Below are positions 1 to 64,000 of a stretch of 64,000 nucleotides of DNA, one piece after another. The position numbers were made by a program, and so were the translations under genes. Within the stretch, counting starts at the first letter, position 1, and the number at the start of each line of letters is the position of its first letter. A model generated the notes under the pieces. It saw only the letters and a list, made by a program, of their open reading frames with translations, ran no database searches and was not told the DNA's origin. The DNA comes from an uncultured Gammaproteobacteria bacterium (lineage in GTDB: Bacteria > Patescibacteriota > Patescibacteriia > UBA1558 > GWA2-36-10): positions 26,610 to 90,609 of the forward strand of contig CAZWIT010000005.1 of assembly GCA_964633905.1 (NCBI GenBank), in the 5' to 3' direction.

Positions 1-885
1 AGCATAAAAAGTCAATTCCGGACTAGGCTGAACAAGCGGAACCATTTCCACGAGCACGGGCTTGGTTCTGACAATGCTGCCAGCTTGCCAAGCTTGGAAA
101 ATATAAGTCGTACTTGCCAAAACTTCAACGGAAATAGTGCCGGACAAACCAATATTATTGTTATTAGCATAGCCAGCAATAGTCACGCTATCAGCATTAA
201 CCGAAGACCAACTCAAATCAACCATGGTGCTGGGCGGGGCTTGTACCTGACTAGCCCAAGCATTCAAGCTTACGGTCGGCAGATCTGCCGGATGAACAGA
301 AAAAGCTTCCCGACGTACCAGATATTGATTATCTTCGCCAATCACCGCAAAGCTAACAACAAACTCACCAATATGTTGCGGTTTGTAGGAAAAACTATGC
401 TCACCTGCTTGGACAAAAACGCCAAGCGGTTCGATAATACCAAGCAAAGCATTGCTATTAACATGAACCATAATTTCCTCACCAAGCTGGATATCATAAG
501 GATCAATCTCCAAGCTAGACCAGAGTTCCTCCGGTTCCGGCGGATCAACAGGCAAAGCTTCGAGATTTTCATTAACAGCAATATTGGTATCTCCCAAGGC
601 CAAGCGCAGGCCGTAAGCCTTGCTCTTGTAACCTTCCTGAGAGAAGACAACAGCATATGACTTAGCTTCAAGTTCCAAACCAATGACCGGCGTATGGCCA
701 GCGTAGCTCAGGTTCTTGTCCTGCGACAACTCAAACACCGAAACATCGGCGTCCGGGTTGCAATGAATATCAACGATGGGATTACCAGGAATCGGCGGCA
801 CATAAGGCTGATCGAATTCGCTTTCGCAGCCAACCATGGCAAGCAAAGCCAAGGCCAGCACACCCAACAGGACTCTGTTCTTCAT
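1..885 (-). CDS. Secreted lipoprotein (C-terminus truncated by window edge); high-GC foreign-looking gene
   Basis: Hand translation of the minus strand gives an uninterrupted frame from ATG (complement of 883-885) to position 1. The N-terminus MKNRVLLGVLALALLAMVGC is a signal peptide with a lipobox-like Cys. An AAGGAGG RBS sits 6 nt upstream (complement of about 891-897). It is absent from the ORF track because it has no in-window stop. Local GC is about 50% against a genome background of about 33%. Confidence 0.6.
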   Translation of the reverse strand, partial: MKNRVLLGVLALALLAMVGCESEFDQPYVPPIPGNPIVDIHCNPDADVSVFELSQDKNLSYAGHTPVIGLELEAKSYAVVFSQEGYKSKAYGLRLALGDTNIAVNENLEALPVDPPEPEELWSSLEIDPYDIQLGEEIMVHVNSNALLGIIEPLGVFVQAGEHSFSYKPQHIGEFVVSFAVIGEDNQYLVRREAFSVHPADLPTVSLNAWASQVQAPPSTMVDLSWSSVNADSVTIAGYANNNNIGLSGTISVEVLASTTYIFQAWQAGSIVRTKPVLVEMVPLVQPSPELTFYA

Positions 886-897
886 GGTTCCTCCTTG

Positions 898-1914
898 CTA
901 GAAGTAGAGGGTGGCCCCGGCACTTGCCGAGAGTTTGTTGACGCGACCGCTCTGGTAGTGATCCAAGGACTGGAAACCACCGGCAGCATGAATGTCCAAG
1001 TGATTGCAGCGATAGCGCAAGCCCAAATAGGGGCCATAGCCTTGCTGCAAATATTCATTAACGCTATCCACGGACATGCTGGAGTAAAGCAGTCCAGCTG
1101 TAGGGCCAAAGCTCTTGCCCTTAGGAAGCCAAGTTACGGTCCCAGCCAAGAGCTTGTGATTCTTGTCACCAAACTCACTCTTACCGTAGGGCAAGAACCC
1201 ACCGGTAATGGAATACAGCCAATCGTTCTGACGATAGGTCAGACTCAAAGCCGGCACAGCCAAAGGCTCGCCGTGATTGACCATGACTGCTTCCACACCC
1301 ACACCAAGCTGCAGACGATCTTCTTCCTGAATAACTTTGTATTCAGGCGCAGGCTTTTCCTGCAAGTGTCTATCGAAATCATCACGCAAAACCTGAAGAG
1401 AATCAGCAAGAACATTGCTAATATACAAAAGCTGATCAACGTTATCATTTTCTACCAGCTCAAAAGCCTGGTAATAAATAACAATAGAAGGTACGGCCGT
1501 AATATTACTACCAGCGTCCTCTGCAACCAAAGTACTAAGGCCCATTGCTTTCAAAATCCGAACACCGTTTTGAAAACGTCCGGCAAGAGCGGCAGCGTCA
1601 TAGACGCCATTAAGCCTAGCTCTTTCTTGTTGCGAAATATTCTGCAGACGCTGCACGATTTTCCAGCCCTTGGCACTCTTGGTGGCTTTTACCACCATTT
1701 GGCCTTCGCCATTATTGGCGCGCTCGATATAGGGCTGCAAAACTTGCAGCTCAGCGAACTGGCTGACCACAAGAGAGTCAGCTACATCACCGTGCGGCAG
1801 ATAGATCACAACGCTACTCTCGCTTGTGACCTTAACGCTGTAGTTGTGACTTGAGGCAAAAGCCTGACCACACACCAACAACATCAAGACCAACAAACCC
1901 AAATGCTTTTTCAA
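898..1914 (-). CDS. Secreted beta-rich protein with outer-membrane-protein-like C-terminus (ends ...GATLYF); TTG start
   Basis: The track ORF 898..1962 probably starts at TTG (complement of 1912-1914), preceded by AAGGAG (complement of 1921-1926), which gives MKKHLGLLVLMLLVCGQAFA, a signal peptide. The C-terminal alternating hydrophobic residues ending in Phe are typical of BAM-dependent beta-barrels. GC is about 50%, and the gene is co-oriented with and adjacent to the lipoprotein gene at 1-885. Confidence 0.55.
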   Translation of the reverse strand: MKKHLGLLVLMLLVCGQAFASSHNYSVKVTSESSVVIYLPHGDVADSLVVSQFAELQVLQPYIERANNGEGQMVVKATKSAKGWKIVQRLQNISQQERARLNGVYDAAALAGRFQNGVRILKAMGLSTLVAEDAGSNITAVPSIVIYYQAFELVENDNVDQLLYISNVLADSLQVLRDDFDRHLQEKPAPEYKVIQEEDRLQLGVGVEAVMVNHGEPLAVPALSLTYRQNDWLYSITGGFLPYGKSEFGDKNHKLLAGTVTWLPKGKSFGPTAGLLYSSMSVDSVNEYLQQGYGPYLGLRYRCNHLDIHAAGGFQSLDHYQSGRVNKLSASAGATLYF

Positions 1915-2173
1915 GGCAGTCTCCTTTCGTTCCGTTTGACACGTTTCAAGACGCAAACCCAAAAACAGCCAGCTCTATTTGATCCTCTTTTGATCAACGA
2001 GTTGGCTCAAGCGTAGTGTATATTCCACTATCAAAGAACAAATGTATTTTTACAAATAGACCCAATAGTCTAAAACAATTACATAATTATGTCAAGATTT
2101 GATTATCAATAATAACCAAAAAAGAGCAGCAACTGCTCTCTTTTAATTTTAAACATAGATATTAATAAAGCCC

Positions 2174-2407
2174 TTAAACTACTTGTTTAGATTTTTTAAG
2201 TAAAATAATGCTTAACACAAAGGCTAAAGTAAAAAATATAGCCCCATAAAAACATGGTGTTAAAAATGGATTATTAATACCTGGAACACAGCCTAAAGGA
2301 TTGGCTTTATTATTAAGCCAATTTTTTAACTCATAGCCAAAGTTGCCCCAAGCAAACAAAGTGCCTAAAAGTAAAACATAAAATTGAATAGTGATAAATT
2401 TTTTCAT
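2174..2407 (-). CDS. Small membrane protein, unknown function (2 predicted TM, 2 Cys)
   Basis: 77-aa ORF with two hydrophobic segments, located immediately downstream of trmD on the same strand. Confidence 0.35.
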   Translation of the reverse strand: MKKFITIQFYVLLLGTLFAWGNFGYELKNWLNNKANPLGCVPGINNPFLTPCFYGAIFFTLAFVLSIILLKKSKQVV

Positions 2408-2423
2408 AAATTTATATTAAAAT

Positions 2424-3092
2424 TTAAATTCGATATTTAGTTTGTTTGTCTCGCCACTCTTTTATTAACTGATGATTACCAGAAAGCAAAACTTTAGGAA
2501 CCTTTAATCCTTTAAATTCTACTGGCCGAGTATATTGAGGAAATTCAATATTAAATTTTTTATTCTGCTTGCTAAAATTAGAAAAAGATTCTTCTAAGAC
2601 CGATGCTTCTTTACCAACTACGCCTGGCACTAACCTGGCTACACTATCAACCACACAAGCAGCGGCTAGTTCGCCACCAGTTAAAATAAAATTACCTAAA
2701 GAAATTTTTTCATCAATAAATTTATCAATGCGCGCATCAATTGCTTCATAGTGTCCAGCAATTAAAATAAGTCTTTTGTATTTGGCTAGTTGTCTTACTT
2801 TATTTTGATCTAAAGTTTTCCCGCGGGGTGAAAGTAAAATAACTCTAGTATTTTTATTTTTTTGTTTATATATTTTTTTTAAAGTTTTATAAACCGGTTC
2901 AATTTTTAAAACCATACCTGGTCCACCACCATAAGGCGTATCATCAACGGTTTTTCTTTTGTCTGTAGTTTGCTCCCTAATATCAAAAGTATTGATACTA
3001 ATCAATTTTTTATCTTGCGCTCTTTTAATAATTGAAGAATTAAAATAGCTACTTAAACTGTCTGGGAAAATTGTTAAAATATCAAAACGCAT
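2424..3092 (-). CDS. trmD: tRNA (guanine37-N1)-methyltransferase TrmD
   Basis: The N-terminus MRFDILTIFP...YF and the central motifs (PYGGGPGMV, LIAGHYEAID, SGNH) are characteristic of TrmD. The gene lies in a conserved neighbourhood with rpsP and the KH-domain protein. Confidence 0.9.
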   Translation of the reverse strand: MRFDILTIFPDSLSSYFNSSIIKRAQDKKLISINTFDIREQTTDKRKTVDDTPYGGGPGMVLKIEPVYKTLKKIYKQKNKNTRVILLSPRGKTLDQNKVRQLAKYKRLILIAGHYEAIDARIDKFIDEKISLGNFILTGGELAAACVVDSVARLVPGVVGKEASVLEESFSNFSKQNKKFNIEFPQYTRPVEFKGLKVPKVLLSGNHQLIKEWRDKQTKYRI

Positions 3093-3093
3093 A

Positions 3094-3525
3094 TTATTTT
3101 ATATTATTTAAATCACCGTTCAAAACTACCGGCTGCATAGCTATTATTTCGTCACTATAATTTAGCTCTGGGATAGGATTAAGTAAAAATATTTTTTTAT
3201 TTAAAATAAAAGCAAAACCAATCTCTAAAAATACATTACCGCCAATATAATTTTTTATACCTTTTTTCTCATAATTTAAAACTAAAATCGCTTCTGATCT
3301 TTCTATTTTTTTATAATGCCTAATAATAGCATTATTTTTTATAACTCTATCTGCAGCTGAGCTGGATTCTTTTTCTTTTTTAATATCAAATACATCAATC
3401 TGCCCAGATAAAATCTGCTCAGCCGTAGACGGCACAAAAACTTCGTGCCCTAACTCTCTTAATTTTTCCGCCACTTCGCCTATTTCTTTAGAAAAGTACA
3501 GACTACTACAAATAGTTATTATCAT
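3094..3525 (-). CDS. Nucleoside 2-deoxyribosyltransferase-like protein (PF05014-like fold), function uncertain
   Basis: The N-terminal ...ELGHEVFVP and the motif VFLEIGFAFILNKKIFLL resemble the conserved Glu-containing E(I/L)G(F/Y)A motif of the N-deoxyribosyltransferase-like family. The gene occupies the position where rimM would normally sit. Confidence 0.4.
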   Translation of the reverse strand: MIITICSSLYFSKEIGEVAEKLRELGHEVFVPSTAEQILSGQIDVFDIKKEKESSSAADRVIKNNAIIRHYKKIERSEAILVLNYEKKGIKNYIGGNVFLEIGFAFILNKKIFLLNPIPELNYSDEIIAMQPVVLNGDLNNIK

Positions 3526-3660
3526 GGATTAAAGATACTACAAAATTAAGAAAAAACCAAATATTTTAAAAGATTATTGACTTTCTTAAAAAAATATTAT
3601 TAAATACATTTTTGCACCTTTAAATCACCCATAAAATCCCTCAAACAAAGGAGTTAGTTT

Positions 3661-4008
3661 GTGATAAATTTTAGTCGCCTAGTTGACTTAAGGCCTGGTA
3701 AATTATTTTTTTTAACAGCTGAAATGGTTGCACAGCTGCAAGAATCTAAAAACTACGGCCTATTTTCCGAAGCTTTACCGATGGTACTAGTGTTAAACAC
3801 TTTGAAAAAAAGCTACCCGCAAACACTTGTCATCTTACCAAAAGAAAAAAAAGATCGTGGCATTCATTTATTCTTACCAAAATGTAAAGCCTATACAACG
3901 CTGATTATCATTTGGCAAGAAGGCAACAATGCTGCTGCTATTACAACAAGCTCTTATTTTGAACTAGTGGCCAATAAAAAAATCAAAGCATTGCCAATAC
4001 CAAGGTGA
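3661..4008 (+). CDS. Hypothetical protein
   Basis: GTG start at 3661 preceded by AAAGGAG (3648-3654). 115-aa ORF followed by an intrinsic terminator hairpin at 4031-4053 plus a T-run. Confidence 0.4.
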   Translation: MINFSRLVDLRPGKLFFLTAEMVAQLQESKNYGLFSEALPMVLVLNTLKKSYPQTLVILPKEKKDRGIHLFLPKCKAYTTLIIIWQEGNNAAAITTSSYFELVANKKIKALPIPR

Positions 4009-4030
4009 TTATAAACCAAGCTTAAATCCG

Positions 4031-4062
4031 GCACCAGATAAATACTCTGGTGCTATTTTTTA
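4031..4062 (+). terminator. Rho-independent terminator for the 3661-4008 gene
   Basis: GCACCAGA / TCTGGTGC stem with a 7-nt loop, followed by TATTTTTT. Confidence 0.5.
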
Positions 4063-4063
4063 T

Positions 4064-4095
4064 AAAAAAACAAAAGACCGCTAGTTGCGGTCTTT
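4064..4095 (-). terminator. Rho-independent terminator for the KH-domain gene (minus strand)
   Basis: Hairpin AGACCGC-tagt-GCGGTCT at 4075-4095, followed on the minus strand by a U-run (complement of the A-run at 4064-4074). Together with 4031-4062 it forms a back-to-back convergent terminator pair. Confidence 0.5.
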
Positions 4096-4115
4096 TGTGT
4101 GATTTATAAAATAAC

Positions 4116-4421
4116 TTATAGTTTTAAATCATCTACTTCTTCGGCACGGGGTTCGCGATGCTGTTGTGGGCGACCTTCTTTATTTGGTTCGTAAACTTTT
4201 AAGTTTACATAGGAATTATTCCTGTTGCCAATGATACGCAATAAGGTGCGTAAAGCCCTAGCAGTTTGGCCCTGTTTGCCAATAATCTTACCCATTTCTT
4301 CTGGATTGACTTTTAAAGTCAAAAGAACACCTCTTTCGTCAATAACCCGTTCAACAACGACGTCTTCTGGTTTATCGACCAAAGCTTTAACAATAGTTTC
4401 TAAAAATTCTTTGTCCTGCAT
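4116..4421 (-). CDS. khpA: KH-domain RNA-binding protein (KhpA/YlqC family)
   Basis: The sequence includes IGKQGQTARALRTLL, containing the GXXG KH motif. The gene sits directly downstream of rpsP, as in the rpsP-ylqC-rimM-trmD cluster. Confidence 0.75.
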   Translation of the reverse strand: MQDKEFLETIVKALVDKPEDVVVERVIDERGVLLTLKVNPEEMGKIIGKQGQTARALRTLLRIIGNRNNSYVNLKVYEPNKEGRPQQHREPRAEEVDDLKL

Positions 4422-4510
4422 TTTTTTAAATTAATGATCTTATTAACTGCTGTTATCCTGATTTTAGAATAACTTTGAAATTATAAAATATTTTTTTAAA
4501 AAGGTCAAAT

Positions 4511-4861
4511 TTAAGCTGGATTTTCAACTGGAGCAGCTTTGGCAGCTTCGGCTTTTGCACTAGCAGCTTTGGCGGCAATTTTTACACTACGCTTTTTACT
4601 GATCGCTACAGCTTTAACCTTTTTTTCAGTAATTATTTTTTCTTTTACCAAAAGATTATGCATAGTAGCTGAAGTAGTAGCTCCGACTGAAAGCCAATAT
4701 TTTATCCGTTCTACCTTTAAATTGGCCACTTTGGTGTGTGGATTATAACTACCTAAAGATTCTAAATGATCACCGTACATATCACGGGTCTTATCAGAAA
4801 TCATCACACGATATAATGGCTGTCCTTTGCGACCAACTCTTTTTAATCTGATTGCTAACAT
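4511..4861 (-). CDS. rpsP: 30S ribosomal protein S16 with Ala/Lys-rich C-terminal extension
   Basis: The N-terminal half (MLAIRLKRVGRKGQPLYRVMISDKTRDMYGDHLESLGSYNP...) is recognisably bS16. The C-terminus carries a low-complexity AKAASAKAEAAKAAP tail. Confidence 0.9.
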   Translation of the reverse strand: MLAIRLKRVGRKGQPLYRVMISDKTRDMYGDHLESLGSYNPHTKVANLKVERIKYWLSVGATTSATMHNLLVKEKIITEKKVKAVAISKKRSVKIAAKAASAKAEAAKAAPVENPA

Positions 4862-4993
4862 CTTTGTCTATACAAAAAAATTAATTAAATAAGTGTCCCC
4901 AATATTACTATATTTAGATGATATTGTCAACCTAAACATTAACTTAAAATAAAAAGGGGCTTTATCTAGCCCCAAAATACTAATTTATCAGTA

Positions 4994-5410
4994 TTAAGAC
5001 CTGATAAAACAAGTGCCCTTGCGAGTTGGCACTTCTTCCAGTTTACCGTCATCTACTAGTATAAACAAAGCCTTCTTTATCAGTGCACGTGAATATCTTT
5101 TGCCCAATTTATAATAAACATCATCAGGCGAAAATTTACACTTAGGACGGAATTCCTGAGCAGCCTGATCAACGGTAATTAAAACATATTCGTGTACCGC
5201 TTCTTGGGCTGGTGGCGGATTCTTACCATTATAGTTATCAAACTTAGGCAAATTAACTTGTGACCGAATCTTAGCAACGCGCTTACGATAATCTCTTTCC
5301 AAGAAAAAAATCAAAGCAATAAAAAATAATAAACTAATAACTACGCCGACGGCAACCTCCTTATCAATTATTACCGTCTTCCCTCCGCTTAACAAAGCAA
5401 AAAATAACAT
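4994..5410 (-). CDS. Membrane-anchored hypothetical protein (N-terminal TM, C-terminal winged-helix-like region)
   Basis: ATG preceded by AAGGAGG (complement of about 5417-5423). One N-terminal hydrophobic segment and a basic C-terminal domain. Confidence 0.4.
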   Translation of the reverse strand: MLFFALLSGGKTVIIDKEVAVGVVISLLFFIALIFFLERDYRKRVAKIRSQVNLPKFDNYNGKNPPPAQEAVHEYVLITVDQAAQEFRPKCKFSPDDVYYKLGKRYSRALIKKALFILVDDGKLEEVPTRKGTCFIRS

Positions 5411-5508
5411 CTTGCCTGCCTCCTTGTGTGTGAGTGAACAAAACCGGCCTAGTGCCGTGAACTAGCTTAGATTAACGCTTATTTTTTTGAGTGTCAATAA
5501 TCTAAAAT

Positions 5509-8082
5509 TTAAGCGGCTATTTTATCAGCTTCATCAAAATTAACCGATAACAATTTGGAAACACTGTCATCACCCATGGTAACACCGTAAATAATCCTAG
5601 ATTGTTGCATGGTAGCGCGGTTATGAGTAATAGCAATAAATTGAGTTTTATTAGATAGCTCGGCTAAAATTTGACTAAACCTAACTGAGTTAGCTTCATC
5701 TAAAGCAGCATCCACTTCATCTAAAACTACAAAAGGCGATGGATTATTAGCAATAATAGCACAGATCAAAGCAATAGAAGTTAAAGCTTTTTCACCGCCT
5801 GATAACATATTAATACTAGATAAACGCTTACCCGGAGGCGTTGCTTTTATTTCAATACCATATTGTTTTCTAATTGCTGAATTACTATTTTTTTCTTGTG
5901 CCTCTGTCTCACCATTTTCTATTTCAATAGATTCATCTTTTACTTCTCTAATATCTAAAATTAATTCTGCCTTACCACCATTAAATAATTTTTTAAAATA
6001 AGTATCAAATAATTTATTTATATTATGAAAGGCCTGATCAAACTGCTCAGCAATGGCTTCATCTAAATCTTTGATAATTTTCTCTAAATGTTCAATGGCC
6101 TGTTCCAAATCTTTGCTTTGCTCGCTCAAAAAAGTAAAACGATCATTGACCTGAGTAAATTCAGAAGCAACCGTTGGATCAATACCACCAATAATCTGTA
6201 ATTGATTTTTTAAATTATTAATTTGTTGACGCACGCTATCAGCTTCTAAATCTTTGACAACTTGCACTTTAAGCTCTGGCATTTCCTCAGCAATTTCTGC
6301 TAGCAAATCTTCTTGCTTAGTTTCCAATTTAGCTAAAATTATTTTTACTTCATTTAAATGGGCATTTTTACTATTAAATTCTTGCTGAATATCGCGGAAA
6401 CTTTTTTGTGATTGCAATAAAGCTGAGCGTTTAGCCTCTTCTTCAGCATTAAAATTTTTAATCTGCTCTTCAATTTTAGCGATTACTAAAGACTGTTGAT
6501 TTATTTTATGATTAATATTATTTAGCTGTTCTTGCAATAATTTATTGTCAACTGATTTTTCTAAAATTAATTTACGATCATGTTCTAATTTTAATAATTC
6601 ATCTTTAATTGAGATAATTAGTTCTTCTGATTGTTTGATATTTTGATTAAAGCCAGACAAAGCCGCCCGAGCTTCGGCGATTTCTCCTACCAAAGTGTCC
6701 TTGTGTGTTAATAATTTATTAAAATCTTGTTGCCAATTTCCTTGCGAAATATCACTAGCTTGCTGCAAACGTTCGCCTAAATTTCTTAAACTCTTACTGA
6801 CCTGCTGACAAGTATGCTTTAAACTACTTAGCTCTTCTAGGCTTTCCATTTTATCTAAAGAGTCTTGCAAAGTCTGCTGATCATGAATAATACCCTCTAG
6901 TTCTTTAGCAATCTTAGCTGGAGACCAATTACCCTGCTGGTTGGACATTATCAATTTTTCCAATTTCTGAAAATCTTCGACTACCCGAGTCTGATTTTTT
7001 TCTAAAGTAACAAGTTCATCTTTTGCTTGTTGAGCCTGATGACGTTGGCTTTCTAATTTTAAATTAGCCTTATTTAATTGATTTTCTAAATCAGATACTC
7101 TTTTCTTTAACCAAACAATATCTGCTTGTCCACTAGCAAGCAATTTCAAATCCGACTGTCCTTCTAAAATTGTTTTATCTTTTAATAAAACATTGAGCTC
7201 GGCCTGTTCTTGGCTTAAGCTTTTTTGCAAAATTTCAAAATTATTCTGACGAGTGTTGGCCTTTGCTTCTTTATCTAAAGAGGTTTGTAAATCTACCAAC
7301 TGCTGATTCAATTCGGCTACTTGCGTTTGCCAAACATGATAATTGCTTCTGGCTTCTTTTAATTCTTTTTCTAAATTATTCTTCAAAAAATTATAATATT
7401 GCGTTTGCAATTCCTGTAATTCAAAAGTTATTTTTTCTCTTTTTTCTAAACGCCTTACCTGCCTAGTCAGACTGCGCAAATGTGGTTCTAATTCTAAAAT
7501 AATTTGCCTTGTTTGTTCTAAATTTTCCTTAGCACCATCTAGTTTAGAAATAGCCTGCTCTTTTTTGATTTGAAACTGACGTACGCCAGTTGCCTCATCG
7601 AAAAATTCTTTACGCTCAGCAGCTGATGATATTAAAATAGAATCAACTGTGCCCTGGCCGATTACGCTATAGGTTTTTTGACCAAAATTAGCTTTAGCCA
7701 AAAGCAATTGCACGTCTAATAATCTAACTTTATTGTTATTGATTAAATATTCTGAGCTAGCATCCCTATCTACCCGACGCGTAATAACTATTTGATCATA
7801 GTCTACGTCAGCTGATTTATCACTATTATTTAAATATAGACTTACTTCGGCAAATCCTAAGCGACTTTTTTTATCAGAGCCAACAAAAATAACATCTTCC
7901 GCTTTTTTGCCACGCAAAGTCTTACTACTCTGCTCACCCAAAACCCAACGCACTGCGTCAGCAATATTTGATTTGCCAGAACCATTAGGACCAACGATAG
8001 CCGTAAGCTCTCGATTAAAAACTAACTGACTATGCCTAGCAAAAGATTTAAAGCCTTGAATTTCTAATTTTTCTAAATACAT
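5509..8082 (-). CDS. smc: Chromosome segregation protein SMC (short form, 857 aa)
   Basis: N-terminal Walker A (GPNGSGKSNI), long heptad-rich coiled-coil arms, and a C-terminal signature LSGGEK plus a Walker B VLDEVDAALD. Confidence 0.85.
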   Translation of the reverse strand: MYLEKLEIQGFKSFARHSQLVFNRELTAIVGPNGSGKSNIADAVRWVLGEQSSKTLRGKKAEDVIFVGSDKKSRLGFAEVSLYLNNSDKSADVDYDQIVITRRVDRDASSEYLINNNKVRLLDVQLLLAKANFGQKTYSVIGQGTVDSILISSAAERKEFFDEATGVRQFQIKKEQAISKLDGAKENLEQTRQIILELEPHLRSLTRQVRRLEKREKITFELQELQTQYYNFLKNNLEKELKEARSNYHVWQTQVAELNQQLVDLQTSLDKEAKANTRQNNFEILQKSLSQEQAELNVLLKDKTILEGQSDLKLLASGQADIVWLKKRVSDLENQLNKANLKLESQRHQAQQAKDELVTLEKNQTRVVEDFQKLEKLIMSNQQGNWSPAKIAKELEGIIHDQQTLQDSLDKMESLEELSSLKHTCQQVSKSLRNLGERLQQASDISQGNWQQDFNKLLTHKDTLVGEIAEARAALSGFNQNIKQSEELIISIKDELLKLEHDRKLILEKSVDNKLLQEQLNNINHKINQQSLVIAKIEEQIKNFNAEEEAKRSALLQSQKSFRDIQQEFNSKNAHLNEVKIILAKLETKQEDLLAEIAEEMPELKVQVVKDLEADSVRQQINNLKNQLQIIGGIDPTVASEFTQVNDRFTFLSEQSKDLEQAIEHLEKIIKDLDEAIAEQFDQAFHNINKLFDTYFKKLFNGGKAELILDIREVKDESIEIENGETEAQEKNSNSAIRKQYGIEIKATPPGKRLSSINMLSGGEKALTSIALICAIIANNPSPFVVLDEVDAALDEANSVRFSQILAELSNKTQFIAITHNRATMQQSRIIYGVTMGDDSVSKLLSVNFDEADKIAA

Positions 8083-8140
8083 AAATAAAAAATAAACGCT
8101 ACTTTAAGCGCTCTTATTTTAACATATTTTGCCTGCTTTG

Positions 8141-8320
8141 ATAAATTAAAAACCTGTTGCTTAAAACGCAACAGGTCGGATAATAAGGCGCCGCCTCGTG
8201 TGTAACTCACAGGCACATGGCCTACGCTCCATTGTCATGGTTCGTGTCGAAACACGTACCGGAGTCAACAGCGTCAAGTCAGCTGTCTAGGTTTCACACT
8301 TAGCGGCGCCCATAGACTTA
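8141..8320 (-). ncRNA. GC-rich structured ncRNA candidate B (unknown family; 6S- or SRP-like possibilities untested)
   Basis: A roughly 60% GC block in a 33% GC genome. A terminal closing helix GGCGCCGC / GCGGCGCC pairs 8188-8195 with 8303-8310. An apical UUCG-tetraloop hairpin on the minus strand, CGUGU-UUCG-ACACG, lies at about 8238-8251. The element ends in a minus-strand intrinsic terminator, CCTGTTGC-loop-GCAACAGG at 8153-8175, followed by a U-run. No ORF is present. Confidence 0.45.
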
Positions 8321-8393
8321 AAGAAGAACAATCAAAGTATCATATACACTAACAAAAAATCTAAAATATGTCAAGATTAGCTACAAAAAACAA

Positions 8394-8565
8394 TAAAAAA
8401 AGAGTCGATCCGTAGATCGACTCACAAAATGGCGGCGGGTCTGCGAATGAGATAGGCTAGGGTTAAGGTGACGTGCACACTGTTAGGAGGCAATAGAGAT
8501 CAACTCGATTGAAAAACTGGCCTAGCCATCAAGGTTCCGCAGAACCCGCCAACGAACTTGTTTAC
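8394..8565 (-). ncRNA. GC-rich structured ncRNA candidate A (unknown family)
   Basis: A 13-bp closing helix GGCGGGUUCUGCG / CGCAGACCCGCC pairs about 8540-8552 with 8439-8450. An inner helix GGCUAGG / CCUAGCC is also present. The element ends in a strong minus-strand terminator, GAGTCGATC-cgta-GATCGACTC at 8402-8423, followed by U7. No ORF is present, and the GC content is far above the local background. Confidence 0.45.
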
Positions 8566-8653
8566 ATTAATATTATATATTACTAAATTTATTTTTGTCA
8601 AGAAAATAAAAAACCAAGCCTTATGCCTGGTTTATATATTATTATTTTTTATA

Positions 8654-9346
8654 CTACCAACCTTTATTAGCAAGAGCCGCAGCTGCAGCCTCGGTCTGAG
8701 CTTCTTGCTTGCTATAACCCTCGCCTTCAGCAATTAATTCTTTATCAAGGTAAACGCCAATTACAAATTTCTTGTGATGATCAGGACCAGATTCTGATAA
8801 TACCTTATAACGTGGAGTAATACCAACTTTTTCTTGAGACTTTTCTTGAAACAGACTCTTGGCATCCACATAAGATTTATCAGCAATCAACTTTTCTAAA
8901 TGAATCAAAATATTATCCTTAACAAATTTAGCAGCTGTTTTATAACCTTGGTCTAAATAAATAGCTCCAATCACTGCCTCCATAGCATTAGCTAAAATAT
9001 AACTACGTGCTTTTTTATTGGTATCTTGAGCTTCACCGCGACTTAGATATAAATAATCATAAAGTCCTAGATTTTCTCCTTGCGCGGCTAGTTGGGTAGC
9101 ATTTACTAAGCCTGAACGCCAATTAGTAAGGACTCCTTCTGGATCTGGATAGTTGCGATAAAGGTGATCAGTAACAGCTAATTCTAAAACTGCATCACCC
9201 AAAAACTCTAGACGCTCATTATGGTCAATGGCAAAATCCTTATGCTCATTAATATAAGAACGATGCACTAGAGCGTTTCTTAAAATATTTAGATCTTTAA
9301 AATCTACTGCTAATTTTTTTTGCAATAAGTCTAAATTCTTATTCAT
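8654..9346 (-). CDS. rnc: Ribonuclease III
   Basis: RNase III signature ERLEFLGDAVLEL with a C-terminal dsRBD; length 230 aa. Confidence 0.9.
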   Translation of the reverse strand: MNKNLDLLQKKLAVDFKDLNILRNALVHRSYINEHKDFAIDHNERLEFLGDAVLELAVTDHLYRNYPDPEGVLTNWRSGLVNATQLAAQGENLGLYDYLYLSRGEAQDTNKKARSYILANAMEAVIGAIYLDQGYKTAAKFVKDNILIHLEKLIADKSYVDAKSLFQEKSQEKVGITPRYKVLSESGPDHHKKFVIGVYLDKELIAEGEGYSKQEAQTEAAAAALANKGW

Positions 9347-9457
9347 CCCGTTAGAAATTTAAATAATAAAATTTTTGATTTTTGAGGTAAAATTTTGCTA
9401 ATAAACTTATGCGCATATTGCTAAACATTGTTTAGTGAATTTCGTACGGGATTCATA

Positions 9458-10327
9458 TTATTCTAAACCTAGTTTAGCCAAACCTTTGTGAAAAATATCT
9501 TTAGCATTTTCATAGCCAAAAGTAGAGAGAGCTTCTGACTGACTAAACCATTTTACTTCTTTAATTTCTGTAACATCTGCCGCGGGTTGAACTAACTCTG
9601 TATCTTTAGCTTCTACTAAATAATATTTTATCAATTTACGAAAAGGTTTAGCATCTGGCTTATGCACCTTTACTTCGGTTTCACCTAAATATTCAATAAC
9701 TTTTAATTTTTGCAAACCAGTTTCTTCTCTGAGTTCTCGTAGAGCTACCGTTTCCAAAGTTTCACCCTCTTCAACATGGCCCTTAGGGAAAGTCCATTTA
9801 CCATAAGCATCAAGCACTAAACAAAAATTATAGCCGAGCTCTGTTTTGTGATAAACCATACCGCCAGCAGAAATTTCTTTTATACCTTGGCTAGCCAGAG
9901 TTTGTTTTTCACCTTTACTCATCATTTCTTTATAAATGCTACCTAAAACACCATTAACAAATTTACCACTAGCATCACCGCCAAAAGCTTTAGCAAGCTC
10001 AATAGCCTCGTTGATTGCTACCTTGGGCGGTATTTCTTGGGATACTTTTAATTCATAAATGCCAATGCGTAAAACATTACGATCAACCATAGTAATCTGG
10101 TCTAGTGGCCATTCTGGTGCAAATTGGACAATTAATTTATCAATTTCACGTCTATTTTTAACCACTTGACGAACCAAATTTAAAGCAAATCCCTGATCGT
10201 CAAAATCAGGGGCAAATTCTTGCTGATCATAATCCAAAGACTCCAATACATCATGCTCAGCATTGGTAAAATCCCATTCAAACAAAGCCTGCAAAGCAAT
10301 GGTCCTAGCTAAGTGTCTGTTGGCCAT
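9458..10327 (-). CDS. nusB: NusB (transcription antitermination factor) fused to a C-terminal NUDIX hydrolase domain
   Basis: Residues 1-140 match NusB, including the C-terminal block KVAINEAIELAKAFGGDASGKFVNGVLG. Residues about 150-289 carry a perfect Nudix box, GHVEEGETLETVALRELREETGL (G-x5-E-x7-REUxEExGU). It is a single uninterrupted ORF. Confidence 0.8.
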   Translation of the reverse strand: MANRHLARTIALQALFEWDFTNAEHDVLESLDYDQQEFAPDFDDQGFALNLVRQVVKNRREIDKLIVQFAPEWPLDQITMVDRNVLRIGIYELKVSQEIPPKVAINEAIELAKAFGGDASGKFVNGVLGSIYKEMMSKGEKQTLASQGIKEISAGGMVYHKTELGYNFCLVLDAYGKWTFPKGHVEEGETLETVALRELREETGLQKLKVIEYLGETEVKVHKPDAKPFRKLIKYYLVEAKDTELVQPAADVTEIKEVKWFSQSEALSTFGYENAKDIFHKGLAKLGLE

Positions 10328-10334
10328 TTTATAT

Positions 10335-10505
10335 TTATTTTATTTTTTTCTCACCTTTGTAATAGCCACATTTAGCACAAGCTCGGTGTGGCATAATAGT
10401 TGCTCCACAATTTGAGCATTTGGTAGTGCTTTTTGGTTTTAAAGCAAAGTGTGAAGCTCGACGACGAGCTGATCCTTTTGTTCTTTTCTGTGTTTGTAAA
10501 GCCAT
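10335..10505 (-). CDS. rpmF: 50S ribosomal protein L32 (not in ORF track, 56 aa)
   Basis: Hand translation of the minus strand gives MALQTQKRTKGSARRRASHFALKPKSTTKCSNCGATIMPHRACAKCGYYKGEKKIK. The N-terminal basic block and the CxxC...CxxC zinc ribbon are typical of bL32. Confidence 0.75.
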   Translation of the reverse strand: MALQTQKRTKGSARRRASHFALKPKSTTKCSNCGATIMPHRACAKCGYYKGEKKIK

Positions 10506-10862
10506 AAATAGATATTTACGATTAAAATTATTGACCAGATTGTACCCGAAAAAAATAATATGGTCAAGAATAGTTTTTTTAGTCTTATCTGGCCTTAATT
10601 ATAACATTATATTTTATCCTTGACAATAGTAAAAAAACGTGATATTATTGTTTATCGATAAACAAAAACTAAAAAAATAGCTTATTTACAGCTAGTTCAT
10701 GAAATTTTCCCAGGCAACTGTGTCCACGACAAGCATGGGAATCATTTTTTCTGATCCTATTTGGTTCCGACTGAATATTTTCAAAAAATGGTTTTCTTGG
10801 GCACAGTTATTTGGGAAAATTAAAAAACCGCCCCTAATAAAGGCGATTTTTTTATTTAAAAA

Positions 10863-12770
10863 TTAATTAGTGCTAGTAGCCGGTGGTAAAACTGGAGGCG
10901 TAGTAGTACTACCAGGTACTACTGGTACTCCGCCATTTGCTTCAGCATCAATTTCTTCTTGGGTAGCGCCAACTAAACAAACTTCTTGCCAAGGCACATA
11001 ATGACTGGTAAAAGTTACTTTAGTAGCTTCTGCCTCTCCAGCTTTTTGCACAAAATAATCAAATTTAGCATCAGCACCGTTGTGCGCTCTTTCAGTACAT
11101 TTAATTTGCCCGACTGGCAGGGTTGTAGTTTTGCTTACTTTTTTTGCTGGTGGCGCTACTTGATTATAAATAATAGGCTTAGTAGTACTAGCCACACGAC
11201 CATCGGGTGTTCCCCAAAAATCAAAATAAATTTTCATACCCTCTATCCGTGATTGTATCAAAATATAATGACCCGTATCATTGATAAATTTTAAATCTGG
11301 TTTAGGCGAATAAATAGTAGCATCCATACCCGCTGGCTCATAATAAACTACTCGATAAGAATGATTGCGCCTTTCCGTAATAGGTAAGCCAGTGCCTAGA
11401 GCGGCTCGAAAAACTGTCGTGCCAATCTGACACAAACCACCACCATATTCGGGAACAGTTTTGTTGCCTTTAATAACTAGTTCTTGTTTATAACCATGCT
11501 CTCCATCAATTTCTCCCAAAGCAGTGATTAAAGAAAATTCTTCATCTGGTCTAATAAGTAATCCATTTAAAGATTCCGCCCCTACTTTAATATTGTGAAC
11601 ACGATTAACTGGACTACCCGTAAAATCAGATTCGCCAGTACCAATGACTTTTTTAATACCTAAGTCATTTACATCACCATTCATCACTCTTGGTTCTATT
11701 ACTTCTGTTGCCAAAGCTATTTTTAATTCAGCCTTATTATCATTTAAAACTTTATTTAAATTATCCAGCAGCTCTGTTTGCTTAATAGCCCTACCTTGCT
11801 GGCTACTCATAAACTCAGACACTTTGCCATTAGTTAATTTAAATTTTGCATCTTGCACCGGTATTTCTACTGCTTCATAAATACCACTATCCGTTAAATA
11901 CTTTTGCAAGCTTTCTTGATTAAAAGTTAATTCTATTTTATTATCTAATACTAACTTGAGCCAAGACTTCCAAGTGTTAGCTGGAATTGCCCAATCTTTA
12001 TCTTCCCAAGTCAGATGTAAATCACCACGATTAGGTAAAGCTAGTATTTGAGTTTGATGTTGTTTGATAATAGCCGCTGTAACCTGTGGTTCGTCAGCTA
12101 CTATTTTTAATGATATTTCCTTATTATCCAAATATTTAATACGATCCAAGGTGTCTTCTAAGGCCAACTGATAATCGAATGTTTGCCCTACTTTTTCTGG
12201 AACTATCTCTAGGTTATTTTCTCTAAAAGAAAAACTAGCTTCTTGCTTATCACTCAAGACATCATTAAGACTATCGCGTAAAATCTGAATATGCTGTTCT
12301 CGATCCCAAGTATAAGACAATGACCAATTCTTACCTTTAGCCCAAACATAGATTTTATTAACTAAATTCCCTAAACCATTATCAGCTTGCCAATTTTTAA
12401 TAGCTTGCAAACTATTTTCTGCCTGCCAAATAATAATTGGGTAAGAAATATCAGCCGATTCTGTTGAAGAAACCGAAGGTAGAATAGTAATCTTCTTATC
12501 ATTTAAACGATAAACTAAGCCCTGTCTATTAAGTTCATCAATCCTAGTCTGAACCTTAATTTTGGCTTGTTCCAAGTTTAGATTAGAAATATCCACCCCT
12601 CCTAAGCTAGTACCTGGCAAATAAACATCCTTGTATTTTGTATTAATGGAAGCATTAGCTGTCAAAACTATAGCTAATAAAAAAATAAGGACAATCAAAA
12701 TCCACAAAACTAATTTGATTATCTTTATATTTTTATCTTGACGCAAACTTTCTTTGATTTTATTTATCAT
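10863..12770 (-). CDS. VanW-domain membrane-anchored protein (YoaR-like)
   Basis: N-terminal TM segment and a C-terminal region with the VanW-family motif GGGLCQIGTTVFRAAL. Pro/Thr-rich C-terminal tail. Confidence 0.65.
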   Translation of the reverse strand: MINKIKESLRQDKNIKIIKLVLWILIVLIFLLAIVLTANASINTKYKDVYLPGTSLGGVDISNLNLEQAKIKVQTRIDELNRQGLVYRLNDKKITILPSVSSTESADISYPIIIWQAENSLQAIKNWQADNGLGNLVNKIYVWAKGKNWSLSYTWDREQHIQILRDSLNDVLSDKQEASFSFRENNLEIVPEKVGQTFDYQLALEDTLDRIKYLDNKEISLKIVADEPQVTAAIIKQHQTQILALPNRGDLHLTWEDKDWAIPANTWKSWLKLVLDNKIELTFNQESLQKYLTDSGIYEAVEIPVQDAKFKLTNGKVSEFMSSQQGRAIKQTELLDNLNKVLNDNKAELKIALATEVIEPRVMNGDVNDLGIKKVIGTGESDFTGSPVNRVHNIKVGAESLNGLLIRPDEEFSLITALGEIDGEHGYKQELVIKGNKTVPEYGGGLCQIGTTVFRAALGTGLPITERRNHSYRVVYYEPAGMDATIYSPKPDLKFINDTGHYILIQSRIEGMKIYFDFWGTPDGRVASTTKPIIYNQVAPPAKKVSKTTTLPVGQIKCTERAHNGADAKFDYFVQKAGEAEATKVTFTSHYVPWQEVCLVGATQEEIDAEANGGVPVVPGSTTTPPVLPPATSTN

Positions 12771-12984
12771 CCGAGTTCAATAATTCATTTAACAATTCTT
12801 TTTTATTTTCTAGGGAACTTAATAATGGGACCGAATCCATAGCTAGATAAACAATTTTCTGTCTATCAAAATCTCCAGGGAAAATATCGGCTGGAATTGC
12901 TATTTCAAAACCGTTATCAGTTGCAAAAATAAAATTTCCATTTTGCTCTTTGCTAAATTTTAGCAACAAATTTTTAATCACCAT
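12760..12984 (-). CDS. Hypothetical small protein
   Basis: 74-aa ORF between hsp20 and the VanW gene. It overlaps the VanW start by 11 nt, and no motif was recognised. Confidence 0.3.
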   Translation of the reverse strand: MVIKNLLLKFSKEQNGNFIFATDNGFEIAIPADIFPGDFDRQKIVYLAMDSVPLLSSLENKKELLNELLNSDDK

Positions 12985-12988
12985 AAAA

Positions 12989-13510
12989 TTATTCTTCTGC
13001 TTGAACCTTGATATTAATATCCTTATTACTTTTTGGCAAACTAATAGTTAAAACTCCGTTACGGATAGTGGCCTTTATTTTTTCAGCATTTACTGGTACT
13101 GGTAAAATAATTGAGCGTGAGAAACCACCCCAATAGCATTCCTGATAAAAATAATCTTCCTCGTCAATGGTGGTGTCTTTTTGTCTTTTGCCACGAATCG
13201 TCAACATGTCATTATCAAAAGTAATATCAATATCCTCTGGTTCGACTCCGGCAATAGTAGACTTGATAATGATATTATGTTTATCTTGCCAAACATCAAC
13301 TGAAAGCTGACCATCCTCACTTAACTCTTCTGTTTCACTTTCTTCATCTTGGTCAAAATCATCATCGCTAAGATTAAGCTCTTCTTTATCTTTTACTGCT
13401 TCGGATAGATTTTGTTCTTGTGGTGATTCATCAACAACATTAATACCATCAAGCTCTTCTTGCTTTTCTGTTTGTGAAACTTTTTTATTTTTCTTTTTAA
13501 ATCCTAACAT
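12989..13510 (-). CDS. Small heat-shock protein, Hsp20/alpha-crystallin family, with acidic N-terminal extension
   Basis: C-terminal alpha-crystallin domain (...DVWQDKHNIIIKSTIAGVEPEDIDITF...GVLTISLPK). N-terminal D/E-rich low-complexity region. Confidence 0.8.
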   Translation of the reverse strand: MLGFKKKNKKVSQTEKQEELDGINVVDESPQEQNLSEAVKDKEELNLSDDDFDQDEESETEELSEDGQLSVDVWQDKHNIIIKSTIAGVEPEDIDITFDNDMLTIRGKRQKDTTIDEEDYFYQECYWGGFSRSIILPVPVNAEKIKATIRNGVLTISLPKSNKDINIKVQAEE

Positions 13511-13533
13511 AAAATTAAAATGTTTATGCCTAT

Positions 13534-13562
13534 ATTATAATTTTTTATAGTATTTTTGTAAA
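13534..13562 (-). promoter_or_regulatory. Sigma70-like promoter for hsp20 (-35 TTTACA, 17-nt spacer, -10 TATAAT on the minus strand)
   Basis: On the minus strand the sequence reads TTTACA (complement of 13557-13562), then a 17-nt spacer, then TATAAT (complement of 13534-13539), about 25 nt upstream of the hsp20 ATG. Confidence 0.4.
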
Positions 13563-13570
13563 GAAAAAAT

Positions 13571-13593
13571 GGGGCTGAGGGATCTCAGCACCC
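13571..13593 (-). terminator. Intrinsic terminator downstream of the 13621-14028 gene
   Basis: The GCTGAG-ggat-CTCAGC hairpin is followed on the minus strand by CATTTTTTC. Confidence 0.35.
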
Positions 13594-13620
13594 ATAGATG
13601 CATTAAATAATGTTTTATTG

Positions 13621-14028
13621 TTATTTAAACTCTTTAACGCTAGTTGACCTAGACAATAGTTTCCTGTCTATATGTCTTTCCAAGGAATAGAGCTCGCTAT
13701 CAAAAACACCCGGCGACTTAGGCCACAGTACGTCCTTATTATTATTTAAAACATCCTTAAAGCTTTCTAGCTGCTCTGCAGACATATGGTGTAAATATTT
13801 TTTATCCAGCATTCTAATTACCGACAAACGACTAGTCACAGAAAGACTATTGTTTGCAGCTGCGCGTATAAGTTTATTAATCAAAATCGATCTTTTTACC
13901 TTGAATTCACAAAGTCTCTGAATCAAAAAAATCAAAATAACTATAATAAGTAATGCCAAAAAGAACCTCATAACAAGCTCCTCGGTTAGGGTGAATCTAA
14001 CGGGCTTTTCAATGAACTTTCTTAACAT
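13621..14028 (-). CDS. Hypothetical membrane-anchored protein
   Basis: 135-aa ORF with one TM segment; no recognisable motif. Confidence 0.35.
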   Translation of the reverse strand: MLRKFIEKPVRFTLTEELVMRFFLALLIIVILIFLIQRLCEFKVKRSILINKLIRAAANNSLSVTSRLSVIRMLDKKYLHHMSAEQLESFKDVLNNNKDVLWPKSPGVFDSELYSLERHIDRKLLSRSTSVKEFK

Positions 14029-14183
14029 AAAAATATACTACCTTTATTGATCTTTGTCCAATACCATCTATCTGCCCAATGCTATCTACCATTTAAAACT
14101 CTTGACCAATTTGGCAAATTTAGCTAGTGTGTTATATTAAATCTGAAGCAATTTCGCTCGTTCTTTAAAGGAGGTGTCACCAA

Positions 14184-14405
14184 ATGCCAAGAACTCTAAG
14201 CGTCAGAAGACAAATTAAGCAACTATTTATTACCCTGACTATTGTTTGTCTAATACAAATTATCTGTTCTTTTTTGCCTAATGACCTGGGCCTACGCCTA
14301 GGCTTGGGCACTTGCATTTTTGGTGGCTTGCTAATCCTCTTACAAATATTAGTGCTCTGTCTGCTCGTCCGCCAGAATTCACTTGGGCGTGATAAGCACG
14401 CCTAA
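14184..14405 (+). CDS. Small hydrophobic protein (2 TM), unknown function
   Basis: A strong RBS TAAAGGAGGTG lies 7 nt upstream of the ATG. 73-aa ORF, followed by a strong terminator at 14497-14535. Confidence 0.45.
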   Translation: MPRTLSVRRQIKQLFITLTIVCLIQIICSFLPNDLGLRLGLGTCIFGGLLILLQILVLCLLVRQNSLGRDKHA

Positions 14406-14496
14406 GCGCGCGCCTAAAAGTGTGTGGGGCACAAAGCGGGTGCGCAATACATTAACCCAAACCGGTTAAGAAGGGGTGAGCCAACAGGGATAGACC

Positions 14497-14535
14497 CCGC
14501 TACGTTCAACGTAACGGGGTTTTTTATTTTAAAAA
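14497..14535 (+). terminator. Rho-independent terminator (plus strand)
   Basis: CCCCGCTACGTT-c-AACGTAACGGGG hairpin followed by TTTTTTATTTT. Confidence 0.6.
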
Positions 14536-14536
14536 T

Positions 14537-14563
14537 GCTCTGCTTCGCGAAGAAGCAGAGCAA
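14537..14563 (-). terminator. Rho-independent terminator (minus strand) for the 14587-14994 gene
   Basis: Perfect 10-bp palindrome GCTCTGCTTC-gcga-GAAGCAGAGC. On the minus strand it is followed by ATTTTTAAAATAAAAAA. It lies back-to-back with the plus-strand terminator at 14497-14535. Confidence 0.5.
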
Positions 14564-14586
14564 ATACTCAAACGCTATCAATAGAC

Positions 14587-14994
14587 TTATTCCAAATAAA
14601 CAAAAAATGTCAGTTGTTTGAGTTGCCCTAAAAAGGAAATACTCAAAAACTCAGCATCGCCTTTTATCGGCATTGAAATAACTGTCCAGTTCTGGTCAGC
14701 TATCTCTAAACAGCAAACATTCCAATCCAAATGAAACTTAAGCCGGTATTCATCTACTTCCTGGCTTTGACTTGGGTCCAAAGGATGACTAAAAACAAAA
14801 TGTAACCAACCTGGTTCAAAAACCAATAGGTACTCAAAAGTCTCTTGGTAAGGAGGCCCGATAATGCCCCTGCCTCTGGCTAAATTTTGATATTTATCAC
14901 TAAAAGCCTGATAATCAGGGATAACTGACTCATGATTTGCTAAAACACAAGTAACAGAAAACAATAGATAAAGAAGAGCCAAACAAAGCTTCAT
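14587..14994 (-). CDS. Secreted hypothetical protein (signal peptide)
   Basis: N-terminus MKLCLALLYLLFSVTCVLA followed by a hydrophilic domain; 135 aa. Confidence 0.45.
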   Translation of the reverse strand: MKLCLALLYLLFSVTCVLANHESVIPDYQAFSDKYQNLARGRGIIGPPYQETFEYLLVFEPGWLHFVFSHPLDPSQSQEVDEYRLKFHLDWNVCCLEIADQNWTVISMPIKGDAEFLSISFLGQLKQLTFFVYLE

Positions 14995-15116
14995 AAGCGC
15001 ACCTCCTGTGCTGTTTATTGGACTTACAAGGAACGGGAAACAATTATCTAAACTAGCAAAAAAAGTGTTTTTTGTCCAATCATAAAACCACCTTAATGGT
15101 GGCCTATAAAATAAGG

Positions 15117-15193
15117 ATGGTGGGCATAAGAGGACTCGAACCTCTGACCCCTACAATGTCAATGTAGTGCTCTAACCAGCTGAGCTATATGCC
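15117..15193 (-). tRNA. tRNA-Val (anticodon GAC)
   Basis: The minus-strand sequence GGGCATATAGCTCAGCTGGTTAGAGCACTACATTGACATTGTAGGGGTCAGAGGTTCGAGTCCTCTTATGCCCACCA folds as a canonical cloverleaf. It has a 7-bp acceptor stem, a GTTCGAGTC T-loop, an anticodon loop TTGACAT, and an encoded CCA. Confidence 0.9.
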
Positions 15194-15216
15194 CTTAATA
15201 AAAAATAAAATGTACT

Positions 15217-15720
15217 CTATCTAATGTATAAATACATATCTGGTTGACCAACTACTTTATCAACCTTAGTTGCCTGCCAACCCTCTATAGGCCAAACATA
15301 AGCAATCACTTTAGTGCCTGGCTTCAATTCTTTTTCTAATTTTTGTTTTAACTCTGGATAAACTCTAGGAATCAAAAAGAAATATACTACATCTGCATCA
15401 CTCAAGTCAACCATCCAAAAATCTCTAAATTTAATTTGGGCCTTACTCCCAGAAAACAACTTTCTTAAGCAAGCAAGTAAAAATGGTATAACGGAAATTT
15501 CTAAACCAATTGACTTAGCATCAAGTTTGGCTGCTGCCATAACTAAGCGCCCATCACCACAACCTAAATCATAAACTGTTTGTCCTGCTTTGATTTCAGC
15601 TAAGGCTAAAAACCTTTTAATATCTTTTTGCCAAGTAGGCACCCAGCCAATACCACGCACCAAAGAATAAACAGCTGTTAAAAGTATTACGAAAATTAAA
15701 ATTAAAAAAAATGGCTGCAT
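15217..15720 (-). CDS. Class I SAM-dependent methyltransferase, membrane-anchored
   Basis: SAM-binding motif I VYDLGCGDGRLV after an N-terminal TM segment; 167 aa. Confidence 0.65.
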   Translation of the reverse strand: MQPFFLILIFVILLTAVYSLVRGIGWVPTWQKDIKRFLALAEIKAGQTVYDLGCGDGRLVMAAAKLDAKSIGLEISVIPFLLACLRKLFSGSKAQIKFRDFWMVDLSDADVVYFFLIPRVYPELKQKLEKELKPGTKVIAYVWPIEGWQATKVDKVVGQPDMYLYIR

Positions 15721-15732
15721 GATATATTTTTT

Positions 15733-15818
15733 GGTGCTGGGAGAGAGACTCGAACTCTCATTCCCTTTCGGGAACTAGCTCCTAAGGCTAGCGTGTCTAC
15801 CAATTTCACCACCCCAGC
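15733..15818 (-). tRNA. tRNA-Leu (anticodon TAG)
   Basis: The minus-strand sequence GCTGGGGTGGTGAAATTGGTAGACACGCTAGCCTTAGGAGCTAGTTCCCGAAAGGGAATGAGAGTTCGAGTCTCTCTCCCAGCACCA has a long variable arm typical of class II tRNA-Leu. The anticodon loop is CTTAGGA, and CCA is encoded. Confidence 0.9.
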
Positions 15819-15907
15819 ATAATAAATAACGTTCTATTTATACTAAAAATTAACAAAAAAGTCAACGCTTATTTAGAGCAAAAGTATAAAACTAGCCTAA
15901 GGCTGAT

Positions 15908-18409
15908 TTATTTTTTATTATTCCTTAAAAATTGCCAAGCTAAAATTATCACAATAATCAAAACAAAATATAATAAAACCCTCCTGCTTGCCAAGCGCCT
16001 ACTAAAAGATTCACTAATTACATTAGTACTAGTACTAAAATTACTATCTATTTTTTCTCCTAAAACTGTTTGTGATAATTTTAAATCTTGTGCTCTTAAA
16101 ACATTTAATTTAAATTGTTCGTCTACTAAACCTAAAACTCCACTAGCAATAATTTCCGTATCTTTTTTTAAATTTAAATCTTTAGTAGAAAAGTTCAAAC
16201 TTGCTCGTAATTTAATCTCGCCACCTTTTTCTTCTGCCAAATAAATATTGGTGCCTGACTTCTTTACTATCCAGGCATGCAAACTCAAATAAGCACCCAA
16301 ATCACTTTCTGAAAAATCACTAAGCTCTATTGTTTCTGGAGCAATCAAATCCAAACTATTACCAATTGACTGCAAGTCATTTTTATTTTTTATTTTGATT
16401 CTTAAAGGTTGATATTTATTATTTACTTGACCACTGACCCCAACTAAATCGCCAGCTAAAATTTGCGGCCAGTCTTTTTTACTATTATAAACTTCAATAA
16501 CATTTTCATAGTCTGGACTATTATCATTTAAAGGAGCAAAAAACAAACTGCGACTACTCGTGCTGCTTGGATTCAAAGCTAAACCGCTAAAACTAACCAG
16601 TTGTTTATCTTGCCAATTATCTCTAGCTATTATTATTTCCGAAACATCGGCTACTTGTAAATTAGGAGCTTGGGGACTCGGATTCTTAGTCAAAAACCAT
16701 TCTTGATTAGTTAAATCCCAAGCTTGACTCTCACCCTCTTTAGCTTGCTGATATTCAACTTTTTGCCAAACTTCACCCAAAGGAGTAATTAAACGCACAG
16801 CATCGGCCTGATTGTTTAAAGCTAATTTGCTTTCTTGTCTAGAAATTAACAAAAACTCTCCGGCAGCAATACTAGAACTGGCATTAAATAAATATGGCTT
16901 ACTGCCGCCCTCATCATCGTCTAGTTGCCAAGCACTTAAATTAATATTTTTAGCACTGGCATTATAGAGTTCAACCCATTCACCTTCATCACTACCCTCT
17001 GGATCTGGTAAAAATTCGCTAATCAATAAGTCGCCAGGCTGAAAATCAATTTTAGCAATATCTTGCAATTTTATTTCTGGGTCCAAACTCTGAATATCTA
17101 ATAAGCTGGTTGCTTCACTTGATAAGCCACTTGGATCTGTCACCCGCAGACGCAACAAGTATTTTCCCGCACTAGCATAAGTATGATTTTCCTTTTTTTC
17201 ATCAGCCGATAAGTCATCACCAAAGTCCCAAAAATATTTTAAAGCCCCTTCTTCAGGATCAGATGATTCTTCGGCTGATAAAATTATCTTCTGACCAGCT
17301 ATCAAATCTTTACTTAAAACTGAAATTTTTGCCTGCGGAGCTAGATTAGCTTCAATAATATTGGTAGCACCTGGGCTCAAACTACTAGTCCAAACAAAGT
17401 CATTGTTTAGTCTGGCATAACTTTTATTTTCTGGAGCGTTATCTAGATAAGAAATACTTTCTATTAAATTATTATTGGGATCATAAAATTTCACACTGTC
17501 TCCACCCGTATTATTTAAAGAAATGCCAGTTAAACTTTTAGCTAAAACTAAATACGCATTAGGAGCTATATTAAAATTACCTTCTTCTGGAATAGTAAAA
17601 ATCCTAGCTGAATTATCTTGTAATTTACAAGCCGCCAAATCAATACTGGTATTGCCAGAATTAAAAAGTTCAATCCACTCTCCCTCATCGCTGCCACTAG
17701 GATTAGGTAGAAATTCTGAAATTTTAACTTGGCCCCAATTATTACTAAGACCGCCTGAGCCTGGCTGAGACGGTGGATTGTCTTCATTGTTTTCTGGAGG
17801 ATCATCATCGTCGCCTGGTGGGTTATCATCAGGCGGCGTATCAGATGCTTGACTATTTATTTGACCAGGAGTGCCACCACTAATATTACTAACTTGCCAA
17901 TTTGATTGACTACTGTCTTGATTTAAAATAATTTTTTCTAAACTATTACCGTCACCAGCCGCTCCCCAAGTAGCTTCATAGCTAGCATTAATATTTTGAC
18001 TTTGCCCACCATCAAAACTAAGCGCAATTGTGCTACTACTATTTGGTAAATTCATTACCGTGTCAAAAACAGTAGCCGTAAAACCAGGGTGGTTAGTTAA
18101 AAATTGGTTAGCATCACTAGCAATAATAAAATATTCTTGGCTAGCGATGGTACTAGTGCCATTAACTAAATTTAAAAGATGATTAGCGCCATCCCAAAAA
18201 CGCCAAGTCTGCCCACCGCTGCCCGTCAATACTTCTACCACCTCTGCACCACCATTATAAACCTCAATCCACTCCTGACCGCTGTCCGAACCTTGCGCAT
18301 CGTACATAATTTCCGAAATCACCAAATCATTTGTGCTAGCTAAACTTATTTTTGGTAAAAATAAATTTAACAAAAATAAAATTAAAAATATTGTCGCTTT
18401 TCTTTTCAT
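15908..18409 (-). CDS. Large secreted surface protein with three lamin-tail-domain (LTD) repeats, a PKD-like domain and a C-terminal TM anchor
   Basis: Signal peptide MKRKATIFLILFLLNLFLPKISLA. Three LTD cores: LVISEIMYDAQGSDSGQEWIEVYN, VKISEFLPNPSGSDEGEWIELFN and LLISEFLPDPEGSDEGEWVELYN. PKD-like KYFWDFGDD...GKYLLRLRVTD. A Pro/Asp-rich linker, and a C-terminal hydrophobic segment plus basic tail. Confidence 0.65.
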   Translation of the reverse strand: MKRKATIFLILFLLNLFLPKISLASTNDLVISEIMYDAQGSDSGQEWIEVYNGGAEVVEVLTGSGGQTWRFWDGANHLLNLVNGTSTIASQEYFIIASDANQFLTNHPGFTATVFDTVMNLPNSSSTIALSFDGGQSQNINASYEATWGAAGDGNSLEKIILNQDSSQSNWQVSNISGGTPGQINSQASDTPPDDNPPGDDDDPPENNEDNPPSQPGSGGLSNNWGQVKISEFLPNPSGSDEGEWIELFNSGNTSIDLAACKLQDNSARIFTIPEEGNFNIAPNAYLVLAKSLTGISLNNTGGDSVKFYDPNNNLIESISYLDNAPENKSYARLNNDFVWTSSLSPGATNIIEANLAPQAKISVLSKDLIAGQKIILSAEESSDPEEGALKYFWDFGDDLSADEKKENHTYASAGKYLLRLRVTDPSGLSSEATSLLDIQSLDPEIKLQDIAKIDFQPGDLLISEFLPDPEGSDEGEWVELYNASAKNINLSAWQLDDDEGGSKPYLFNASSSIAAGEFLLISRQESKLALNNQADAVRLITPLGEVWQKVEYQQAKEGESQAWDLTNQEWFLTKNPSPQAPNLQVADVSEIIIARDNWQDKQLVSFSGLALNPSSTSSRSLFFAPLNDNSPDYENVIEVYNSKKDWPQILAGDLVGVSGQVNNKYQPLRIKIKNKNDLQSIGNSLDLIAPETIELSDFSESDLGAYLSLHAWIVKKSGTNIYLAEEKGGEIKLRASLNFSTKDLNLKKDTEIIASGVLGLVDEQFKLNVLRAQDLKLSQTVLGEKIDSNFSTSTNVISESFSRRLASRRVLLYFVLIIVIILAWQFLRNNKK

Positions 18410-18495
18410 ATTTTTAGCTTAGGCAAGGCCACCGGACACAGGCAAACCAGCGACCTTAGCCCAAGATAAAAATTATCTAGTTCGAACTATGTTAA

Positions 18496-18906
18496 TTAAT
18501 TATCTTCTTCAATCTGAATCTCCTCCACATCAATTTCTTCTTTGGCAGTTTCGTCACCTTTTACATCTTTTTTGTGACTACCGCCCAACATAATTAAATC
18601 TGAAGCAACTACCTCGGTGATGTAGCGAGTATTTTTATTTTTGTCTTGATAAGAACGATTTTGTAAACGACCCTCCAAAAATACTTTGGAGCCTTTCTTT
18701 AAATAGCTACTAATAATCTCTGCCAAATGACCCCAGGCCACTACTTTATGAAAATCCGCTCGGCTCTTTTTTTCTTTAGTGCGTACATCCTTCCAATTAT
18801 AATTGGTAGCTAGGGTAAATAAAGCTACGCTTTGACCAGAAGCTAGAGATTTGTTAACTGGATCACCCGTCAAATTGCCAATTAAACTTACTTTGTTTAA
18901 ATCCAT
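18496..18906 (-). CDS. ssb: Single-stranded DNA-binding protein
   Basis: OB-fold N-terminal region (MDLNKVSLIGNLTGDP...FTLATN...W...VVAWG) and an acidic C-terminal tail EEIDVEEIQIEEDN. Confidence 0.85.
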   Translation of the reverse strand: MDLNKVSLIGNLTGDPVNKSLASGQSVALFTLATNYNWKDVRTKEKKSRADFHKVVAWGHLAEIISSYLKKGSKVFLEGRLQNRSYQDKNKNTRYITEVVASDLIMLGGSHKKDVKGDETAKEEIDVEEIQIEEDN

Positions 18907-19001
18907 ATCGCTTTCCTTTCTTTTACTTTAATCAAAAAGTAAAAATAATTAATTAATGCCTGTTTTGCCAATAAAATTAAGCTTTCTACTTTAATTTAAG
19001 A

Positions 19002-19124
19002 TTGACAAATTTGATTATTTATTTTAATATAGGCAATGAGGCTTAGCATTCCGTAAGGAATAGTTATCCTCAAAATCGCTTTTCTTAGTAAGAGCCCTGC
19101 GCAAGCGGGGTTCTTGCTTTTTTA
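19002..19124 (+). ncRNA. Candidate small RNA with its own promoter and intrinsic terminator (about 88 nt transcript)
   Basis: -35 TTGACA (19002-19007), 17-nt spacer, -10 TAATAT (19025-19030). The predicted transcript contains a GAGG...GUAA...CCUC hairpin. It ends with the hairpin AAGAGCCC-loop-GGGTTCTT followed by GCTTTTTT (about 19089-19124). There is no ORF longer than 6 codons and no plus-strand gene nearby. Confidence 0.35.
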
Positions 19125-19341
19125 TATAAAAAAACAAATAATCGTCAAAATTATTTTGCAAATTTCTATTATAAAATTTTGCCTGCTTGATTTGAGTAAT
19201 CAAGTTTTTCATAATCGCTTTTCTTAAGCCGTCGGCTAAAAATTAGCCGTCTCGATTATGCTCATAATCTTAAATAATATTTTTTAGCTTGTCAAGAAAA
19301 ATAAAAACGCCTCTCCAACTTTTAGATGAAGAGGCGCAATA

Positions 19342-20400
19342 TTAATTTGTAGCCATCAACTTGGCCAAAGCTTCTGCCAATACCTTAGACATATCAACAT
19401 TGCGAATCAAGCCACCGGTAGTATTACGGTAAGAGCGGTAAATAGTATTGCCAGCCAAAATCATTTTAAAAGGGCTATCTTCGGGTTCAGCTACTTCTTC
19501 GCGCCAACCCGGTGAACAACAAGTGTGAGTTACAGCAAAAATAACTTGCTCAGCACCAAGCAACAAACACCAGCGCGCATTGCCAGCCGCTGTCCGACCA
19601 GTGTCAAGCTCATCATCGCGAATAATTACTGCTGACCCTAGTAACGCTTTTTCATAATCCTGCCAGATAATAGGAATACCGCTATCTGTTTGCAGTTGCT
19701 CAAGCAAGCGCAAAGTATCAGCTGTAAGCTCGACATTGATATTAATCTGCCCATTAGCCAGACGCTCTTTGGGTCTAAATAATACTGGAACAGATAGGGC
19801 CTTAGCTAGTTTTACGGCTCTTTCCAAAGATCCTTTGTCCGGAGAAAACACATAACATTGTTTATTGTTAGCCTTAATTTCTTCCATAAAATCAAGCAGA
19901 GAAGCAGCAAAAGCTGAAGTCGGATCAACATTAGTCATATTAAGACCTGCTTCCAAACCATTAATAATTGTTTGCTGCGAATGACAATCGCAAACAATCA
20001 AGCTATCAACGCCATTTTGTTTTAGGCTATGCAAAAACCAACGATTACGTTGAATCTCCTTAGGTTTTTCAGCGTGATCTTGGCGCCGATAAGCCATAAA
20101 AGGCATAACCACTGTTAGAGTTTTAGCCATATATTGGTGTTTGATGGCCCAAATAAGCTGGAGACCTTGCAAAACCAGGGAGCCACTGTGGCTAGCCATA
20201 AAAAATACTACGTGCTTGCCGGCAACATCAACAAACTTGGGAATTTTATCGTTAAATTCGCCATCACGCCAATTGGAATAATTAATGTGTGACAGCTTCA
20301 AATCGGGGTCATTCGGCCTAAGAGCATTTAAACGATCAATAATCCTAACTGCCAGATTATGCATCTCGCCTTCGCTGCAAAGCAAGACAAAGCCGGGCAT
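19342..20400 (-). CDS. prs: Ribose-phosphate pyrophosphokinase (PRPP synthetase)-family protein
   Basis: LTVVMPFMAYRRQDH resembles the PRPP synthetase flexible loop (PYFGYARQDRK). The C-terminal PRPP-binding motif is VIIRDDELDTGRT. GC is elevated (about 45%) relative to neighbouring genes. Confidence 0.65.
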   Translation of the reverse strand: MPGFVLLCSEGEMHNLAVRIIDRLNALRPNDPDLKLSHINYSNWRDGEFNDKIPKFVDVAGKHVVFFMASHSGSLVLQGLQLIWAIKHQYMAKTLTVVMPFMAYRRQDHAEKPKEIQRNRWFLHSLKQNGVDSLIVCDCHSQQTIINGLEAGLNMTNVDPTSAFAASLLDFMEEIKANNKQCYVFSPDKGSLERAVKLAKALSVPVLFRPKERLANGQININVELTADTLRLLEQLQTDSGIPIIWQDYEKALLGSAVIIRDDELDTGRTAAGNARWCLLLGAEQVIFAVTHTCCSPGWREEVAEPEDSPFKMILAGNTIYRSYRNTTGGLIRNVDMSKVLAEALAKLMATN

Positions 20401-20519
20401 GAAACACTCTCCTGGTTGAGGGTAAAAGCATGTGAAGGTACTAGAATTTGCCTTAATCTAAAAACATATTACTTACTTTGTCAAACTAAAAATAGCGCCT
20501 AAATTTAGGCGCTATTTTG

Positions 20520-22292
20520 TCAAGCTATAAATCCTCCTACTTGTTTAGACCACAAGCGTTTATAAAAACCATCTTTCTTTTTTAATAACTCTTGGTGACT
20601 ACCCGTTTCAATAATTCTACCCTGATCAATAACTACAATTCTATCCATCTTCATAATTGTTGATAAACGATGAGCAATAACAATTACAGTTTTGTCTTGC
20701 ATTAAATTAGCAAGTGCTTTTTGGATTAATTCTTCTGACTGCGAATCAAGACTTGAAGTAGCTTCATCTAAAACTAAGATTGGCGCATTCTTAATAATTG
20801 CCCGAGCAATTGCTACTCGTTGTCTTTCACCACCAGAAAGTCTAACACCCCTTTCTCCTACAAAAGTTTCGTAAGCCTCGGTAAACCCTTTAATAAAATC
20901 ATGAGCATGCGCAAGTTTAGCCGCCTTAATTACCTCTCCTTCACTTGCTCCCCACAAGCCATAGGCAATATTTTCACTTAAGGTACGATGAAATAATACT
21001 GGATCTTGATTTACTAAAGCAATATTTTCCCACAAGCTTTCCTGACTAACATTACTAATATTTTGTCCGTCGAGCAATATCTGTCCTTTGGTCAAATCAT
21101 GTTGGCGCAATAAAATACTAGCAATGGTTGATTTACCACCACCCGACGGACCAACAATGGCTACTTTTTCTTTAGGCTTGATGCTTAAATTAAAATCTTT
21201 AATAACTTTTCTAGTTTGATTATAACTAAAACTAACATTATTAAATTCAATTTTACCAGCTGATATCTGCAAACGTTTAGCTTTTGGCAAATCAATAATT
21301 TCATGAGGAGTTTCTAAGGCCTCGGTCATTTCTTGAGCATCAGCCATGGCTTCATAATAATATCTAATAATGCGACCAAAGTCCCACAGACGATCAAACA
21401 TATTAATTAAATAAGTTTGAATCAAAACAAAGTCACCAATAGTAATTAAACCAGCTTGCCATAATTTTATTGCATAAAACATCAAGCCGATTTCTAAACC
21501 GGTCATCATCAAAGTCTGCACACCATCAAAAATATTGGTTAGATTCCAAGAAAATTGACGAATAGCTTGTAGCTGAGAAGTAATTTTACGAAAAGCATTA
21601 TTTTCTCTGGTGTAACCGTTAAATAATTTAATATTCAGTTGGTTAGTAATTGTATCAGCCAATACTCCACTTACCTTGGAATCTAGTTCACTCCGCTTTA
21701 CATCGTATTTTAATTTATAACGGCTAAAGAAAAAATTAATTACACAAAATAATATTACCCAAACTAAAACTGCCAGACCTACCCAGACTTGGCGTTGCAT
21801 CAATACATAAACTATTAAAGATACACTAACTATACTCGGAATTAAACTCCAGATAAAAACCTCCATAACAGCGCCAAAGGAGTAAACAAAACGATTCACC
21901 TTTTTGACTAGTGAACCGGCAAAGTTATTATTAAAAAACGAAACTGAATGTTTATGTAAATAAGCAAAGCAAGAATTGAACAAATCAGCCATTACTCGTG
22001 TCTGAAAATAACTAGAAGTAAAGCTTAATACTCGCCAACAGGACCAGGTAAATAATTTAATCCCTAAAATAATAATCAACACTTCTGTAAATTGCCCCAA
22101 GCTAGCAGCTGAACCAGTTGTAGTAAGTAAATCAAAAAACTTTTTATAATAAATCGGGCTCAAGACATTGCCGGCTGAAGCTAAAATTACAAAAATAAAA
22201 ATAACAAAAAAAGCTACACGGTATTTTAATACGTGCTTAAAATAATAAGCAAAAGTTTGCTTAGTAAGGTTTTTCTTATTTGTTTTATTCAT
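20520..22292 (-). CDS. ABC transporter, fused permease/ATP-binding exporter (MsbA-like)
   Basis: Six-TM N-terminal domain followed by Walker A GPSGGGKST, the signature LSGGERQRVAIARA, and Walker B ILVLDEATS. Confidence 0.85.
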   Translation of the reverse strand: MNKTNKKNLTKQTFAYYFKHVLKYRVAFFVIFIFVILASAGNVLSPIYYKKFFDLLTTTGSAASLGQFTEVLIIILGIKLFTWSCWRVLSFTSSYFQTRVMADLFNSCFAYLHKHSVSFFNNNFAGSLVKKVNRFVYSFGAVMEVFIWSLIPSIVSVSLIVYVLMQRQVWVGLAVLVWVILFCVINFFFSRYKLKYDVKRSELDSKVSGVLADTITNQLNIKLFNGYTRENNAFRKITSQLQAIRQFSWNLTNIFDGVQTLMMTGLEIGLMFYAIKLWQAGLITIGDFVLIQTYLINMFDRLWDFGRIIRYYYEAMADAQEMTEALETPHEIIDLPKAKRLQISAGKIEFNNVSFSYNQTRKVIKDFNLSIKPKEKVAIVGPSGGGKSTIASILLRQHDLTKGQILLDGQNISNVSQESLWENIALVNQDPVLFHRTLSENIAYGLWGASEGEVIKAAKLAHAHDFIKGFTEAYETFVGERGVRLSGGERQRVAIARAIIKNAPILVLDEATSSLDSQSEELIQKALANLMQDKTVIVIAHRLSTIMKMDRIVVIDQGRIIETGSHQELLKKKDGFYKRLWSKQVGGFIA

Positions 22293-22415
22293 AAATACTA
22301 AGACGTTTTAACTAGTCTTATATTACAACTATTTTAGATTATTGACTACCTGTTAAAAAATTGCTAGATTTTTTAGGTTGTTTCCGTTATTTACCAAAAA
22401 CGCCAAGGAGCAGCC

Positions 22416-22607
22416 GTGCGCGAACAAAATCAAAGCACTTTGTCTGATATTTGTGACTGCGACTGCCATGAATATGGACATTTAAAACATTGTGAATGTT
22501 GTCTAATATGCCCTTATTGTCAACAAAAAATTAAACACTACTTTTACGAAGACCACATTAATAATAATTGCCCCATAAAAAGCATCCCCATCCAAAGACT
22601 AGAGTAG
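22416..22607 (+). CDS. Small Cys/His-rich putative metal-binding protein (63 aa)
   Basis: GTG start with AAGGAG 7 nt upstream. The sequence CDCDCHEYGHLKHCECCLICPYCQQ...C has 11 Cys and 5 His. It is followed by a terminator hairpin at 22633-22665. Confidence 0.45.
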   Translation: MREQNQSTLSDICDCDCHEYGHLKHCECCLICPYCQQKIKHYFYEDHINNNCPIKSIPIQRLE

Positions 22608-22632
22608 CTAAAATAAACTTGGCCAAAATAAA

Positions 22633-22665
22633 TAGCCCTGAACCATGCGGCACAGGGCTATTTTT
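22633..22665. terminator. Bidirectional intrinsic terminator between the Cys-rich ORF and gdh
   Basis: TAGCCCTG-loop-CAGGGCTA hairpin flanked by an A-run upstream and a T-run downstream. Confidence 0.5.
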
Positions 22666-22680
22666 AATTTTATTTAAAGA

Positions 22681-23910
22681 TTAAAGTTGAGTTTTGATAG
22701 CAGCGGCTAGTCTTTCAATAGCAGTTATAAAAGCTGCCTTGCGTAAATCAATTTTATATTTTTCGCTATTAGCATAAACACCCCCCCAAGCTGTCATCAT
22801 TTTTTCTTTTAGCTGAGTAGCCACCTCTTCAGCCGTCCAATAATTATTACTCAAATTTTGTAACCATTCAAAATAAGAAACAGTTACGCCCCCAGCGTTA
22901 GCTAAGACATCAGGGATCAGTAAAATATTTTTATCGTGTAAAATCTCATCTGCCTCTGGCAAAGTTGGACCATTCGCAAGCTCTAAAACAATTTTAGCTT
23001 TTATTTCTTTAGCAATCTCTGCATTAATTTGATTTTCTAAAGCTGCTGGAATAATAATATCAACCGGTAAAGCAAAAAATTCTTCTTTACTTAGTTTCTT
23101 AGGCCCAACAAAATTATCTAAATTGCCACCAGCTTGTTTATGTTTTTTGACTTCTTCTAAATCTAAACCTTTAGCATCATAAACAGCGGCCGATGAGTCA
23201 GCGATAGCTACCACCTTATAGCCATTAGCCTTTAGTAAATCGGCCATTACGCTACCAGCATTACCAAAACCCTGAATAGCAACATTTAAATTTTTAGCTT
23301 TTAATTTCAAACCTTCAACAGCTGCTTCTAAAACGTAAAAACCACCTTGAGCTGTAGCTGTACCTCTACCTAGGGAACCTCCTAGCTCTACGGGCTTACC
23401 AGTAACTACGCCCGGACTTTTTTCACCAACTAATTTTGAATATTCATCAGCAATCCAAGCCATAATTTCTGGTGTTGTATAAACATCAGGAGCAGGAATA
23501 TCTTTTTTTGGTCCAATTACATCGCGAAAGGCCCTTACCCAAGCGCGTGACAATTGCTCTAATTCATTTTTAGACAAACTTTTAGTATCAACAATAATAC
23601 CACCCTTACCACCGCCCATAGGAATATCAACCACCGCACATTTGATAGCCATCCAAAAAGCTAAAGCTTTAACTTCGGATAAATCAACTTGCGGATGAAA
23701 ACGTAAACCACCTTTGTAAGGACCGCGGCTACTATTATATTGTACACGATAAGCTTGAAACAACTGCCAAGAGCCATCATCGCGCCTTAAAGGTAAACTA
23801 GCATCGACTACCCTTTCTGGTTCTGACAAACGAAGCAATACCTCTTTGTCTAATTTCATTATTTGAGCAGCCTTTTCTAGCTGCCTTAAAGCATTATCAA
23901 AAGCATTCAT
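22681..23910 (-). CDS. gdh: Glutamate dehydrogenase (Glu/Leu/Phe/Val dehydrogenase family)
   Basis: Catalytic-region motif around K (GGGKGG) and an NAD(P)-binding GFGNAGS Rossmann motif; 409 aa. Confidence 0.85.
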   Translation of the reverse strand: MNAFDNALRQLEKAAQIMKLDKEVLLRLSEPERVVDASLPLRRDDGSWQLFQAYRVQYNSSRGPYKGGLRFHPQVDLSEVKALAFWMAIKCAVVDIPMGGGKGGIIVDTKSLSKNELEQLSRAWVRAFRDVIGPKKDIPAPDVYTTPEIMAWIADEYSKLVGEKSPGVVTGKPVELGGSLGRGTATAQGGFYVLEAAVEGLKLKAKNLNVAIQGFGNAGSVMADLLKANGYKVVAIADSSAAVYDAKGLDLEEVKKHKQAGGNLDNFVGPKKLSKEEFFALPVDIIIPAALENQINAEIAKEIKAKIVLELANGPTLPEADEILHDKNILLIPDVLANAGGVTVSYFEWLQNLSNNYWTAEEVATQLKEKMMTAWGGVYANSEKYKIDLRKAAFITAIERLAAAIKTQL

Positions 23911-23930
23911 ATTTTTTTGTTTAATATTTA

Positions 23931-24878
23931 TTATTTACCCCAATCCTGACCAACAAGTTTACCACCCTGTAAATATTTACAGGCCTGCAGAGCAGCCTTG
24001 GCTCCTTCGCCAGCAGATATTACTACTTGTTTATAAGTAATTTGAGTTAGATCGCCAGCAGCAAAAACACCAGCAGCACTAGTCTCATTATCAGCCGAGA
24101 CTAATACTTCATTGGCTGAATTTAAATTAAGTAAATCTTTTAACCAAGCTGTTTTAGCCAAGTGCCCAATCTCTACAAAGATACCGTCCACTGCTAATAT
24201 TTGTTCTTGTTGATTAGCATCAAAATAAACCATGGCCTCTACCTTGTTCTGCCCCTTTATTTCTTTACTAATTCCATTAAAGATAACTTTAATATTATCT
24301 GTGTGCAAAACCTGATCAATCAAAACTTGTTCGCCCCTAAACTGATCGCCGCGCACCAAAACATAAACTTGCTTAGCAATTTTACTTAAATATTCAGCAG
24401 CATCCAAAGCCGCATTGCCACCGCCAACCACCACCACATTTTTGCCTTTATATAAAGGGCCATCGCAGGTAGCACAGTAAGCAACTCCCTTACCGGTTAA
24501 TTCTTTTTCACCAGGCACATCTAAATTTCTAGGTGTTAAGCCAAAGGCTAAGATGACAGCTCGTGCATTGATCTGTTGACCATCAACAGTTTTAACTAGA
24601 AAATTATTTTCAACTTTTTCAATCTTGTCTACTTCACTAAAAATAAAATTTGCACCAAAACTCTCTGCCTGCTCTTTCATTTTTTGGGCAAGCTCTGGAC
24701 CAGAAATTTTTTCATAGCCTGGATAATTTTCAATATTTTCGGTTAAGGCCATTTGTCCACCAATGTCTTTACTAATTACCAAAGTTTTAAAAGCACGACG
24801 CACCGCATAAATAGCCGCGGCTAACCCTGCTGGACCAGCACCTACCACTACCACGTCGTAATTTAAATTGTCTGCCAT
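23931..24878 (-). CDS. trxB: Thioredoxin-disulfide reductase
   Basis: FAD motif VVVVGAGPAGLAAA, redox-active CATCDG and a second GGGNAALD dinucleotide motif. The start was chosen at MADNLNYD rather than at the upstream in-frame Met, which overlaps trxA. Confidence 0.85.
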   Translation of the reverse strand: MADNLNYDVVVVGAGPAGLAAAIYAVRRAFKTLVISKDIGGQMALTENIENYPGYEKISGPELAQKMKEQAESFGANFIFSEVDKIEKVENNFLVKTVDGQQINARAVILAFGLTPRNLDVPGEKELTGKGVAYCATCDGPLYKGKNVVVVGGGNAALDAAEYLSKIAKQVYVLVRGDQFRGEQVLIDQVLHTDNIKVIFNGISKEIKGQNKVEAMVYFDANQQEQILAVDGIFVEIGHLAKTAWLKDLLNLNSANEVLVSADNETSAAGVFAAGDLTQITYKQVVISAGEGAKAALQACKYLQGGKLVGQDWGK

Positions 24879-24882
24879 ATTT

Positions 24883-25209
24883 TTAGGCTGCAAACTTATT
24901 AATTTTTTCAAGCAAGCTAGCCTTGCCTTGCATACCAATCATTTCATCAACCACCTGACCATCTTTAAATAATTTTAAAGTAGGAATGCTCATAATTTGA
25001 AACTCTTGGGCTGTTTGTTGATTTTCATCAACATTAAGCTTGCTAATTTTTATATTTTCTTTAGCTTTTAATTCTTCTGCTAGAGCTTCAATAATAGGAC
25101 CTTGCATTTTACAAGGACCACACCAAGGTGCCCAAAAATCTACCAGGGCTACCCCCTTAAAATCTTTAATCTCTTTTGAAAAATTTTGATCAGTTAATTC
25201 TATTGCCAT
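24883..25209 (-). CDS. trxA: Thioredoxin
   Basis: WCGPC active site (WAPWCGPCK); 108 aa. Confidence 0.9.
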   Translation of the reverse strand: MAIELTDQNFSKEIKDFKGVALVDFWAPWCGPCKMQGPIIEALAEELKAKENIKISKLNVDENQQTAQEFQIMSIPTLKLFKDGQVVDEMIGMQGKASLLEKINKFAA

Positions 25210-25268
25210 AAATTTATTTTAAATTATTTATTTAATTATCTTTTAAAATTATTATTTACTTTATAAGT

Positions 25269-25532
25269 TTAGGTGTGCTGAAAAAAAGTGTCAATTAAAT
25301 CCAAAACCTCCTTGCGCTTCAACATTGTTTGTCCGCGATAACAACCATTTAACTTAGCCGCGATTAAATTTTTCGCCACCGCATCCAAAGACGCCCGCGA
25401 AGCAAAGGCTACTCTAATAATCTCTTCTACTGGCCTTTGATCAACATACATTTTTTCAATGGCCTTTACTTGGCCACTAATACGGTGCAGTTGTGCAATA
25501 ATTTTTTCTGGCTGACAAACTTGTGCTTTCAT
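25269..25532 (-). CDS. CsoR/RcnR/FrmR-family (DUF156) metal- or thiol-sensing transcriptional repressor
   Basis: The core LHRISGQVKAIEKM matches the family R(L/I)xRIEGQ(V/I)RGI signature. The protein has only two Cys (QVCQ and NGCY) and no His-x3-Cys, so it resembles the CstR/FrmR-like subset. The start is placed at MKAQV. Confidence 0.6.
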   Translation of the reverse strand: MKAQVCQPEKIIAQLHRISGQVKAIEKMYVDQRPVEEIIRVAFASRASLDAVAKNLIAAKLNGCYRGQTMLKRKEVLDLIDTFFQHT

Positions 25533-25553
25533 TTTTATAAAAATATTATTTGT

Positions 25554-25574
25554 ATATACCCCTATAGGGTATAT
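25554..25574. promoter_or_regulatory. Palindromic operator candidate (ATATACCC-N5-GGGTATAT), 22 nt upstream of the CsoR-family gene
   Basis: An 8-bp inverted repeat with a 5-bp spacer. Its GC-rich core is flanked by AT, resembling known CsoR-family operators (TACCC...GGGTA type). It overlaps the putative promoter. Confidence 0.45.
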
Positions 25575-25654
25575 TAGCACAAAATAAAAAAACGGTCAAA
25601 TAAAAAAGTCCTGCTAAAAAGCAGGACCAAAATAACAAGAAACGTTTATCTTGC

Positions 25655-26497
25655 TTAGGACGAAAAAACAGAAGTAAATTTTTGACAAGTACAGCCTCTC
25701 AAACAATCCGTTTTACTCAAATGTTGAATCGTTGCCAACAAAACCTGAGACAAGCGCACCATATTATCAGACATTACCCTCTTAACATGATCACCTTTTA
25801 AAGGATCGCCTGTTTCTGGACAAAGATTACTAACGCAAGCCAACAACCCATAGCTCATACCTGCTTCGCGCGCTAAAACTGCCTCTGGAAAACAAGTAGA
25901 CATACTCAAAAAATCAATTCCCTCTTTGCGGTATTTTTCAATTTCAGCCCTAGTTTCAAATCTAGGACCTGGCAAAGTAGATCCTAAAATTCCATTGTGT
26001 TCAATTTTGCCGTGGCTTACATTAAATACTATTTCTGCTATTTTACTACAAAACAAATCATCCATTGATCTGTGAAAATTAGCTGAGTCAACACCAACCA
26101 TATTAGCAAAAGTAAAAGGCAAAGCAGTATAATCAATTGCATCTACTGGGCAATAAATTTCGCCAGTCTGTGGAACACAAACATTAACACTATTTCTAAT
26201 AGCACCAACTGCTGAAGTGGCTAATACTACTTTTACACCCAAAATCTGAGACAAAAGATACATGTATTTTTGCTGCGCATTAGTCTTAAGCAATTGATGT
26301 GGTAAAGAAAAATCACCAAAACAATGATGCCTATCAATAAAATAAATTATGTCACTGCCAATTTCTAAGGCATAATAAAAAATGTCATCACCATAAATAT
26401 GTTCAAAACGCTTAGCTTTTTGAAGCTTACTACCGGCACCAATTAAACTAAAGAAAAATTGCTCCATACCAGTGCCACCAATTATGCCAATCTTCAT
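25655..26497 (-). CDS. Purine nucleoside / 5'-methylthioadenosine phosphorylase family protein
   Basis: N-terminus MKIGIIGGTGM and a PNP/MTAP-fold central region. The start is set at MKIG, which is preceded by AAGGAG. A Cys-rich C-terminal tail (CLRGCTCQ) is unusual. Confidence 0.7.
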   Translation of the reverse strand: MKIGIIGGTGMEQFFFSLIGAGSKLQKAKRFEHIYGDDIFYYALEIGSDIIYFIDRHHCFGDFSLPHQLLKTNAQQKYMYLLSQILGVKVVLATSAVGAIRNSVNVCVPQTGEIYCPVDAIDYTALPFTFANMVGVDSANFHRSMDDLFCSKIAEIVFNVSHGKIEHNGILGSTLPGPRFETRAEIEKYRKEGIDFLSMSTCFPEAVLAREAGMSYGLLACVSNLCPETGDPLKGDHVKRVMSDNMVRLSQVLLATIQHLSKTDCLRGCTCQKFTSVFSS

Positions 26498-26659
26498 TTT
26501 TACTCCTTGTCTGTTAAGGGACATCTTGCCGGGACAATAAAACATCCCTACCTTAAACATTTGCTAGCACTTTGTCAAACTTAAAGTTTTTATATTTAAA
26601 ATTTTTTAAATAATTTTACTAATATTAGCTAAAATAATAAATTTTACGCAGAATTAGCT

Positions 26660-26690
26660 ATTTTAAAAACCTCATTTTATTGAGGTTTTT
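26660..26690 (-). terminator. Intrinsic terminator for the 26695-27096 gene
   Basis: AAACCTCA-loop-TGAGGTTT hairpin followed by a T-run on the minus strand. Confidence 0.5.
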
Positions 26691-26694
26691 AATC

Positions 26695-27096
26695 TTATTT
26701 TATATATTTTTCTTCAAAAGCTTTTTGATCTCCAAATTCTACAAAATCCTTATGGTGTTCTGGTGGTATAAAATTATGATCAGCCTTGTGCTTTATACCA
26801 CACCAATATTTTTCTGTTTTTCCAGCTATGGTCAAAGAATAATGCAATAAACCATTAGCATATCCACAATAAATACAATTTAGCTTTTGGAACAAGTTTA
26901 AATACTTTAGTTTATATCTATCAATTTTTATATACTCAGAACGCTTAACTAATTCAAAACCATAAACTGGAAAACTAATGTGATGATAGATCTCTATAAA
27001 AATATCTAGAATTACTAGTGGTATAAAAACCATCCAAATGAGTGGAATTAATAAAACGTGAATAATTATCTTTTCTCGGTGTTTAAAATAGTCCAT
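26695..27096 (-). CDS. Hypothetical membrane protein with Cys/His cluster
   Basis: 133 aa. Two N-terminal TM segments, then CIYCGY...C...H motifs. Confidence 0.4.
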   Translation of the reverse strand: MDYFKHREKIIIHVLLIPLIWMVFIPLVILDIFIEIYHHISFPVYGFELVKRSEYIKIDRYKLKYLNLFQKLNCIYCGYANGLLHYSLTIAGKTEKYWCGIKHKADHNFIPPEHHKDFVEFGDQKAFEEKYIK

Positions 27097-27159
27097 TTTT
27101 TATTATTAACTAATTAGTTCAAAATTAAAGTAAAAATAAATAGCCACAAATAATTGGCC

Positions 27160-27234
27160 TGGTGTCCCCGAGAGGAATCGAACCTCTATTTAGGCCTTAG
27201 GAGAGCCTTGTTCTATCCATTGAACTACAAGGAC
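27160..27234 (-). tRNA. tRNA-Arg (anticodon CCT)
   Basis: The minus-strand sequence GTCCTTGTAGTTCAATGGATAGAACAAGGCTCTCCTAAGGCCTAAATAGAGGTTCGATTCCTCTCGGGGACACCA has the anticodon loop CTCCTAA, a GTTCGATTC T-loop, an A discriminator and an encoded CCA. The acceptor stem has two G-U pairs. Confidence 0.8.
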
Positions 27235-27314
27235 AAATATTAATACTAACTAAAATGTATTTTTTTACTTTAAAAAATTAGCTAATATTATATAATATTT
27301 TGTGTCGTATTATA

Positions 27315-27446
27315 TTATGGTAATAAATTTGTTAAGGCCGAAAAGTTGGCTTCTAAATAATACAAAATACCAAACAGAATAAAAATGCCCACAAATATCA
27401 ATCCTATTCTTTTTAAATCACTTTTTACAAAAGCTCTGTCTTCCAT
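27315..27446 (-). CDS. Possible 43-aa single-TM small protein
   Basis: Hand-translated minus-strand ORF MEDRAFVKSDLKRIGLIFVGIFILFGILYYLEANFSALTNLLP. The RBS is weak, so this may be spurious. Confidence 0.2.
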   Translation of the reverse strand: MEDRAFVKSDLKRIGLIFVGIFILFGILYYLEANFSALTNLLP

Positions 27447-27578
27447 CTTTTTAAATTAAATATTAATTAATAACGAGCTTATTTTAATATAAACAAGCAA
27501 AAATGTCTAGAAATTATTTTGACTTTTTTGCTTGTTTAATCTAAAATTTAAACACTTTAACCTTAACACAAAACTTTT

Positions 27579-28019
27579 ATGTTTAATAAAAATCAAGCCA
27601 TTGTCAATAATAAAAGCATTGAAACCATTATTGGCCCATCTGTAAGGGTTGAGGGTGACTTTAAAGGCGAGGGAGATCTTATTATTGAGGGTATTTTAGT
27701 TGGCAGTTTACAAACTAAAAATAACCTAAAAATTGGAGAAAACGCAGTAGTAGAAGCCGGCATTAAGGCTAATAATGCCTTTATTTCAGGAAAAGTTAAA
27801 GGAAATCTAGTAATTAAAGGCAAATTAGAAATCACTGGCACCGCTATTATATTGGGCGATATTAAAACTCAACTTATCTCTATTGAAAGTGGAGCTATTA
27901 TACAGGGTTCTGTTACTATGCCTGTTAATGATGTAAGTAAAGAAGAGTCTCGTAAAAATAAAGAAAAAATATCTGAAACAACAGTAGAGGATAATATTAA
28001 TACTGTTGATCAAGCTTAA
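27579..28019 (+). CDS. Bactofilin (DUF583) cytoskeletal protein
   Basis: Repetitive beta-helical segments (EGDLIIEGILVGSL...NAVVEAGIKANNAFISGKVKGNLVIKGKLEITGTAIILGDIKTQLISIESGAIIQGSV) typical of the bactofilin core. Confidence 0.7.
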   Translation: MFNKNQAIVNNKSIETIIGPSVRVEGDFKGEGDLIIEGILVGSLQTKNNLKIGENAVVEAGIKANNAFISGKVKGNLVIKGKLEITGTAIILGDIKTQLISIESGAIIQGSVTMPVNDVSKEESRKNKEKISETTVEDNINTVDQA

Positions 28020-28026
28020 ATAAACT

Positions 28027-28770
28027 ATGTATTTATATATATACGATAGTTTCCTCAACGACAAAAAATATAACGATTTACTAATACAAATTGAAAAAAG
28101 GATTACCGATTTAGGCATCAAAGGACGAGTCGCCAGGTTATCTATCTTAAAAAACATGAAAGAGCTAATTACGGACGCTGTTAAAGACGGCGTAAGCACC
28201 GTAGTTGTTATTGGTAATGTTCAAACTTTTGCTAAGGTTATTAATATTGTGGCTGATTTAGATGTGGTTTTAGGCTTAATTCCAGTGGATAATGACAACC
28301 GCATTGCTAAAATGCTTGGTATACCACCAAAGGTTTTGGCCTGTGATGTAATTGCTTCCCGTATTGTTAAAAAAATTGACCTTGGTATTATTAATAATCA
28401 TTATTTTATTGGCAGTGCTGAAATTAATAATAGTGAAGTATTCTTAGAAAATAATGGCTATACTATTCAACCTACTACTACCAACAATCGTATTGTAATT
28501 TATAATTTTGCTAGCCCCAGTGGAAACATTAGCTCAAGTCCCATTGATGGCATTTTAGAAGCCGTAATAACGCCCATTAAAAGCACCTGGTTGGGTAAAA
28601 AAGAGATTACTGGTACAGTTTTACCTTTTACTAGTTTGCGTATTGCTAGCCAAGCACAGGAGCAAGTTTCTATTTTAAGTGATGAACAAACTATCATGAA
28701 AACTCCGGCTGAAATAAAAATAGCCCCTCAAAAACTTAAAGTAATTGTGGGGCCAGAACGTTGTTTTTAA
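28027..28770 (+). CDS. Diacylglycerol/lipid kinase catalytic-domain-like protein with degenerate active-site motif
   Basis: YegS/BmrU-like layout (ARLSILKN...VVVIGNVQT...VLGLIPVDNDN). The canonical GGDGT is replaced by IGNVQT. Confidence 0.45.
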   Translation: MYLYIYDSFLNDKKYNDLLIQIEKRITDLGIKGRVARLSILKNMKELITDAVKDGVSTVVVIGNVQTFAKVINIVADLDVVLGLIPVDNDNRIAKMLGIPPKVLACDVIASRIVKKIDLGIINNHYFIGSAEINNSEVFLENNGYTIQPTTTNNRIVIYNFASPSGNISSSPIDGILEAVITPIKSTWLGKKEITGTVLPFTSLRIASQAQEQVSILSDEQTIMKTPAEIKIAPQKLKVIVGPERCF

Positions 28771-28802
28771 TTTTTTATCTAATATTAGCAAAAAAACAGC
28801 TT

Positions 28803-29501
28803 TTAAGCTGTTTTTTTATTATTTTTCCCTAAGATTAAATATTGTTGAAAAACAGAGAACAGAGTAGTAAATAACCAATACATGGTAAGCCCGGCTGGTA
28901 GACTAGAGCCAATAAAAATAGTAATTACTGGCATAAAATAAAGCATTTGTTTATTCATCATAGCGCTCATACCGCCAGTACTAGCATTTTTGCCACCTAA
29001 TAGCATTTTAGATTGCCAAAACTGAGCCAAACCAGCTAGTACTGCTAGTAAAATATTTTTATTAGCTAAATCAATAAAACCAAAAGCAATAGTATTTAAT
29101 GAGCCTGGGTTAGCCACGAAAGCATATAAAGCAGACAAACTACTTTCTTTGGTCAAACCATCATAAAAAACACGATAAATAGCAAATAAGAATGGTAATT
29201 GAATTAAGGTAGGCAAACAAGAAGCAAATGGATTGATCTTTCTTTCTTTATATAAAGACATTAGCTCTGGACCCATTTTTTCTTTATTGTCCTTGTATTT
29301 TTCTTTAAGAGCTTCTATTTCTGGTTGAATTAGCTGTAATTCTTTTTGAGACTTAATGGCTGATTTAGAAAGAGGATATAATATTAAACGAATTAAAAGG
29401 GTTAATAATAATATAGCCACACCCAAATCGTGTCCTGGAACACTATTGTATAAAAAAACTAGTAAATTAAAGATTGGTTGATAAAAAATTGTATGAAACA
29501 T
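28803..29501 (-). CDS. yidC: Membrane protein insertase YidC (short Gram-positive/CPR type)
   Basis: 232 aa with five TM segments. The first helix carries the conserved arginine (LIRLILYPLS), and the C2 loop is coiled-coil. The gene is adjacent to yidD, rnpA and rpmH. Confidence 0.85.
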   Translation of the reverse strand: MFHTIFYQPIFNLLVFLYNSVPGHDLGVAILLLTLLIRLILYPLSKSAIKSQKELQLIQPEIEALKEKYKDNKEKMGPELMSLYKERKINPFASCLPTLIQLPFLFAIYRVFYDGLTKESSLSALYAFVANPGSLNTIAFGFIDLANKNILLAVLAGLAQFWQSKMLLGGKNASTGGMSAMMNKQMLYFMPVITIFIGSSLPAGLTMYWLFTTLFSVFQQYLILGKNNKKTA

Positions 29502-29507
29502 AAATTT

Positions 29508-29768
29508 TTATTTAATTGGATCGTGACCACCTTTGGACCAGGGATGACAACGCAATAAACGATAAGAACACATAATTACACCCTTATAAGGACCATGTTT
29601 GCTTATTGCTTGCCGACAATATTCTGAACAATGTGGCTCAAAGCGACAAAATCCATAAGGATAAAATCCTTTTAATAAACCATCGTCTGGTGATAAGGTT
29701 TTTTGATAAATATTAATAATAAACAACAATATTTTCTTTAAAAACTCATTAAACCAGGAAAATATCAT
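29508..29768 (-). CDS. yidD: Membrane protein insertion efficiency factor YidD
   Basis: YQKTLSP...CRFEPHCSEYCRQAI...HPWSKGGHDP matches the conserved YidD family sequence. Confidence 0.8.
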   Translation of the reverse strand: MIFSWFNEFLKKILLFIINIYQKTLSPDDGLLKGFYPYGFCRFEPHCSEYCRQAISKHGPYKGVIMCSYRLLRCHPWSKGGHDPIK

Positions 29769-30115
29769 GATTTTTTATTCAATAGCTTAATTTGATTATA
29801 GGCAAATTCTATTTGTTTTTTTAATTCAACAAAATTTAGCTCTAAGGCACTTTTTTTAGCTATAATTAGCAAATTATATCCTGGTTTTAAGTCTTTTAAA
29901 AAACTTCTATTTATTTCTCTTAGTCGTCTTTTTAATAAATTTCTTCTACTTGCCCTTTTATCAACTTTATTTGAAACTATAAAACCAATCTTAATGTCCT
30001 TATCTTGATTAGCTAGATATTTTAAGGTTAGTTGCGGCAAAAAAAAGGTTTTACCAGATCGGATTAACCTTTTTATTTCTAAGTCAGTGTTTAATCTGTT
30101 GTTTTTGGCCAACAT
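29765..30115 (-). CDS. rnpA: Ribonuclease P protein component
   Basis: 116-aa basic protein. Its position between rpmH and yidD is universally conserved, and the RNR-like basic motif (KRASRRNLLKRRLREI) is present. Confidence 0.8.
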   Translation of the reverse strand: MLAKNNRLNTDLEIKRLIRSGKTFFLPQLTLKYLANQDKDIKIGFIVSNKVDKRASRRNLLKRRLREINRSFLKDLKPGYNLLIIAKKSALELNFVELKKQIEFAYNQIKLLNKKS

Positions 30116-30124
30116 AAGCCAAAA

Positions 30125-30265
30125 TTATACAGAAATTTTAGCCCTACCTTTAGCGCGACGACTTTTTAAAACCCTACGACCAGTTGCACTACTCATTCTC
30201 TTACGAAAACCGTGGCTTCTGGCTCTTTTTTTCTTTTTTGGTTGGTATGTTCTTTTAGTAGCCAT
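30125..30265 (-). CDS. rpmH: 50S ribosomal protein L34 (not in ORF track, 46 aa)
   Basis: Hand translation gives [46 protein letters not shown], which matches the bL34 consensus (KRT(F/Y)QP...R..HGFR.RM.T..GR.VL..RR.KGR..L). The plus-strand ORF 30087..30275 is its antisense shadow. Confidence 0.85.
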
Positions 30266-30432
30266 AATAAAATAATTAACTGTTTTAAGATAACATAAAA
30301 GCCTTATTTTTTCAAGGCTTAAGTTTTATCCACAAATATCAACAACTTATTCACAACTTGTAAACTATTGTGATTATTTGAGTTAATTATATTTTGTGCT
30401 ATATTTATAGCAGTTTTAAATAGGGGTGAAGC
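30266..30432. promoter_or_regulatory. oriC segment upstream of dnaA, containing DnaA boxes
   Basis: Perfect TTATCCACA at 30326-30334. TTATTCACA at 30347-30355. A two-mismatch box (complement TAATCACA) near 30369-30377. This is the rpmH-dnaA intergenic position classic for bacterial origins. Confidence 0.6.
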
Positions 30433-31809
30433 ATGGAAAATCGTGAAAAAATTTGGCAAAGTGTTTTGGGTCAATTAGAGCTACTAATTAGTCGCGCTAA
30501 TTTTACAACCTGGTTTAAAAATACTTTTTTAGCTGAACACAACGAACAACAAGTAATAGTAGGGGTTCCTAATTCCTTTACTAAAGTTTGGTTAGAAAAA
30601 AAATATCATGATCATATTACCAAATCTTTAGAAAATATCTTATCTATAAATAATCTACAGGTTATCTACAGGGTTGAAAATAGGGATATTGCACCTAATA
30701 TTAGCCAAAATATTGCTGAAATTAAAGAAGCAAATCAGACTCCTGTGCATAACCAAACAGTTATAAACAACAATAAAACCATTAATAAATTTGGTTTAAA
30801 TACTAGCTATAATTTTAGTAATTTTATTGTTGGGCCAGGCAATGAACTTGCTCAAGCAGCTTCTATGGCTTGTGCTCAAAAACCAGGTGAAACTTATAAT
30901 CCATTATTTATTTATGGCGGTGTGGGCCTTGGCAAAACCCACCTTGTTCAGGCTGTTGGAAACTATATTTTGGCTAAAAATCCACAAAAAAAGATACTTT
31001 ACATAAACAGTGAAAAATTTACTAATGACTTTATTTTTGCCATAAAAAGCGGCCACACTGATAAATTCAAAGAAATATATAGAAATGTTGATGTTTTATT
31101 AATAGACGATATTCAATTTATAGCCGGTAAAGAACAAACCCAGGAAGAGTTTTTCCATACTTTTAACGCTCTTCATCAAAATAACAAACAAATAGTCATC
31201 TCGTCAGACCGACCACCCAAGGCAATTGCCGGTATTGAAAACCGCTTAATTTCTCGTTTTGAATGGGGAATGATAGCTGATATTTCTTTTCCTGATTTAG
31301 AAACTAGAGTAGCAATTCTTGAAACTAAGTGCCAACAAAAAAATTATAATCTTGCTACTGAAATTATTCACCTAGTAGCTGAAAGTATCCAGGAAAATAT
31401 TCGTGAACTAGAAGGAGCTTTAAATAGAGTAATTGCTTTTCATCAGCTTAATAACACTCAACCAAGTCTAGAAAGCGTACGCGCCCTCTTAGGAGGAATT
31501 TCTGCTAATCCTAAAAAAGCTGGGCTTACTACTAAAAAATTATTAAAAACAGTAGCAGATTTTTTTGATATTTCCCTAGATGAATTGCTTGGTTCTAGTA
31601 GAAAAAAAGAATTGGTCGTACCTAGACAGATTGCCATGTTTTTGATGCGCGAACAATTAAAAAGTTCTTTTCCTAACATCGGACAAGAAATAGGGGGTAG
31701 GGATCACACTACTGCTATGCACGCTTGTTTAAAAATTTCAGACCTAATAACTAGTGATGAAAAAATGAAAAACGATCTGGCTGTTCTGCGTCAAAAACTA
31801 TATGAATAA
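30433..31809 (+). CDS. dnaA: Chromosomal replication initiator protein DnaA
   Basis: AAA+ Walker A GGVGLGKTHL, Walker B LLIDDIQF, sensor motifs, and a C-terminal DNA-binding domain with the DnaA signature. Confidence 0.95.
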   Translation: MENREKIWQSVLGQLELLISRANFTTWFKNTFLAEHNEQQVIVGVPNSFTKVWLEKKYHDHITKSLENILSINNLQVIYRVENRDIAPNISQNIAEIKEANQTPVHNQTVINNNKTINKFGLNTSYNFSNFIVGPGNELAQAASMACAQKPGETYNPLFIYGGVGLGKTHLVQAVGNYILAKNPQKKILYINSEKFTNDFIFAIKSGHTDKFKEIYRNVDVLLIDDIQFIAGKEQTQEEFFHTFNALHQNNKQIVISSDRPPKAIAGIENRLISRFEWGMIADISFPDLETRVAILETKCQQKNYNLATEIIHLVAESIQENIRELEGALNRVIAFHQLNNTQPSLESVRALLGGISANPKKAGLTTKKLLKTVADFFDISLDELLGSSRKKELVVPRQIAMFLMREQLKSSFPNIGQEIGGRDHTTAMHACLKISDLITSDEKMKNDLAVLRQKLYE

Positions 31810-32042
31810 ATTGTGTATAAATTACTAAAAGATTGTGTGTAAAAAAATTAAAAATATATTTTTAAACGCTTATCAACAGTCTGAATAAAATTTTTGCACA
31901 AGATAAAACCTGTTTATACACAAAAATAATATTGAAAAACTAGAAAAATAGCCAATAAAAATAAGTATTCTTAACACTTCTGCACATTTCCGCAATAGCC
32001 TATAACTACTACTTTATTTATAAATATATATATAATAATACT
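31810..32042. promoter_or_regulatory. Second oriC segment (dnaA-dnaN spacer) with DnaA boxes and AT-rich DUE
   Basis: One-mismatch DnaA boxes TTATCAACA (31870-31878), TTATACACA (31924-31932) and a minus-strand TTATACACA (31812-31820). A TA-repeat unwinding element, TTTATTTATAAATATATATATAATAATA, lies at about 32005-32040 immediately before dnaN. Confidence 0.55.
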
Positions 32043-33146
32043 ATGAAAATAATTTGCACCCAAGAAAATTTAAATAAAGGATTAAATTTAGTCTCCCACA
32101 TTGCAAATAAAAATAGTAATTTGCCAATCTTAAATAACGTATTATTTAAAGCTAATAAAGATGGTTTAACTTTAATTACCACTGATTTAGAAATTGGTAT
32201 AAAAGTATTTGTGCGTAGCAAGGTGGTAGAAGAAGGAGATTTTACCATTGATGCTAAACTATTAAATAATTATGTTAGTTTATTACCAAAAGAAAATATT
32301 GATTTAAATCTTAATGAAGGTTCTTTGGAAATAAAAAGTGCTAATCAAGAAACTAGTATAAAAGGTTTGGATGCCGAAGATTTTCCCTTAATACCAGAAA
32401 TTGAAAAGACCAACGAAGTTTTGATACCAGCTGCTGATTTAAAAAAAGCCCTAAATCAAGTTTTGTTTTCAGCCTCTTTGGATAGTTCTCGAATCGAAAT
32501 TAATGCTGTTAATTTTAATTTTTATAAAGAGAATTTAACCTTAGTCGCTACCGATAGCTATCGTTTAGCAGAAAAGAAAATAAAAATTAACAATCAGAGT
32601 AAAGAAGCAAATTTAATTATTCCTCTTAAAACACTACAAGAACTAAACAGGATTATAGCTGAACAACCTGGAGAAGATTTAAAATTATATTTTAATGAAA
32701 ATCAAATACTTTTTGTTTTTGATGGCGTGGAGCTTGTTTCTAGGGTAATAGATGGTCATTATCCTGATTACAAACAAATTATTCCCAGTAGTTTTGTGAC
32801 TAAAGTAAAATGTGATCTAAACAAGCTAATTCCAGCTATTAAGGCTGTTTCCTTGTTTTGTAAACAAGGAATTAATGATATTAAGTTGAGTTTTGAGGAA
32901 AAAAGCGGGGAAATAATAATATCAACAGCCTCTTCTTATACTGGTAATAGTATTGCCAGGATTCCAGCTGAAATAAAAGGGGAAAACAACGACATAGTCT
33001 TTAATTATCGTTATTTGTTAGATGGTTTAAATAATATTGATAGTAGCCAGGTTTATCTACAACTAAACAACAATGCTTCGCCTGGTCTTGTTCAACCAGG
33101 TGATAATCAAGAATATATATATTTAATTATGCCTATTAGACAATAG
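32043..33146 (+). CDS. dnaN: DNA polymerase III beta sliding clamp
   Basis: 367 aa with a three-domain beta-clamp layout, immediately downstream of dnaA. Confidence 0.9.
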   Translation: MKIICTQENLNKGLNLVSHIANKNSNLPILNNVLFKANKDGLTLITTDLEIGIKVFVRSKVVEEGDFTIDAKLLNNYVSLLPKENIDLNLNEGSLEIKSANQETSIKGLDAEDFPLIPEIEKTNEVLIPAADLKKALNQVLFSASLDSSRIEINAVNFNFYKENLTLVATDSYRLAEKKIKINNQSKEANLIIPLKTLQELNRIIAEQPGEDLKLYFNENQILFVFDGVELVSRVIDGHYPDYKQIIPSSFVTKVKCDLNKLIPAIKAVSLFCKQGINDIKLSFEEKSGEIIISTASSYTGNSIARIPAEIKGENNDIVFNYRYLLDGLNNIDSSQVYLQLNNNASPGLVQPGDNQEYIYLIMPIRQ

Positions 33147-33266
33147 CTTTTGCTATTTCTAATAAAATTTGGTATAATTTTAAGACCTTAATATTTGGCG
33201 TGTCGAACCCAAATTTTAAGACTTCAGAATAATCATAGATTTTTCTCGTATTGAGAAACTAAAAGC

Positions 33267-33297
33267 ACCTTAGCGCGATAAGGTGTTTTTTAGTTAA
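33267..33297 (+). terminator. Intrinsic terminator after dnaN
   Basis: CACCTTA-gcgcga-TAAGGTG hairpin followed by TTTTTT. Confidence 0.5.
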
Positions 33298-33302
33298 AAA
33301 AA

Positions 33303-33338
33303 CACCCAGCCAAAACCGGACTTTGGCGGGGTGTTAAG
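33303..33338 (-). terminator. Intrinsic terminator for the 33352-33927 gene
   Basis: Long hairpin AACACCC-A-GCCAAA-accggac-TTTGGC-G-GGGTGTT, followed on the minus strand by TTTTTTAACTAAAAAA. It lies back-to-back with the dnaN terminator. Confidence 0.5.
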
Positions 33339-33351
33339 GATTTTTGTATTT

Positions 33352-33927
33352 TTACAAGTCTTTATCAAAGAGGCAGATTAGGTATATGGCAATATAGGGT
33401 GCGCCAAGTAAAATCACGAAATATGGCAGGGCAATCAGAAATCCTTGTGATAAGCCTAGTCCGAACAAATATCCAGGCACCCAACCCAGTGTTTGGAAGG
33501 GTGCAGCTATAATAGATATTGGATCAAGGTAGTAGCCTTGGTGTTTTTCTTTAACAAAAACATATACAAATGGCCACAAAAAACACAAGACAGTTGCTGC
33601 CAGCGGCCCAATAAGACTTGTTGCTAGCAAATAAACAAAAGCACCAGCGGCAAATTGTCCCAAGGCCTCCTTGCGCATGTAAGAGTCTTTGGCAAAATTG
33701 TATAAGTGATACAAAAAAACAAAGATTAAGGCAAAGGGAAGAAGGTCGGAAATAGGACGAAGTAAGAGGGTTTTGGGTAGTTTTGAAAACAGTAGGTTGT
33801 CGTTGGCCCAACCCAGCAAGTAATTAATATTAAGAATGCTGAATAAAAAACTCAGACTGGTACAAGCGACAATGCCTAGGACAAAGGGTAAAAATAGTTT
33901 TTGTAAGAACCAGGCAAGGTGTTTCAT
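33352..33927 (-). CDS. Integral membrane protein, unknown function (5-6 TM)
   Basis: The start was chosen at MKHLAWFLQK, preceded by AAAGGAG. Highly hydrophobic throughout, with GC modestly above background. Confidence 0.45.
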   Translation of the reverse strand: MKHLAWFLQKLFLPFVLGIVACTSLSFLFSILNINYLLGWANDNLLFSKLPKTLLLRPISDLLPFALIFVFLYHLYNFAKDSYMRKEALGQFAAGAFVYLLATSLIGPLAATVLCFLWPFVYVFVKEKHQGYYLDPISIIAAPFQTLGWVPGYLFGLGLSQGFLIALPYFVILLGAPYIAIYLICLFDKDL

Positions 33928-34042
33928 GGTGTGGCTCCTTTTTAAGGTTGACAACGGACGCGGCAAACAGACTAATATTAACGATAATATCAAAATCTTG
34001 TCAATTGAATTAATTGGTTTTTTTTGTTAAGATGGCTTATAT

Positions 34043-34603
34043 ATGATTGCTTACATAAAAGGAGTAATTTTAGAAAAAACAGAGCGCTCAGCCATAGTTT
34101 TGACCAATGGCGTTGGTTATGAGGTTTTTTTAAGCTTGCGAGATCTACAAAAAGTAGAAAAAAGTAGTCAGCAAGAATTTTTTATTTACTCCTATATTAG
34201 GCAAGACAGTTTTGATTTATATGGTTTTCAAAATTTATCAGCCATAGATTTATTTAAAAAACTTTTGCTGGTTTCTGGTGTTGGTCCAAAAAGTGCAATT
34301 AATATTTTAGGTCTTGCCGAAGTCGATGATTTAAAAAAAGCTATTACCAGTGGTGATCCTAGTTTTTTTCAAAAAGTTTCTGGTGTTGGTAAAAAAACAG
34401 CCGAAAGAATTGTAGTAGAACTTAAAGAAAAATTTATTAATGACATTAGTAATATTGCTGGTCCTATTGGCGGTGATCGCCAAGTAATAGAGGCCCTACT
34501 TTCTTTGGGTTATAAAGAAAAAGAGGCTATGGAGATGGTTAAAAAATTACAAGGAGATGAGATTGATCTTTCGGCTAAAATAAAAAAAGTTTTGCAAAAT
34601 TAA
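34043..34603 (+). CDS. ruvA: Holliday junction branch-migration protein RuvA
   Basis: N-terminal OB domain (MIAYIKG...), two helix-hairpin-helix motifs (GVGPKSA, GVGKKTAERI) and a C-terminal domain III. Confidence 0.85.
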   Translation: MIAYIKGVILEKTERSAIVLTNGVGYEVFLSLRDLQKVEKSSQQEFFIYSYIRQDSFDLYGFQNLSAIDLFKKLLLVSGVGPKSAINILGLAEVDDLKKAITSGDPSFFQKVSGVGKKTAERIVVELKEKFINDISNIAGPIGGDRQVIEALLSLGYKEKEAMEMVKKLQGDEIDLSAKIKKVLQN

Positions 34604-34606
34604 TTT

Positions 34607-35614
34607 ATGGATGTTTTTTTAGATCAAAATTATCAAGATCAGTTTTTGGCTCAACAAAATATTTCAGGCGCTTTTTTACAAAGTAGGTCCTGGGAAAAAT
34701 TTTTAATTGCCCAAGGAAAAAATACCTGGCGTTTTAGTTTTAAAGAAAAAGATGAATTATTAGGAACTTGTCTTCTGTATGAAAACAAACTCTTACTAGG
34801 CAAGAGCTACTTAATGGCCGCCAAAGGACCAATTTTTTATAAGGAATTAACAGAAGAAAAAAAAATAGAGTTGGTAGAATTATTTTTTTCCAGCATTAGA
34901 GACATAACAATAAAGACAAAAAAATATCAAGAATTATTTTTTCGAATTGAGCCAAAACATTTTTTAAAAATTAAAGAATTACAACGCAGCTTAGACGTGG
35001 ATCCGCGCGAAACATGGTTAAGTGATATTAGTAGGCCATTGCCCGAAGTTTTACAAGATAGTCACCCTAAAACTAGATATAATATCGCCTTGGCACAAAA
35101 AAAGGGGGTAGAAGTAAGTTTTAGTAGCGATAAAAAAGATATTATTGTTTTTTTAGATCTTTTAAACAAAACTGCTCAGCGCCAAAAAATAGGAATTCAT
35201 CCCCAAAAATATTTTGAGCTTTGGGCAGAAACACTTTTTGCTAATAATTTTAGTGAACTTGCTATTGCCAGTATTGCTGGGCAGCCGGTAGCAGCTAATT
35301 TAATGGTGGGTTTTGGTAATATTGTTACTTATGTACACGGTGCTTCTGATTATGCGGCTCGGACCAGTATGGCACCACACTATCTGCATTGGTCTTGCTT
35401 AAAAAGATATCAAGAGCAAGGCTATAAATTTTATGATTGGTGGGGCATTGCTCCGCAAGACGGTAGCAAGCCTTCTTTAGAAGGAGTGAGTAGGTTTAAA
35501 ATGGGTTTTGCGGGCTCAAGACAAATAGCATCTGGTACTTATGATTTTGTGTATGAGGATTCTTGGTACAAGGCTTATCAGGTTTTTCGTAAGTTACGCA
35601 GAAAGTTAAAATAA
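34607..35614 (+). CDS. FemAB-family peptidoglycan aminoacyltransferase (FemX/MurM-like)
   Basis: Size and layout match the FemAB family (two GNAT-like halves). The gene is immediately upstream of a Mur ligase gene. Confidence 0.65.
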   Translation: MDVFLDQNYQDQFLAQQNISGAFLQSRSWEKFLIAQGKNTWRFSFKEKDELLGTCLLYENKLLLGKSYLMAAKGPIFYKELTEEKKIELVELFFSSIRDITIKTKKYQELFFRIEPKHFLKIKELQRSLDVDPRETWLSDISRPLPEVLQDSHPKTRYNIALAQKKGVEVSFSSDKKDIIVFLDLLNKTAQRQKIGIHPQKYFELWAETLFANNFSELAIASIAGQPVAANLMVGFGNIVTYVHGASDYAARTSMAPHYLHWSCLKRYQEQGYKFYDWWGIAPQDGSKPSLEGVSRFKMGFAGSRQIASGTYDFVYEDSWYKAYQVFRKLRRKLK

Positions 35615-35615
35615 T

Positions 35616-36923
35616 ATGATTAAAAAAACTATAAAAAAATTATTACCTAAAAAAATATTATTTTTTTATCACTGGTTTTTAGCACAAAGTGCCAGTTTTT
35701 ATTATGGCATGCCCAGCGAAAAATTAATTGTCATCGGCGTAACTGGTACCAATGGCAAAACCACCACGGTTAATTTTATTGGCCAATATTTAGAAGCCCT
35801 AGGTCAAAAGGTAGGTTTTATTTCAACTGTTAATTTTAAAATAAATGAAAAAGAATGGTTGAATGATAAAAAAATGACAATGCTGGGTCGCTTTGCTACG
35901 CAAAAACTTTTAAAGCAAATGCTAAAAGCTGGCTGTAAATATGTAGTTATTGAAAGCTCTTCTCAGGGCATAGAACAATATCGTCATGTTGGTATAAATT
36001 ATGATGTTTTGGTTTTTACTAATTTGACACCAGAACATATCGAGGCCCATGGTGGTTTTGAAAAATATCGAGCAGCTAAAGAAAAACTATTTTATCATCT
36101 AGGTAGATGTCGCCATAAAAAAATTGCTGGCAAAAAAATTGCCAAAGTAATTATTAGTAATAATGACGATGCGGAGACAGAGCGTTTGCGCAAAGTAAAG
36201 AGTGATAATTTTTTTACTTACGGCATTAAAACAAAGGCAGACTATTTTGCTACTAATATTATTAGTCAAGAAAATAAATTGAGCTTCCAACTCAAGGAAG
36301 TGTTGGTGGAAAATAATTTTTTAGGCGATTTTAATATTTATAATACTTTGGCAAGCATTAGCGCGGTTTCTATTTTAGGTTTTAATTTAAAACAAATTGC
36401 CGAAAAAAAATTAAAAGGAGTTCCTGGTAGACAGGAGTGGATTGAAACAGGCCAAAACTTTTCAATTTTAATTGACTATGCTCCAGAGCCAGAAAGCTTA
36501 AAACAGCTTTATCAATCTTTAAATCATATAATGTACAAACATTTGATTCATGTGATTGGCTCTTGTGGTGGTGGTAGGGATAGGGCTCGTCAGCCAATTT
36601 TAGGTAAAATGGCAGCCCAAAAGGCAGATATTGTAATTGTAACTAATGAAGATCCTTACGATGATGATCCAGAGGCGATTATTGCCAATGTTGCGCAAGG
36701 AGCCCTGGAGAGTGGTAAGATATTAAACGAAAATTTGTTTAAGGTTTCAGAGAGACGAGATGCCATTAAAATGGCTCTTAGATTAGCCAAAAAAGAAGAC
36801 TTGATCTTAATTACAGGTAAGGGCGCAGAACAATTTATTTGTGTTGCTAATGAAGAAAAAATTCCCTGGGACGATAGAGCGGTGGTTAGAGAAGAGCTTC
36901 AAAAAATAAGTCTAGAGGTTTAG
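35616..36923 (+). CDS. murE: Mur ligase family protein (MurE-like UDP-MurNAc-tripeptide synthetase)
   Basis: ATP-binding P-loop VIGVTGTNGKTTT, a central Mur ligase domain, and a C-terminal domain containing DDDP/GKGAE motifs. Confidence 0.7.
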   Translation: MIKKTIKKLLPKKILFFYHWFLAQSASFYYGMPSEKLIVIGVTGTNGKTTTVNFIGQYLEALGQKVGFISTVNFKINEKEWLNDKKMTMLGRFATQKLLKQMLKAGCKYVVIESSSQGIEQYRHVGINYDVLVFTNLTPEHIEAHGGFEKYRAAKEKLFYHLGRCRHKKIAGKKIAKVIISNNDDAETERLRKVKSDNFFTYGIKTKADYFATNIISQENKLSFQLKEVLVENNFLGDFNIYNTLASISAVSILGFNLKQIAEKKLKGVPGRQEWIETGQNFSILIDYAPEPESLKQLYQSLNHIMYKHLIHVIGSCGGGRDRARQPILGKMAAQKADIVIVTNEDPYDDDPEAIIANVAQGALESGKILNENLFKVSERRDAIKMALRLAKKEDLILITGKGAEQFICVANEEKIPWDDRAVVREELQKISLEV

Positions 36924-37342
36924 TTTAGCTAAAAGTCTTATTTTATTGATTATTATTTAGCATTTTGTTTGTATTTGACATGTATTGTGGATAACTTGTA
37001 TATAAAACCTTATTTTTGTGTATAATTTCGCTTAAATAAGGCTAAAAAATATATAATTTGACAAAAATTTATTTTTATATATAGTGATTTTTTGTCTAAT
37101 ATTAGCAATTTAATGCGCCAGAAAAGAGTCAATAAGTCTTTTTGGGCCCTAAGTCCTTGACAAGGAGCCTTTATTTTGGTAGCATTCAGGCATGAATTTT
37201 TCCTGGGCTAAGCTACTTTAGTCTTAATTTAATTAAATAACTGACCCAAATAGTACGGGTGAGTTTATTTTTTTGCGCCATAAAATTTATTAAAATATTA
37301 GCCACCTTTTTGGCTAAATTATAAATATCAACCAATATTTTT

Positions 37343-40300
37343 ATGCCTCAAACCAAACTTGCGACTGCTCGCAAATTTTTTACGCCACAACAAGAAGCTA
37401 TTCCATTACCAGACTTAGTGGAAGTGCAAAAAAAATCATATAATTGGTTTTTTTCAGAAGGCTTAAAAGAATTATTTGAAGAGATATCGCCGATTAGGGA
37501 TTTTATTGGTCGCGATTTAGAACTTTATTTCTTGGATTATTATTTGGACGAACCAAAATTTGACGAGGTTACTGCCAAGTCTAAAAATCTAACCCACGAA
37601 GCTCCTTTGCGTGTTAATATTCGTTTGGTAAACAAACGTACTAATGAGGTTAAAGAACAGGAAATATATTTAGGAGACTTTCCTATTATGACTGAGCGCG
37701 GCACCTTTATTGTTAATGGTGTTGAGCGTGTTGTTGTTTCTCAATTAATCAGAAGCGCTGGTGTGTTCTTTACTTCTGAAGTGCATCGTGGTCGTCGTTA
37801 TTATGGTGCTAAAATTATTCCTAATCGCGGTGCTTGGTTGGAAATTGAAACCGATGCTTCTAATGTTATTTATGTAAAAATTGATCGTAAGCGCAAGGTG
37901 CCAATTACAGCCTTGCTTAGGGCTTTAGGTAAAGGTACTAATGAAGAAATTTCTCAACTCTTTAGCGACGTGGATAATCATCCAGAAGTTAAATTTATAA
38001 AGAGCACCTTAGATAAAGATATTTCTCATAATGAAGCTGAAGGTTTGCGCGAAGTTTATCGCCGTATTCGTCCAGGTGATTTAGCAACCACTGATAATGC
38101 CAGGAGTTTAATTCACTCTATGTTTTTTGATTTTGATCGTTATGATTTTGGTAGAGTTGGTCGTTATAAAATAAATGCTCGTTTCAGCTTAGACCTTCCT
38201 AATAATAAAGAAACCAGAGTGTTGCGAGTTGATGATTTAGTTTTAGTAATCAAGGAAATTATTAGACTTAACCTTACTCAAGAAGAGGCTGATGATATTG
38301 ATCACTTGGGTAATCGTCGTGTTCGAGCTATTGGTGAATTAGTCCAAGGTCGTTTTCGTATCGGCTTGGCTCGTATGGAAAGAATTGTTAAAGACCGCAT
38401 GAGCACTTTGGATATTAATAGTCTTACTCCTAATCAATTAATAAACGCCCGTCCAGTTATTGGTGTAATTAAAGAGTTTTTTATGAGCTCTCAGCTTTCT
38501 CAATTCATGGATCAGGTGAATCCTTTGGCTGAACTAGAACATAAGCGTCGTTTATCAGCCATGGGTCCAGGTGGTTTATCTAGAGAAAGAGCTGGTTTTG
38601 AAGTTAGAGACGTGCACCGCACTCACTATGGTCGTATTTGTCCTATTGCTACTCCCGAGGGTCCAAACATTGGTTTGGTGGGACACCTAGCTTCTTATGC
38701 TCGGGTTAACGATTTTGGTTTTATTGAAACACCATTTTGTCGAGTTTTGCATGATATAGAAAATGATCCCAAGGTTACTGAAAATAAAATTGCTAGAATT
38801 GATATCGTTGATCCAGATAGCAAAAATATTATTGTAAAAGCCGGAGAAAAAATAAGCGCGAGCAAAGCCAAGGAACTGGCTCACTATAAAAATATCAACG
38901 TCGTTCCTATTAAGCCAATAGTAACTAAAGAAATTGTATATTTTGATGCTTTTGAAGAAGAAAAATATAACACAGCCGCGGCCACTACCCCAATTGACGA
39001 AGAGGGATATTTTGTTAATGAGTATGCAGAAATTAGGGTAAAAGGAAATCCAGCCTATGATAAAGTAGAAAAAATTGATTTACTAGATGTTGCCCCTAAT
39101 CAGATTGTTAGTATTGCTACTTCTTTAATTCCATTTTTAGAACATGACGATGCTGTGCGTGCTTTGATGGGAACAAACATGCAGCGCCAAGCAGTTTCTT
39201 TAATTAAACCAGAAGCACCTGTTGTGGGAACTGGTGTGGAAGCAAAAGCTGCCATTGACTCTGGTCAGGTAATTGTAGCTAAAGAAGATGGCGAGGTAAG
39301 TATGGTAGACAGTTGTCATATTGAAGTTACTAATAAAGATGGAGTTGTTACTCAATACAATTTAAATAAATTTGCCCGCTCCAATACTTCTACTAGTATG
39401 AATCAACATCCAATTGTTGATAAGGGTGAAAAGATTAAACGTGGTCAAGCTCTAGCCGATGGTGCTGCTACTGATCACGGTGAGTTAGCACTAGGTCGCA
39501 ATGTTTTGGTTGCTTATATGACTTGGGATGGTGGTAACTACGAAGATGCTATTTTAATTTCGGAAAGAGTTGTTAAAGGTGATTTTTATACATCTATCAG
39601 CATTGAAGATTATTCTATTGATGTTCGCGATACAAAACTTGGACCAGAAGTAATTACGCGCGACATTCCTAATGTTAGTGAAGAAAAATTAAAAGATTTA
39701 GATAGAGAAGGTATAGTTCGTATTGGTGCTAACGTTTCTTCTGGCGATATTTTAGTTGGAAAAATTACACCTAAGGGCGAAACTGAGCTTTCAGCTGAAG
39801 AAAAATTATTACGCGCCATTTTTGGTGAAAAAGCCAAAGATGTCAGGGACACTTCTTTATACTTGAAACACGGTGAACGAGGCAAGATTATTGATGTTAA
39901 AATATTTTCTCGTGACAAGGGTGATAAATTGCCAGCCGGCGTTATAAAAACTATTCAAGTAACTATTGCTCAGCTACGTAAAATTCAAGTAGGTGATAAA
40001 ATGGCTGGTCGTCATGGTAACAAAGGTGTTATTTCTCGCGTTGTGCCTGAGGCTGATATGCCATTTTTAGCTGACGGTACACCAGTTGACGTTATTTTAA
40101 ATCCCTTGGGCGTTATTTCTCGTATGAACTTGGGTCAATTACTCGAAACCCATTTGGGCTTAGCTGCTCGCACCTTGGGAATTAAAGTTGCAAGTCCAGC
40201 CTTAAATGGAGTGCCAGAAGAAATTATTAGAGAGCAATTGAAAAAAGCTGGTTGGCCAGAAGGTGGTAAAATACAATTATATGATGGTCGAACCGGACAA

Positions 40301-40783
40301 CCTTTTGCTAACAAGAGTACGGTCGGCGTTTCTTATATTTTGAAATTAAACCACTTAGTAGAAGATAAAATTCACCAACGTTCTATTGGTCCTTACTCAT
40401 TGGTTACTCAACAACCATTGGGCGGTAAAGCCCAATTTGGCGGACAAAGATTAGGAGAAATGGAAGTTTGGGCACTTGAAGCTTATGGTGCTTCTAATAC
40501 TTTGCAAGAAATGATTACCATTAAATCAGACGATGTACCTGGTCGCTCTAAAGCTTACGAGGCAATTATTAAGGGCGAGCCAATTAGACGCTTGAATATT
40601 CCAGAATCTTTTAATGTCTTGGTAAGAGAATTAAAAGGCCTGGGCTTAGAAGTGGAGTTAATTGGCCAAAGAGAACGCAAGGTAGAAGACGTTGATTCAG
40701 AGACTAGGGAAATATTAGAAGAAGAAGCCCCTATTATTATTGATGCCGTTGCCTCCCCAGAAACAGATGCCGTAGGCGAATAA
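37343..40783 (+). CDS. rpoB: DNA-directed RNA polymerase subunit beta
   Basis: 1146 aa with conserved beta-subunit blocks (the rifampicin-region [21 protein letters not shown], NPLGVxSRMN). Confidence 0.95.
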
Positions 40784-40834
40784 TTTTTATAATTTTATTA
40801 CAAGCTTAAAATAATAAGCTAAGAGCAAAAAAAT

Positions 40835-43800
40835 ATGCCAACACCATCATCAACCAAGACAACTTTTGTGGCTCCAGACAAGAATACTGTTCTAGAGTTT
40901 GATGCGATTAAATTAAGACTCGCTTCCCCTGAAGACATTCACAACTGGTCACACGGCGAAGTTTTGAAGCCAGAAACTATTAATTATCGTACTCAAAAGC
41001 CAGAAAAAGACGGTTTGTTTTGTGAAAAAATATTTGGACCAACCAAAGATTGGGAGTGTTATTGTGGTAAGTATAAAAGAATTCGTTATAAAGGTATTAC
41101 TTGTGATAAGTGCGGTGTCGAAGTGACTAGAGCAGTGGTAAGGCGTGAGCGCATGGGTCACATTGACTTGGCAGCTCCAGTATCGCACATTTGGTTTTTG
41201 CGAGGTATACCATCTAAGATTGGTTTGGTTTTAGATCTCAGCATTCAATCTCTAGAAAAGGTAATTTACTTTGCTTCTTTTATTATTAATTATGTTGATG
41301 AAGCTGCTAGACAAGAAACAATCGAGCAGATTAAAAATGAATTAAAGAATAAGCGTAAACAAATTGATAACGAATTTAATCAACGTCAACAAGAAATTAA
41401 TCGCCGCAAAGTTAAACTTTTAGCAGAAGGTGATCACAAAGATAAGATTGAAAAAAGTATTGAGCAAGAATTAGTTGCTTTAAATGTTGCCAAGATTGAT
41501 AAAATTAAAACTTTAGAAGAAGCGGCTGAAATAGCTTTGCGCGAGCTAAAAGATTTGAAAGAATTGCAAATTATTTCTGAAAATAAATATCAAGAACTTT
41601 CTTTGCGCTATGGTCATGTTTTTGAAGCCGGTATTGGCGCTGAAGCTGTTAAAGAATTATTAAAGAAGATAGACTTAAAAAAACTTTACGACGACTTAGA
41701 AAAAGAAATTATTACTGCCATTCCTTCTAAGACTAAAAAATTAATTAGACGTTCTCGTTTAGTTAAAAGTTTGTTAATCAATCATATTAGGCCAGAGTGG
41801 ATGATTATGGATGCGGTACCAGTTATTCCTCCGGACTTGCGTCCCATGGTTCAGCTTGACGGCGGTCGTTTTGCTTCCTCTGATTTAAATGATTTATATC
41901 GTCGGGTAATCAATCGCAATAATCGTTTAAAGAGATTAAAGGAATTAAATGCTCCTGAAGTTATTCAACGCAACGAAAAGCGTATGTTGCAAGAAGCGGT
42001 TGATGCTTTGATTGATAATAATGCTCGTCATGGTAAAACCGTAACTGCTTCCACTGGTCAACGTAGAATGTTGAAGAGTATTGCCGACATGTTAAAAGGT
42101 AAACAGGGTCGTTTCCGCCAAAATTTATTAGGTAAACGTGTTGACTATTCTGGCCGTTCTGTAATTGTTATTGGTCCTCATTTAAAGTTGTATCAATGTG
42201 GTCTGCCAAAAACAATGGCCTTGGAGCTTTTTAGACCATTTGTTATTTCTAAATTAATTAAAGCTGAGTTGGTTCATAATGTTCGTTCAGCTAATCGTTA
42301 TATTGAGTCTGGTCAACCAGAAGTTTGGGCTATTTTAGAAGACATTATCAGAGGAGCTCATGTCATGTTAAACCGCGCTCCTACTTTGCATCGTCTAGGG
42401 ATTCAAGCCTTTCAGCCAGTTTTAATTGAAGGTAAGGCTATTCAATTACATCCTTTGGTTTGTGCGGCTTTTAATGCTGACTTTGATGGTGACCAAATGG
42501 CCGTGCATGTTCCTTTGACTGAGGAGTCAAAACAAGAGGCAGCCGAAATAATGTTGTCATCTAAGAACTTATTAAAACCAGCCACTGGTGAACCAGTGAC
42601 TATTCCTAACCAAGACATTGTTTGGGGTGGTTATTATTTAACTTATGTTAAAGCTGGCGCCAAAGTAGTAAAAGCTTTTAGCGATGAAGATGAGGCTGAA
42701 AAAGCATTTGCCCTAGGTATTGTAAATATTCAAGATTTGATAAAGGTAAGAATTGCTAAACTTAATAATCAAATCGTGGAAACTTCAGTAGGCAGAATTT
42801 TATTTAATAAAATTTTACCAACCGAAATAGCTTATATTAATGAAACTTTGGACAAAAAAGGTTTGAAAAATATTATTGCTGAATCTTTCCGTCGCTTGCC
42901 ACATGACACTACTGTTAAACTGTTGGACGATATTAAAGACTTGGCTTTTAAATATATTACTACTTCTGGACTTTCTTGGGGTATGGAGGATATTCCAAAA
43001 TTATCCGCTAAACCATCTTTAATTAAAGAGGGGGAAAAGAAAGTAGAAGAAATAAAAGAGCAATATCAAAACGGTTTGCTTACTAATCGGGAAAGGTATA
43101 TTAAAGTTATTGAAGTTTGGAATGATATCAAAAATCGTATTAGCGAACAATGCAAGCCATTACTTGATCCACAAAATTCTATTGCAGGTATTATTAATTC
43201 TGGCGCCAGAGGTTCATGGGCACAGATGATTCAGATCATGGGTATTAAAGGTATGGTGGTAAACCCAGCCGGTGATGTTATGGAATTGCCAGTCAAAGCT
43301 TCTTTTCAAGAAGGCCTGGACGTTTTGGAATATTTTATTTCTACTCACGGAACTAGAAAAGGTTTGTCAGACACTGCTTTGCGTACAGCTTCGGCTGGCT
43401 ATTTGACCAGAAGAATGGTTGACGTTTCTCAAGATGTGGTCATTTTGGAAGACGACTGTCATGATAAAGAAGGTTTGGTCATTACTCGCGAAGAAAGCAA
43501 GCTTTTAAATGAGCCGCTGCACGAAAGAATAATTGGTCGATTTTTAATAGATGATATTAAAGATGCTGACGGCAAGGTTTTAATCAAAAAGAATGTCTTG
43601 GTCACCAAAGAAATGGCCGAACATATTATTAAAGCCAATCCAGAAAAAGTTAAGGCTAGATCAGTTTTGACTTGTAAGGCAGTGCGCGGTATTTGTAAGC
43701 ATTGTTATGGTTATGATTTGGGCTATAATAAATTAGTAGAAGCAGGAACGGCTGTTGGTATTGTGGCTGCTCAAAGTATTGGTGAGCCTGGTACTCAGCT

Positions 43801-44716
43801 TACCATGCGTACCTTCCACACTGGCGGTGTTGCTGAAGGTGATATTACCCAGGGTTTACCAAGGGTAGAAGAACTATTTGAAGCTCGTCCACCTAAAAAA
43901 TCAGCCATTCTAGCCCCAGTTACAGGTATCGTTAGTATTGAAGACAACAATAGACTGGTTAGTAAAGATAATCGTTTAGTTAAAATTCAACCTCAGGGCT
44001 CAAGAATTGCTAAATATGAATTAGAAAAAGGCTTAGAACTCAAGGTAAAAGATGGTGACGAAGTGATAAAAGACCAACTCTTATTTGTTAATGAGGACGA
44101 AGAAGTTAGAGCTGGCTTTAAGGGCGTAGTAAAATTGACCAGTGACCAACTTCAAGTTATGACTAATAAGGATGAGGTGCAGGAAGTTATTATTCCAGCT
44201 GGTTACAGCTTGTGGGTGAGAGATAAAGATCTAGTAACAGAAGGTCAGCAATTGACTGAGGGTAGTATTGATTTACACGAGCTTTATAGCTTGCAAGGCA
44301 AATTGGCAGTTCAGAAATATATTATCAAAGAAATTAAACATATTTATTCTTCCCAAGGTCAAAATCTAAATGATAAACACGTAGAGTTAATTGTTAGACA
44401 GATGTTTTCTCGTATTTTAATCAAAGATGTGGGTGAGACCGAATTGTTGCCAGGCGAAGTAATTACCAATACTCAATTTATGGAAGCAAATATTAAATCC
44501 AGTGGCCAATCAGCTAGAGGCGAAATATTATTGTTAGGCATTACTAAAGCAGCCCTGACATCAGACTCTTTCTTGTCAGCTGCTTCTTTCCAGGAAACAG
44601 CTCGCGTCTTAATCGATGCTGCTATTACTGGTAAGATAGATCATCTAAAAGGCTTAAAAGAAAATGTAATTATTGGCCGTAAAATACCAGCTGGTACCGG
44701 CTTTCAAAACAGATAA
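40835..44716 (+). CDS. rpoC: DNA-directed RNA polymerase subunit beta'
   Basis: Zn-finger C..C..C..C near the N-terminus, the catalytic NADFDGD motif, and trigger-loop and bridge-helix blocks; 1293 aa. Confidence 0.95.
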
Positions 44717-44722
44717 ATAATA

Positions 44723-44760
44723 AGAAAACCCTTTGTTTTTAAACAAGGGGTTTTTTGTTT
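44723..44760 (+). terminator. Intrinsic terminator after rpoC
   Basis: AAACCCTTTGTTT-loop-AAACAAGGGGTTT hairpin followed by TTTTGTTTATTTTTTTT. Confidence 0.55.
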
Positions 44761-44818
44761 ATTTTTTTTCTAAAACGTGATAAAATAGAGACGATTTAAC
44801 GATTTTTATTAGTCATTT

Positions 44819-47020
44819 ATGGCAAAAAATAACAAAAAAAATCAGCCCCTAGACTTAGTAAAAGCTGAAAAATTTAACATGAACCCCAACACTAAGGGGG
44901 CAATTTTTACTATCATTGTTTTCTTAATCGCCTTTTTATCGGTTTTATCCTTATTTAATTTAGCTGGTCCTTTTGGTCAAGCTTTAAGTTATGGCTTGGG
45001 TTTTTTGTTTGGTTGGTCAGATTGGTTATTTATTCTTTTATTATTATTAGTTGGTTATTGGTTACTTAAAAGCCCTGACCATAAGATAAAAATTATAACC
45101 TATATTGGTTTATTTATTTTAATTTTTTCAGTTACTGGTTTACTTAATTTTTTTGTGTCAGATTTTACTTTTAAAGAGATTGTCAGTGCTGGTGATGGCG
45201 GTGGTGCTTGTGGTTGGGCTATGGGCTGGTTGCTTACTAAGTTTTTAGGGTTTTGGGGTAGTTTATTGGTATTTTTAGGATTATTTTTGGTAGGATTATT
45301 TTTGGCATTTAATACTTCGTTTAAAGATTTACACGAAAAAACAAAGTCTTTAGGCCTATTAAAGGAAAAGGTAATGCCAGTAATTGATGAAAATAGTGAA
45401 GAAGAAGATGAAGAAGAGTTTGAGAGTGTAGAGCCAGAAGACAATGCAGACAAATATTCAGAAGATATAAAAGAAGAGGCAGTTGAAGAAAGTGATGACG
45501 ATGAAGATGAGAGTGTAGCGACTAACAGTAGAAAAACTAATTCAAAAAAAATTGTAGTACCAATTGATCTACTTAAAGGCTCAACTAGCAAGCCAGACTC
45601 TGGTGATATTGATGCTAATATGCAGAAGATCAAAAAGACTTTTGAAAATTTTGGTATTTCAGTAGAAATGGGAGAGGTGAATGTTGGTCCAACTGTAACT
45701 CAATATACTTTGCGTCCAGCCGAAGGCGTGCGTTTGGCTCAGGTTTTGACCTTGCAAAATGATTTAGCCTTAGCTTTGGCTGCTCACCCAATTCGTATGG
45801 AAGCGCCGATTCCAGGTAAATCTTTGGTGGGTATTGAGGTGCCAAATCAAAGTGTGGCCACAGTAAAATTAAGAGACATATTAGAAAGTCAGGCTTATTC
45901 CAAGCGTAAGGGCAATTTATACATAGTTTTAGGTAAAGATGTGTCTGGTGCTCCGATCATGGCTAACCTAGCTAGTATGCCACATTTATTAATTGCTGGC
46001 TCTACTGGCTCTGGTAAATCAGTTTGTGTAAATAATATTATTTTAAGTTTAATTTACGAAAACTCGCCAGCAGACTTACAATTTATTTTAATAGATCCTA
46101 AGAGAGTAGAGCTTTCGGCTTATAAAGACATTCCTTATTTATTAGCCCCAGTATTAAATGATACTGATAAAATTATTAATTCTTTGCGTTGGGTAGTAAA
46201 AGAAATGCAAGAACGTTATAAGTTGTTGCAAGCTGCTAATAAAAGAAATTTAGATGCCTATAACAAGGCAGTAATTGTTAATCGTTTGCCTTACTTGGTG
46301 GTTATTATTGATGAGTTTGCCGCCTTGATGTCACTAGCTTCTAAAGAAGTAGAAGCGGCGGTAGTAAGTCTTGCGCAACTTGGTAGAGCAGCTGGCATTC
46401 ATTTGATTTTAGCTACCCAAAGACCATCAGTCGATGTTATTACTGGCTTGATCAAAGCTAATATTGGGTCACGTATTGCTTTTGCCGTTGCTTCAGCAAT
46501 GGACTCTCGTACTATTATTGATTCATCGGGAGCAGAAAAACTTTTAGGCAAAGGCGATATGTTGTTTATGACTACCGAATCTTCCAAAGTTAAACGTATT
46601 CAAGGTGCTTATGTTACTGACGAAGAAATAAATGATATTACTGAATTTTTAAGACAACAAGGAGAACCAAGTTACAATAATGATGTTACCGAGAAAATGG
46701 CTGGTAGTAGTGTTATGGGAGTGGGTCGTGAAAATAGAGCAGATGAATTATTAGAAGAAGCAAAAGAAATTGTAGTAAGGAGCGGTAAGGCATCAGCTAC
46801 CCTATTACAAAGACGTTTACGTATAGGTTATGCTCGAGCGGCTGGTTTACTTGATTCATTAGAGCAGCAGGGAGTAGTTGGTCAAGCGCAAGGTGCTAAG
46901 GCTAGGGAAGTTTTAATTTCCCAAGATGATTTAGAAAATAATTTTAGCTCATCTCTAGATGAAACAGAAGAAGATGATCTTGATGATAATGAAGAAAAGG
47001 TTTTAGCAGATAGCGATTAA
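44819..47020 (+). CDS. ftsK: DNA translocase FtsK/SpoIIIE
   Basis: N-terminal 4-TM domain, an acidic linker, a motor domain with Walker A GSTGSGKS and Walker B VVIIDEFA, and a C-terminal gamma winged-helix domain. Confidence 0.9.
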   Translation: MAKNNKKNQPLDLVKAEKFNMNPNTKGAIFTIIVFLIAFLSVLSLFNLAGPFGQALSYGLGFLFGWSDWLFILLLLLVGYWLLKSPDHKIKIITYIGLFILIFSVTGLLNFFVSDFTFKEIVSAGDGGGACGWAMGWLLTKFLGFWGSLLVFLGLFLVGLFLAFNTSFKDLHEKTKSLGLLKEKVMPVIDENSEEEDEEEFESVEPEDNADKYSEDIKEEAVEESDDDEDESVATNSRKTNSKKIVVPIDLLKGSTSKPDSGDIDANMQKIKKTFENFGISVEMGEVNVGPTVTQYTLRPAEGVRLAQVLTLQNDLALALAAHPIRMEAPIPGKSLVGIEVPNQSVATVKLRDILESQAYSKRKGNLYIVLGKDVSGAPIMANLASMPHLLIAGSTGSGKSVCVNNIILSLIYENSPADLQFILIDPKRVELSAYKDIPYLLAPVLNDTDKIINSLRWVVKEMQERYKLLQAANKRNLDAYNKAVIVNRLPYLVVIIDEFAALMSLASKEVEAAVVSLAQLGRAAGIHLILATQRPSVDVITGLIKANIGSRIAFAVASAMDSRTIIDSSGAEKLLGKGDMLFMTTESSKVKRIQGAYVTDEEINDITEFLRQQGEPSYNNDVTEKMAGSSVMGVGRENRADELLEEAKEIVVRSGKASATLLQRRLRIGYARAAGLLDSLEQQGVVGQAQGAKAREVLISQDDLENNFSSSLDETEEDDLDDNEEKVLADSD

Positions 47021-47027
47021 AATTAAT

Positions 47028-47705
47028 TTGAATATGGCTAGTTGGCAACAAAAAAATATTAATCGCTCGCAAACCTTGGCAGAAAAAATCAAACAGACGC
47101 GTTTGGATATGGGTTTAGAATTGGCTAATATTAGCAAAAAAATAAACATACCCCTTAAATATCTAGAATTACTGGAAGCTGGAGAATATCAGTCTTTGCC
47201 AGGGGATATTTATGCTCGGGCTTGGTTAAAAAAATATGCTAAAGTTCTAGCTCTTGATACAGATGACTTGTTGGTAGATTTTCAAATTGAAAAAAATATT
47301 AATAAAAAAATAGAAGCTATTGGTCAGGACAAGAAAAAACGTTTAAATTGGACATGGCTAAGACCGTATTTATTACGTTGGTTAATGATTGTGATTGTTG
47401 CAGGCGCTCTGCTTAGTTATTTGGTGTGGGAAATATTTAATATTGTTCAGGCTCCAAAATTAGTATTATTAGAACCAAATAATAATCATAAGACCATAGA
47501 GGCTAGCATTGATATTAGTGGTCAAACCGAGCCAGAAGTGCAATTGAATATTAATGGTGAGCAGGTTCTTTTAGATAATCAAGGATATTTTAAAAAAAAT
47601 ATTAATTTAGCGCTTGGCTTGAATAATTTAGAAATAAGTGCTAAAAAGAAACATAGTCGAACCCGTTATTTACAGGTAGTAATTTTGCGGGAAAATTTAG
47701 ATTAA
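47028..47705 (+). CDS. rodZ: RodZ-like HTH (XRE-type) membrane protein
   Basis: The N-terminal HTH (LAEKIKQTRLDMGLELANISKKINIPLKYLELLEAGEYQSLPGDIYARAWLKKYAKVL) matches the RodZ N-terminus pattern. A single TM segment follows, then a C-terminal extracytoplasmic domain. Confidence 0.6.
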   Translation: MNMASWQQKNINRSQTLAEKIKQTRLDMGLELANISKKINIPLKYLELLEAGEYQSLPGDIYARAWLKKYAKVLALDTDDLLVDFQIEKNINKKIEAIGQDKKKRLNWTWLRPYLLRWLMIVIVAGALLSYLVWEIFNIVQAPKLVLLEPNNNHKTIEASIDISGQTEPEVQLNINGEQVLLDNQGYFKKNINLALGLNNLEISAKKKHSRTRYLQVVILRENLD

Positions 47706-47759
47706 TTATTTATAGCAGGCTTGGATTAACACGGGCAGTTTGCTAAACGAGGAAAAAAT

Positions 47760-48776
47760 ATGGCAACAGATAAAAAAGTAAAACACAATTTTGATCGGGC
47801 AACCACTGAAGCGATAGAGCAAATCCGTAGCCGTTTTGGTGATGGGGCAATTATGAGCTTAGGCGATGCTAAGGCTATGAATGTTGAGGCGGTCAGCACC
47901 GGCTGTTTGTCTCTTGATTTAGCGCTTGGTGTTGGCGGTGTGCCCAAGGGTAGAGTTATAGAAATTTATGGGCCAGAGTCTTCAGGCAAAACAACTCTCG
48001 CTCAGCACATTGTAGCCGAAGCACAGCGTCAAGGCGGCATTGCTGCTTTTGTAGATGCAGAACACGCTTTGGATCCAGATTATGCTCGTCGCATTGGTGT
48101 TAATATTGACGAATTATTAATTTCACAACCAGACACTGGCGAACAAGCTTTAGAAATAGTAGAAACTTTAGTACGCTCAAATAGTGTTAGTGTAATTGTG
48201 GTTGACTCAGTTGCAGCTTTAGTGCCGAAGGCAGAGATAGAGGGCGACATGGGTGATTCACACATGGGTTTGCAGGCAAGATTAATGAGTCAAGCTTTAC
48301 GAAAACTTGCTGGCATTGTTCATAAGAGTAATACGATAGTTATTTTTATTAATCAGATTCGCATGAAGATTGGTGTATTTTTTGGTAATCCAGAAACTAC
48401 ACCTGGTGGTAATGCTTTAAAATTTTATTCATCAGTACGTATTGAAGTTAGACGCTCAGCTCAGATTAAACAAGGAGAAAAAATTATTGGTAATCAGGTA
48501 AAGGCTAAAATCGTTAAAAATAAAGTGGCCGCTCCTTTTAAAACAGCTACCTTTGATATTATGTATAATGAGGGCATTTCCGTTGCAGCTGATGCTATTG
48601 ATACTGGTCTTGCCCTAGGCGTTGTTACTAAAGCTGGTAACTCCTATTCTTGTGGTGATACAAAACTAGGAGTCGGTAGAGAAAATGCTAAAAATTATCT
48701 AAAAGAAAATCCAGAGCTTCTAGACAAGATAAAAAAAGATGTATGGACAAGCTATAAATCTCAAGAAATAGAATAG
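47760..48776 (+). CDS. recA: Recombinase RecA
   Basis: Walker [10 protein letters not shown], the loops L1/L2, and high overall conservation; 338 aa. Confidence 0.95.
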
Positions 48777-48789
48777 AATATATGAAACA

Positions 48790-48830
48790 ATCTCGAACAT
48801 TCGGGATTGTTTTTTTTATGGCTGCTTAGT
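48790..48830 (+). terminator. Intrinsic terminator after recA
   Basis: ACAATCTCG-aacatt-CGGGATTGT hairpin followed by TTTTTTTTAT. Confidence 0.5.
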
Positions 48831-48841
48831 ATAATAGCCCT

Positions 48842-50275
48842 ATGTCGCAAGCCCATAAAATTTTCACCAATACTGTCTGGCAAATAGTTATTCGCTTTTT
48901 TGACGTTGTTTTAGGAGTAGTTAATCTTGGTCTGATTGCTCGCCTTTTGGGCACAACTCAATTTGGCTACTATACTACTATTTTTGTCTTTTTGCAGACA
49001 ATAGTTACCATTGCCGATTTTGGTTTATTTTTAGCCTTGCTTAATGAAATTTCAAGCACTGACGATAAACAGCTAGAGGCCAAAAGGCTTAATAATATTT
49101 TTACTATTCGGGTAGTTTCTATTTTATTATTTTTAGCCTTGTCGCCACTGCTTATCAAAGCATTTCCTTTTAGTAGTTTTGTTAAGGGAGGGGTAGTATT
49201 TTTGTTAGGAGCTTATTTTTGGCAGAGTCTGATATCTACCTTGACTGCTGTTTTTTCAAAATATTTAGATATGGCTAAAGCTACTTTAGTTTATGTCGTG
49301 GCTAAGGCTATTTATTTCTTTTGTTTGTTATATTTATTTTTTAATCATGGCACCCTGAATCAGATTTTGCTTTGGAATTCGATTAGTACTGGCTTTGGTT
49401 TTTTATTACTGTATATTTTTTTAAGGCGCTATCAAAAATTAAGGCTAGCCTGGGATTTTGTTTATTGGCGACATGTTTTTAAAATTGCTTGGCCACTGGC
49501 CATTGGTGTGGTTTTGAATCTATTATATTTTAAAGCTGATACTTTAATTTTGTCAGCTTATCATTCGGCTGATAAGGTTGGTTTATATGGTGCGGCTTAT
49601 AAAGTGCTAGAGGTTTTGACAACTTTCCCGCATATGTTTATGAGTTTGATTTTACCATTATTTACATTGGCTTGGGCTAAGCAGGATTTTAAAAAATTAA
49701 ATCAAATTGAGCAAAATACTTACGATTTTTTTGCTATTATTAATATTTGGGTAGTTTTAGTGGTTTGGTTGGCAAGTAAGCCGATTATGATTTTATTGAC
49801 TGGGCAAGAATTTGTTTTGGCTGGCTCTATTTTAAACGTGCTTATTTTAGCAGTCGTAGCTATATTCTTTGGTACCATGTTCACTTATTTAGTAGTGGCT
49901 ATGGGTTTGCAAAGAGCTATGGTTAAATATTATTTACTGGCAGCTATTCTTGGCTTGGGGGCTTATTTTATTTTTATACCAAAATATTATTATTGGGCAG
50001 CAGCTATTATCACGGTTTTAATTGAGGGCTTAATTTGGTTTTGGGCTTGGCGCTTAGTAAGTAAAAAAATTAAAATTAAATTAAGTAATCTAGTATTAGG
50101 ACGCAGTCTACTGTCGGCTTTGGTTGTTTTTTTATTTTTTTATAAATTTAGATTTTTGCCAGTTGTTTTGTTGGTAGTCCTAGCCAGTCTTAGTTATTTT
50201 GTTTTATTATTTTTATTTAAAGCAGTTGATAAAAATAAAATTAGGCTTATCTTAGGAAAGGATAAATATGTTTAA
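48842..50275 (+). CDS. Polysaccharide/oligosaccharide flippase (Wzx-like, MOP superfamily)
   Basis: 477 aa with about 12-14 TM segments. The N-terminal region is typical of the polysaccharide biosynthesis protein family. The gene overlaps the next gene by 8 nt. Confidence 0.6.
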   Translation: MSQAHKIFTNTVWQIVIRFFDVVLGVVNLGLIARLLGTTQFGYYTTIFVFLQTIVTIADFGLFLALLNEISSTDDKQLEAKRLNNIFTIRVVSILLFLALSPLLIKAFPFSSFVKGGVVFLLGAYFWQSLISTLTAVFSKYLDMAKATLVYVVAKAIYFFCLLYLFFNHGTLNQILLWNSISTGFGFLLLYIFLRRYQKLRLAWDFVYWRHVFKIAWPLAIGVVLNLLYFKADTLILSAYHSADKVGLYGAAYKVLEVLTTFPHMFMSLILPLFTLAWAKQDFKKLNQIEQNTYDFFAIINIWVVLVVWLASKPIMILLTGQEFVLAGSILNVLILAVVAIFFGTMFTYLVVAMGLQRAMVKYYLLAAILGLGAYFIFIPKYYYWAAAIITVLIEGLIWFWAWRLVSKKIKIKLSNLVLGRSLLSALVVFLFFYKFRFLPVVLLVVLASLSYFVLLFLFKAVDKNKIRLILGKDKYV

Positions 50276-51578
50276 TATTATTTTAGGTTTTATTGCACAA
50301 TTAGGTTTTATTAGTATAAGTTGGCGTAAACCAATTTATGGTTTGTGTTTAATTATTATTTTATTGCCAAGTTATCTGTGGCGTTTTGACCTAGTTGGTT
50401 TGCCTACAACTTTTTTAGAAATAATAATTTGGTGGTTACTTATTATTTGGTTAATTAAAGAGCAACGTTGGCAAAGAATAAATTGGCTTTTTAACAAGTC
50501 AACTGAAAATTTAGTACCAAAAATTTGGCGTTATTTAATTTCAGCTTGGTTAATTATTAGTATTATTGCCTGTCTGCATAATCCAAGTTTAACAGCCTTA
50601 GGTTTATGGAGAGCTTATTTTTTAGAGCCAATTTTATTTTTTATTATATTTATTTATTTAATAAAAGATCAGACAGATCTAAAGCTAGTTATCAAATCCT
50701 TAGGTTTATTATTGTTTGGCTTATTTATAGTAGCTATTTATCAAAATTTTAGTGCTTGGAATTTGCCTTTAGCTTACGACCTTCCTAATGTGAGGCGTTT
50801 AACAGCGGTATTTTCTTATCCTAACGCTCTAAGTCTTTTAGTGGCGCCCATAACCGCCTTTTTTGCAGGTTTATACTTAGTACAGCGTCGACATAATTAT
50901 TTATATTTAACCTTATTTTTTGTAGGTTTTTTACTAATTTGGTGGACAGTAAGCCAAGGCGCAATAGCCGGGGTTATTTTTAGCATTATGGTTTATGGCT
51001 TTTATTTGATTAATAAATTTTTGCAAAGTCGTTATAGCTTTAGAACTAGGGGCGTAGTTTATACTTTTATTTTATTAGTTTTATTGGTTTTTTGGCTTAA
51101 GCATCCCCTGGCCTTAAAGTTTCAACAAGAATTATTCCAGCCAGAATTAAATTTAGCAGCCAGTTCTTTAGAAATTCGCAGTAATCAATGGCAGGAAACA
51201 TTGCTAATGTTAAGAGATCATTGGTGGTCCGGAGCAGGATTAGCTGCTTATCAAATAAACATGATTCCTTATCATCACCTAGATTGGTTAGAAATATATT
51301 TATATCCTCATAATTTATTTTTAAATTTTTGGAGTGAATTAGGTCTCTTGGGATTATTATGTTTTTTGGCTATTTTATTTTTTATAGCACGCGAATTTAA
51401 ATTTTTATTTGAAAATAAACAAGTCTTAGCTTGGCCGCTACTGCTAATGTGGCTTACTTGGTTTGTTCAGGGCTTGGTGGACGTGCCATATTTTAAAAAC
51501 GATTTGAGTATTTTATTTTTCATACAATTAGGCTTTTTACTTGTTAGTAAAAGACTAAATAATAGATTTACACTTTAG
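50268..51578 (+). CDS. O-antigen ligase (Wzy_C/WaaL/PglL) family membrane protein
   Basis: Polytopic protein with an extracytoplasmic loop carrying the family motif ...WWSGAGLAAY...HHLDWLEIYLYPHNLFLNFWSELGLLG (H-N-x-(F/Y)-L-x3-E-x-G-x2-G). Confidence 0.6.
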   Translation: MFNIILGFIAQLGFISISWRKPIYGLCLIIILLPSYLWRFDLVGLPTTFLEIIIWWLLIIWLIKEQRWQRINWLFNKSTENLVPKIWRYLISAWLIISIIACLHNPSLTALGLWRAYFLEPILFFIIFIYLIKDQTDLKLVIKSLGLLLFGLFIVAIYQNFSAWNLPLAYDLPNVRRLTAVFSYPNALSLLVAPITAFFAGLYLVQRRHNYLYLTLFFVGFLLIWWTVSQGAIAGVIFSIMVYGFYLINKFLQSRYSFRTRGVVYTFILLVLLVFWLKHPLALKFQQELFQPELNLAASSLEIRSNQWQETLLMLRDHWWSGAGLAAYQINMIPYHHLDWLEIYLYPHNLFLNFWSELGLLGLLCFLAILFFIAREFKFLFENKQVLAWPLLLMWLTWFVQGLVDVPYFKNDLSILFFIQLGFLLVSKRLNNRFTL

Positions 51579-51670
51579 TTAAATTTTAGTATAATATAGT
51601 TAATACTATTATAAATTTACAAGCTTTAAGCGGCTATAAAAGTATTTAGTTTAAATTATTATAATTAATA

Positions 51671-52549
51671 ATGTTGATCTCTAAAAAGGTAAGTAAAATT
51701 CGTAAGGCAATTGTGGCTGTTGCTGGTTCCGGAACTAGGTTGTTACCAGCTACCAAAAGCATGCCTAAAGAAATGTTGCCTATAGTTGATAAACCGGTAA
51801 TTCAGTTAGTAGTAGAAGAATTAGTATCAGCTGGCATTGAAGATATTATTTTAGTAACCAAGTGGGATAAAAAACCACTAGAAGATCACTTTGATCATTC
51901 TTGGGCTTTAGAGAGTGAACTTGCTAAAGCTGGTAAAAAAGAGAAGTTAAGGGAGATTCAAAAGATCTCAGAGATGGCTAATTTTATCTATATCAGACAA
52001 AAAGGTCCTTATGGTAATGGCACACCGGTGCTTTCGGCTGCCAGCCTGGTAGATGATGAGCCGTTTATGTATGTTTGGGGAGATGATTTAGTAAAATCCA
52101 AAATACCATTTGCCAAACAAATGATTGATGAATATTATAAAACAGGTCATTTGATGATAGGTGTGCAAGAAGTAGATCGTAAACAGGTGGATAGATATGG
52201 CATTGTCAGTATTAAAGATAAAAAGACAATGCAGATTGATGACATTGTAGAAAAGCCAAGTGTCAAAACAGCCCCTTCTTGTTTAGCTGATTTTGGTAGG
52301 ATGATTTTGAATCAAGAAATTATTGATATTTTAAAAAAGACACGCTTAGGCAAAGGTAACGAACTTTGGATAGTTGATGCTATTAGGAGCTATATTAAAG
52401 CAGGGGGTAAATTTTATGCCAAAGAGATAAAAGATGGTAAGTGGCTCACTACTGGTGATTCCTTGAATTTATTAAAAACAACTCTAGAGTATGCTTGGGA
52501 TAGAAAAGAGTTGAAGGATTTTTTACAAAATTATTTAAAAAATAAATAG
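51671..52549 (+). CDS. galU: UTP--glucose-1-phosphate uridylyltransferase
   Basis: N-terminal AIVAVAGSGTRLLPATKSMPKEMLPIVDKPVIQ matches the GalU nucleotide-binding signature. Confidence 0.8.
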   Translation: MLISKKVSKIRKAIVAVAGSGTRLLPATKSMPKEMLPIVDKPVIQLVVEELVSAGIEDIILVTKWDKKPLEDHFDHSWALESELAKAGKKEKLREIQKISEMANFIYIRQKGPYGNGTPVLSAASLVDDEPFMYVWGDDLVKSKIPFAKQMIDEYYKTGHLMIGVQEVDRKQVDRYGIVSIKDKKTMQIDDIVEKPSVKTAPSCLADFGRMILNQEIIDILKKTRLGKGNELWIVDAIRSYIKAGGKFYAKEIKDGKWLTTGDSLNLLKTTLEYAWDRKELKDFLQNYLKNK

Positions 52550-52553
52550 AAAA

Positions 52554-53927
52554 ATGGCTAGGTTAAAAATTTTTACACTTGGTATTTTAGGCATCTTTAT
52601 GATGACCACTGGTTTTGGTTGTAAAGGTATCCAAGGTTGTAGTATCAAAAAGCCACCAGAAGCTCAGCCTGTTACTTTAGAATACTGGGGTGTATGGGAC
52701 AGTCCAGATCAGATAGCTCCTCTAATCGGCGCTTATCATTCTACTCATCCCACTATTAATATTAATTATCGACAATTACGCTACGAAGAATACGAGCGCA
52801 AGCTACTTGAAGCTTGGGCTGATGATAGAGGGCCAGACGTTATGGCTATACCAGTTAGTTGGTTAAATCGTTATAAGGATAGATTAACACCGCTGCCAGC
52901 AGTGATGTCGATACCAGTAAAGGAAGTTACTGGCACTATTAAAAAGGAAACAATCACTTCTTTACAGGAGATAAATGGCTTGTCGATTGGTGATATTAAA
53001 TCAAAATATGTAGACGTTGTTTATAATAACGTTATTAAAGATAATAGTATTTATGCCTTGCCTTATTCTGTCGACACCCTGATTACTTTTTATAATCTAG
53101 ATTTGTTGGAGGCAGCCGGCATTCCACAACCAATGAATAATTTTTCAGAGCTAATAGATCAGGTGCCAAAATTAACTAAAGTTAGTGCTGATAATAAAAT
53201 ATATCAAGCTGGTGTAGCTTTGGGGGGCACTGATAATATCCCGCGTTATTTTGATATTATTTCTAATCTAATGTTGCAAACTAATGTAGAAGTCAAAGGT
53301 AGCAGCTTTAATCCTAATGCTAAAGCTGAATCAGCAGCTAATTTTGTTAGAGTTTTTGGTTTTTATACTGATTTTACTAGACCAGGATTAGCTAGCTATA
53401 GCTGGGACAGTAGTATGCCTAATGCTTTGGATATGTTTATGCAAGGTAATTTAGCTTATTTTTTTGGCTATAGTTATAATGCTGATGCTATTAGGGCAAA
53501 AGGAGTTTCGTTTGACTGGGGTATTACTAAATTTCCCCAGCCAGCCGGTGCCCAAGGCGATAAATATTATTCAGATTATTGGGTTAATGTGGTACCAAAA
53601 AAATCTAAAAATGTTAATGCTGCTTGGAATTTTGTACAAACAACAGCCAGTACTGATTTAGTAAAAGTTTATTTAGATACTAATAAGAGACCAACTGCTT
53701 TGCGCGCCTTGATCAATGAACAAAAAGCCAATCAAGATTTGGCAGTTTCTGCTAACCAAGTTTTAGCAGCTGATAATTGGTACGGTGGCTATGATTATAA
53801 TTTAGCGGAACAGTATTTCAAAAATTTTATTGATGGTATTCTAGATGGACAAATAGATATGAATAATAGAGAGCACACTAATCTTTTTATAGAACGAATT
53901 AATCAGACTTACTATAAACAACAATGA
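52554..53927 (+). CDS. Extracellular solute-binding lipoprotein (ABC-type sugar-binding family 1), orphan
   Basis: Signal peptide with lipobox TTGFGC. The SBP_bac_1-like sequence TLEYWGVWDSP... follows. No cognate permease or ATPase genes are adjacent. Confidence 0.55.
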   Translation: MARLKIFTLGILGIFMMTTGFGCKGIQGCSIKKPPEAQPVTLEYWGVWDSPDQIAPLIGAYHSTHPTININYRQLRYEEYERKLLEAWADDRGPDVMAIPVSWLNRYKDRLTPLPAVMSIPVKEVTGTIKKETITSLQEINGLSIGDIKSKYVDVVYNNVIKDNSIYALPYSVDTLITFYNLDLLEAAGIPQPMNNFSELIDQVPKLTKVSADNKIYQAGVALGGTDNIPRYFDIISNLMLQTNVEVKGSSFNPNAKAESAANFVRVFGFYTDFTRPGLASYSWDSSMPNALDMFMQGNLAYFFGYSYNADAIRAKGVSFDWGITKFPQPAGAQGDKYYSDYWVNVVPKKSKNVNAAWNFVQTTASTDLVKVYLDTNKRPTALRALINEQKANQDLAVSANQVLAADNWYGGYDYNLAEQYFKNFIDGILDGQIDMNNREHTNLFIERINQTYYKQQ

Positions 53928-54541
53928 TTAGGTTTTTATTTTTATTATTAATATTGATCTGGCCAGAAACAGGTAGAGCAGCTGGATTTTTGGATAGTGT
54001 AGCTTGTATAGAGGCTGGTAATTGCGATTTACCAGATGTTGTTACTGGCTTAGTCTATTTAATTAGATTAATGCTGGGTGGCATGGGCTCGGTAGCTTTA
54101 ATCTATTTAGTAATCGGTGGTTTGCAGTGGTTAACCAGCTCCGGTAGCCCTGATAAGGTAAAGAAGGGTAAGGATATTATAATGAATACAATTTTTGCTT
54201 TAGCCTTGGCTTTCAGTAGTTATGTTGTTTTGGATCTTTTTGTTAATAAAATTTTAGCAGTTAAGCCAGAATACAGCGGTGTTAAAACCGCTCCAGTTGG
54301 GCGTTGCGGTGTTGATGTGCGAGCCGAAGGTTTAGCCTGTGAGCTTCCTACTAAAAATAAAGTTTGTTATAAGGGACAGTGTAAAATTGAGTGTGATATT
54401 CGAAAAGAAGAGTCTGGTGAAAATTGGCACTGTGCCATAATAGATCTTAATGATCCGACTAGTCCTTATTCTGAGGCAAATGGTAATTTAATAACTGGCT
54501 TGTGTCCAGATCCAATTAATAATGTCTGTATTAAAGATTAA
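53924..54541 (+). CDS. TrbC/VirB2-like pilin paralog 1 with C-terminal Cys-rich (10 Cys) extension
   Basis: Signal peptide, then a hydrophobic hairpin core LGGMGSVALIYLVIGGLQWLTSSGSPDKVKKGKDI...ALALAFSSYVVLDL shared with the five downstream paralogs. A C-terminal 80 aa carries 10 Cys. The gene overlaps the upstream gene by ATGA. Confidence 0.6.
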   Translation: MIRFLFLLLILIWPETGRAAGFLDSVACIEAGNCDLPDVVTGLVYLIRLMLGGMGSVALIYLVIGGLQWLTSSGSPDKVKKGKDIIMNTIFALALAFSSYVVLDLFVNKILAVKPEYSGVKTAPVGRCGVDVRAEGLACELPTKNKVCYKGQCKIECDIRKEESGENWHCAIIDLNDPTSPYSEANGNLITGLCPDPINNVCIKD

Positions 54542-54550
54542 TATTTATTT

Positions 54551-54904
54551 ATGAAAAAGATTTTAAAATTTTTACCAACATTTTTATTATTATTACCATC
54601 ATTAGTTTTAGCTGCTGAAGATCCTGCCCCAAATACAAATTCAACTATTCCTTTGGACAATCCTTTGGGTGCCAGTGATGTTGGCGGTTTTATAGGCAAT
54701 GCCATTAATGGCGTCCTAGGTGTAGTTGGCGCCTTATCTTTATTTTATTTTGTTTTAGGCGGCTTGACTTGGATGACATCTCAAGGTAGTCAAGAAAAAG
54801 TAAAAAGGGGTAAAGAGACCTTAATTTGGGCTACTTTTGGTTTAGCTATGATATTTTTTAGTTATGCCTTAGTTAATTTTGTCTTAAAAAAATTGGTTAG
54901 TTGA
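54551..54904 (+). CDS. TrbC/VirB2-like pilin paralog 2
   Basis: Signal peptide, then the core LGVVGALSLFYFVLGGLTWMTSQGSQEKVKRGKETL...FGLAMIFFSYALVNF. Confidence 0.6.
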   Translation: MKKILKFLPTFLLLLPSLVLAAEDPAPNTNSTIPLDNPLGASDVGGFIGNAINGVLGVVGALSLFYFVLGGLTWMTSQGSQEKVKRGKETLIWATFGLAMIFFSYALVNFVLKKLVS

Positions 54905-54913
54905 TAACTTTAC

Positions 54914-54942
54914 TTGAAAGAAATACACTTTTGTTGTATAAT
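54914..54942 (+). promoter_or_regulatory. Sigma70-like promoter upstream of pilin paralog 3
   Basis: TTGAAA (54914-54919), a 17-nt spacer, and TATAAT (54937-54942). A strong RBS AAGAAGGGGGGTG precedes the ATG at 55027. Confidence 0.45.
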
Positions 54943-55026
54943 TTTAAGTGGATAATAGTTCATATAGTCAATATTTTGTTTAATTATTATTTATTATTAA
55001 AATAATAAAAGAAGGGGGGTGAAACA

Positions 55027-55401
55027 ATGAAAAAATTATTAGCCTTTTTATTGTTGTTAGGACCAGCTTTAGCAGCCAGTCCAGCTTCAGCCACTGCTAC
55101 CATAAATGATTTTGGTGTCAACCAAATGAGAAATTTATCAACTTTCTCTACCAGAAGCGTTTATGATACTATTGCCGGTATTATTAACATCATTTTAGGA
55201 TTTTTAGGTACCATTGCCGTGTTGTTATTCTTATTTGGAGGTTTCAAGTGGGTAACTTCACAAGGTGAGTCTAATAAGATTGACGAAGCTAAGAAATTAA
55301 TGGGTGCTGCTGTTGTAGGTATTGCCATTATCTTTGCCTCATACGCCGTATCTCAATTTATTATTTCTCAACTTTATCAGAATACAATCCAAGGCGGTTA
55401 G
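55027..55401 (+). CDS. TrbC/VirB2-like pilin paralog 3
   Basis: Signal peptide, then FGVNQMRNLSTFSTRSVYDTI, then the core ILGFLGTIAVLLFLFGGFKWVTSQGESNKIDEAKKLMGAAVVGIAIIFASYAVSQF. Confidence 0.65.
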   Translation: MKKLLAFLLLLGPALAASPASATATINDFGVNQMRNLSTFSTRSVYDTIAGIINIILGFLGTIAVLLFLFGGFKWVTSQGESNKIDEAKKLMGAAVVGIAIIFASYAVSQFIISQLYQNTIQGG

Positions 55402-55498
55402 TATTTATTTTAATTTTCATAGACCTTATAGTCTAGACTATAGCAGCCCAAATTTTGGGCTGCTGAGGCGTGGACTTTATCAACCTTTATAGAAGCTT

Positions 55499-55858
55499 GT
55501 GAGAATAGTATTTGTTTTTGTACTATTATTAATGCCAAAGATGGTTTTGGCTACTGATATTAGCTCTTTTGGTGTGAATCAAATGAGAAATTTATCCACG
55601 TATTCTACGAGAAGTGTTTATGACACTATCTCTGGCATAGTTAACATTATTTTAGGATTTTTAGGTACCATTGCCCTGTTATTAATCTTATTTGCTGGAT
55701 TTTTATGGCTAACTTCTCAAGGGGATTCTGCTAAGATTGATCAAGCTAAAAAATTAATAGGCGCGGCAGTGGCTATGATGGTGGTTGTCTTTTCTTCTTA
55801 TGCCATAGCTCAATTTATAATTACCCAGCTTTATCAGAATACAATCCAAGGCGGGTAG
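55499..55858 (+). CDS. TrbC/VirB2-like pilin paralog 4 (GTG start)
   Basis: Same layout as paralog 3 but more divergent at the nucleotide level (core ILGFLGTIALLLILFAGFLWLTSQGDSAKIDQAKKLIG...). Confidence 0.55.
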   Translation: MRIVFVFVLLLMPKMVLATDISSFGVNQMRNLSTYSTRSVYDTISGIVNIILGFLGTIALLLILFAGFLWLTSQGDSAKIDQAKKLIGAAVAMMVVVFSSYAIAQFIITQLYQNTIQGG

Positions 55859-55921
55859 TATTTTTAACTAGTAATTATTAATTATATTAATTATTTATCA
55901 TATAATATATAAAAGAATTTT

Positions 55922-56284
55922 ATGAAAAAAGCATTAGTATTTTTTTTGTTATTAGCACCAAGTATGGCTTCAGCTACGGCTAGTCTCAATGATTTTGGTG
56001 TTAATCAAATGAGAAATCTATCTACTTTTTCTACGAGAAATGTTTATGATACTATTTCTGGTATTGTTAACATTATTTTAGGATTTTTAGGTACCATTGC
56101 CGTGTTGTTATTCTTATTTGGAGGTTTCAAGTGGGTAACTTCACAAGGTGAGTCTAATAAGATTGACGAAGCTAAGAAATTAATGGGTGCTGCTGTTGTA
56201 GGTATTGCCATTATCTTTGCCTCATACGCCGTGTCTCAATTTATTATTTCCAAGCTTTACGAGAATACAATCCAAGGTGGTTAG
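55922..56284 (+). CDS. TrbC/VirB2-like pilin paralog 5 (3' half near-identical to paralog 3)
   Basis: The core and C-terminus are nearly identical to paralog 3 at the DNA level. The N-terminal mature region is a diverged FGVNQMRNLSTFSTRNVYDTI. Confidence 0.65.
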   Translation: MKKALVFFLLLAPSMASATASLNDFGVNQMRNLSTFSTRNVYDTISGIVNIILGFLGTIAVLLFLFGGFKWVTSQGESNKIDEAKKLMGAAVVGIAIIFASYAVSQFIISKLYENTIQGG

Positions 56285-56348
56285 TATTCTTTATAATTTT
56301 GGCTTTGTTAAAATAAGTGTGGACTTTATGAATAATTATTTTATAGCT

Positions 56349-56744
56349 ATGCGTAAATATTTTATTTTAGCCTTGTTGGGCTTTTTACTATTGCCACACA
56401 TCTCATTTGCCTTGACTGATCCGATGAGCAGTTTAGAGGAGGCTGGTAGGCGGTCTGGTTTAAATACTAACTTATCAGCAACTGATATTATTGCCCGCAC
56501 TATTAATGCAATTTTAGGTTTGGTTGGCTCGGTTTTTGTGGTTTTGATTATTTGGTCTGGTTTTCGTTGGATGACTTCAGCTGGTAATACTGATCAGATT
56601 AAAAAAGCCAAAGAAACCATGATTAATTCAGTAATTGGTTTAGCTATTATTGTTGCTTCTTATGTTATTAGCTACACTATTTTAACAGTTTTAGTTGAAG
56701 GCAGGTTGCCCGGTGGTGGTGGCGGTATGGGTGGTACTCCTTAA
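56349..56744 (+). CDS. TrbC/VirB2-like pilin paralog 6 with Gly-rich C-terminal tail
   Basis: The start is placed at MRKYFILALLGFLLLPHISFA (a signal peptide); an alternative ATG lies at 56328. The core is ILGLVGSVFVVLIIWSGFRWMTSAGNTDQIKKAKETM...GLAIIVASYVISY. The tail is GGGGGMGGTP. Confidence 0.55.
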   Translation: MRKYFILALLGFLLLPHISFALTDPMSSLEEAGRRSGLNTNLSATDIIARTINAILGLVGSVFVVLIIWSGFRWMTSAGNTDQIKKAKETMINSVIGLAIIVASYVISYTILTVLVEGRLPGGGGGMGGTP

Positions 56745-56764
56745 TAAAATTTAATTTAAAAAAA

Positions 56765-56802
56765 CGCCCCGGTCTCACACGCGTGAGACCGGGGCTTTTG
56801 TT
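56765..56802. terminator. Strong bidirectional intrinsic terminator between the pilin array and the high-GC lipoprotein gene
   Basis: Perfect 13-bp stem GCCCCGGTCTCAC-acgc-GTGAGACCGGGGC flanked by A7 upstream and TTTTGTTT downstream. Confidence 0.65.
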
Positions 56803-56815
56803 TAGCGCTGAGTTA

Positions 56816-57499
56816 CTAGCGCTGATTTGGGTAGATGAAAACATTCCAACCTAGGAGGTGTTCGACGCCGTTGTCGTCAACCCAGATCACATTGTCTGGA
56901 TTATCGTCGATAATCATATAGTAACTGCGCACGCCGCCGCTATAACCACCGTAGCAGTTTTCCAGCGGGTAGGCATAGAAGGTTACAGGGCCCGGTTGCA
57001 GTTTGCGGATCTTGGTCGACTGTCCAGGGTAGAGGATGCCGTAGTCGTTGTTACGGTCATCGGTAACATGGAAGCTACAAACTTCCTTGTTCATGATCAC
57101 ACCCAACTGCGGCACTTTGCCCCGCAAGAAGAAGTCGTCAACGTAGATTACGTCTCCAGGAAAGACTCCGGTACGAGTAAGTTCAAGTTCGTCCAGGGTC
57201 TCGTTTACGCCCTTCTTTCGCGGAAAGACGATAGTCCAACGTTCCTCTCGATCCGACCTACGGTGGAAAGTGTGGCTAGTGCCTGGCAGTATCTCGATGC
57301 GGCTTTCGTTTTCCGGCCCAACGAAAAAGGGGCCGGTACCGGTGTTTACCCAGGCCTTGTCGATAGAGACAGCCGGATCTGACCTGGGAAAGGTCAGACT
57401 GTCGCCATGCTCGTTCAGGAGCCGCGGGCCAGCGCAGGCGCTGAGGAGCGTGAGCAGTCCAAGGGCCAGCGCAAACAGCAAGTAAGTCTTGTATTTCAT
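56816..57499 (-). CDS. High-GC (about 52%) secreted lipoprotein, unknown function; compositionally foreign
   Basis: MKYKTYLLFALALGLLTLLSAC is a signal peptide with a lipobox. Codon usage is rich in CTG, GCC and CGC, unlike all neighbouring genes. Confidence 0.6.
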   Translation of the reverse strand: MKYKTYLLFALALGLLTLLSACAGPRLLNEHGDSLTFPRSDPAVSIDKAWVNTGTGPFFVGPENESRIEILPGTSHTFHRRSDREERWTIVFPRKKGVNETLDELELTRTGVFPGDVIYVDDFFLRGKVPQLGVIMNKEVCSFHVTDDRNNDYGILYPGQSTKIRKLQPGPVTFYAYPLENCYGGYSGGVRSYYMIIDDNPDNVIWVDDNGVEHLLGWNVFIYPNQR

Positions 57500-57638
57500 T
57501 GTCTTACCTCTTTTCTGTTAAGGAGCCAGTGCCATCACTAGGTATTAGGATGGCATTTTGAGTTAACATTATATTATATACTATTTTTATGTTTTTGTCA
57601 ATAGATAAACTAAAATAATCTTATGTTATAATGTTATT

Positions 57639-59567
57639 ATGTTTTTTAATAAAATTAAAAATAAGCTCTCTAATTTTATTTTAGATAAAAAAATAGAGAA
57701 AAAGACTCTAAGGCTATTGTGGCTTTTTATTTTATTATATATTGCCATTTTTTTATTTTTGGTATTTAAGCGCTATCATTATTTTACTTATAATATCAGT
57801 GATCTGGCTATTTTTAATCAAACTTTTTTTAATACTATACATGGTCGCTGGTTTGATGAAACCGTAACTTTAAATAATTATTTTGCCGACCACTTTTCGC
57901 CTATCATTTTTTTGTTATTACCTTTTTATTTTTTATTACCCTCACCTCTTACTCTACTTAGTCTGCAAACTATTGGCTTGGGGCTAGCTGCTTGGCAACT
58001 TTTTTATTTAAGCAGAGAAATTAGCAAAAATGATAAAGTGTCTTTGTTGGTAGCTACTATTTGGTTATTGAATCCAATGCTACAAGCAGCTAATCTGGAT
58101 GAGAACCATTTATTGTATTTGGTGCCAGGCTTAGTTTTTGCTACAGCTTATTTTTATTTAAAAAATAGATTTTCTTATTTTCTATTATTTTTTATTTTAG
58201 CTTTATTAATACGAGAAGACATTGCTTTAATCATGCTCATGTGGTCTGTGCTAGCTAAACTTGATAAAAAAGATAAACAGTGGATTATTAGCCCGCTAGT
58301 ATTAGCTTTAACATATTTTATATTGGCTATTAGTATTATTAAATCTTTGGCTAGCAATGATAGTTATAAATTTTTTAATTATTATAACTGGCTAGGCGGG
58401 GACGATTTATTTAGTATTATAGCTAGTTGGCTTACTCATCCTTTGGCAGTTATGCAACATTTATTAAGTTGGAATAATATTTCGGGTATTTTGATAATAT
58501 TATTACCTCTTTTATATTTACCACTTATAAAACCAAAATATTTATTGCTATCGCTATTAACTTTTTTACAGCTAGCTATGACTACTAGAGGCTTTAGTAG
58601 TGTAGCTTATATGACTCGTTTTTCCCTTTTGCTTTTACCTAGTATTTTTATTTCTTTTATTTTTTCTTTAGACTATATTCAAGCTAAAAAAGGTTTTTTG
58701 TTTAGTAATTTTATTTATAAGAATTTCGCTTTTAGTAAATTTTTGATGTTTTTTACTGTGCTTTATTTTTTTATCTTTTTATCACCAGCCAGACATGTAG
58801 CTTTTAAAAAATATGACCAAGAGCAAAGGCTAAATCAGTATTCAATGCTACAGGCTGTACCAGCAGACAAGAGCATTACTGCTACTAATAATTTTTTGCC
58901 GCAATTAAGCAATCGACAATTTCTTTATAATATTGATTATGTTTATTTTAGACGTACGCAATTTAGTCAGGCAGTATTTAAGCCAATTGATACGGATTAT
59001 CTTTTACTTGATTATAGCGATTTTTTGACTACTATTGCTGATGCTAAAAGTAGCATTGCTTTGGCAGAATATTGGCCTAATATGCCTTTAGAGTGGCGTG
59101 AATTTTTACAAAATTACTCTTTAATTAAGGCAGAAAATAATGTCTTGTTATGGCAAATAAAAAACCAGGCTAATGGTTCTGGTTTAAAGCTTTATGAACT
59201 ACAAGACAAGGATCAATTACAAGCAGCTAATAATTTTTTATTTAGTAAAGCTAGCATTTTAAATCAGAGCCACAGAGTTTTGAAATTGACTATCCAAGAT
59301 ATTGGCAATGTCGATAATTCTTATTTGATTCGTTTTTATAGTCGGAATAGTTATTTTGACATGCCCTTGGACTACGGTCTAATGACAAGCGTTGATTGGC
59401 AACAAAAAATAGCCAGCTTTTATTATTATCTTAATCCCAGCGTAGAGAATTATCAGATTTTTTCCTGGCAGGGTATTAATAAATTAGGTCTAGAACAACA
59501 AGTTTATCTAGATAAAAAGCTGGAAAAAATCACTGATAAGATTGCTTTTACTGATAATGAGTTTTGA
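57639..59567 (+). CDS. Polytopic membrane protein with large C-terminal extracytoplasmic domain (GT-C-like glycosyltransferase candidate)
   Basis: 642 aa. About 10-12 N-terminal TM helices are followed by an approximately 250-aa soluble domain. The layout matches GT-C-fold enzymes. Confidence 0.45.
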   Translation: MFFNKIKNKLSNFILDKKIEKKTLRLLWLFILLYIAIFLFLVFKRYHYFTYNISDLAIFNQTFFNTIHGRWFDETVTLNNYFADHFSPIIFLLLPFYFLLPSPLTLLSLQTIGLGLAAWQLFYLSREISKNDKVSLLVATIWLLNPMLQAANLDENHLLYLVPGLVFATAYFYLKNRFSYFLLFFILALLIREDIALIMLMWSVLAKLDKKDKQWIISPLVLALTYFILAISIIKSLASNDSYKFFNYYNWLGGDDLFSIIASWLTHPLAVMQHLLSWNNISGILIILLPLLYLPLIKPKYLLLSLLTFLQLAMTTRGFSSVAYMTRFSLLLLPSIFISFIFSLDYIQAKKGFLFSNFIYKNFAFSKFLMFFTVLYFFIFLSPARHVAFKKYDQEQRLNQYSMLQAVPADKSITATNNFLPQLSNRQFLYNIDYVYFRRTQFSQAVFKPIDTDYLLLDYSDFLTTIADAKSSIALAEYWPNMPLEWREFLQNYSLIKAENNVLLWQIKNQANGSGLKLYELQDKDQLQAANNFLFSKASILNQSHRVLKLTIQDIGNVDNSYLIRFYSRNSYFDMPLDYGLMTSVDWQQKIASFYYYLNPSVENYQIFSWQGINKLGLEQQVYLDKKLEKITDKIAFTDNEF

Positions 59568-59570
59568 GCA

Positions 59571-61151
59571 TTAAGGCTCAAGTACTTTTAGTAAAATAAA
59601 ACGTTCATTATTGATCATTGTTTGCAGATAGGGCTCATTACTAAGCCATTTTTTTTCATTAAAATCAGAAACAAAGTCACTGCTAATAAAAATATAATCA
59701 ATACTTCTTTCCCTTAGCCAAGCGCTGATATCATGAGCTTCTGCCAAGAGCCCTTCAAGCTCTTGGTTTTTTTTATCAAATTCCCAAGTTTGCATGCGGT
59801 GACCAATATAAACATTTCTAGCAGTAAAAGCCGGTATTTGAATACCATCGTTGGGGTAGCTCAAAAAAACATCACCAGGCTTTGATTCTTGTTTTATTAT
59901 TTGCCAAATATTTTTGCGCCCATTATCAAAAAACATCATGTTATTATAAGCCTCTAGATAATAGATGGGCACAATTGTTTTTAACAAAGTATCAAAAAAA
60001 ATAAAAAAAGCGATAATAGACAGGTAAATATATTTTAGCTTTGATTTTTTATTTAAATATTTTATTCCATAAAAAGCAATAATACACAAAGCAATATGCC
60101 AGCCATTGCTGAGGCGACGATTAAAATCTAGGGGCAAATAAACCAAGATAAAACCAAGCAATGACCAAAGGCAAGTTAGCAGTAGGTAGTTATTTTTTAA
60201 AATAAGCTCTTTATTTTTCTTGATATATACTAAGCCCAAGATAAAAAGTAACAAGATCAGACCATAACCAATGATATAGGATAAAAGATTTGGCGATTTT
60301 AGTATATTTTGTTGATGATGTTCAGACATTACCGGATCTTGTAATAGCCACCAGTAATAATAAGCCATAGGCAGTGATGTGAATAGCAGGATTAAATAAT
60401 AAGAAATTATTTTTTTTGACTTATTTAAATACATGATGCACAGGCTAGTAAGTCCGGCAACGCTTAATATGATTGGTATATCGTAAGGATGGATTAAACT
60501 CAAAAATAGATTGCTAATAAACAATAATATGATATAGATTGTTTTTTTACTTTCATAAGCCTTAATAAACAATGAAAATGTCAGTAATATCAGGGTTTGT
60601 GACATGATAAATAGTGGTGACTGGGTCAAAGCATCAAAGGTAATGCTCTCCGGCATCCAAATGCTAGTAGGCAGGATATTGTGTTGCTCTAAGGAGGGGT
60701 AGGCTAGGTAGGCAAAGCCATTAGAAAATAATATAAAAAGCAGGGGCCAAAATATTTTGGCACCAAATATTTTTTTTAAAAGCCAGATCAATATCAAAAT
60801 AAATATTAGGCTTGTAATTAATCTAATAATAAAATAGCTAACAATGCTCGAGTTAAACAAATTACTAAATTGCCCCATCAAATACCAGTGGGGAGCAAAT
60901 AAATCTCGGTTTTGTGCTTTGTAATTATATAGGTTATCGATAAATATTTTACCTTGGGCACCTTGTTCGATATTGGATAAATAAACAAAGTGATCGCCAC
61001 TATTAACAAAAGGTATAGATAGGTAGTTTAGACCTTTATTATAAGCAGTATAAAAACCAATAATATGATTTAAATTATTACTGATTAAAAAAGTTAAAAT
61101 TAATAAAATTAGTTTCCAATTATGCTTTAAGTAAGAACTAATACTTCTCAT
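59571..61151 (-). CDS. Polytopic membrane protein with C-terminal extracytoplasmic domain (GT-C/PMT-ArnT-like candidate)
   Basis: 526 aa. The first extracytoplasmic loop contains an acidic segment (SGDHFVYLSNIEQG). Multi-TM N-terminal half and a soluble C-terminal domain. Confidence 0.45.
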   Translation of the reverse strand: MRSISSYLKHNWKLILLILTFLISNNLNHIIGFYTAYNKGLNYLSIPFVNSGDHFVYLSNIEQGAQGKIFIDNLYNYKAQNRDLFAPHWYLMGQFSNLFNSSIVSYFIIRLITSLIFILILIWLLKKIFGAKIFWPLLFILFSNGFAYLAYPSLEQHNILPTSIWMPESITFDALTQSPLFIMSQTLILLTFSLFIKAYESKKTIYIILLFISNLFLSLIHPYDIPIILSVAGLTSLCIMYLNKSKKIISYYLILLFTSLPMAYYYWWLLQDPVMSEHHQQNILKSPNLLSYIIGYGLILLLFILGLVYIKKNKELILKNNYLLLTCLWSLLGFILVYLPLDFNRRLSNGWHIALCIIAFYGIKYLNKKSKLKYIYLSIIAFFIFFDTLLKTIVPIYYLEAYNNMMFFDNGRKNIWQIIKQESKPGDVFLSYPNDGIQIPAFTARNVYIGHRMQTWEFDKKNQELEGLLAEAHDISAWLRERSIDYIFISSDFVSDFNEKKWLSNEPYLQTMINNERFILLKVLEP

Positions 61152-62743
61152 AGTTCGATTTTATAAATATTAAAATAAGCATCTTTATATAACAAGGGTA
61201 AATTAGGATCCTGGTCCAAGGCCTGAATTAATTTTTCATGGTCTTTTTTTTCAACAAAAATATATTCAGCTCGGTAGTTATCTTTTATTTCTTTAGCTAG
61301 ATTAACCCGAATATTGCCTCTGGTAATATCACTATATTTTTGTTGCAGCTGGGGGTCATAGTTGTACATGAAAGTAAAATCTAGACCAATGATATAGCGA
61401 TTATGATCATTAAAATAAAACAACATTGGCCATTCGTCCCAATCGCTATGGAAAACAATACTATCTTTAGGGGTATTCTGTTTTAGCCAGTTACTTGCTG
61501 CTTGATAGCGTAGGCGAGGATGTTCGCTTGGTATATTAGTATTTAGTATCTGCTGATAGATGATGGGCATTAACAATGTTCCTAATACAAATAAGCTGCT
61601 CAAGAGGAATGTTTTTAGCTGCCAACTTAAGTCTTGCCAAATATCTGATATTTTTTGCCACTTAAAAATTTTTATAATATCACTAGTACCGCTAGCGACA
61701 AATAGTAATAAGAAAGGAGAATAGTATTCGGTATAGCGAATTGATTTTAAGCTTAAAAATAAAAAAGCAAAGCTTAATAAAAAACTAAACCAGCTTAAAC
61801 GGCTGATTTTTTTGATATTAAAAAATAATAAAACAAAGATTATACTAGCCATTATAAAAATTAGTAGAGAGGTGCTAGCGAGGATTGAGTGAAAACTAGC
61901 TCCGTACCATTCACCACCAACTGGAAATTGGCCGCTTTTGTTGATTAAACCGATTTGAAAAAATTGTTGGTAGTAAGCATAGGTGTTTTGAGGGAAGTAA
62001 GGATTGATGATAATTCCGCTTAGCAAACCAGCCAGTAGATATCGGGCTAATTTTTTGAGGTCAAAGTGTTCGTGGACGCTATTTAAAATAATGACAATTT
62101 TATTATGAAATAATTTTATTTTCTGGTGATGGATAAAAGCGTAGATATAATCGGCTAGATAAAATATTATAAAAATAAAAATAGCCAATGGCCAGCCGCC
62201 ATAGAGCCAGACATAGATAAATCCCAGGGCAGCTAAGGTTTTATATTTTTTTTGGAAAAAAGCATAAATAAGCAGCCAGACCATAATCAGCGACAAGCCG
62301 GTAATTTTTATTAAGGACAAGCGGAAACTTAAGGCAGGTAGGATAATCAGTAATAAACTAAAAAACCAAGGCCAGGATATTTTGAATTTTTTTAGTAGCC
62401 AATAAAAAACCAAGGCTTGAGCAGTGGCAAAAATAACAGCTGATATTTTTACACCTAAAAGAGGGTCGTTGTTAATGAGGGTAAGTGGTGCTTGGAGCAA
62501 ATGGTATAGTAAATGCTGGTCCGTAAAATTATCACGCAGGCTGCTAAATTGCATCCAGGGCATGGATTTCAAGAAATGGCCGTGAGCAAGCAAGTTAGCT
62601 AGTTTAGCATGAAAAAAACCATCTGGATCACCAATATAATCGTTCCATTGTAGCCTAGTATAGTGAGCAACTATAAATAAGCCTAATACTATATAATCAA
62701 GCTTAAGACTATTTAATATTTTTTTAGTTTTGCCGACAGTCAT
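61148..62743 (-). CDS. Polytopic membrane protein with C-terminal extracytoplasmic domain (GT-C/PMT-ArnT-like candidate)
   Basis: 531 aa. The first loop carries DYIGDPDGFFHAKL, an acidic DxD-like motif. Same layout as the upstream paralog, and the gene overlaps it by 4 nt. Confidence 0.45.
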   Translation of the reverse strand: MTVGKTKKILNSLKLDYIVLGLFIVAHYTRLQWNDYIGDPDGFFHAKLANLLAHGHFLKSMPWMQFSSLRDNFTDQHLLYHLLQAPLTLINNDPLLGVKISAVIFATAQALVFYWLLKKFKISWPWFFSLLLIILPALSFRLSLIKITGLSLIMVWLLIYAFFQKKYKTLAALGFIYVWLYGGWPLAIFIFIIFYLADYIYAFIHHQKIKLFHNKIVIILNSVHEHFDLKKLARYLLAGLLSGIIINPYFPQNTYAYYQQFFQIGLINKSGQFPVGGEWYGASFHSILASTSLLIFIMASIIFVLLFFNIKKISRLSWFSFLLSFAFLFLSLKSIRYTEYYSPFLLLFVASGTSDIIKIFKWQKISDIWQDLSWQLKTFLLSSLFVLGTLLMPIIYQQILNTNIPSEHPRLRYQAASNWLKQNTPKDSIVFHSDWDEWPMLFYFNDHNRYIIGLDFTFMYNYDPQLQQKYSDITRGNIRVNLAKEIKDNYRAEYIFVEKKDHEKLIQALDQDPNLPLLYKDAYFNIYKIEL

Positions 62744-63014
62744 TAGAGGTTTTTAGGCTAGTAATATCTCTTTGCTTAAAATAATACTCCTTTATTCTAT
62801 CAAAAAAGTACTTTTTAATAAAGAAAAAGATCCCCGCCAGGCATGGATACGGGGATCAAGATATACTCAATAATAATGGAACTAATTCTTTCAGATTTAG
62901 TTTATTCTTTATTCTAAAGCTAGTCAAGGGCCTAGTAGTTTTTGGGTTGATTTTTTGCTTGATAATTGATAAGATAGACCTAAACTATGATTAATTTTTG
63001 TAATTATTTTATCT

Positions 63015-63719
63015 ATGAGTGGACATTCCAAATGGGCAACAACTAAACGTGCTAAAGCGGTTACTGATTCTAAGCGTAGCAGCTTATTTACTAAGTTATC
63101 AAAAAATATTACGGTTGCAGCCAGAGATGGCGCTGATCCAGCTACTAATTTTAAACTACGCATTGCCATTGATCAGGCTCGTAATTTTAATATGCCTAAA
63201 GATAATGTTGAAAGGGCTATTAATAAGGCAAGTGGTCCTGGCACGGGAGCTATTTTGGAAAGTTTATTATATGAAGCCTATGGTCCAGACGGGATTGCTA
63301 TTTTGATAGAAGTAGTAACTGATAATCGCAATAGAACCGTATCTAATTTAAAACATATTTTAAATAAATACGATGGCAGCTTGGCAGGTGCTGGCAGTGT
63401 AATGTGGATGTTTGATACGCGGGGACAAATTATATTAGAAACTAAAGATTTGAGCGAAGCGGATGAGCTGGATGTTATTGAAGCTGGCGCCATTGATATT
63501 ATTCGGGACGATCAAGTAAAAGTAATTACTGGCATTAATGATTTAGAAAAAGTAAAAAATATTATCCAAGCTAAAAATATAAAAATCTCTGCTTCCGAAT
63601 TAGTCTATTTAGCAAAAACTTTAGTAGAGCCCAAAGACTCAGAAAAACTTTTAAAGCTTTTAGATACTATTGATGATGACGATGACGTTAATAATATCTA
63701 TACCAACGCCAATATTTAA
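63015..63719 (+). CDS. yebC: YebC/PmpR-family transcriptional regulator
   Basis: The N-terminus MSGHSKWATTKRAKAVTDSKR and the overall 234-aa YebC layout match the family, and ruvC lies immediately downstream, which is the conserved yebC-ruvC arrangement. Confidence 0.85.
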   Translation: MSGHSKWATTKRAKAVTDSKRSSLFTKLSKNITVAARDGADPATNFKLRIAIDQARNFNMPKDNVERAINKASGPGTGAILESLLYEAYGPDGIAILIEVVTDNRNRTVSNLKHILNKYDGSLAGAGSVMWMFDTRGQIILETKDLSEADELDVIEAGAIDIIRDDQVKVITGINDLEKVKNIIQAKNIKISASELVYLAKTLVEPKDSEKLLKLLDTIDDDDDVNNIYTNANI

Positions 63720-63721
63720 TC

Positions 63722-64000
63722 ATGGCAAATAATATAAAAATTTTAGGTTTAGATCCAGGTTTTGCGGACACTGGTTTTGGTTTAATTACTAAAACAGATA
63801 GAGAAATAAAATTAGTAGCCGTTGGTACTATTAGGACAGCTGCTATTTTAAGTTTTTCTAAAAGGCTAGCTGAAATTTATCAAGAAGTAAAATCTTTATT
63901 AGAGCAATATCAGCCAGATTTAGTGGCTATTGAAAAGCTTTATTTTGCTACTAATACTAAAACTGCTTTAGATGTTGGCCACGCCCGCGGCGTTATTTTA
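63722..64000 (+). CDS. ruvC: Crossover junction endodeoxyribonuclease RuvC (N-terminal fragment; continues beyond window)
   Basis: Hand translation gives MANNIKILGLDPGFADTGFGLI...LVAIEKLYFATNTKTALDVGHARGVIL, carrying the catalytic Asp in LGLDPG and Glu in AIEKLYF. It is absent from the ORF track because there is no in-window stop. Confidence 0.8.
   Translation, partial: MANNIKILGLDPGFADTGFGLITKTDREIKLVAVGTIRTAAILSFSKRLAEIYQEVKSLLEQYQPDLVAIEKLYFATNTKTALDVGHARGVIL

Follow-up and report, generated by a model that had tools for sequence, protein, structure and literature searches.

Does the six-gene pilin array of this locus form a single glycosylation-and-assembly operon with the genes for glycan-handling membrane proteins around it? 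The 64,000-nucleotide stretch of DNA that we analysed (the window) contains the region from 48842 to 62743, in which a first, sequence-only reading had placed a possible glycosylated VirB2-like pilus or surface fibre, an interpretation that is partly supported. We propose that the region comprises three separable modules rather than one operon: an overlapping Wzx/Wzy_C pair (module 1); a packed run of GalU, LP457 (a lipoprotein resembling sugar-binding proteins), pilin 1 and pilins 2-6 (module 2); and the GC-rich lipoprotein LP227 with a DUF2079 protein and two AglB/STT3-like GT-C paralogs that resemble extracytoplasmic glycosyltransferases (module 3). This explanation as a whole, in which a type IV secretion system (T4SS) uses the pilins and the GT-C proteins are likelier transferases than Wzy_C, is tentative, and we give it a probability of roughly 0.45.

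Gene order across the region is conserved in relatives, and because the entire order from rpoC to YebC is kept, housekeeping genes included, gene order alone says little. Both dnaA and the GC-skew minimum lie inside the window, and the region probably represents a conserved cell-surface neighbourhood ~18-32 kb from oriC in the genome of a Komeilibacteria-like host of class ABY1. All locus links reported here are synteny within one class, and since many of the loci are close kin, locus counts are not independent.

Table 1. Features of the region, with positions in the window.
Feature	Position	Strand	Evidence
Terminator-like hairpin after RecA, just 5' of Wzx	48784..48813	+	consensus scan only
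Wzx-like MOP-family flippase	48842..50275	+	Pfam Polysacc_synt E 2.5e-21, Polysacc_synt_3, MatE
Wzy_C (O-antigen ligase/polymerase family) polytopic protein	50268..51578	+	Pfam Wzy_C E 1e-16
Promoter-like site, 11/12 matches, in gap before GalU	51567..51595	+	consensus scan only
GalU-like UTP-glucose-1-phosphate uridylyltransferase	51671..52549	+	Pfam NTP_transferase E 2.7e-29
LP457, orphan lipoprotein, 457 aa, family-1 carbohydrate ABC-transporter binding-protein-like	52554..53927	+	PDB 3uor E 1.9e-14
Pilin 1, VirB2-like core and Cys-rich C-terminal extension of ~85 aa	53924..54541	+	PF18895 30.2 bits
Pilin 2	54551..54904	+	PF18895 37.0 bits; TrbC 24.8 bits; NF045849 E 1.6e-6
Pilin 3	55027..55401	+	PF18895 27.0 bits
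Pilin 4, GTG start	55499..55858	+	PF18895 24.3 bits
Pilin 5	55922..56284	+	PF18895 29.6 bits
Pilin 6, probable ATG start	56349..56744	+	PF18895 44.5 bits
Strong bidirectional terminator-like hairpin, pilin 6/LP227 gap	56766..56795	.	13-bp stem, 10 G-C pairs
LP227, GC-rich 227-aa lipoprotein, conserved after array	56816..57499	-	GC 0.537, GC3 0.654
Perfect sigma-70 consensus, LP227	57573-57601		consensus scan
DUF2079 polytopic membrane protein	57639..59567	+	PF09852 E 9e-50
TM526, 526 aa, TM531-like layout	59571..61151	-	hhalign vs TM531 family
TM531, 531 aa, GT-C glycosyltransferase, unannotated Patescibacteria family	61148..62743	-	structure model

The six small same-strand genes at 53924-56744 had been read as encoding VirB2/TrbC-like pilins, and both the coordinates and the T4SS_pilin matches bear this out: five of the six products pass the curated cut-off of that Pfam family (PF18895; 26.6 bits), pilin 4 falling marginally below it, and weak TrbC/VirB2 matches were found in four. 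Pilin 2 also matches NF045849, a Mycoplasma ICE pilin-like family. In its AlphaFold model, a signal helix and a disordered stretch of ~20 residues precede two long helices with a 5-residue loop between them, a helical hairpin that agrees with the predicted two-helix hydrophobic core; similarity to pilins emerged from the HMM but not from a fold search with this model, which gave no significant match. The invariant alignment columns of the six proteins (L, G, G, G, W, T, S, G, K, S and Y) follow the motif proposed from sequence, except that its 'GG' and 'AK' vary. Pilins 3 and 5 share 89% identity and are therefore recent duplicates, and pilin 4 is 67-69% identical to both; pilin 1 is a separate ortholog that accompanies LP457 even in loci where the array has moved (arrangement 2). 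For pilin 6 a TTG start at 56205 was discarded in favour of the ATG at 56349 as most likely. The pilins are probably Sec-exported two-helix VirB2-like subunits that would have diversified via tandem duplication.

That paralog arrays of this kind are typical of Patescibacteria is already published, such tandem arrays being known near oriC and dnaA (PMC12102498). Among other Patescibacteria, 1135 assemblies have pilins of the same family next to virB4 (PMC12102498), and a pilin series within a T4SS cluster is essential in Southlakia epibionticum (PMC10633639). No T4SS machinery was found among window ORFs of at least 100 aa, in line with the reported absence of VirB4, VirB6 and VirD4; since Table S1 of PMC12102498 records VirB4 for two relatives that have this locus, the accompanying statement that assembly of the pilins is unknown can be softened. 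The pilins would serve the type IV secretion apparatus of Patescibacteria, whose genes would lie at another place in the genome.

GalU is the first gene of the packed run, in which the spacing from GalU through LP457 and pilin 1 to pilin 2 is 4, -4 and 9 bp, the LP457 stop and the pilin 1 start overlapping as ATGA. The assignments of the MOP flippase, Wzy_C and GalU held up in matches to Polysacc_synt, Wzy_C and TIGR01099 (galU; E 2e-84, with 283 bits under the equivalog cut-off of 327), but these genes do not all lie immediately upstream of the pilins, as LP457, unmentioned before, separates GalU from pilin 1. LP457 also matches many sugar-binding proteins as well as NCBIfam GanS (E 1.6e-7), its homolog in locus L165 is SBP_bac_1/8 by Pfam, and the Cys at the end of its signal peptide is invariant. 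With a pilin gene directly 3' of it in 62 of 69 loci of a sample centred on LP457, the lipoprotein appears to be the pilins' constant partner, and it is probably a membrane-anchored carbohydrate-binding component that works with pilin 1.

On the other side of the array, LP227 is GC-rich, as expected of the foreign gene it had been taken for, but 24 related loci carry a homolog in this position, each GC-richer than its own locus; LP227 matches nothing in Pfam or NCBIfam and has only 6 homologs in a large protein database (NCBI/Logan/ENA accessions). The three polytopic proteins beyond it are GT-C-like, as proposed: DUF2079 by Pfam (presumably as a member of the GT-C clan), TM531 by structure, and TM526 as a distant TM531 paralog (hhalign probability 94%, E 1e-7, 459 columns) whose gene overlaps that of TM531 by 4 bp. 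Neither TM531 nor TM526 has a Pfam match, and the DUF2079 protein has no PDB sequence match and no relation to either by hhalign. In the confident TM531 model (pLDDT 92) the fold is of GT-C type, nearest to AglB/STT3/PglB, with an AglB-like C-terminal globular domain. That glycan-handling membrane proteins neighbour the array is thus supported. In the LP457-centred sample, a TM531-family or DUF2079 gene occurs in 19 of 21 loci with at least three pilins versus 0 of 9 with at most one. TM531-family genes stand beside arrays in two orders, convergent (as in the window) or divergent, and in the latter are paired with a family-2 glycosyltransferase; DUF2079 adjoins pilin arrays in L165 and L166, mirror-image loci retrieved via TM531 homologs. 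A Glycos_transf_2 gene (230-270 aa) adjoins TM531-family genes in 25 related loci, and this partner is absent from the window. Judged by synteny only, the link between array and GT-C proteins is better supported than that between Wzx/Wzy_C and the pilins.

It is possible, though at clearly less than even odds, that the modules are not functionally coupled at all, and that Wzx, Wzy_C, GalU, DUF2079, TM526 and TM531 produce, for a single-membrane envelope, a wall polysaccharide or lipoglycan while the array merely shares a conserved, highly expressed near-origin neighbourhood. Against such independence, GT-C genes occur with multi-pilin arrays in two gene orders but not in loci that have only pilin 1, GalU is packed into the LP457/pilin run, and Wzx-Wzy_C adjoins, in other lineages, a second type of filament cluster, that of type IV pili. 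Conservation of the whole rpoC-YebC order fits it, as do unrelated cargo in the Wzy_C/GalU gap, pilins without a sequon signal and the TM531 homologs of L162-L164, which head long operons of GT-C (MptA_B/GT87/PMT_2-like) and family-2 glycosyltransferases and have no pilin gene closer than 10 kb, an arrangement that suits envelope polymer synthesis and counts against the three-module explanation.

The mechanism first suggested, in which a PglL/PilO-type Wzy_C puts a Wzx-flipped lipid-linked glycan on the pilins and GalU provides UDP-glucose, we consider improbable. Wzx and Wzy_C overlap by 8 bp and stay adjacent in nearly all related loci, and the pair is set apart as a unit by the terminator-like site 5' of it and by 92 bp of intergenic sequence, with a promoter-like site, before GalU. 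Wzx, Wzy_C, GalU and pilins are co-oriented within 8 kb in the window and in 34 of the 50 loci centred on Wzy_C that have at least 9 kb of downstream sequence, as the mechanism would have it, whereas just 7 of 32 loci in the LP457-centred sample have Wzy_C 8-10 kb or less upstream of the LP457/pilin pair. The Wzy_C/GalU junction varies among relatives, holding 0-9 kb of unrelated cargo that includes no glycosyltransferases, and Pfam detected neither a priming phosphoglycosyl transferase nor a cytoplasmic glycosyltransferase at 48.8-62.7 kb. The Wzy_C family (>1100 homologs, ~50% identity across Komeili-, Parcu- and Nomurabacteria) matches PDB 7tpg, which we take to be WaaL, at E 5e-6; the Pfam match is Wzy_C alone, and no feature separates ligase, polymerase and protein O-transferase. 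Where the pilin array is lacking, a type IV pilus cluster follows Wzy_C in 11 of 21 loci, in 4 of those 11 with a co-directional 916-aa pilin-like gene ~120 bp downstream. These neighbours favour a role in pilin modification, yet taken with the separateness of the gene pair, the cargo junction and the 7 of 32 loci they speak against Wzy_C as O-oligosaccharyltransferase, and Wzx as flippase, for the array's pilins. The link of the pair to these pilins is weak; Wzx/Wzy_C would handle some lipid-diphosphate-linked glycan.

Evidence for pilin glycosylation is circumstantial and points to other enzymes. Ser, Thr, Ala and Gly abound in the exposed N-termini of the pilins (S+T 16.3% versus 11.2% background), which favours the Wzy_C mechanism; against it, glycosylation of any bacterial conjugative pilus structure has not been described (PMC9905601). 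Across 313 pilins, the exposed N-terminal segment shows no enrichment of N-x-S/T sequons (83 versus 80 +/- 7 in shuffles). Under the three-module explanation, if pilins or lipoprotein are glycosylated, the GT-C enzymes would be likelier transferases than Wzy_C and would use as donor a polyprenol-linked sugar derived ultimately from GalU's UDP-glucose. That the two-helix proteins are instead membrane-embedded partners of LP457, for instance as parts of a sensor or uptake device that GalU would tie to sugar use, is very improbable: the constant, overlapping LP457/pilin 1 pair, the lack of T4SS machinery nearby, the non-significant fold search and the fact that, to our knowledge, no pilus of PF18895 proteins has been visualised speak for it, but significant T4SS_pilin matches, weaker TrbC/VirB2 and Mycoplasma ICE pilin-like ones, the family's virB4 neighbourhood and essentiality noted above, and diverging-paralog arrays (3-11 members) typical of surface-exposed subunits speak against it.

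Among known systems is the Wzx/Wzy-dependent route to wall polysaccharide of single-membrane bacteria, exemplified by TuaB/TuaE for teichuronic acid; the window has a like overlapping MOP flippase/Wzy_C-family pair in an organism without lipopolysaccharide, but no adjoining repeat-unit glycosyltransferases or priming enzyme. PglL/PilO (TfpO) O-oligosaccharyltransferases glycosylate type IV pilins in Neisseria, Pseudomonas and Acinetobacter. The window resembles them in a Wzy_C-family polytopic protein beside pilin genes with a Wzx-type flippase adjoining, but its pilins are VirB2-type, the adjacency is loose and lineage-limited (type IV pilin genes adjoin the pair only in other lineages), and no assay or sequence feature parts its Wzy_C protein from ligases or polymerases.

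Three-component extracytoplasmic glycosylation relies on a family-2 glycosyltransferase of GtrB/CsbB/Ppm1 type to provide a polyprenol-phosphate sugar, which a GT-C enzyme of YfhO, PMT or TfpW type then transfers; the gene of the GT-C enzyme TfpW adjoins a pilin gene. The Glycos_transf_2 genes beside TM531-family genes in the 25 related loci and a GalU that would supply UDP-glucose recall this scheme, whereas the window itself has neither the family-2 partner nor a GtrA-like flippase. The AglB, STT3 and PglB oligosaccharyltransferases belong to CAZy family GT66. TM531 resembles them in a conserved acidic motif of its first external loop, in a conserved 'DWDEW' at what is presumably the position of the canonical WWDYG, itself absent, and in the small family-2 glycosyltransferases near it in relatives; it differs in being shorter (531 aa), in having no Pfam STT3 or PDB sequence match and in lying beside pilins without sequon enrichment. 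Enzymes of this family N-glycosylate pilins, archaellins and S-layer proteins in archaea (PMC5131992).

Closest are the Patescibacteria T4SS pilin arrays (Quinonero-Coronel et al. 2025, PMC12102498; Wang et al. 2023, PMC10633639). Unlike these, the window array is not adjacent to virB4, is led by LP457 and a distinct pilin 1 and flanked by GT-C proteins (none of them mentioned in PMC12102498), and contains pilins 3 and 5 at 89% identity versus a within-array maximum of 54% in PMC12102498; common to both are PF18895, tandem series of diverging paralogs (2-11) that carry Sec signal peptides, a position near dnaA and occurrence in class ABY1 genomes with VirB4.

Our best reading of the six-pilin locus is a modular surface neighbourhood, in which pilin modification by any of its enzymes is unproven. 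On the same reading, the constant partner of the pilins in class ABY1 is the sugar-binding-protein-like lipoprotein LP457, and GT-C enzymes, one of which is AglB/STT3-like, accompany the arrays. The window belongs to a low-GC (0.35) Patescibacteria chromosome and has the replication origin at its centre: cumulative GC skew is lowest at ~28-32 kb, at the YidC-RnpA-dnaA-dnaN block, which places the origin inside the window, 18-32 kb from the locus, and dnaN is followed by rpoB/rpoC, FtsK, a RodZ-like gene and RecA. In public genomes, the loci nearest to this one come from MAGs titled Komeilibacteria, Parcubacteria, Nomurabacteria or other 'Patescibacteria group', and Komeilibacteria are placed in class ABY1 (PMC12102498, Table S1). 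Elsewhere in the window, an 833-aa protein that matches the Lamin Tail Domain three times and has a PKD domain is probably another surface protein.

Features and their coordinates (window positions, or positions in loci of relatives fetched for comparison, L-numbers)
Feature	Coordinates	Strand	Remark
GC-rich island	200-1700		GC up to 0.54
354-aa ORF	898-1962	-	in island
Lamin Tail Domain/PKD protein	15908-18409	-	833 aa
Exporter-type ABC fusion	20520-22292
YidC	28803-29501
RnpA	29765-30115
dnaA	30433-31809
dnaN	32043-33146
Wzx	48842-50275	+
Wzy_C	50268-51578	+
Wzy_C-GalU gap	51578-51671		cargo in relatives L013, L015, L025, L028, L029, L057, L069
GalU-like	51671-52549	+
LP457	52554-53927		457 aa
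Pilins 1-6	53924-56744	+
Pilins 3-5	55027-56284	+
LP227	56816-57499	-	227 aa
DUF2079	57639-59567	+
TM526	59571-61151	-	526 aa
TM531	61148-62743	-	531 aa
LP227 homologs, examples	L003:15705-16406; L011:15992-16651
Wzx/Wzy_C then type IV cluster	L033:11826-17672; L036:11334-19055; L035, L039, L040, L043-L045, L073, L076, L079		ABY1, no array
Second gene order	L118:9992-20149; L137:9992-21311		about 15 similar loci
Big_2/T4SS_pilin protein	L165:17664-19196		510 aa, within pilin array

As the sequence-only reading had it, the six pilin genes are real paralogs by alignment and all lie on the plus strand, and the alignment together with an AlphaFold model bears out its description of a signal peptide followed by a two-helix hydrophobic core; the two helices are joined by a short basic loop. 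In the model of pilin 2, helices span residues 3-21, 41-75 and 81-116, a disordered stretch of ~20 residues follows the signal helix, and the 5-residue hairpin loop is the invariant W-x-T-S-x-G motif. The Pfam search that had been proposed for T4SS_pilin and TrbC matched the small proteins to T4SS_pilin (PF18895) at 24.3-44.5 bits, with five of the six above the gathering score of 26.6 bits and the sixth just under it; TrbC/VirB2 matches were weak (four pilins, 17.5-24.8 bits, all under the cut-off), and two pilins matched the NCBIfam model for Mycoplasma ICE pilin-like conjugal transfer proteins. A Foldseek search with the pilin model gave a best E of ~1, with the archaeal conjugation pilus of A. 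pernix (8dfu) at rank 1, a non-significant result that is expected for a hairpin; helical hairpins are generic.

A published catalogue covers 383 Patescibacteria assemblies in which 2-11 VirB2-like pilin genes lie in tandem (PMC12102498), in line with the earlier statement that such arrays are typical of the group, and in Southlakia epibionticum a pilin series inside a T4SS cluster is essential (PMC10633639); the array itself is thus an already known kind of feature. Within published arrays pilin identity reaches 54% at most (PMC12102498), so the 89% identity of pilins 3 and 5 indicates a recent tandem duplication; pilin 4 shares 67-69% identity with each of them. T4SS genes are frequently located close to dnaA (PMC12102498). 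Among the ORFs of at least 100 aa in the 64-kb window we found no T4SS machinery, VirB4 and VirB6 included, as had been noted for these two genes before; because two relatives with the same locus encode VirB4, the assembly apparatus is probably present elsewhere in this genome. The array of a related locus (L165) includes a protein with Big_2 and T4SS_pilin matches, which, as a VirB2-like pilin fused to an Ig-like domain, could be an adhesin-bearing subunit.

The gene between GalU and pilin 1, which was absent from the sequence-only list of locus genes, encodes LP457. Its stop overlaps the start codon of pilin 1 (spacing GalU/LP457/pilin 1/pilin 2: 4, -4 and 9 bp), and a consensus scan placed a promoter-like site in the 92-bp gap before GalU and a terminator-like hairpin after RecA. 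LP457 has no Pfam match, but its relation to family-1 sugar ABC-transporter binding proteins is clear (PDB 3uor, E 1.9e-14, and ~50 further sugar-binding proteins), with a similarity to family-1 solute-binding proteins that spans the two-lobe fold; Pfam labels its homolog in L165 as SBP_bac_1/8. A metagenome scan with the LP457 alignment yielded 80 further loci, and in 62 of 69 loci LP457 had a pilin gene directly after it. Another recurrent gene order emerged (SMC, ComM (Mg_chelatase), LP457, pilin 1, RodZ-like gene, methyltransferase), continuing after the RodZ-like gene either to RecA or to a six-pilin array ~4 kb on. This array is preceded, and faced, by a divergent pair encoding a 250-aa family-2 glycosyltransferase and a 530-650-aa polytopic protein, which an iterated search assigned to the TM531 family; behind the array come genes for a secreted protein of 227-250 aa, on the opposite strand, and for a conserved protein of 207 aa. 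Among loci with at least 8 kb of downstream sequence, a TM531-family or DUF2079 gene was present in 19 of 21 with at least 3 pilins versus none of 9 with at most one, the loci being related and the counts not phylogenetically independent. The published array survey (PMC12102498) is silent on binding proteins, on lipoproteins beside arrays and on glycosyltransferases.

Pfam and NCBIfam matches confirmed the neighbours named earlier, namely a Wzx-like MOP protein, a Wzy_C protein, a GalU-like enzyme and DUF2079. The Wzy_C domain (PF04932, E 1e-16) is common to ligases and polymerases, and the family profile matches PDB 7tpg (E 5e-6), which we take to be WaaL. A scan at one genome per species found Wzy_C relatives in 480 species, and we took 80 loci and labelled their ORFs by phmmer and a pilin HMM. 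In closer relatives the order is rpoC, FtsK, RodZ-like, RecA, Wzx, Wzy_C, a variable gap, GalU, LP457, 3-9 pilins, an opposite-strand lipoprotein, DUF2079, TM531 and YebC, and the LP457/pilin block occurs in 34 of the 50 Wzy_C loci that have at least 9 kb of downstream sequence. The Wzy_C-GalU gap is an insertion hot spot in relatives, holding 0 to ~9 kb of unrelated genes (among them DUF6498 in 9 loci, CMAS, DNA alkylation repair, AhpC, MscL, C-5 DNA methylase) and no glycosyltransferases. In 11 of 21 array-less Wzy_C loci, Wzy_C is followed by a type IV pilus cluster of PilB, PilC and N_methyl pilins, two of which are giants (a 654-aa LVIVD beta-propeller and a 916-aa CarboxypepD_reg protein). 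The Wzx/Wzy_C pair abuts VirB2-like pilin genes in some lineages and type IV pilin genes in others.

The opposite-strand lipoprotein LP227 had been called foreign; its gene is GC-rich (GC 0.54, GC3 0.65, against a GC3 of 0.23-0.34 in its neighbours). In 24 related loci a homolog sits at this very position, each 8-22 points GC-richer than its own locus, and we therefore reject a recent import. On one side of the gene lies a perfect sigma-70 consensus, on the other a strong bidirectional terminator, and a large protein database holds six homologs (47-100% identical), which neither support nor exclude an outside donor. The only other GC-rich island of the window contains an ORF of 354 aa; its product has an N-terminus resembling a signal peptide or lipobox, matches no Pfam family and has no homology to LP227 by BLASTP.

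Of the three polytopic proteins that the sequence-only reading took to be GT-C-like, TM531 is upheld by its structural model and TM526 by distant paralogy to TM531 (hhalign probability 94%), while the assignment of DUF2079 comes from its Pfam match only, the family presumably belonging to Pfam's GT-C clan; hhalign detected no relation of DUF2079 to TM531 or TM526. TM531 carries no Pfam or NCBIfam family annotation and no STT3 Pfam match at E <= 0.1, and its family comprises 3543 cluster representatives at 50% identity (1545 at E <= 1e-30); a search of a 1.84-billion-protein database was followed down to the best 150 matches. The model, confident and built from a 45-sequence alignment (pLDDT 92.1, pTM 0.90), retrieved STT3, DPY19, AglB and PglB at the top of a Foldseek search (E 6e-10 to 3e-7), with ArnT weaker. 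It predicts a GT-C membrane fold whose first external loop holds a conserved acidic residue, D39-P-D41 being conserved there (E278 is conserved as well), and an oligosaccharyltransferase-type C-terminal globular domain, at the start of which the motif 'HSDWDEWP' (H432, D434, W435, D436, P439) is conserved; its 'DWDEW' may resemble the WWDYG of PglB. With the TM531 family profile, no solved oligosaccharyltransferase appeared among PDB sequences at E <= 10. A sequence bridge from TM531 or DUF2079 to solved GT-C enzymes was sought in profile searches of PDB sequences and none was found.

A comparison centred on TM531 covered five loci of distant homologs. Two of them (L165 and L166) mirror the layout of the window, with YebC, PGI, the TM531 homolog, further GT-C or family-2 glycosyltransferase genes, DUF2079 and pilins; L165 continues to a binding protein and a nucleotidyltransferase, and the DNA of L166 stops just past the first pilin. 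The other three are long operons in which genes for GT-C enzymes (MptA_B, GT87) stand together with those for family-2 glycosyltransferases and a methyltransferase, and no pilin gene lies within 10 kb. Taken together, the locus comparisons indicate that GT-C enzymes are nearly always near arrays, yet are also present without them.

A plain envelope glycan encoded next to pilins is nearly as likely as our own reading: the array-less operons fit it, and the split between larger and smaller pilin sets (19 of 21 versus none of 9) speaks for a closer tie. It is unlikely, at roughly one chance in eight, that the AglB/STT3-like TM531/TM526 family of ABY1 glycosylates VirB2-like pilins or LP457 outside the membrane. 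When N-x-S/T was counted over the exposed N-terminal segments of 313 unique pilins, it was observed 83 times versus 80 ± 7 after shuffling, at no conserved position. A single conserved sequon turned up in the other alignments, in LP457 (N450, 20 of 24 sequences). Sequons were rejected as a sign of N-glycosylation on pilins, the tally of 5/6 in the window being largely due to recent duplicates, and the Wzy_C, TM531 and DUF2079 alignments contain no conserved sequons. Ser plus Thr make up 16.3% of the exposed pilin segment (vs 11.2%), a moderate richness that would be compatible with O-glycosylation and is no evidence for it. The least supported of the possible glycan links is the mechanism first proposed, with Wzy_C as an O-oligosaccharyltransferase served by Wzx: the pair does abut pilin genes, but its linkage to them is not stable, with Wzy_C at most 8-10 kb upstream of LP457 in only 7 of 32 loci and unrelated cargo at the junction. 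The literature searched contained nothing linking oligosaccharyltransferases or O-antigen ligases with Patescibacteria, or treating DUF2079.

The locus bears on the way in which ultra-small episymbiotic bacteria make contact with the hosts that they exploit. VirB2-like pilins are essential in the one tractable species, and the locus offers three concrete leads: LP457 as a constant pilin partner, arrays accompanied by extracytoplasmic glycosyltransferases, and Wzx/Wzy_C beside either pilin type, the adjacency to type IV clusters hinting that this Wzy_C family may glycosylate type IV pilins. The TM531 family adds thousands of unannotated proteins with an AglB/STT3-like fold. Among known structures of bacterial conjugative pili none is reported glycosylated, and archaeal ones show only weak diffuse density (PMC9905601); glycosylated pilins would be a new kind of modification for conjugative-type pili, and action of TM531/TM526 on them would make this the first conjugative-type pilus of bacteria to be glycosylated and would mean that Patescibacteria have an archaeal-style route of protein glycosylation. 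Set against family-1 ABC-transporter binding proteins, LP457 shares their sequence likeness but stands without adjoining permease/ATPase genes, of which the locus has none cognate to it, the sole ABC gene of the window being the exporter-type fusion. Set against AglB, STT3 and PglB (GT66), TM531 conserves only 'DWDEW', a putative variant of WWDYG.

Follow-up and report, generated by a model that had tools for sequence, protein, structure and literature searches.

A VirB2-like pilin with a conserved C-terminal cysteine-rich domain in a Patescibacteria pilin array

Organization of the pilin locus

The DNA analyzed here is a 64,000-nucleotide stretch (hereafter, the window) of a Patescibacteria chromosome of the Parcubacteria type, with a GC content of 34.8%. 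The dnaA gene is found at 30433–31809, and an array of six tandem genes for VirB2-like pilins is separated from the likely origin by about 23 kb. Upstream of the array are rpoB, rpoC, ftsK, an HTH_25 gene, recA, genes for a Wzx-like flippase and a Wzy_C protein, and galU (51671–52549). The array itself is located between two lipoprotein genes, one encoding a protein that resembles solute-binding proteins (SBP-like) and one that is convergent with the pilin genes. The features of the locus are as follows, with residue numbers referring to the first pilin, here called type A:

52554–53927, + strand: SBP-like lipoprotein gene, 457 aa; its stop codon overlaps the start codon of the A pilin gene (ATGA)
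53924–54541, + strand: A-type VirB2-like pilin gene, an uninterrupted ORF of 205 aa plus stop, with a PF18895 match; 38 relatives share its architecture
53924–53983, + strand: predicted Sec-type signal peptide (residues 1–20), a hydrophobic N-terminus with probable cleavage before the conserved G21-F-L-D
53984–54037, + strand: predicted N-terminal extracytoplasmic segment (residues 21–38), with the motif GFLD..C..G.C.L.D and the invariant C28 and C34
54038–54259, + strand: pilin core (residues 39–112), consisting of TM1, a short Lys-rich cytoplasmic loop, TSSGSPDKVKKGKD, and TM2
54260–54304, + strand: flexible linker (residues 113–127), with pLDDT <50 at 113–122, variable in sequence and length
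54305–54538, + strand: Cys-rich domain (residues 128–205), with 8 conserved Cys and a predicted small alpha/beta fold
54551–54904, + strand: B-type pilin gene, 117 aa, no Cys; PF18895 match with E = 3.6e-9; orthologous to the second array gene in loci L001, L005 and L006
55027–55401, 55499–55858 and 55922–56284, + strand: three C-type pilin genes, no Cys, with 65–94% mutual identity
56328–56744, + strand: D-type pilin gene, 138 aa, Gly-rich tail, no Cys; PF18895 match with E = 1.7e-11; orthologous to the last pilin of related arrays
56766–56795, bidirectional: terminator-like hairpin with a 13-bp stem and 10 GC pairs, closing the pilin operon
56816–57499, − strand: convergent gene for a lipoprotein of 227 aa without a Pfam family; related loci have a gene of comparable size at the same position

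All six pilins matched PF18895, with weaker matches to TrbC/VirB2 as well. For the first gene, the match to PF18895 (T4SS_pilin) covered residues 55–105 and scored 30.2 bits versus a cut-off of 26.6; its relatives either carry the same match or score just under the cut-off. NCBIfam gave only sub-threshold matches, of genes 2–6 to a Mycoplasma ICE pilin-like family. The positions common to all six pilins are L51, G52, G55, G66, W69, T71, S72, G74, K83, S99 and Y100. The initial annotation had singled out the first pilin as the only one with a C-terminal extension, and this was borne out: it outruns the second pilin by about 93 aa, and the tails of the others amount to 6 aa in the third to fifth and a Gly-rich stretch of about 20 aa in the sixth. 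The same annotation had labeled the first pilin "paralog 1". It is indeed the first of the array, but reciprocal BLAST showed that it is better described as a distinct orthologous type, the pilins falling into four such types in the fixed order A (the Cys-containing pilin), B, C and D. The window has three copies of the C type.

Seven Parcubacteria-type loci were compared: the window, L001, L005, L006, L009, L010 and L011, with the L010 contig ending inside the array. The order galU, SBP-like lipoprotein, Cys-pilin and short pilins is repeated in all six of the other loci. At every locus with context, an SBP-like lipoprotein gene is located directly upstream of the A-type pilin gene; PF01547 was detected on some of these homologs, and the copy in the window had no Pfam match. 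The convergent lipoprotein gene follows the array in L001, L005, L006, L009 and L011 (the L010 contig ends earlier), and the window protein and its L006 counterpart share 25% identity (E = 8e-9). A DUF2079 gene is found directly beyond the convergent gene in five of the seven loci, the window among them; in L011, three other genes intervene.

The only strong Shine–Dalgarno (SD) sequence of the array precedes the first C gene. A promoter-like site at 54914–54942, before the same gene, has 11 of 12 consensus matches, which is a match to a consensus and not proof of a promoter. The A gene has no SD sequence, and its translation appears to be coupled to that of the upstream lipoprotein gene. Triplication, a promoter-like site of its own and a strong SD sequence are what would be expected if the C type were the bulk subunit. 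The gene organization and the consensus-type promoter and SD matches lend modest support to the A pilin being a minor subunit.

No VirB4, VirB6, VirB3 or VirD4 was found among the ORFs of at least 100 aa in the 64-kb window, nor were T4SS machinery genes found in the related loci over a distance of about 10 kb. At 59571–62743 are two unannotated ORFs, each about 525 aa long. They are not detectably paralogous and gave no Pfam match, and hence are not VirB4-like ATPases.

Envelope-glycan genes (Wzx, Wzy, GalU, DUF2079), and not T4SS genes, surround the array, which counts against its encoding a pilus. Possibly, the pilin-like hairpin of the A protein is a mere anchor, and the C-terminal domain acts at the cell surface together with the SBP-like lipoprotein or the envelope-glycan machinery, in a role such as that of a receptor, a scaffold or a module for ligand capture, with no pilus being made. 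The start codon of the A gene overlaps the stop codon of the SBP-like lipoprotein gene at every locus examined, consistent with such a partnership, as are flanks that hold Wzx, Wzy, GalU, DUF2079 and glycosyltransferase genes instead of virB4 and virB6. Moreover, no pilus has been seen to date for a Patescibacteria T4SS (PMC12857230). However, the core of the A pilin keeps residues that are conserved across the array, including G66, W69, T71, S72, G74, S99 and Y100, and A is always accompanied by B, C and D, suggesting that these proteins assemble together. The distance from virB4 is weak evidence in itself, since a pilin gene is found near virB4 in 1135 of 1948 Patescibacteria assemblies (PMC12102498). 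We consider a membrane-anchored surface protein that makes no pilus to be an unlikely explanation.

The cysteine-rich domain of the A-type pilin

The extension had been placed at 54305–54541, which corresponds to the stretch from the Cys128 codon to the end of the TAA stop. The remaining two frames across it are full of stops, and its GC3 of 0.23 is like that of the neighboring genes. The A-type gene is intact, and its base composition is native. When the whole protein was searched against a database, 10 relatives of 194–249 aa with 41–96% identity were returned, all of which have the extension. After the last profile search, the final set comprised 39 sequences, the 38 relatives having 30–96% identity. 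The source MAGs of relatives bear the names Candidatus Parcubacteria and Candidatus Falkowbacteria, and the public records name the proteins "hypothetical". With the same architecture in 38 relatives, the fusion of a pilin to a Cys-rich domain, as proposed in the initial annotation, is genuine and conserved. A frameshift or assembly error that fused the pilin to a downstream ORF, or a Cys-rich stretch that arose by chance, is for practical purposes ruled out by the 38 sequences obtained independently from numerous samples and assemblies, by the closed alternative frames and by the low probability of finding at least 8 Cys in 82 aa (binomial P = 7e-8).

The number of Cys in the extension had been given as 10, but the actual number is 8 (residues 128, 139, 148, 153, 157, 170, 194 and 202), as it also is in the string quoted in support of the claim. 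Ten is the total for the whole A-type pilin, which has two more, C28 and C34, in the segment that follows the signal peptide. This N-terminal pair (C-x5-C) is present in 39 of 39 sequences. A search for the Cys pattern in homologs had been recommended, and it revealed a conserved spacing, with all 10 Cys present in 38 of the 39 aligned A-type sequences; the sole exception, P0020, lacks C128 and is left with an odd number, which tells against a complete set of disulfides. Across the 39 sequences, the spacing in the domain is C-x8-10-C-x5-13-C-x4-16-C-x3-C-x12-26-C-x13-29-C-x5-11-C, with no CxC. No other protein of the window is as rich in Cys as the A-type pilin (4.9%); the figure across 52 window ORFs is 0.65%, and the five neighboring pilins have no Cys.

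The rest of the domain is variable. Averaged over all pairs, the sequences are 55% identical across the pilin core, compared with 24% for the linker and 33% for the domain; without the Cys columns, the domain value falls to 24%. Apart from the Cys, the only domain positions conserved in at least 70% of the sequences are N145, Y146, V147, W168 and P195. Near-invariant Cys in an otherwise variable sequence are the hallmark of loops that vary freely on a disulfide scaffold.

Some relatives carry more Cys than the basic ten. Six of them append a second Cys-rich tail of 107–153 aa with 10–14 further Cys, and the L009 genome has two tandem A genes, each with an extra Cys-rich tail. Surplus Cys in the mature part of the protein occur in even numbers only (2, 2, 2, 2, 4, 10, 12, 12, 12, 14 and 14), indicating that they form disulfides. 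In Falkowbacteria (L007 and L008), the gene in the A position retains the N-terminal Cys motif and has a short and different tail. These A-type pilins have three Cys at the N-terminal end and five at the C-terminal end. Such an even total is what would be expected if both ends were on the same oxidizing side of the membrane, and its division into 3 and 5 suggests that a disulfide joins the two outer ends. Other pilins in the L007 and L008 arrays bear Cys-rich tails of their own. Neither the additional tails of the longer relatives nor the Falkowbacteria Cys tails matched any Pfam family.

In the Kyte–Doolittle profile and the sequence, the A-type pilin has a signal peptide, two hydrophobic helices and a positively charged loop, SGSPDKVKKGKD. 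The A|GFLD junction, where the signal peptide would be removed, is conserved in the family alignments. By the positive-inside rule, the Lys-rich KVKKGK loop would be inside, which leaves both the N-terminal segment and the C-terminal domain on the extracellular side; VirB2/TraA pilins also have their two termini on the outer face of the membrane. The initial annotation had envisaged a disulfide-rich domain displayed at the end of a pilin subunit. Our results agree with this: the hydrophobicity and charge pattern predict an extracytoplasmic location, and the even-number rule for surplus Cys predicts disulfide bonding. Taken together, there is good support for a domain that is extracytoplasmic and disulfide-bonded and has fast-evolving loops.

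The Cys might instead serve as ligands for Zn or an Fe–S type cluster, in which case the domain would bind metal or act in redox chemistry. The eight invariant Cys, two of which form a CxxxC, could suit such a site, and several relatives are from anoxic habitats according to their record titles, where extracellular disulfides are less favored. Nor was a Dsb, VKOR or other disulfide-forming enzyme seen among the window genes, the only related proteins being cytoplasmic thioredoxin and thioredoxin reductase. Against this stand the extracytoplasmic location, the strict pairing of the surplus Cys and the lack of any His or Asp conserved beside the Cys. Zinc-finger or Fe–S Pfam families do not recur across 22 members of the family, either. 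Metal binding seems very improbable to us.

A full-length AlphaFold2 model, calculated from an 11-sequence alignment, had a pLDDT of 71.9, with helices at residues 36–71 and 76–110 and disorder at 113–122; the C-terminal domain was better defined than this disordered stretch. Structure prediction of the extension had been suggested as a check on the proposed module, and the domain-only AlphaFold2 model (residues 123–205, 22-sequence alignment) reached a pLDDT of 87.6 and a pTM of 0.74. In this model, the domain consists of a beta-hairpin, a nine-residue helix that begins at the CxxxC and three more strands. A Foldseek search of the PDB with the domain-only model gave nothing significant (best E = 5.1, TM 0.24), and neither did a search of the viral BFVD database. 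With the full-length model, Foldseek returned only helical-hairpin noise, the best relevant match being the A. pernix conjugation pilus (8dfu, E = 2.8). A profile search of PDB sequences with the domain gave no match. That the fusion lies outside the standard repertoire was supported by Pfam, in which no model covers the extension and no family recurs among the 22 members scanned. The suggested resemblance to knottins, defensins or EGF-like domains did not hold up, as the spacing differs, no Pfam family recurs among the 22 members and Foldseek found no match in the PDB. According to the models, the domain is an autonomously folding, new domain family with no counterpart in Pfam or the PDB.

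A profile made from the extension only was used in an exhaustive HMMER search of 1.84 billion representative proteins (E <= 1e-3), where it matched 18 clusters. In 17 of these, the proteins are 200–317 aa long and the match, at residues ≈100–230, is located behind the pilin core; the remaining cluster is an 83-aa protein. Judging from these sequences, the domain is found only in fusion with the A pilin type, the 83-aa protein aside. A tblastn search of plasmid and phage collections found no relative of the A-type pilin, and the family is thus not known from sequenced mobile elements.

The domain could be a cleavable C-terminal pro-domain, released as a soluble disulfide-rich peptide (a signal, toxin or bacteriocin-like molecule) and leaving a short mature pilin behind. 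Points in favor are a disordered, variable linker that bears a semi-conserved VK..Y motif immediately behind TM2, the autonomous folding predicted for the domain by the domain-only AlphaFold2 model, and the precedent of C-terminal processing in the TrbC/VirB2 pilins. However, C128 has no conserved cleavage motif beside it, the locus lacks a dedicated peptidase gene, and the profile search found no separate gene for the domain, with the one exception of 83 aa. That the two ends act together, as parts of an intact protein, is also suggested by the N-terminal Cys pair, which is invariant, and by the 3+5 split in Falkowbacteria. Release of the domain is therefore doubtful, and we find it quite improbable.

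Proposed role of the A pilin

In our model, the A pilin would be exported by the Sec pathway, and its signal peptide would be cut before GFLD. The two-helix hairpin would then reside in the membrane with the Lys-rich loop inside, leaving the CX5C N-terminal segment and the C-terminal domain both outside the cell. Here, the eight Cys of the domain would form four disulfides that hold the compact alpha/beta fold, and the N-terminal pair would form a fifth. The A pilin would either co-assemble with B, C and D or stay in the membrane, the domain projecting outwards on its flexible linker, and would be a minor, tip or base subunit and not the bulk subunit. The domain would be expected to bind something, most plausibly a host or partner cell, or another component of the envelope.

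We propose that A is a low-copy, specialized pilin that displays an outward-facing, disulfide-stabilized domain as a binding module within a conserved VirB2-like A-B-C-D set, a reading for which we judge the case for and against to be evenly balanced. The roles raised in the initial annotation, those of a tip adhesin, a host-interaction module or a toxin-like module, are conjectural; an adhesin or tip role may be inferred for this pilin, the tip location being pure conjecture. A more specific version, which we regard as possible but hold only tentatively, is that A is the host-recognition subunit of a T4SS-like pilus, where it replaces VirB5. Its loops would then set the host range, and the Cys-rich tails in Falkowbacteria would be independent versions of the same device. 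Such a subunit would offer a four-disulfide scaffold with hypervariable loops and, in some lineages, stacked Cys-rich modules or tandem copies.

Only a few envelope systems have been demonstrated to be indispensable to a cultivated Patescibacterium in its epibiotic lifestyle, and VirB2-like arrays are one of them. The A pilin is a concrete candidate for the part that contacts the host cell, a substrate or another envelope protein, and its domain, being small (≈9 kDa) and predicted to be autonomous, is suited to expression and crystallization and to use as a bait or antibody target. The arrays are best seen as ordered sets of distinct orthologs and not as interchangeable paralogs. If the domain were only a structural decoration, the result would amount to a modest improvement in annotation.

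Comparison with known systems

The closest known systems are the VirB2-like pilin arrays of other Patescibacteria, of which 441 have been described, with 2–11 genes each (Quinonero-Coronel et al. 2025, PMC12102498). In Ca. Southlakia epibionticum ML1, the predicted pilins in the T4SS cluster (SEML1_0006–0019) are essential (PMC10633639). Like the array in the window, these arrays (PF18895/PF04956) consist of tandem, divergent two-helix pilins from the same Pfam family and are encoded on a monoderm chromosome. They differ in their surroundings, as the S. epibionticum array lies inside a T4SS cluster, whereas the array in the window is found between lipoprotein genes, with no T4SS gene found in the 64-kb window. 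Neither a fused Cys-rich domain nor a fixed A-B-C-D order appears in the published descriptions of these arrays (PMC10633639, PMC12102498), a recent review (PMC12857230) is likewise silent on such a fusion, and we found no prior description in the literature of a Cys-rich domain fused to VirB2 pilins, or of extended VirB2 pilins, in Patescibacteria. The pilin array is thus already known, and the fused domain family and the ordered A-B-C-D organization have not been described before.

The TrbC protein of RP4 and the VirB2 protein of Ti plasmids resemble the A pilin in having a VirB2-family core, residues past helix 2 and both termini outside. These proteins are made as propilins that undergo C-terminal processing and head-to-tail cyclization. 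However, the C-terminal extensions of TrbC and VirB2 are short and unstructured and are removed, whereas that of the A pilin is conserved, predicted to be folded and about 80 aa long, with 8 Cys. The A pilin could hardly be cyclized without prior removal of the domain.

Type IV pilins (T4P/T2SS), with a disulfide-bonded C-terminal D-region, and the tip complexes of their minor pilins resemble the predicted A pilin in that a filament subunit has a variable, surface-exposed C-terminal region stabilized by disulfides and that several non-redundant pilin types are encoded together. These belong to a different superfamily with a single N-terminal helix, in contrast to the two-helix membrane hairpin of the A pilin. 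An assignment of the A protein to this superfamily was rejected: its leader is a 20-aa hydrophobic sequence and not a class III signal peptide, which would have a short basic leader, G|F/M, a Glu at +5 and a hydrophobic N-terminal helix; G21-F is followed by the polar LDSVACIEAGNCD, and there was no match to a T4P family in Pfam. Knottins, CS-alpha/beta defensins and EGF domains share with the A domain a compact, Cys-dominated fold with variable loops. They are 30–45 aa long and have 6 Cys, compared with ≈80 aa and 8 Cys without CxC in the A domain, where the EGF spacing is also absent, and membership in these families was rejected. Their hallmarks are a C-x-C in EGF domains, a CxxxC paired with a CxC in CS-alpha/beta defensins and a length of 30–40 aa in knottins.

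The minor pilin VirB5/TraC is a possible functional analog, as a low-copy component that presents a binding surface. There is no similarity in sequence or fold, VirB5 being a soluble helical protein and A a VirB2 hairpin with a predicted alpha/beta domain, and the A pilin gave no Pfam or NCBIfam match to the VirB5/TraC family. VirB5 is absent from the systems of monoderms and Patescibacteria, and VirB2 is otherwise absent from monoderm systems (PMC12857230). The absence of VirB5 leaves its role vacant in Patescibacteria, and the A pilin might fill that role, its domain being displayed on a pilus made up largely of C-type subunits.

C-type and D-type pilin genes

Two of the four orthologous types of PF18895 VirB2-like pilins, C and D, occupy the following positions:

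55027-56284, p3, p4 and p5, which encode C-type pilins and share 65-94% mutual identity
56328-56744, D-type pilin gene, encoding a Gly-rich tail, GRLPGGGGGMGGTP, at the C-terminal end

The C-type pilin, the probable bulk subunit, is represented by three similar copies here, compared to a single gene in related genomes, which suggests a recent local amplification of this type. The first C gene is preceded by a promoter-like site at 54914-54942 (11/12 consensus match) and by a strong Shine-Dalgarno sequence (aaggggggtga), the only such one in the array. For the D-type gene, the ORF lister had pushed the start upstream to a TTG at 56205, overlapping the preceding gene; translation more likely begins at ATG 56328 or ATG 56349.

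Lipoprotein genes on either side of the array

The array is flanked by two lipoprotein genes and a hairpin:

52554-53927, lipoprotein gene, 457 aa; its stop overlaps the start of the Cys-rich A-type pilin gene (ATGA)
56766-56795, bidirectional terminator-like hairpin with a 13-bp stem, between the last pilin gene and the convergent lipoprotein gene
56816-57499, minus strand, convergent lipoprotein gene, 227 aa

The 457-aa lipoprotein gene or its counterpart was located directly 5' of the A-type pilin gene in every locus examined. Some of its homologues carry precomputed matches to SBP_bac_1 (PF01547); the protein from the window itself gave no Pfam match at E ≤ 1. No Pfam family was found for the 227-aa lipoprotein, either, and related loci have a similar-sized gene at this position, with 25% identity (E = 8e-9) between the window protein and its counterpart in the related locus L006.

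Origin region and other genes of the window

Outside the array, the following genes were considered:

15908-18409, minus strand, protein of 832 aa containing three Lamin-tail domains plus a PKD domain
25655-26560, minus strand, PNP_UDP_1 phosphorylase-superfamily protein, 301 aa
28803-29501, minus strand, YidC-family gene
30433-31809, plus strand, dnaA
32043-33146, plus strand, 367-aa ORF 3' of dnaA
59571-61151 and 61148-62743, minus strand, two adjoining, overlapping ORFs of ~525-530 aa

The presence of the YidC-family gene and dnaA on opposite strands suggests that 28803-33146 is the replication origin region. Unlike in many Paceibacteria, where virB4 is near dnaA (PMC12102498), virB4 was not found among the ORFs scanned in the window. 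The 832-aa protein is probably a large surface protein. The PNP_UDP_1 protein, with 11 Cys, ranks second for Cys content in the window, and its gene adjoins those for a CsoR-like metal-sensing repressor, thioredoxin and thioredoxin reductase. Hydrophobic stretches in the sequences of the two overlapping ORFs suggest that these may be membrane proteins; neither matched Pfam, and no similarity between them was detectable. A 525-aa counterpart at the same position in the related locus L001 had no Pfam match, either.

Cys-rich pilins in other genomes

Two of the related loci (CAZHLU010000066.1 and CAYRIU010000055.1) come from MAG records titled "uncultured Gammaproteobacteria bacterium", yet contain close relatives of the Patescibacteria locus; these bins are probably mislabelled or contaminated.

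In a Parcubacteria-type genome (GCA_964638415.1; L009, 10001-12039), two A-type pilin genes are found in tandem, encoding proteins of 358 and 317 aa, both with the 8-Cys domain followed by an extra Cys-rich tail of ~110-150 aa with 10-12 more Cys. Falkowbacteria pilins with Cys-rich tails are encoded in two loci:

L007, 7908-8372 and 10564-11124, in an array of at least eight pilin genes
L008, 4400-4870 and 4893-5417

The first pilin of the Falkowbacteria arrays has three Cys in its N-terminal part and five in a short C-terminal tail, CPCKS..C....C......C; further pilins have Cys-rich tails of an unrelated kind, such as CYCCSYRNQGELECCSQSCCATGCGC. More than one Patescibacteria class thus has PF18895 pilins that end in Cys-rich tails.
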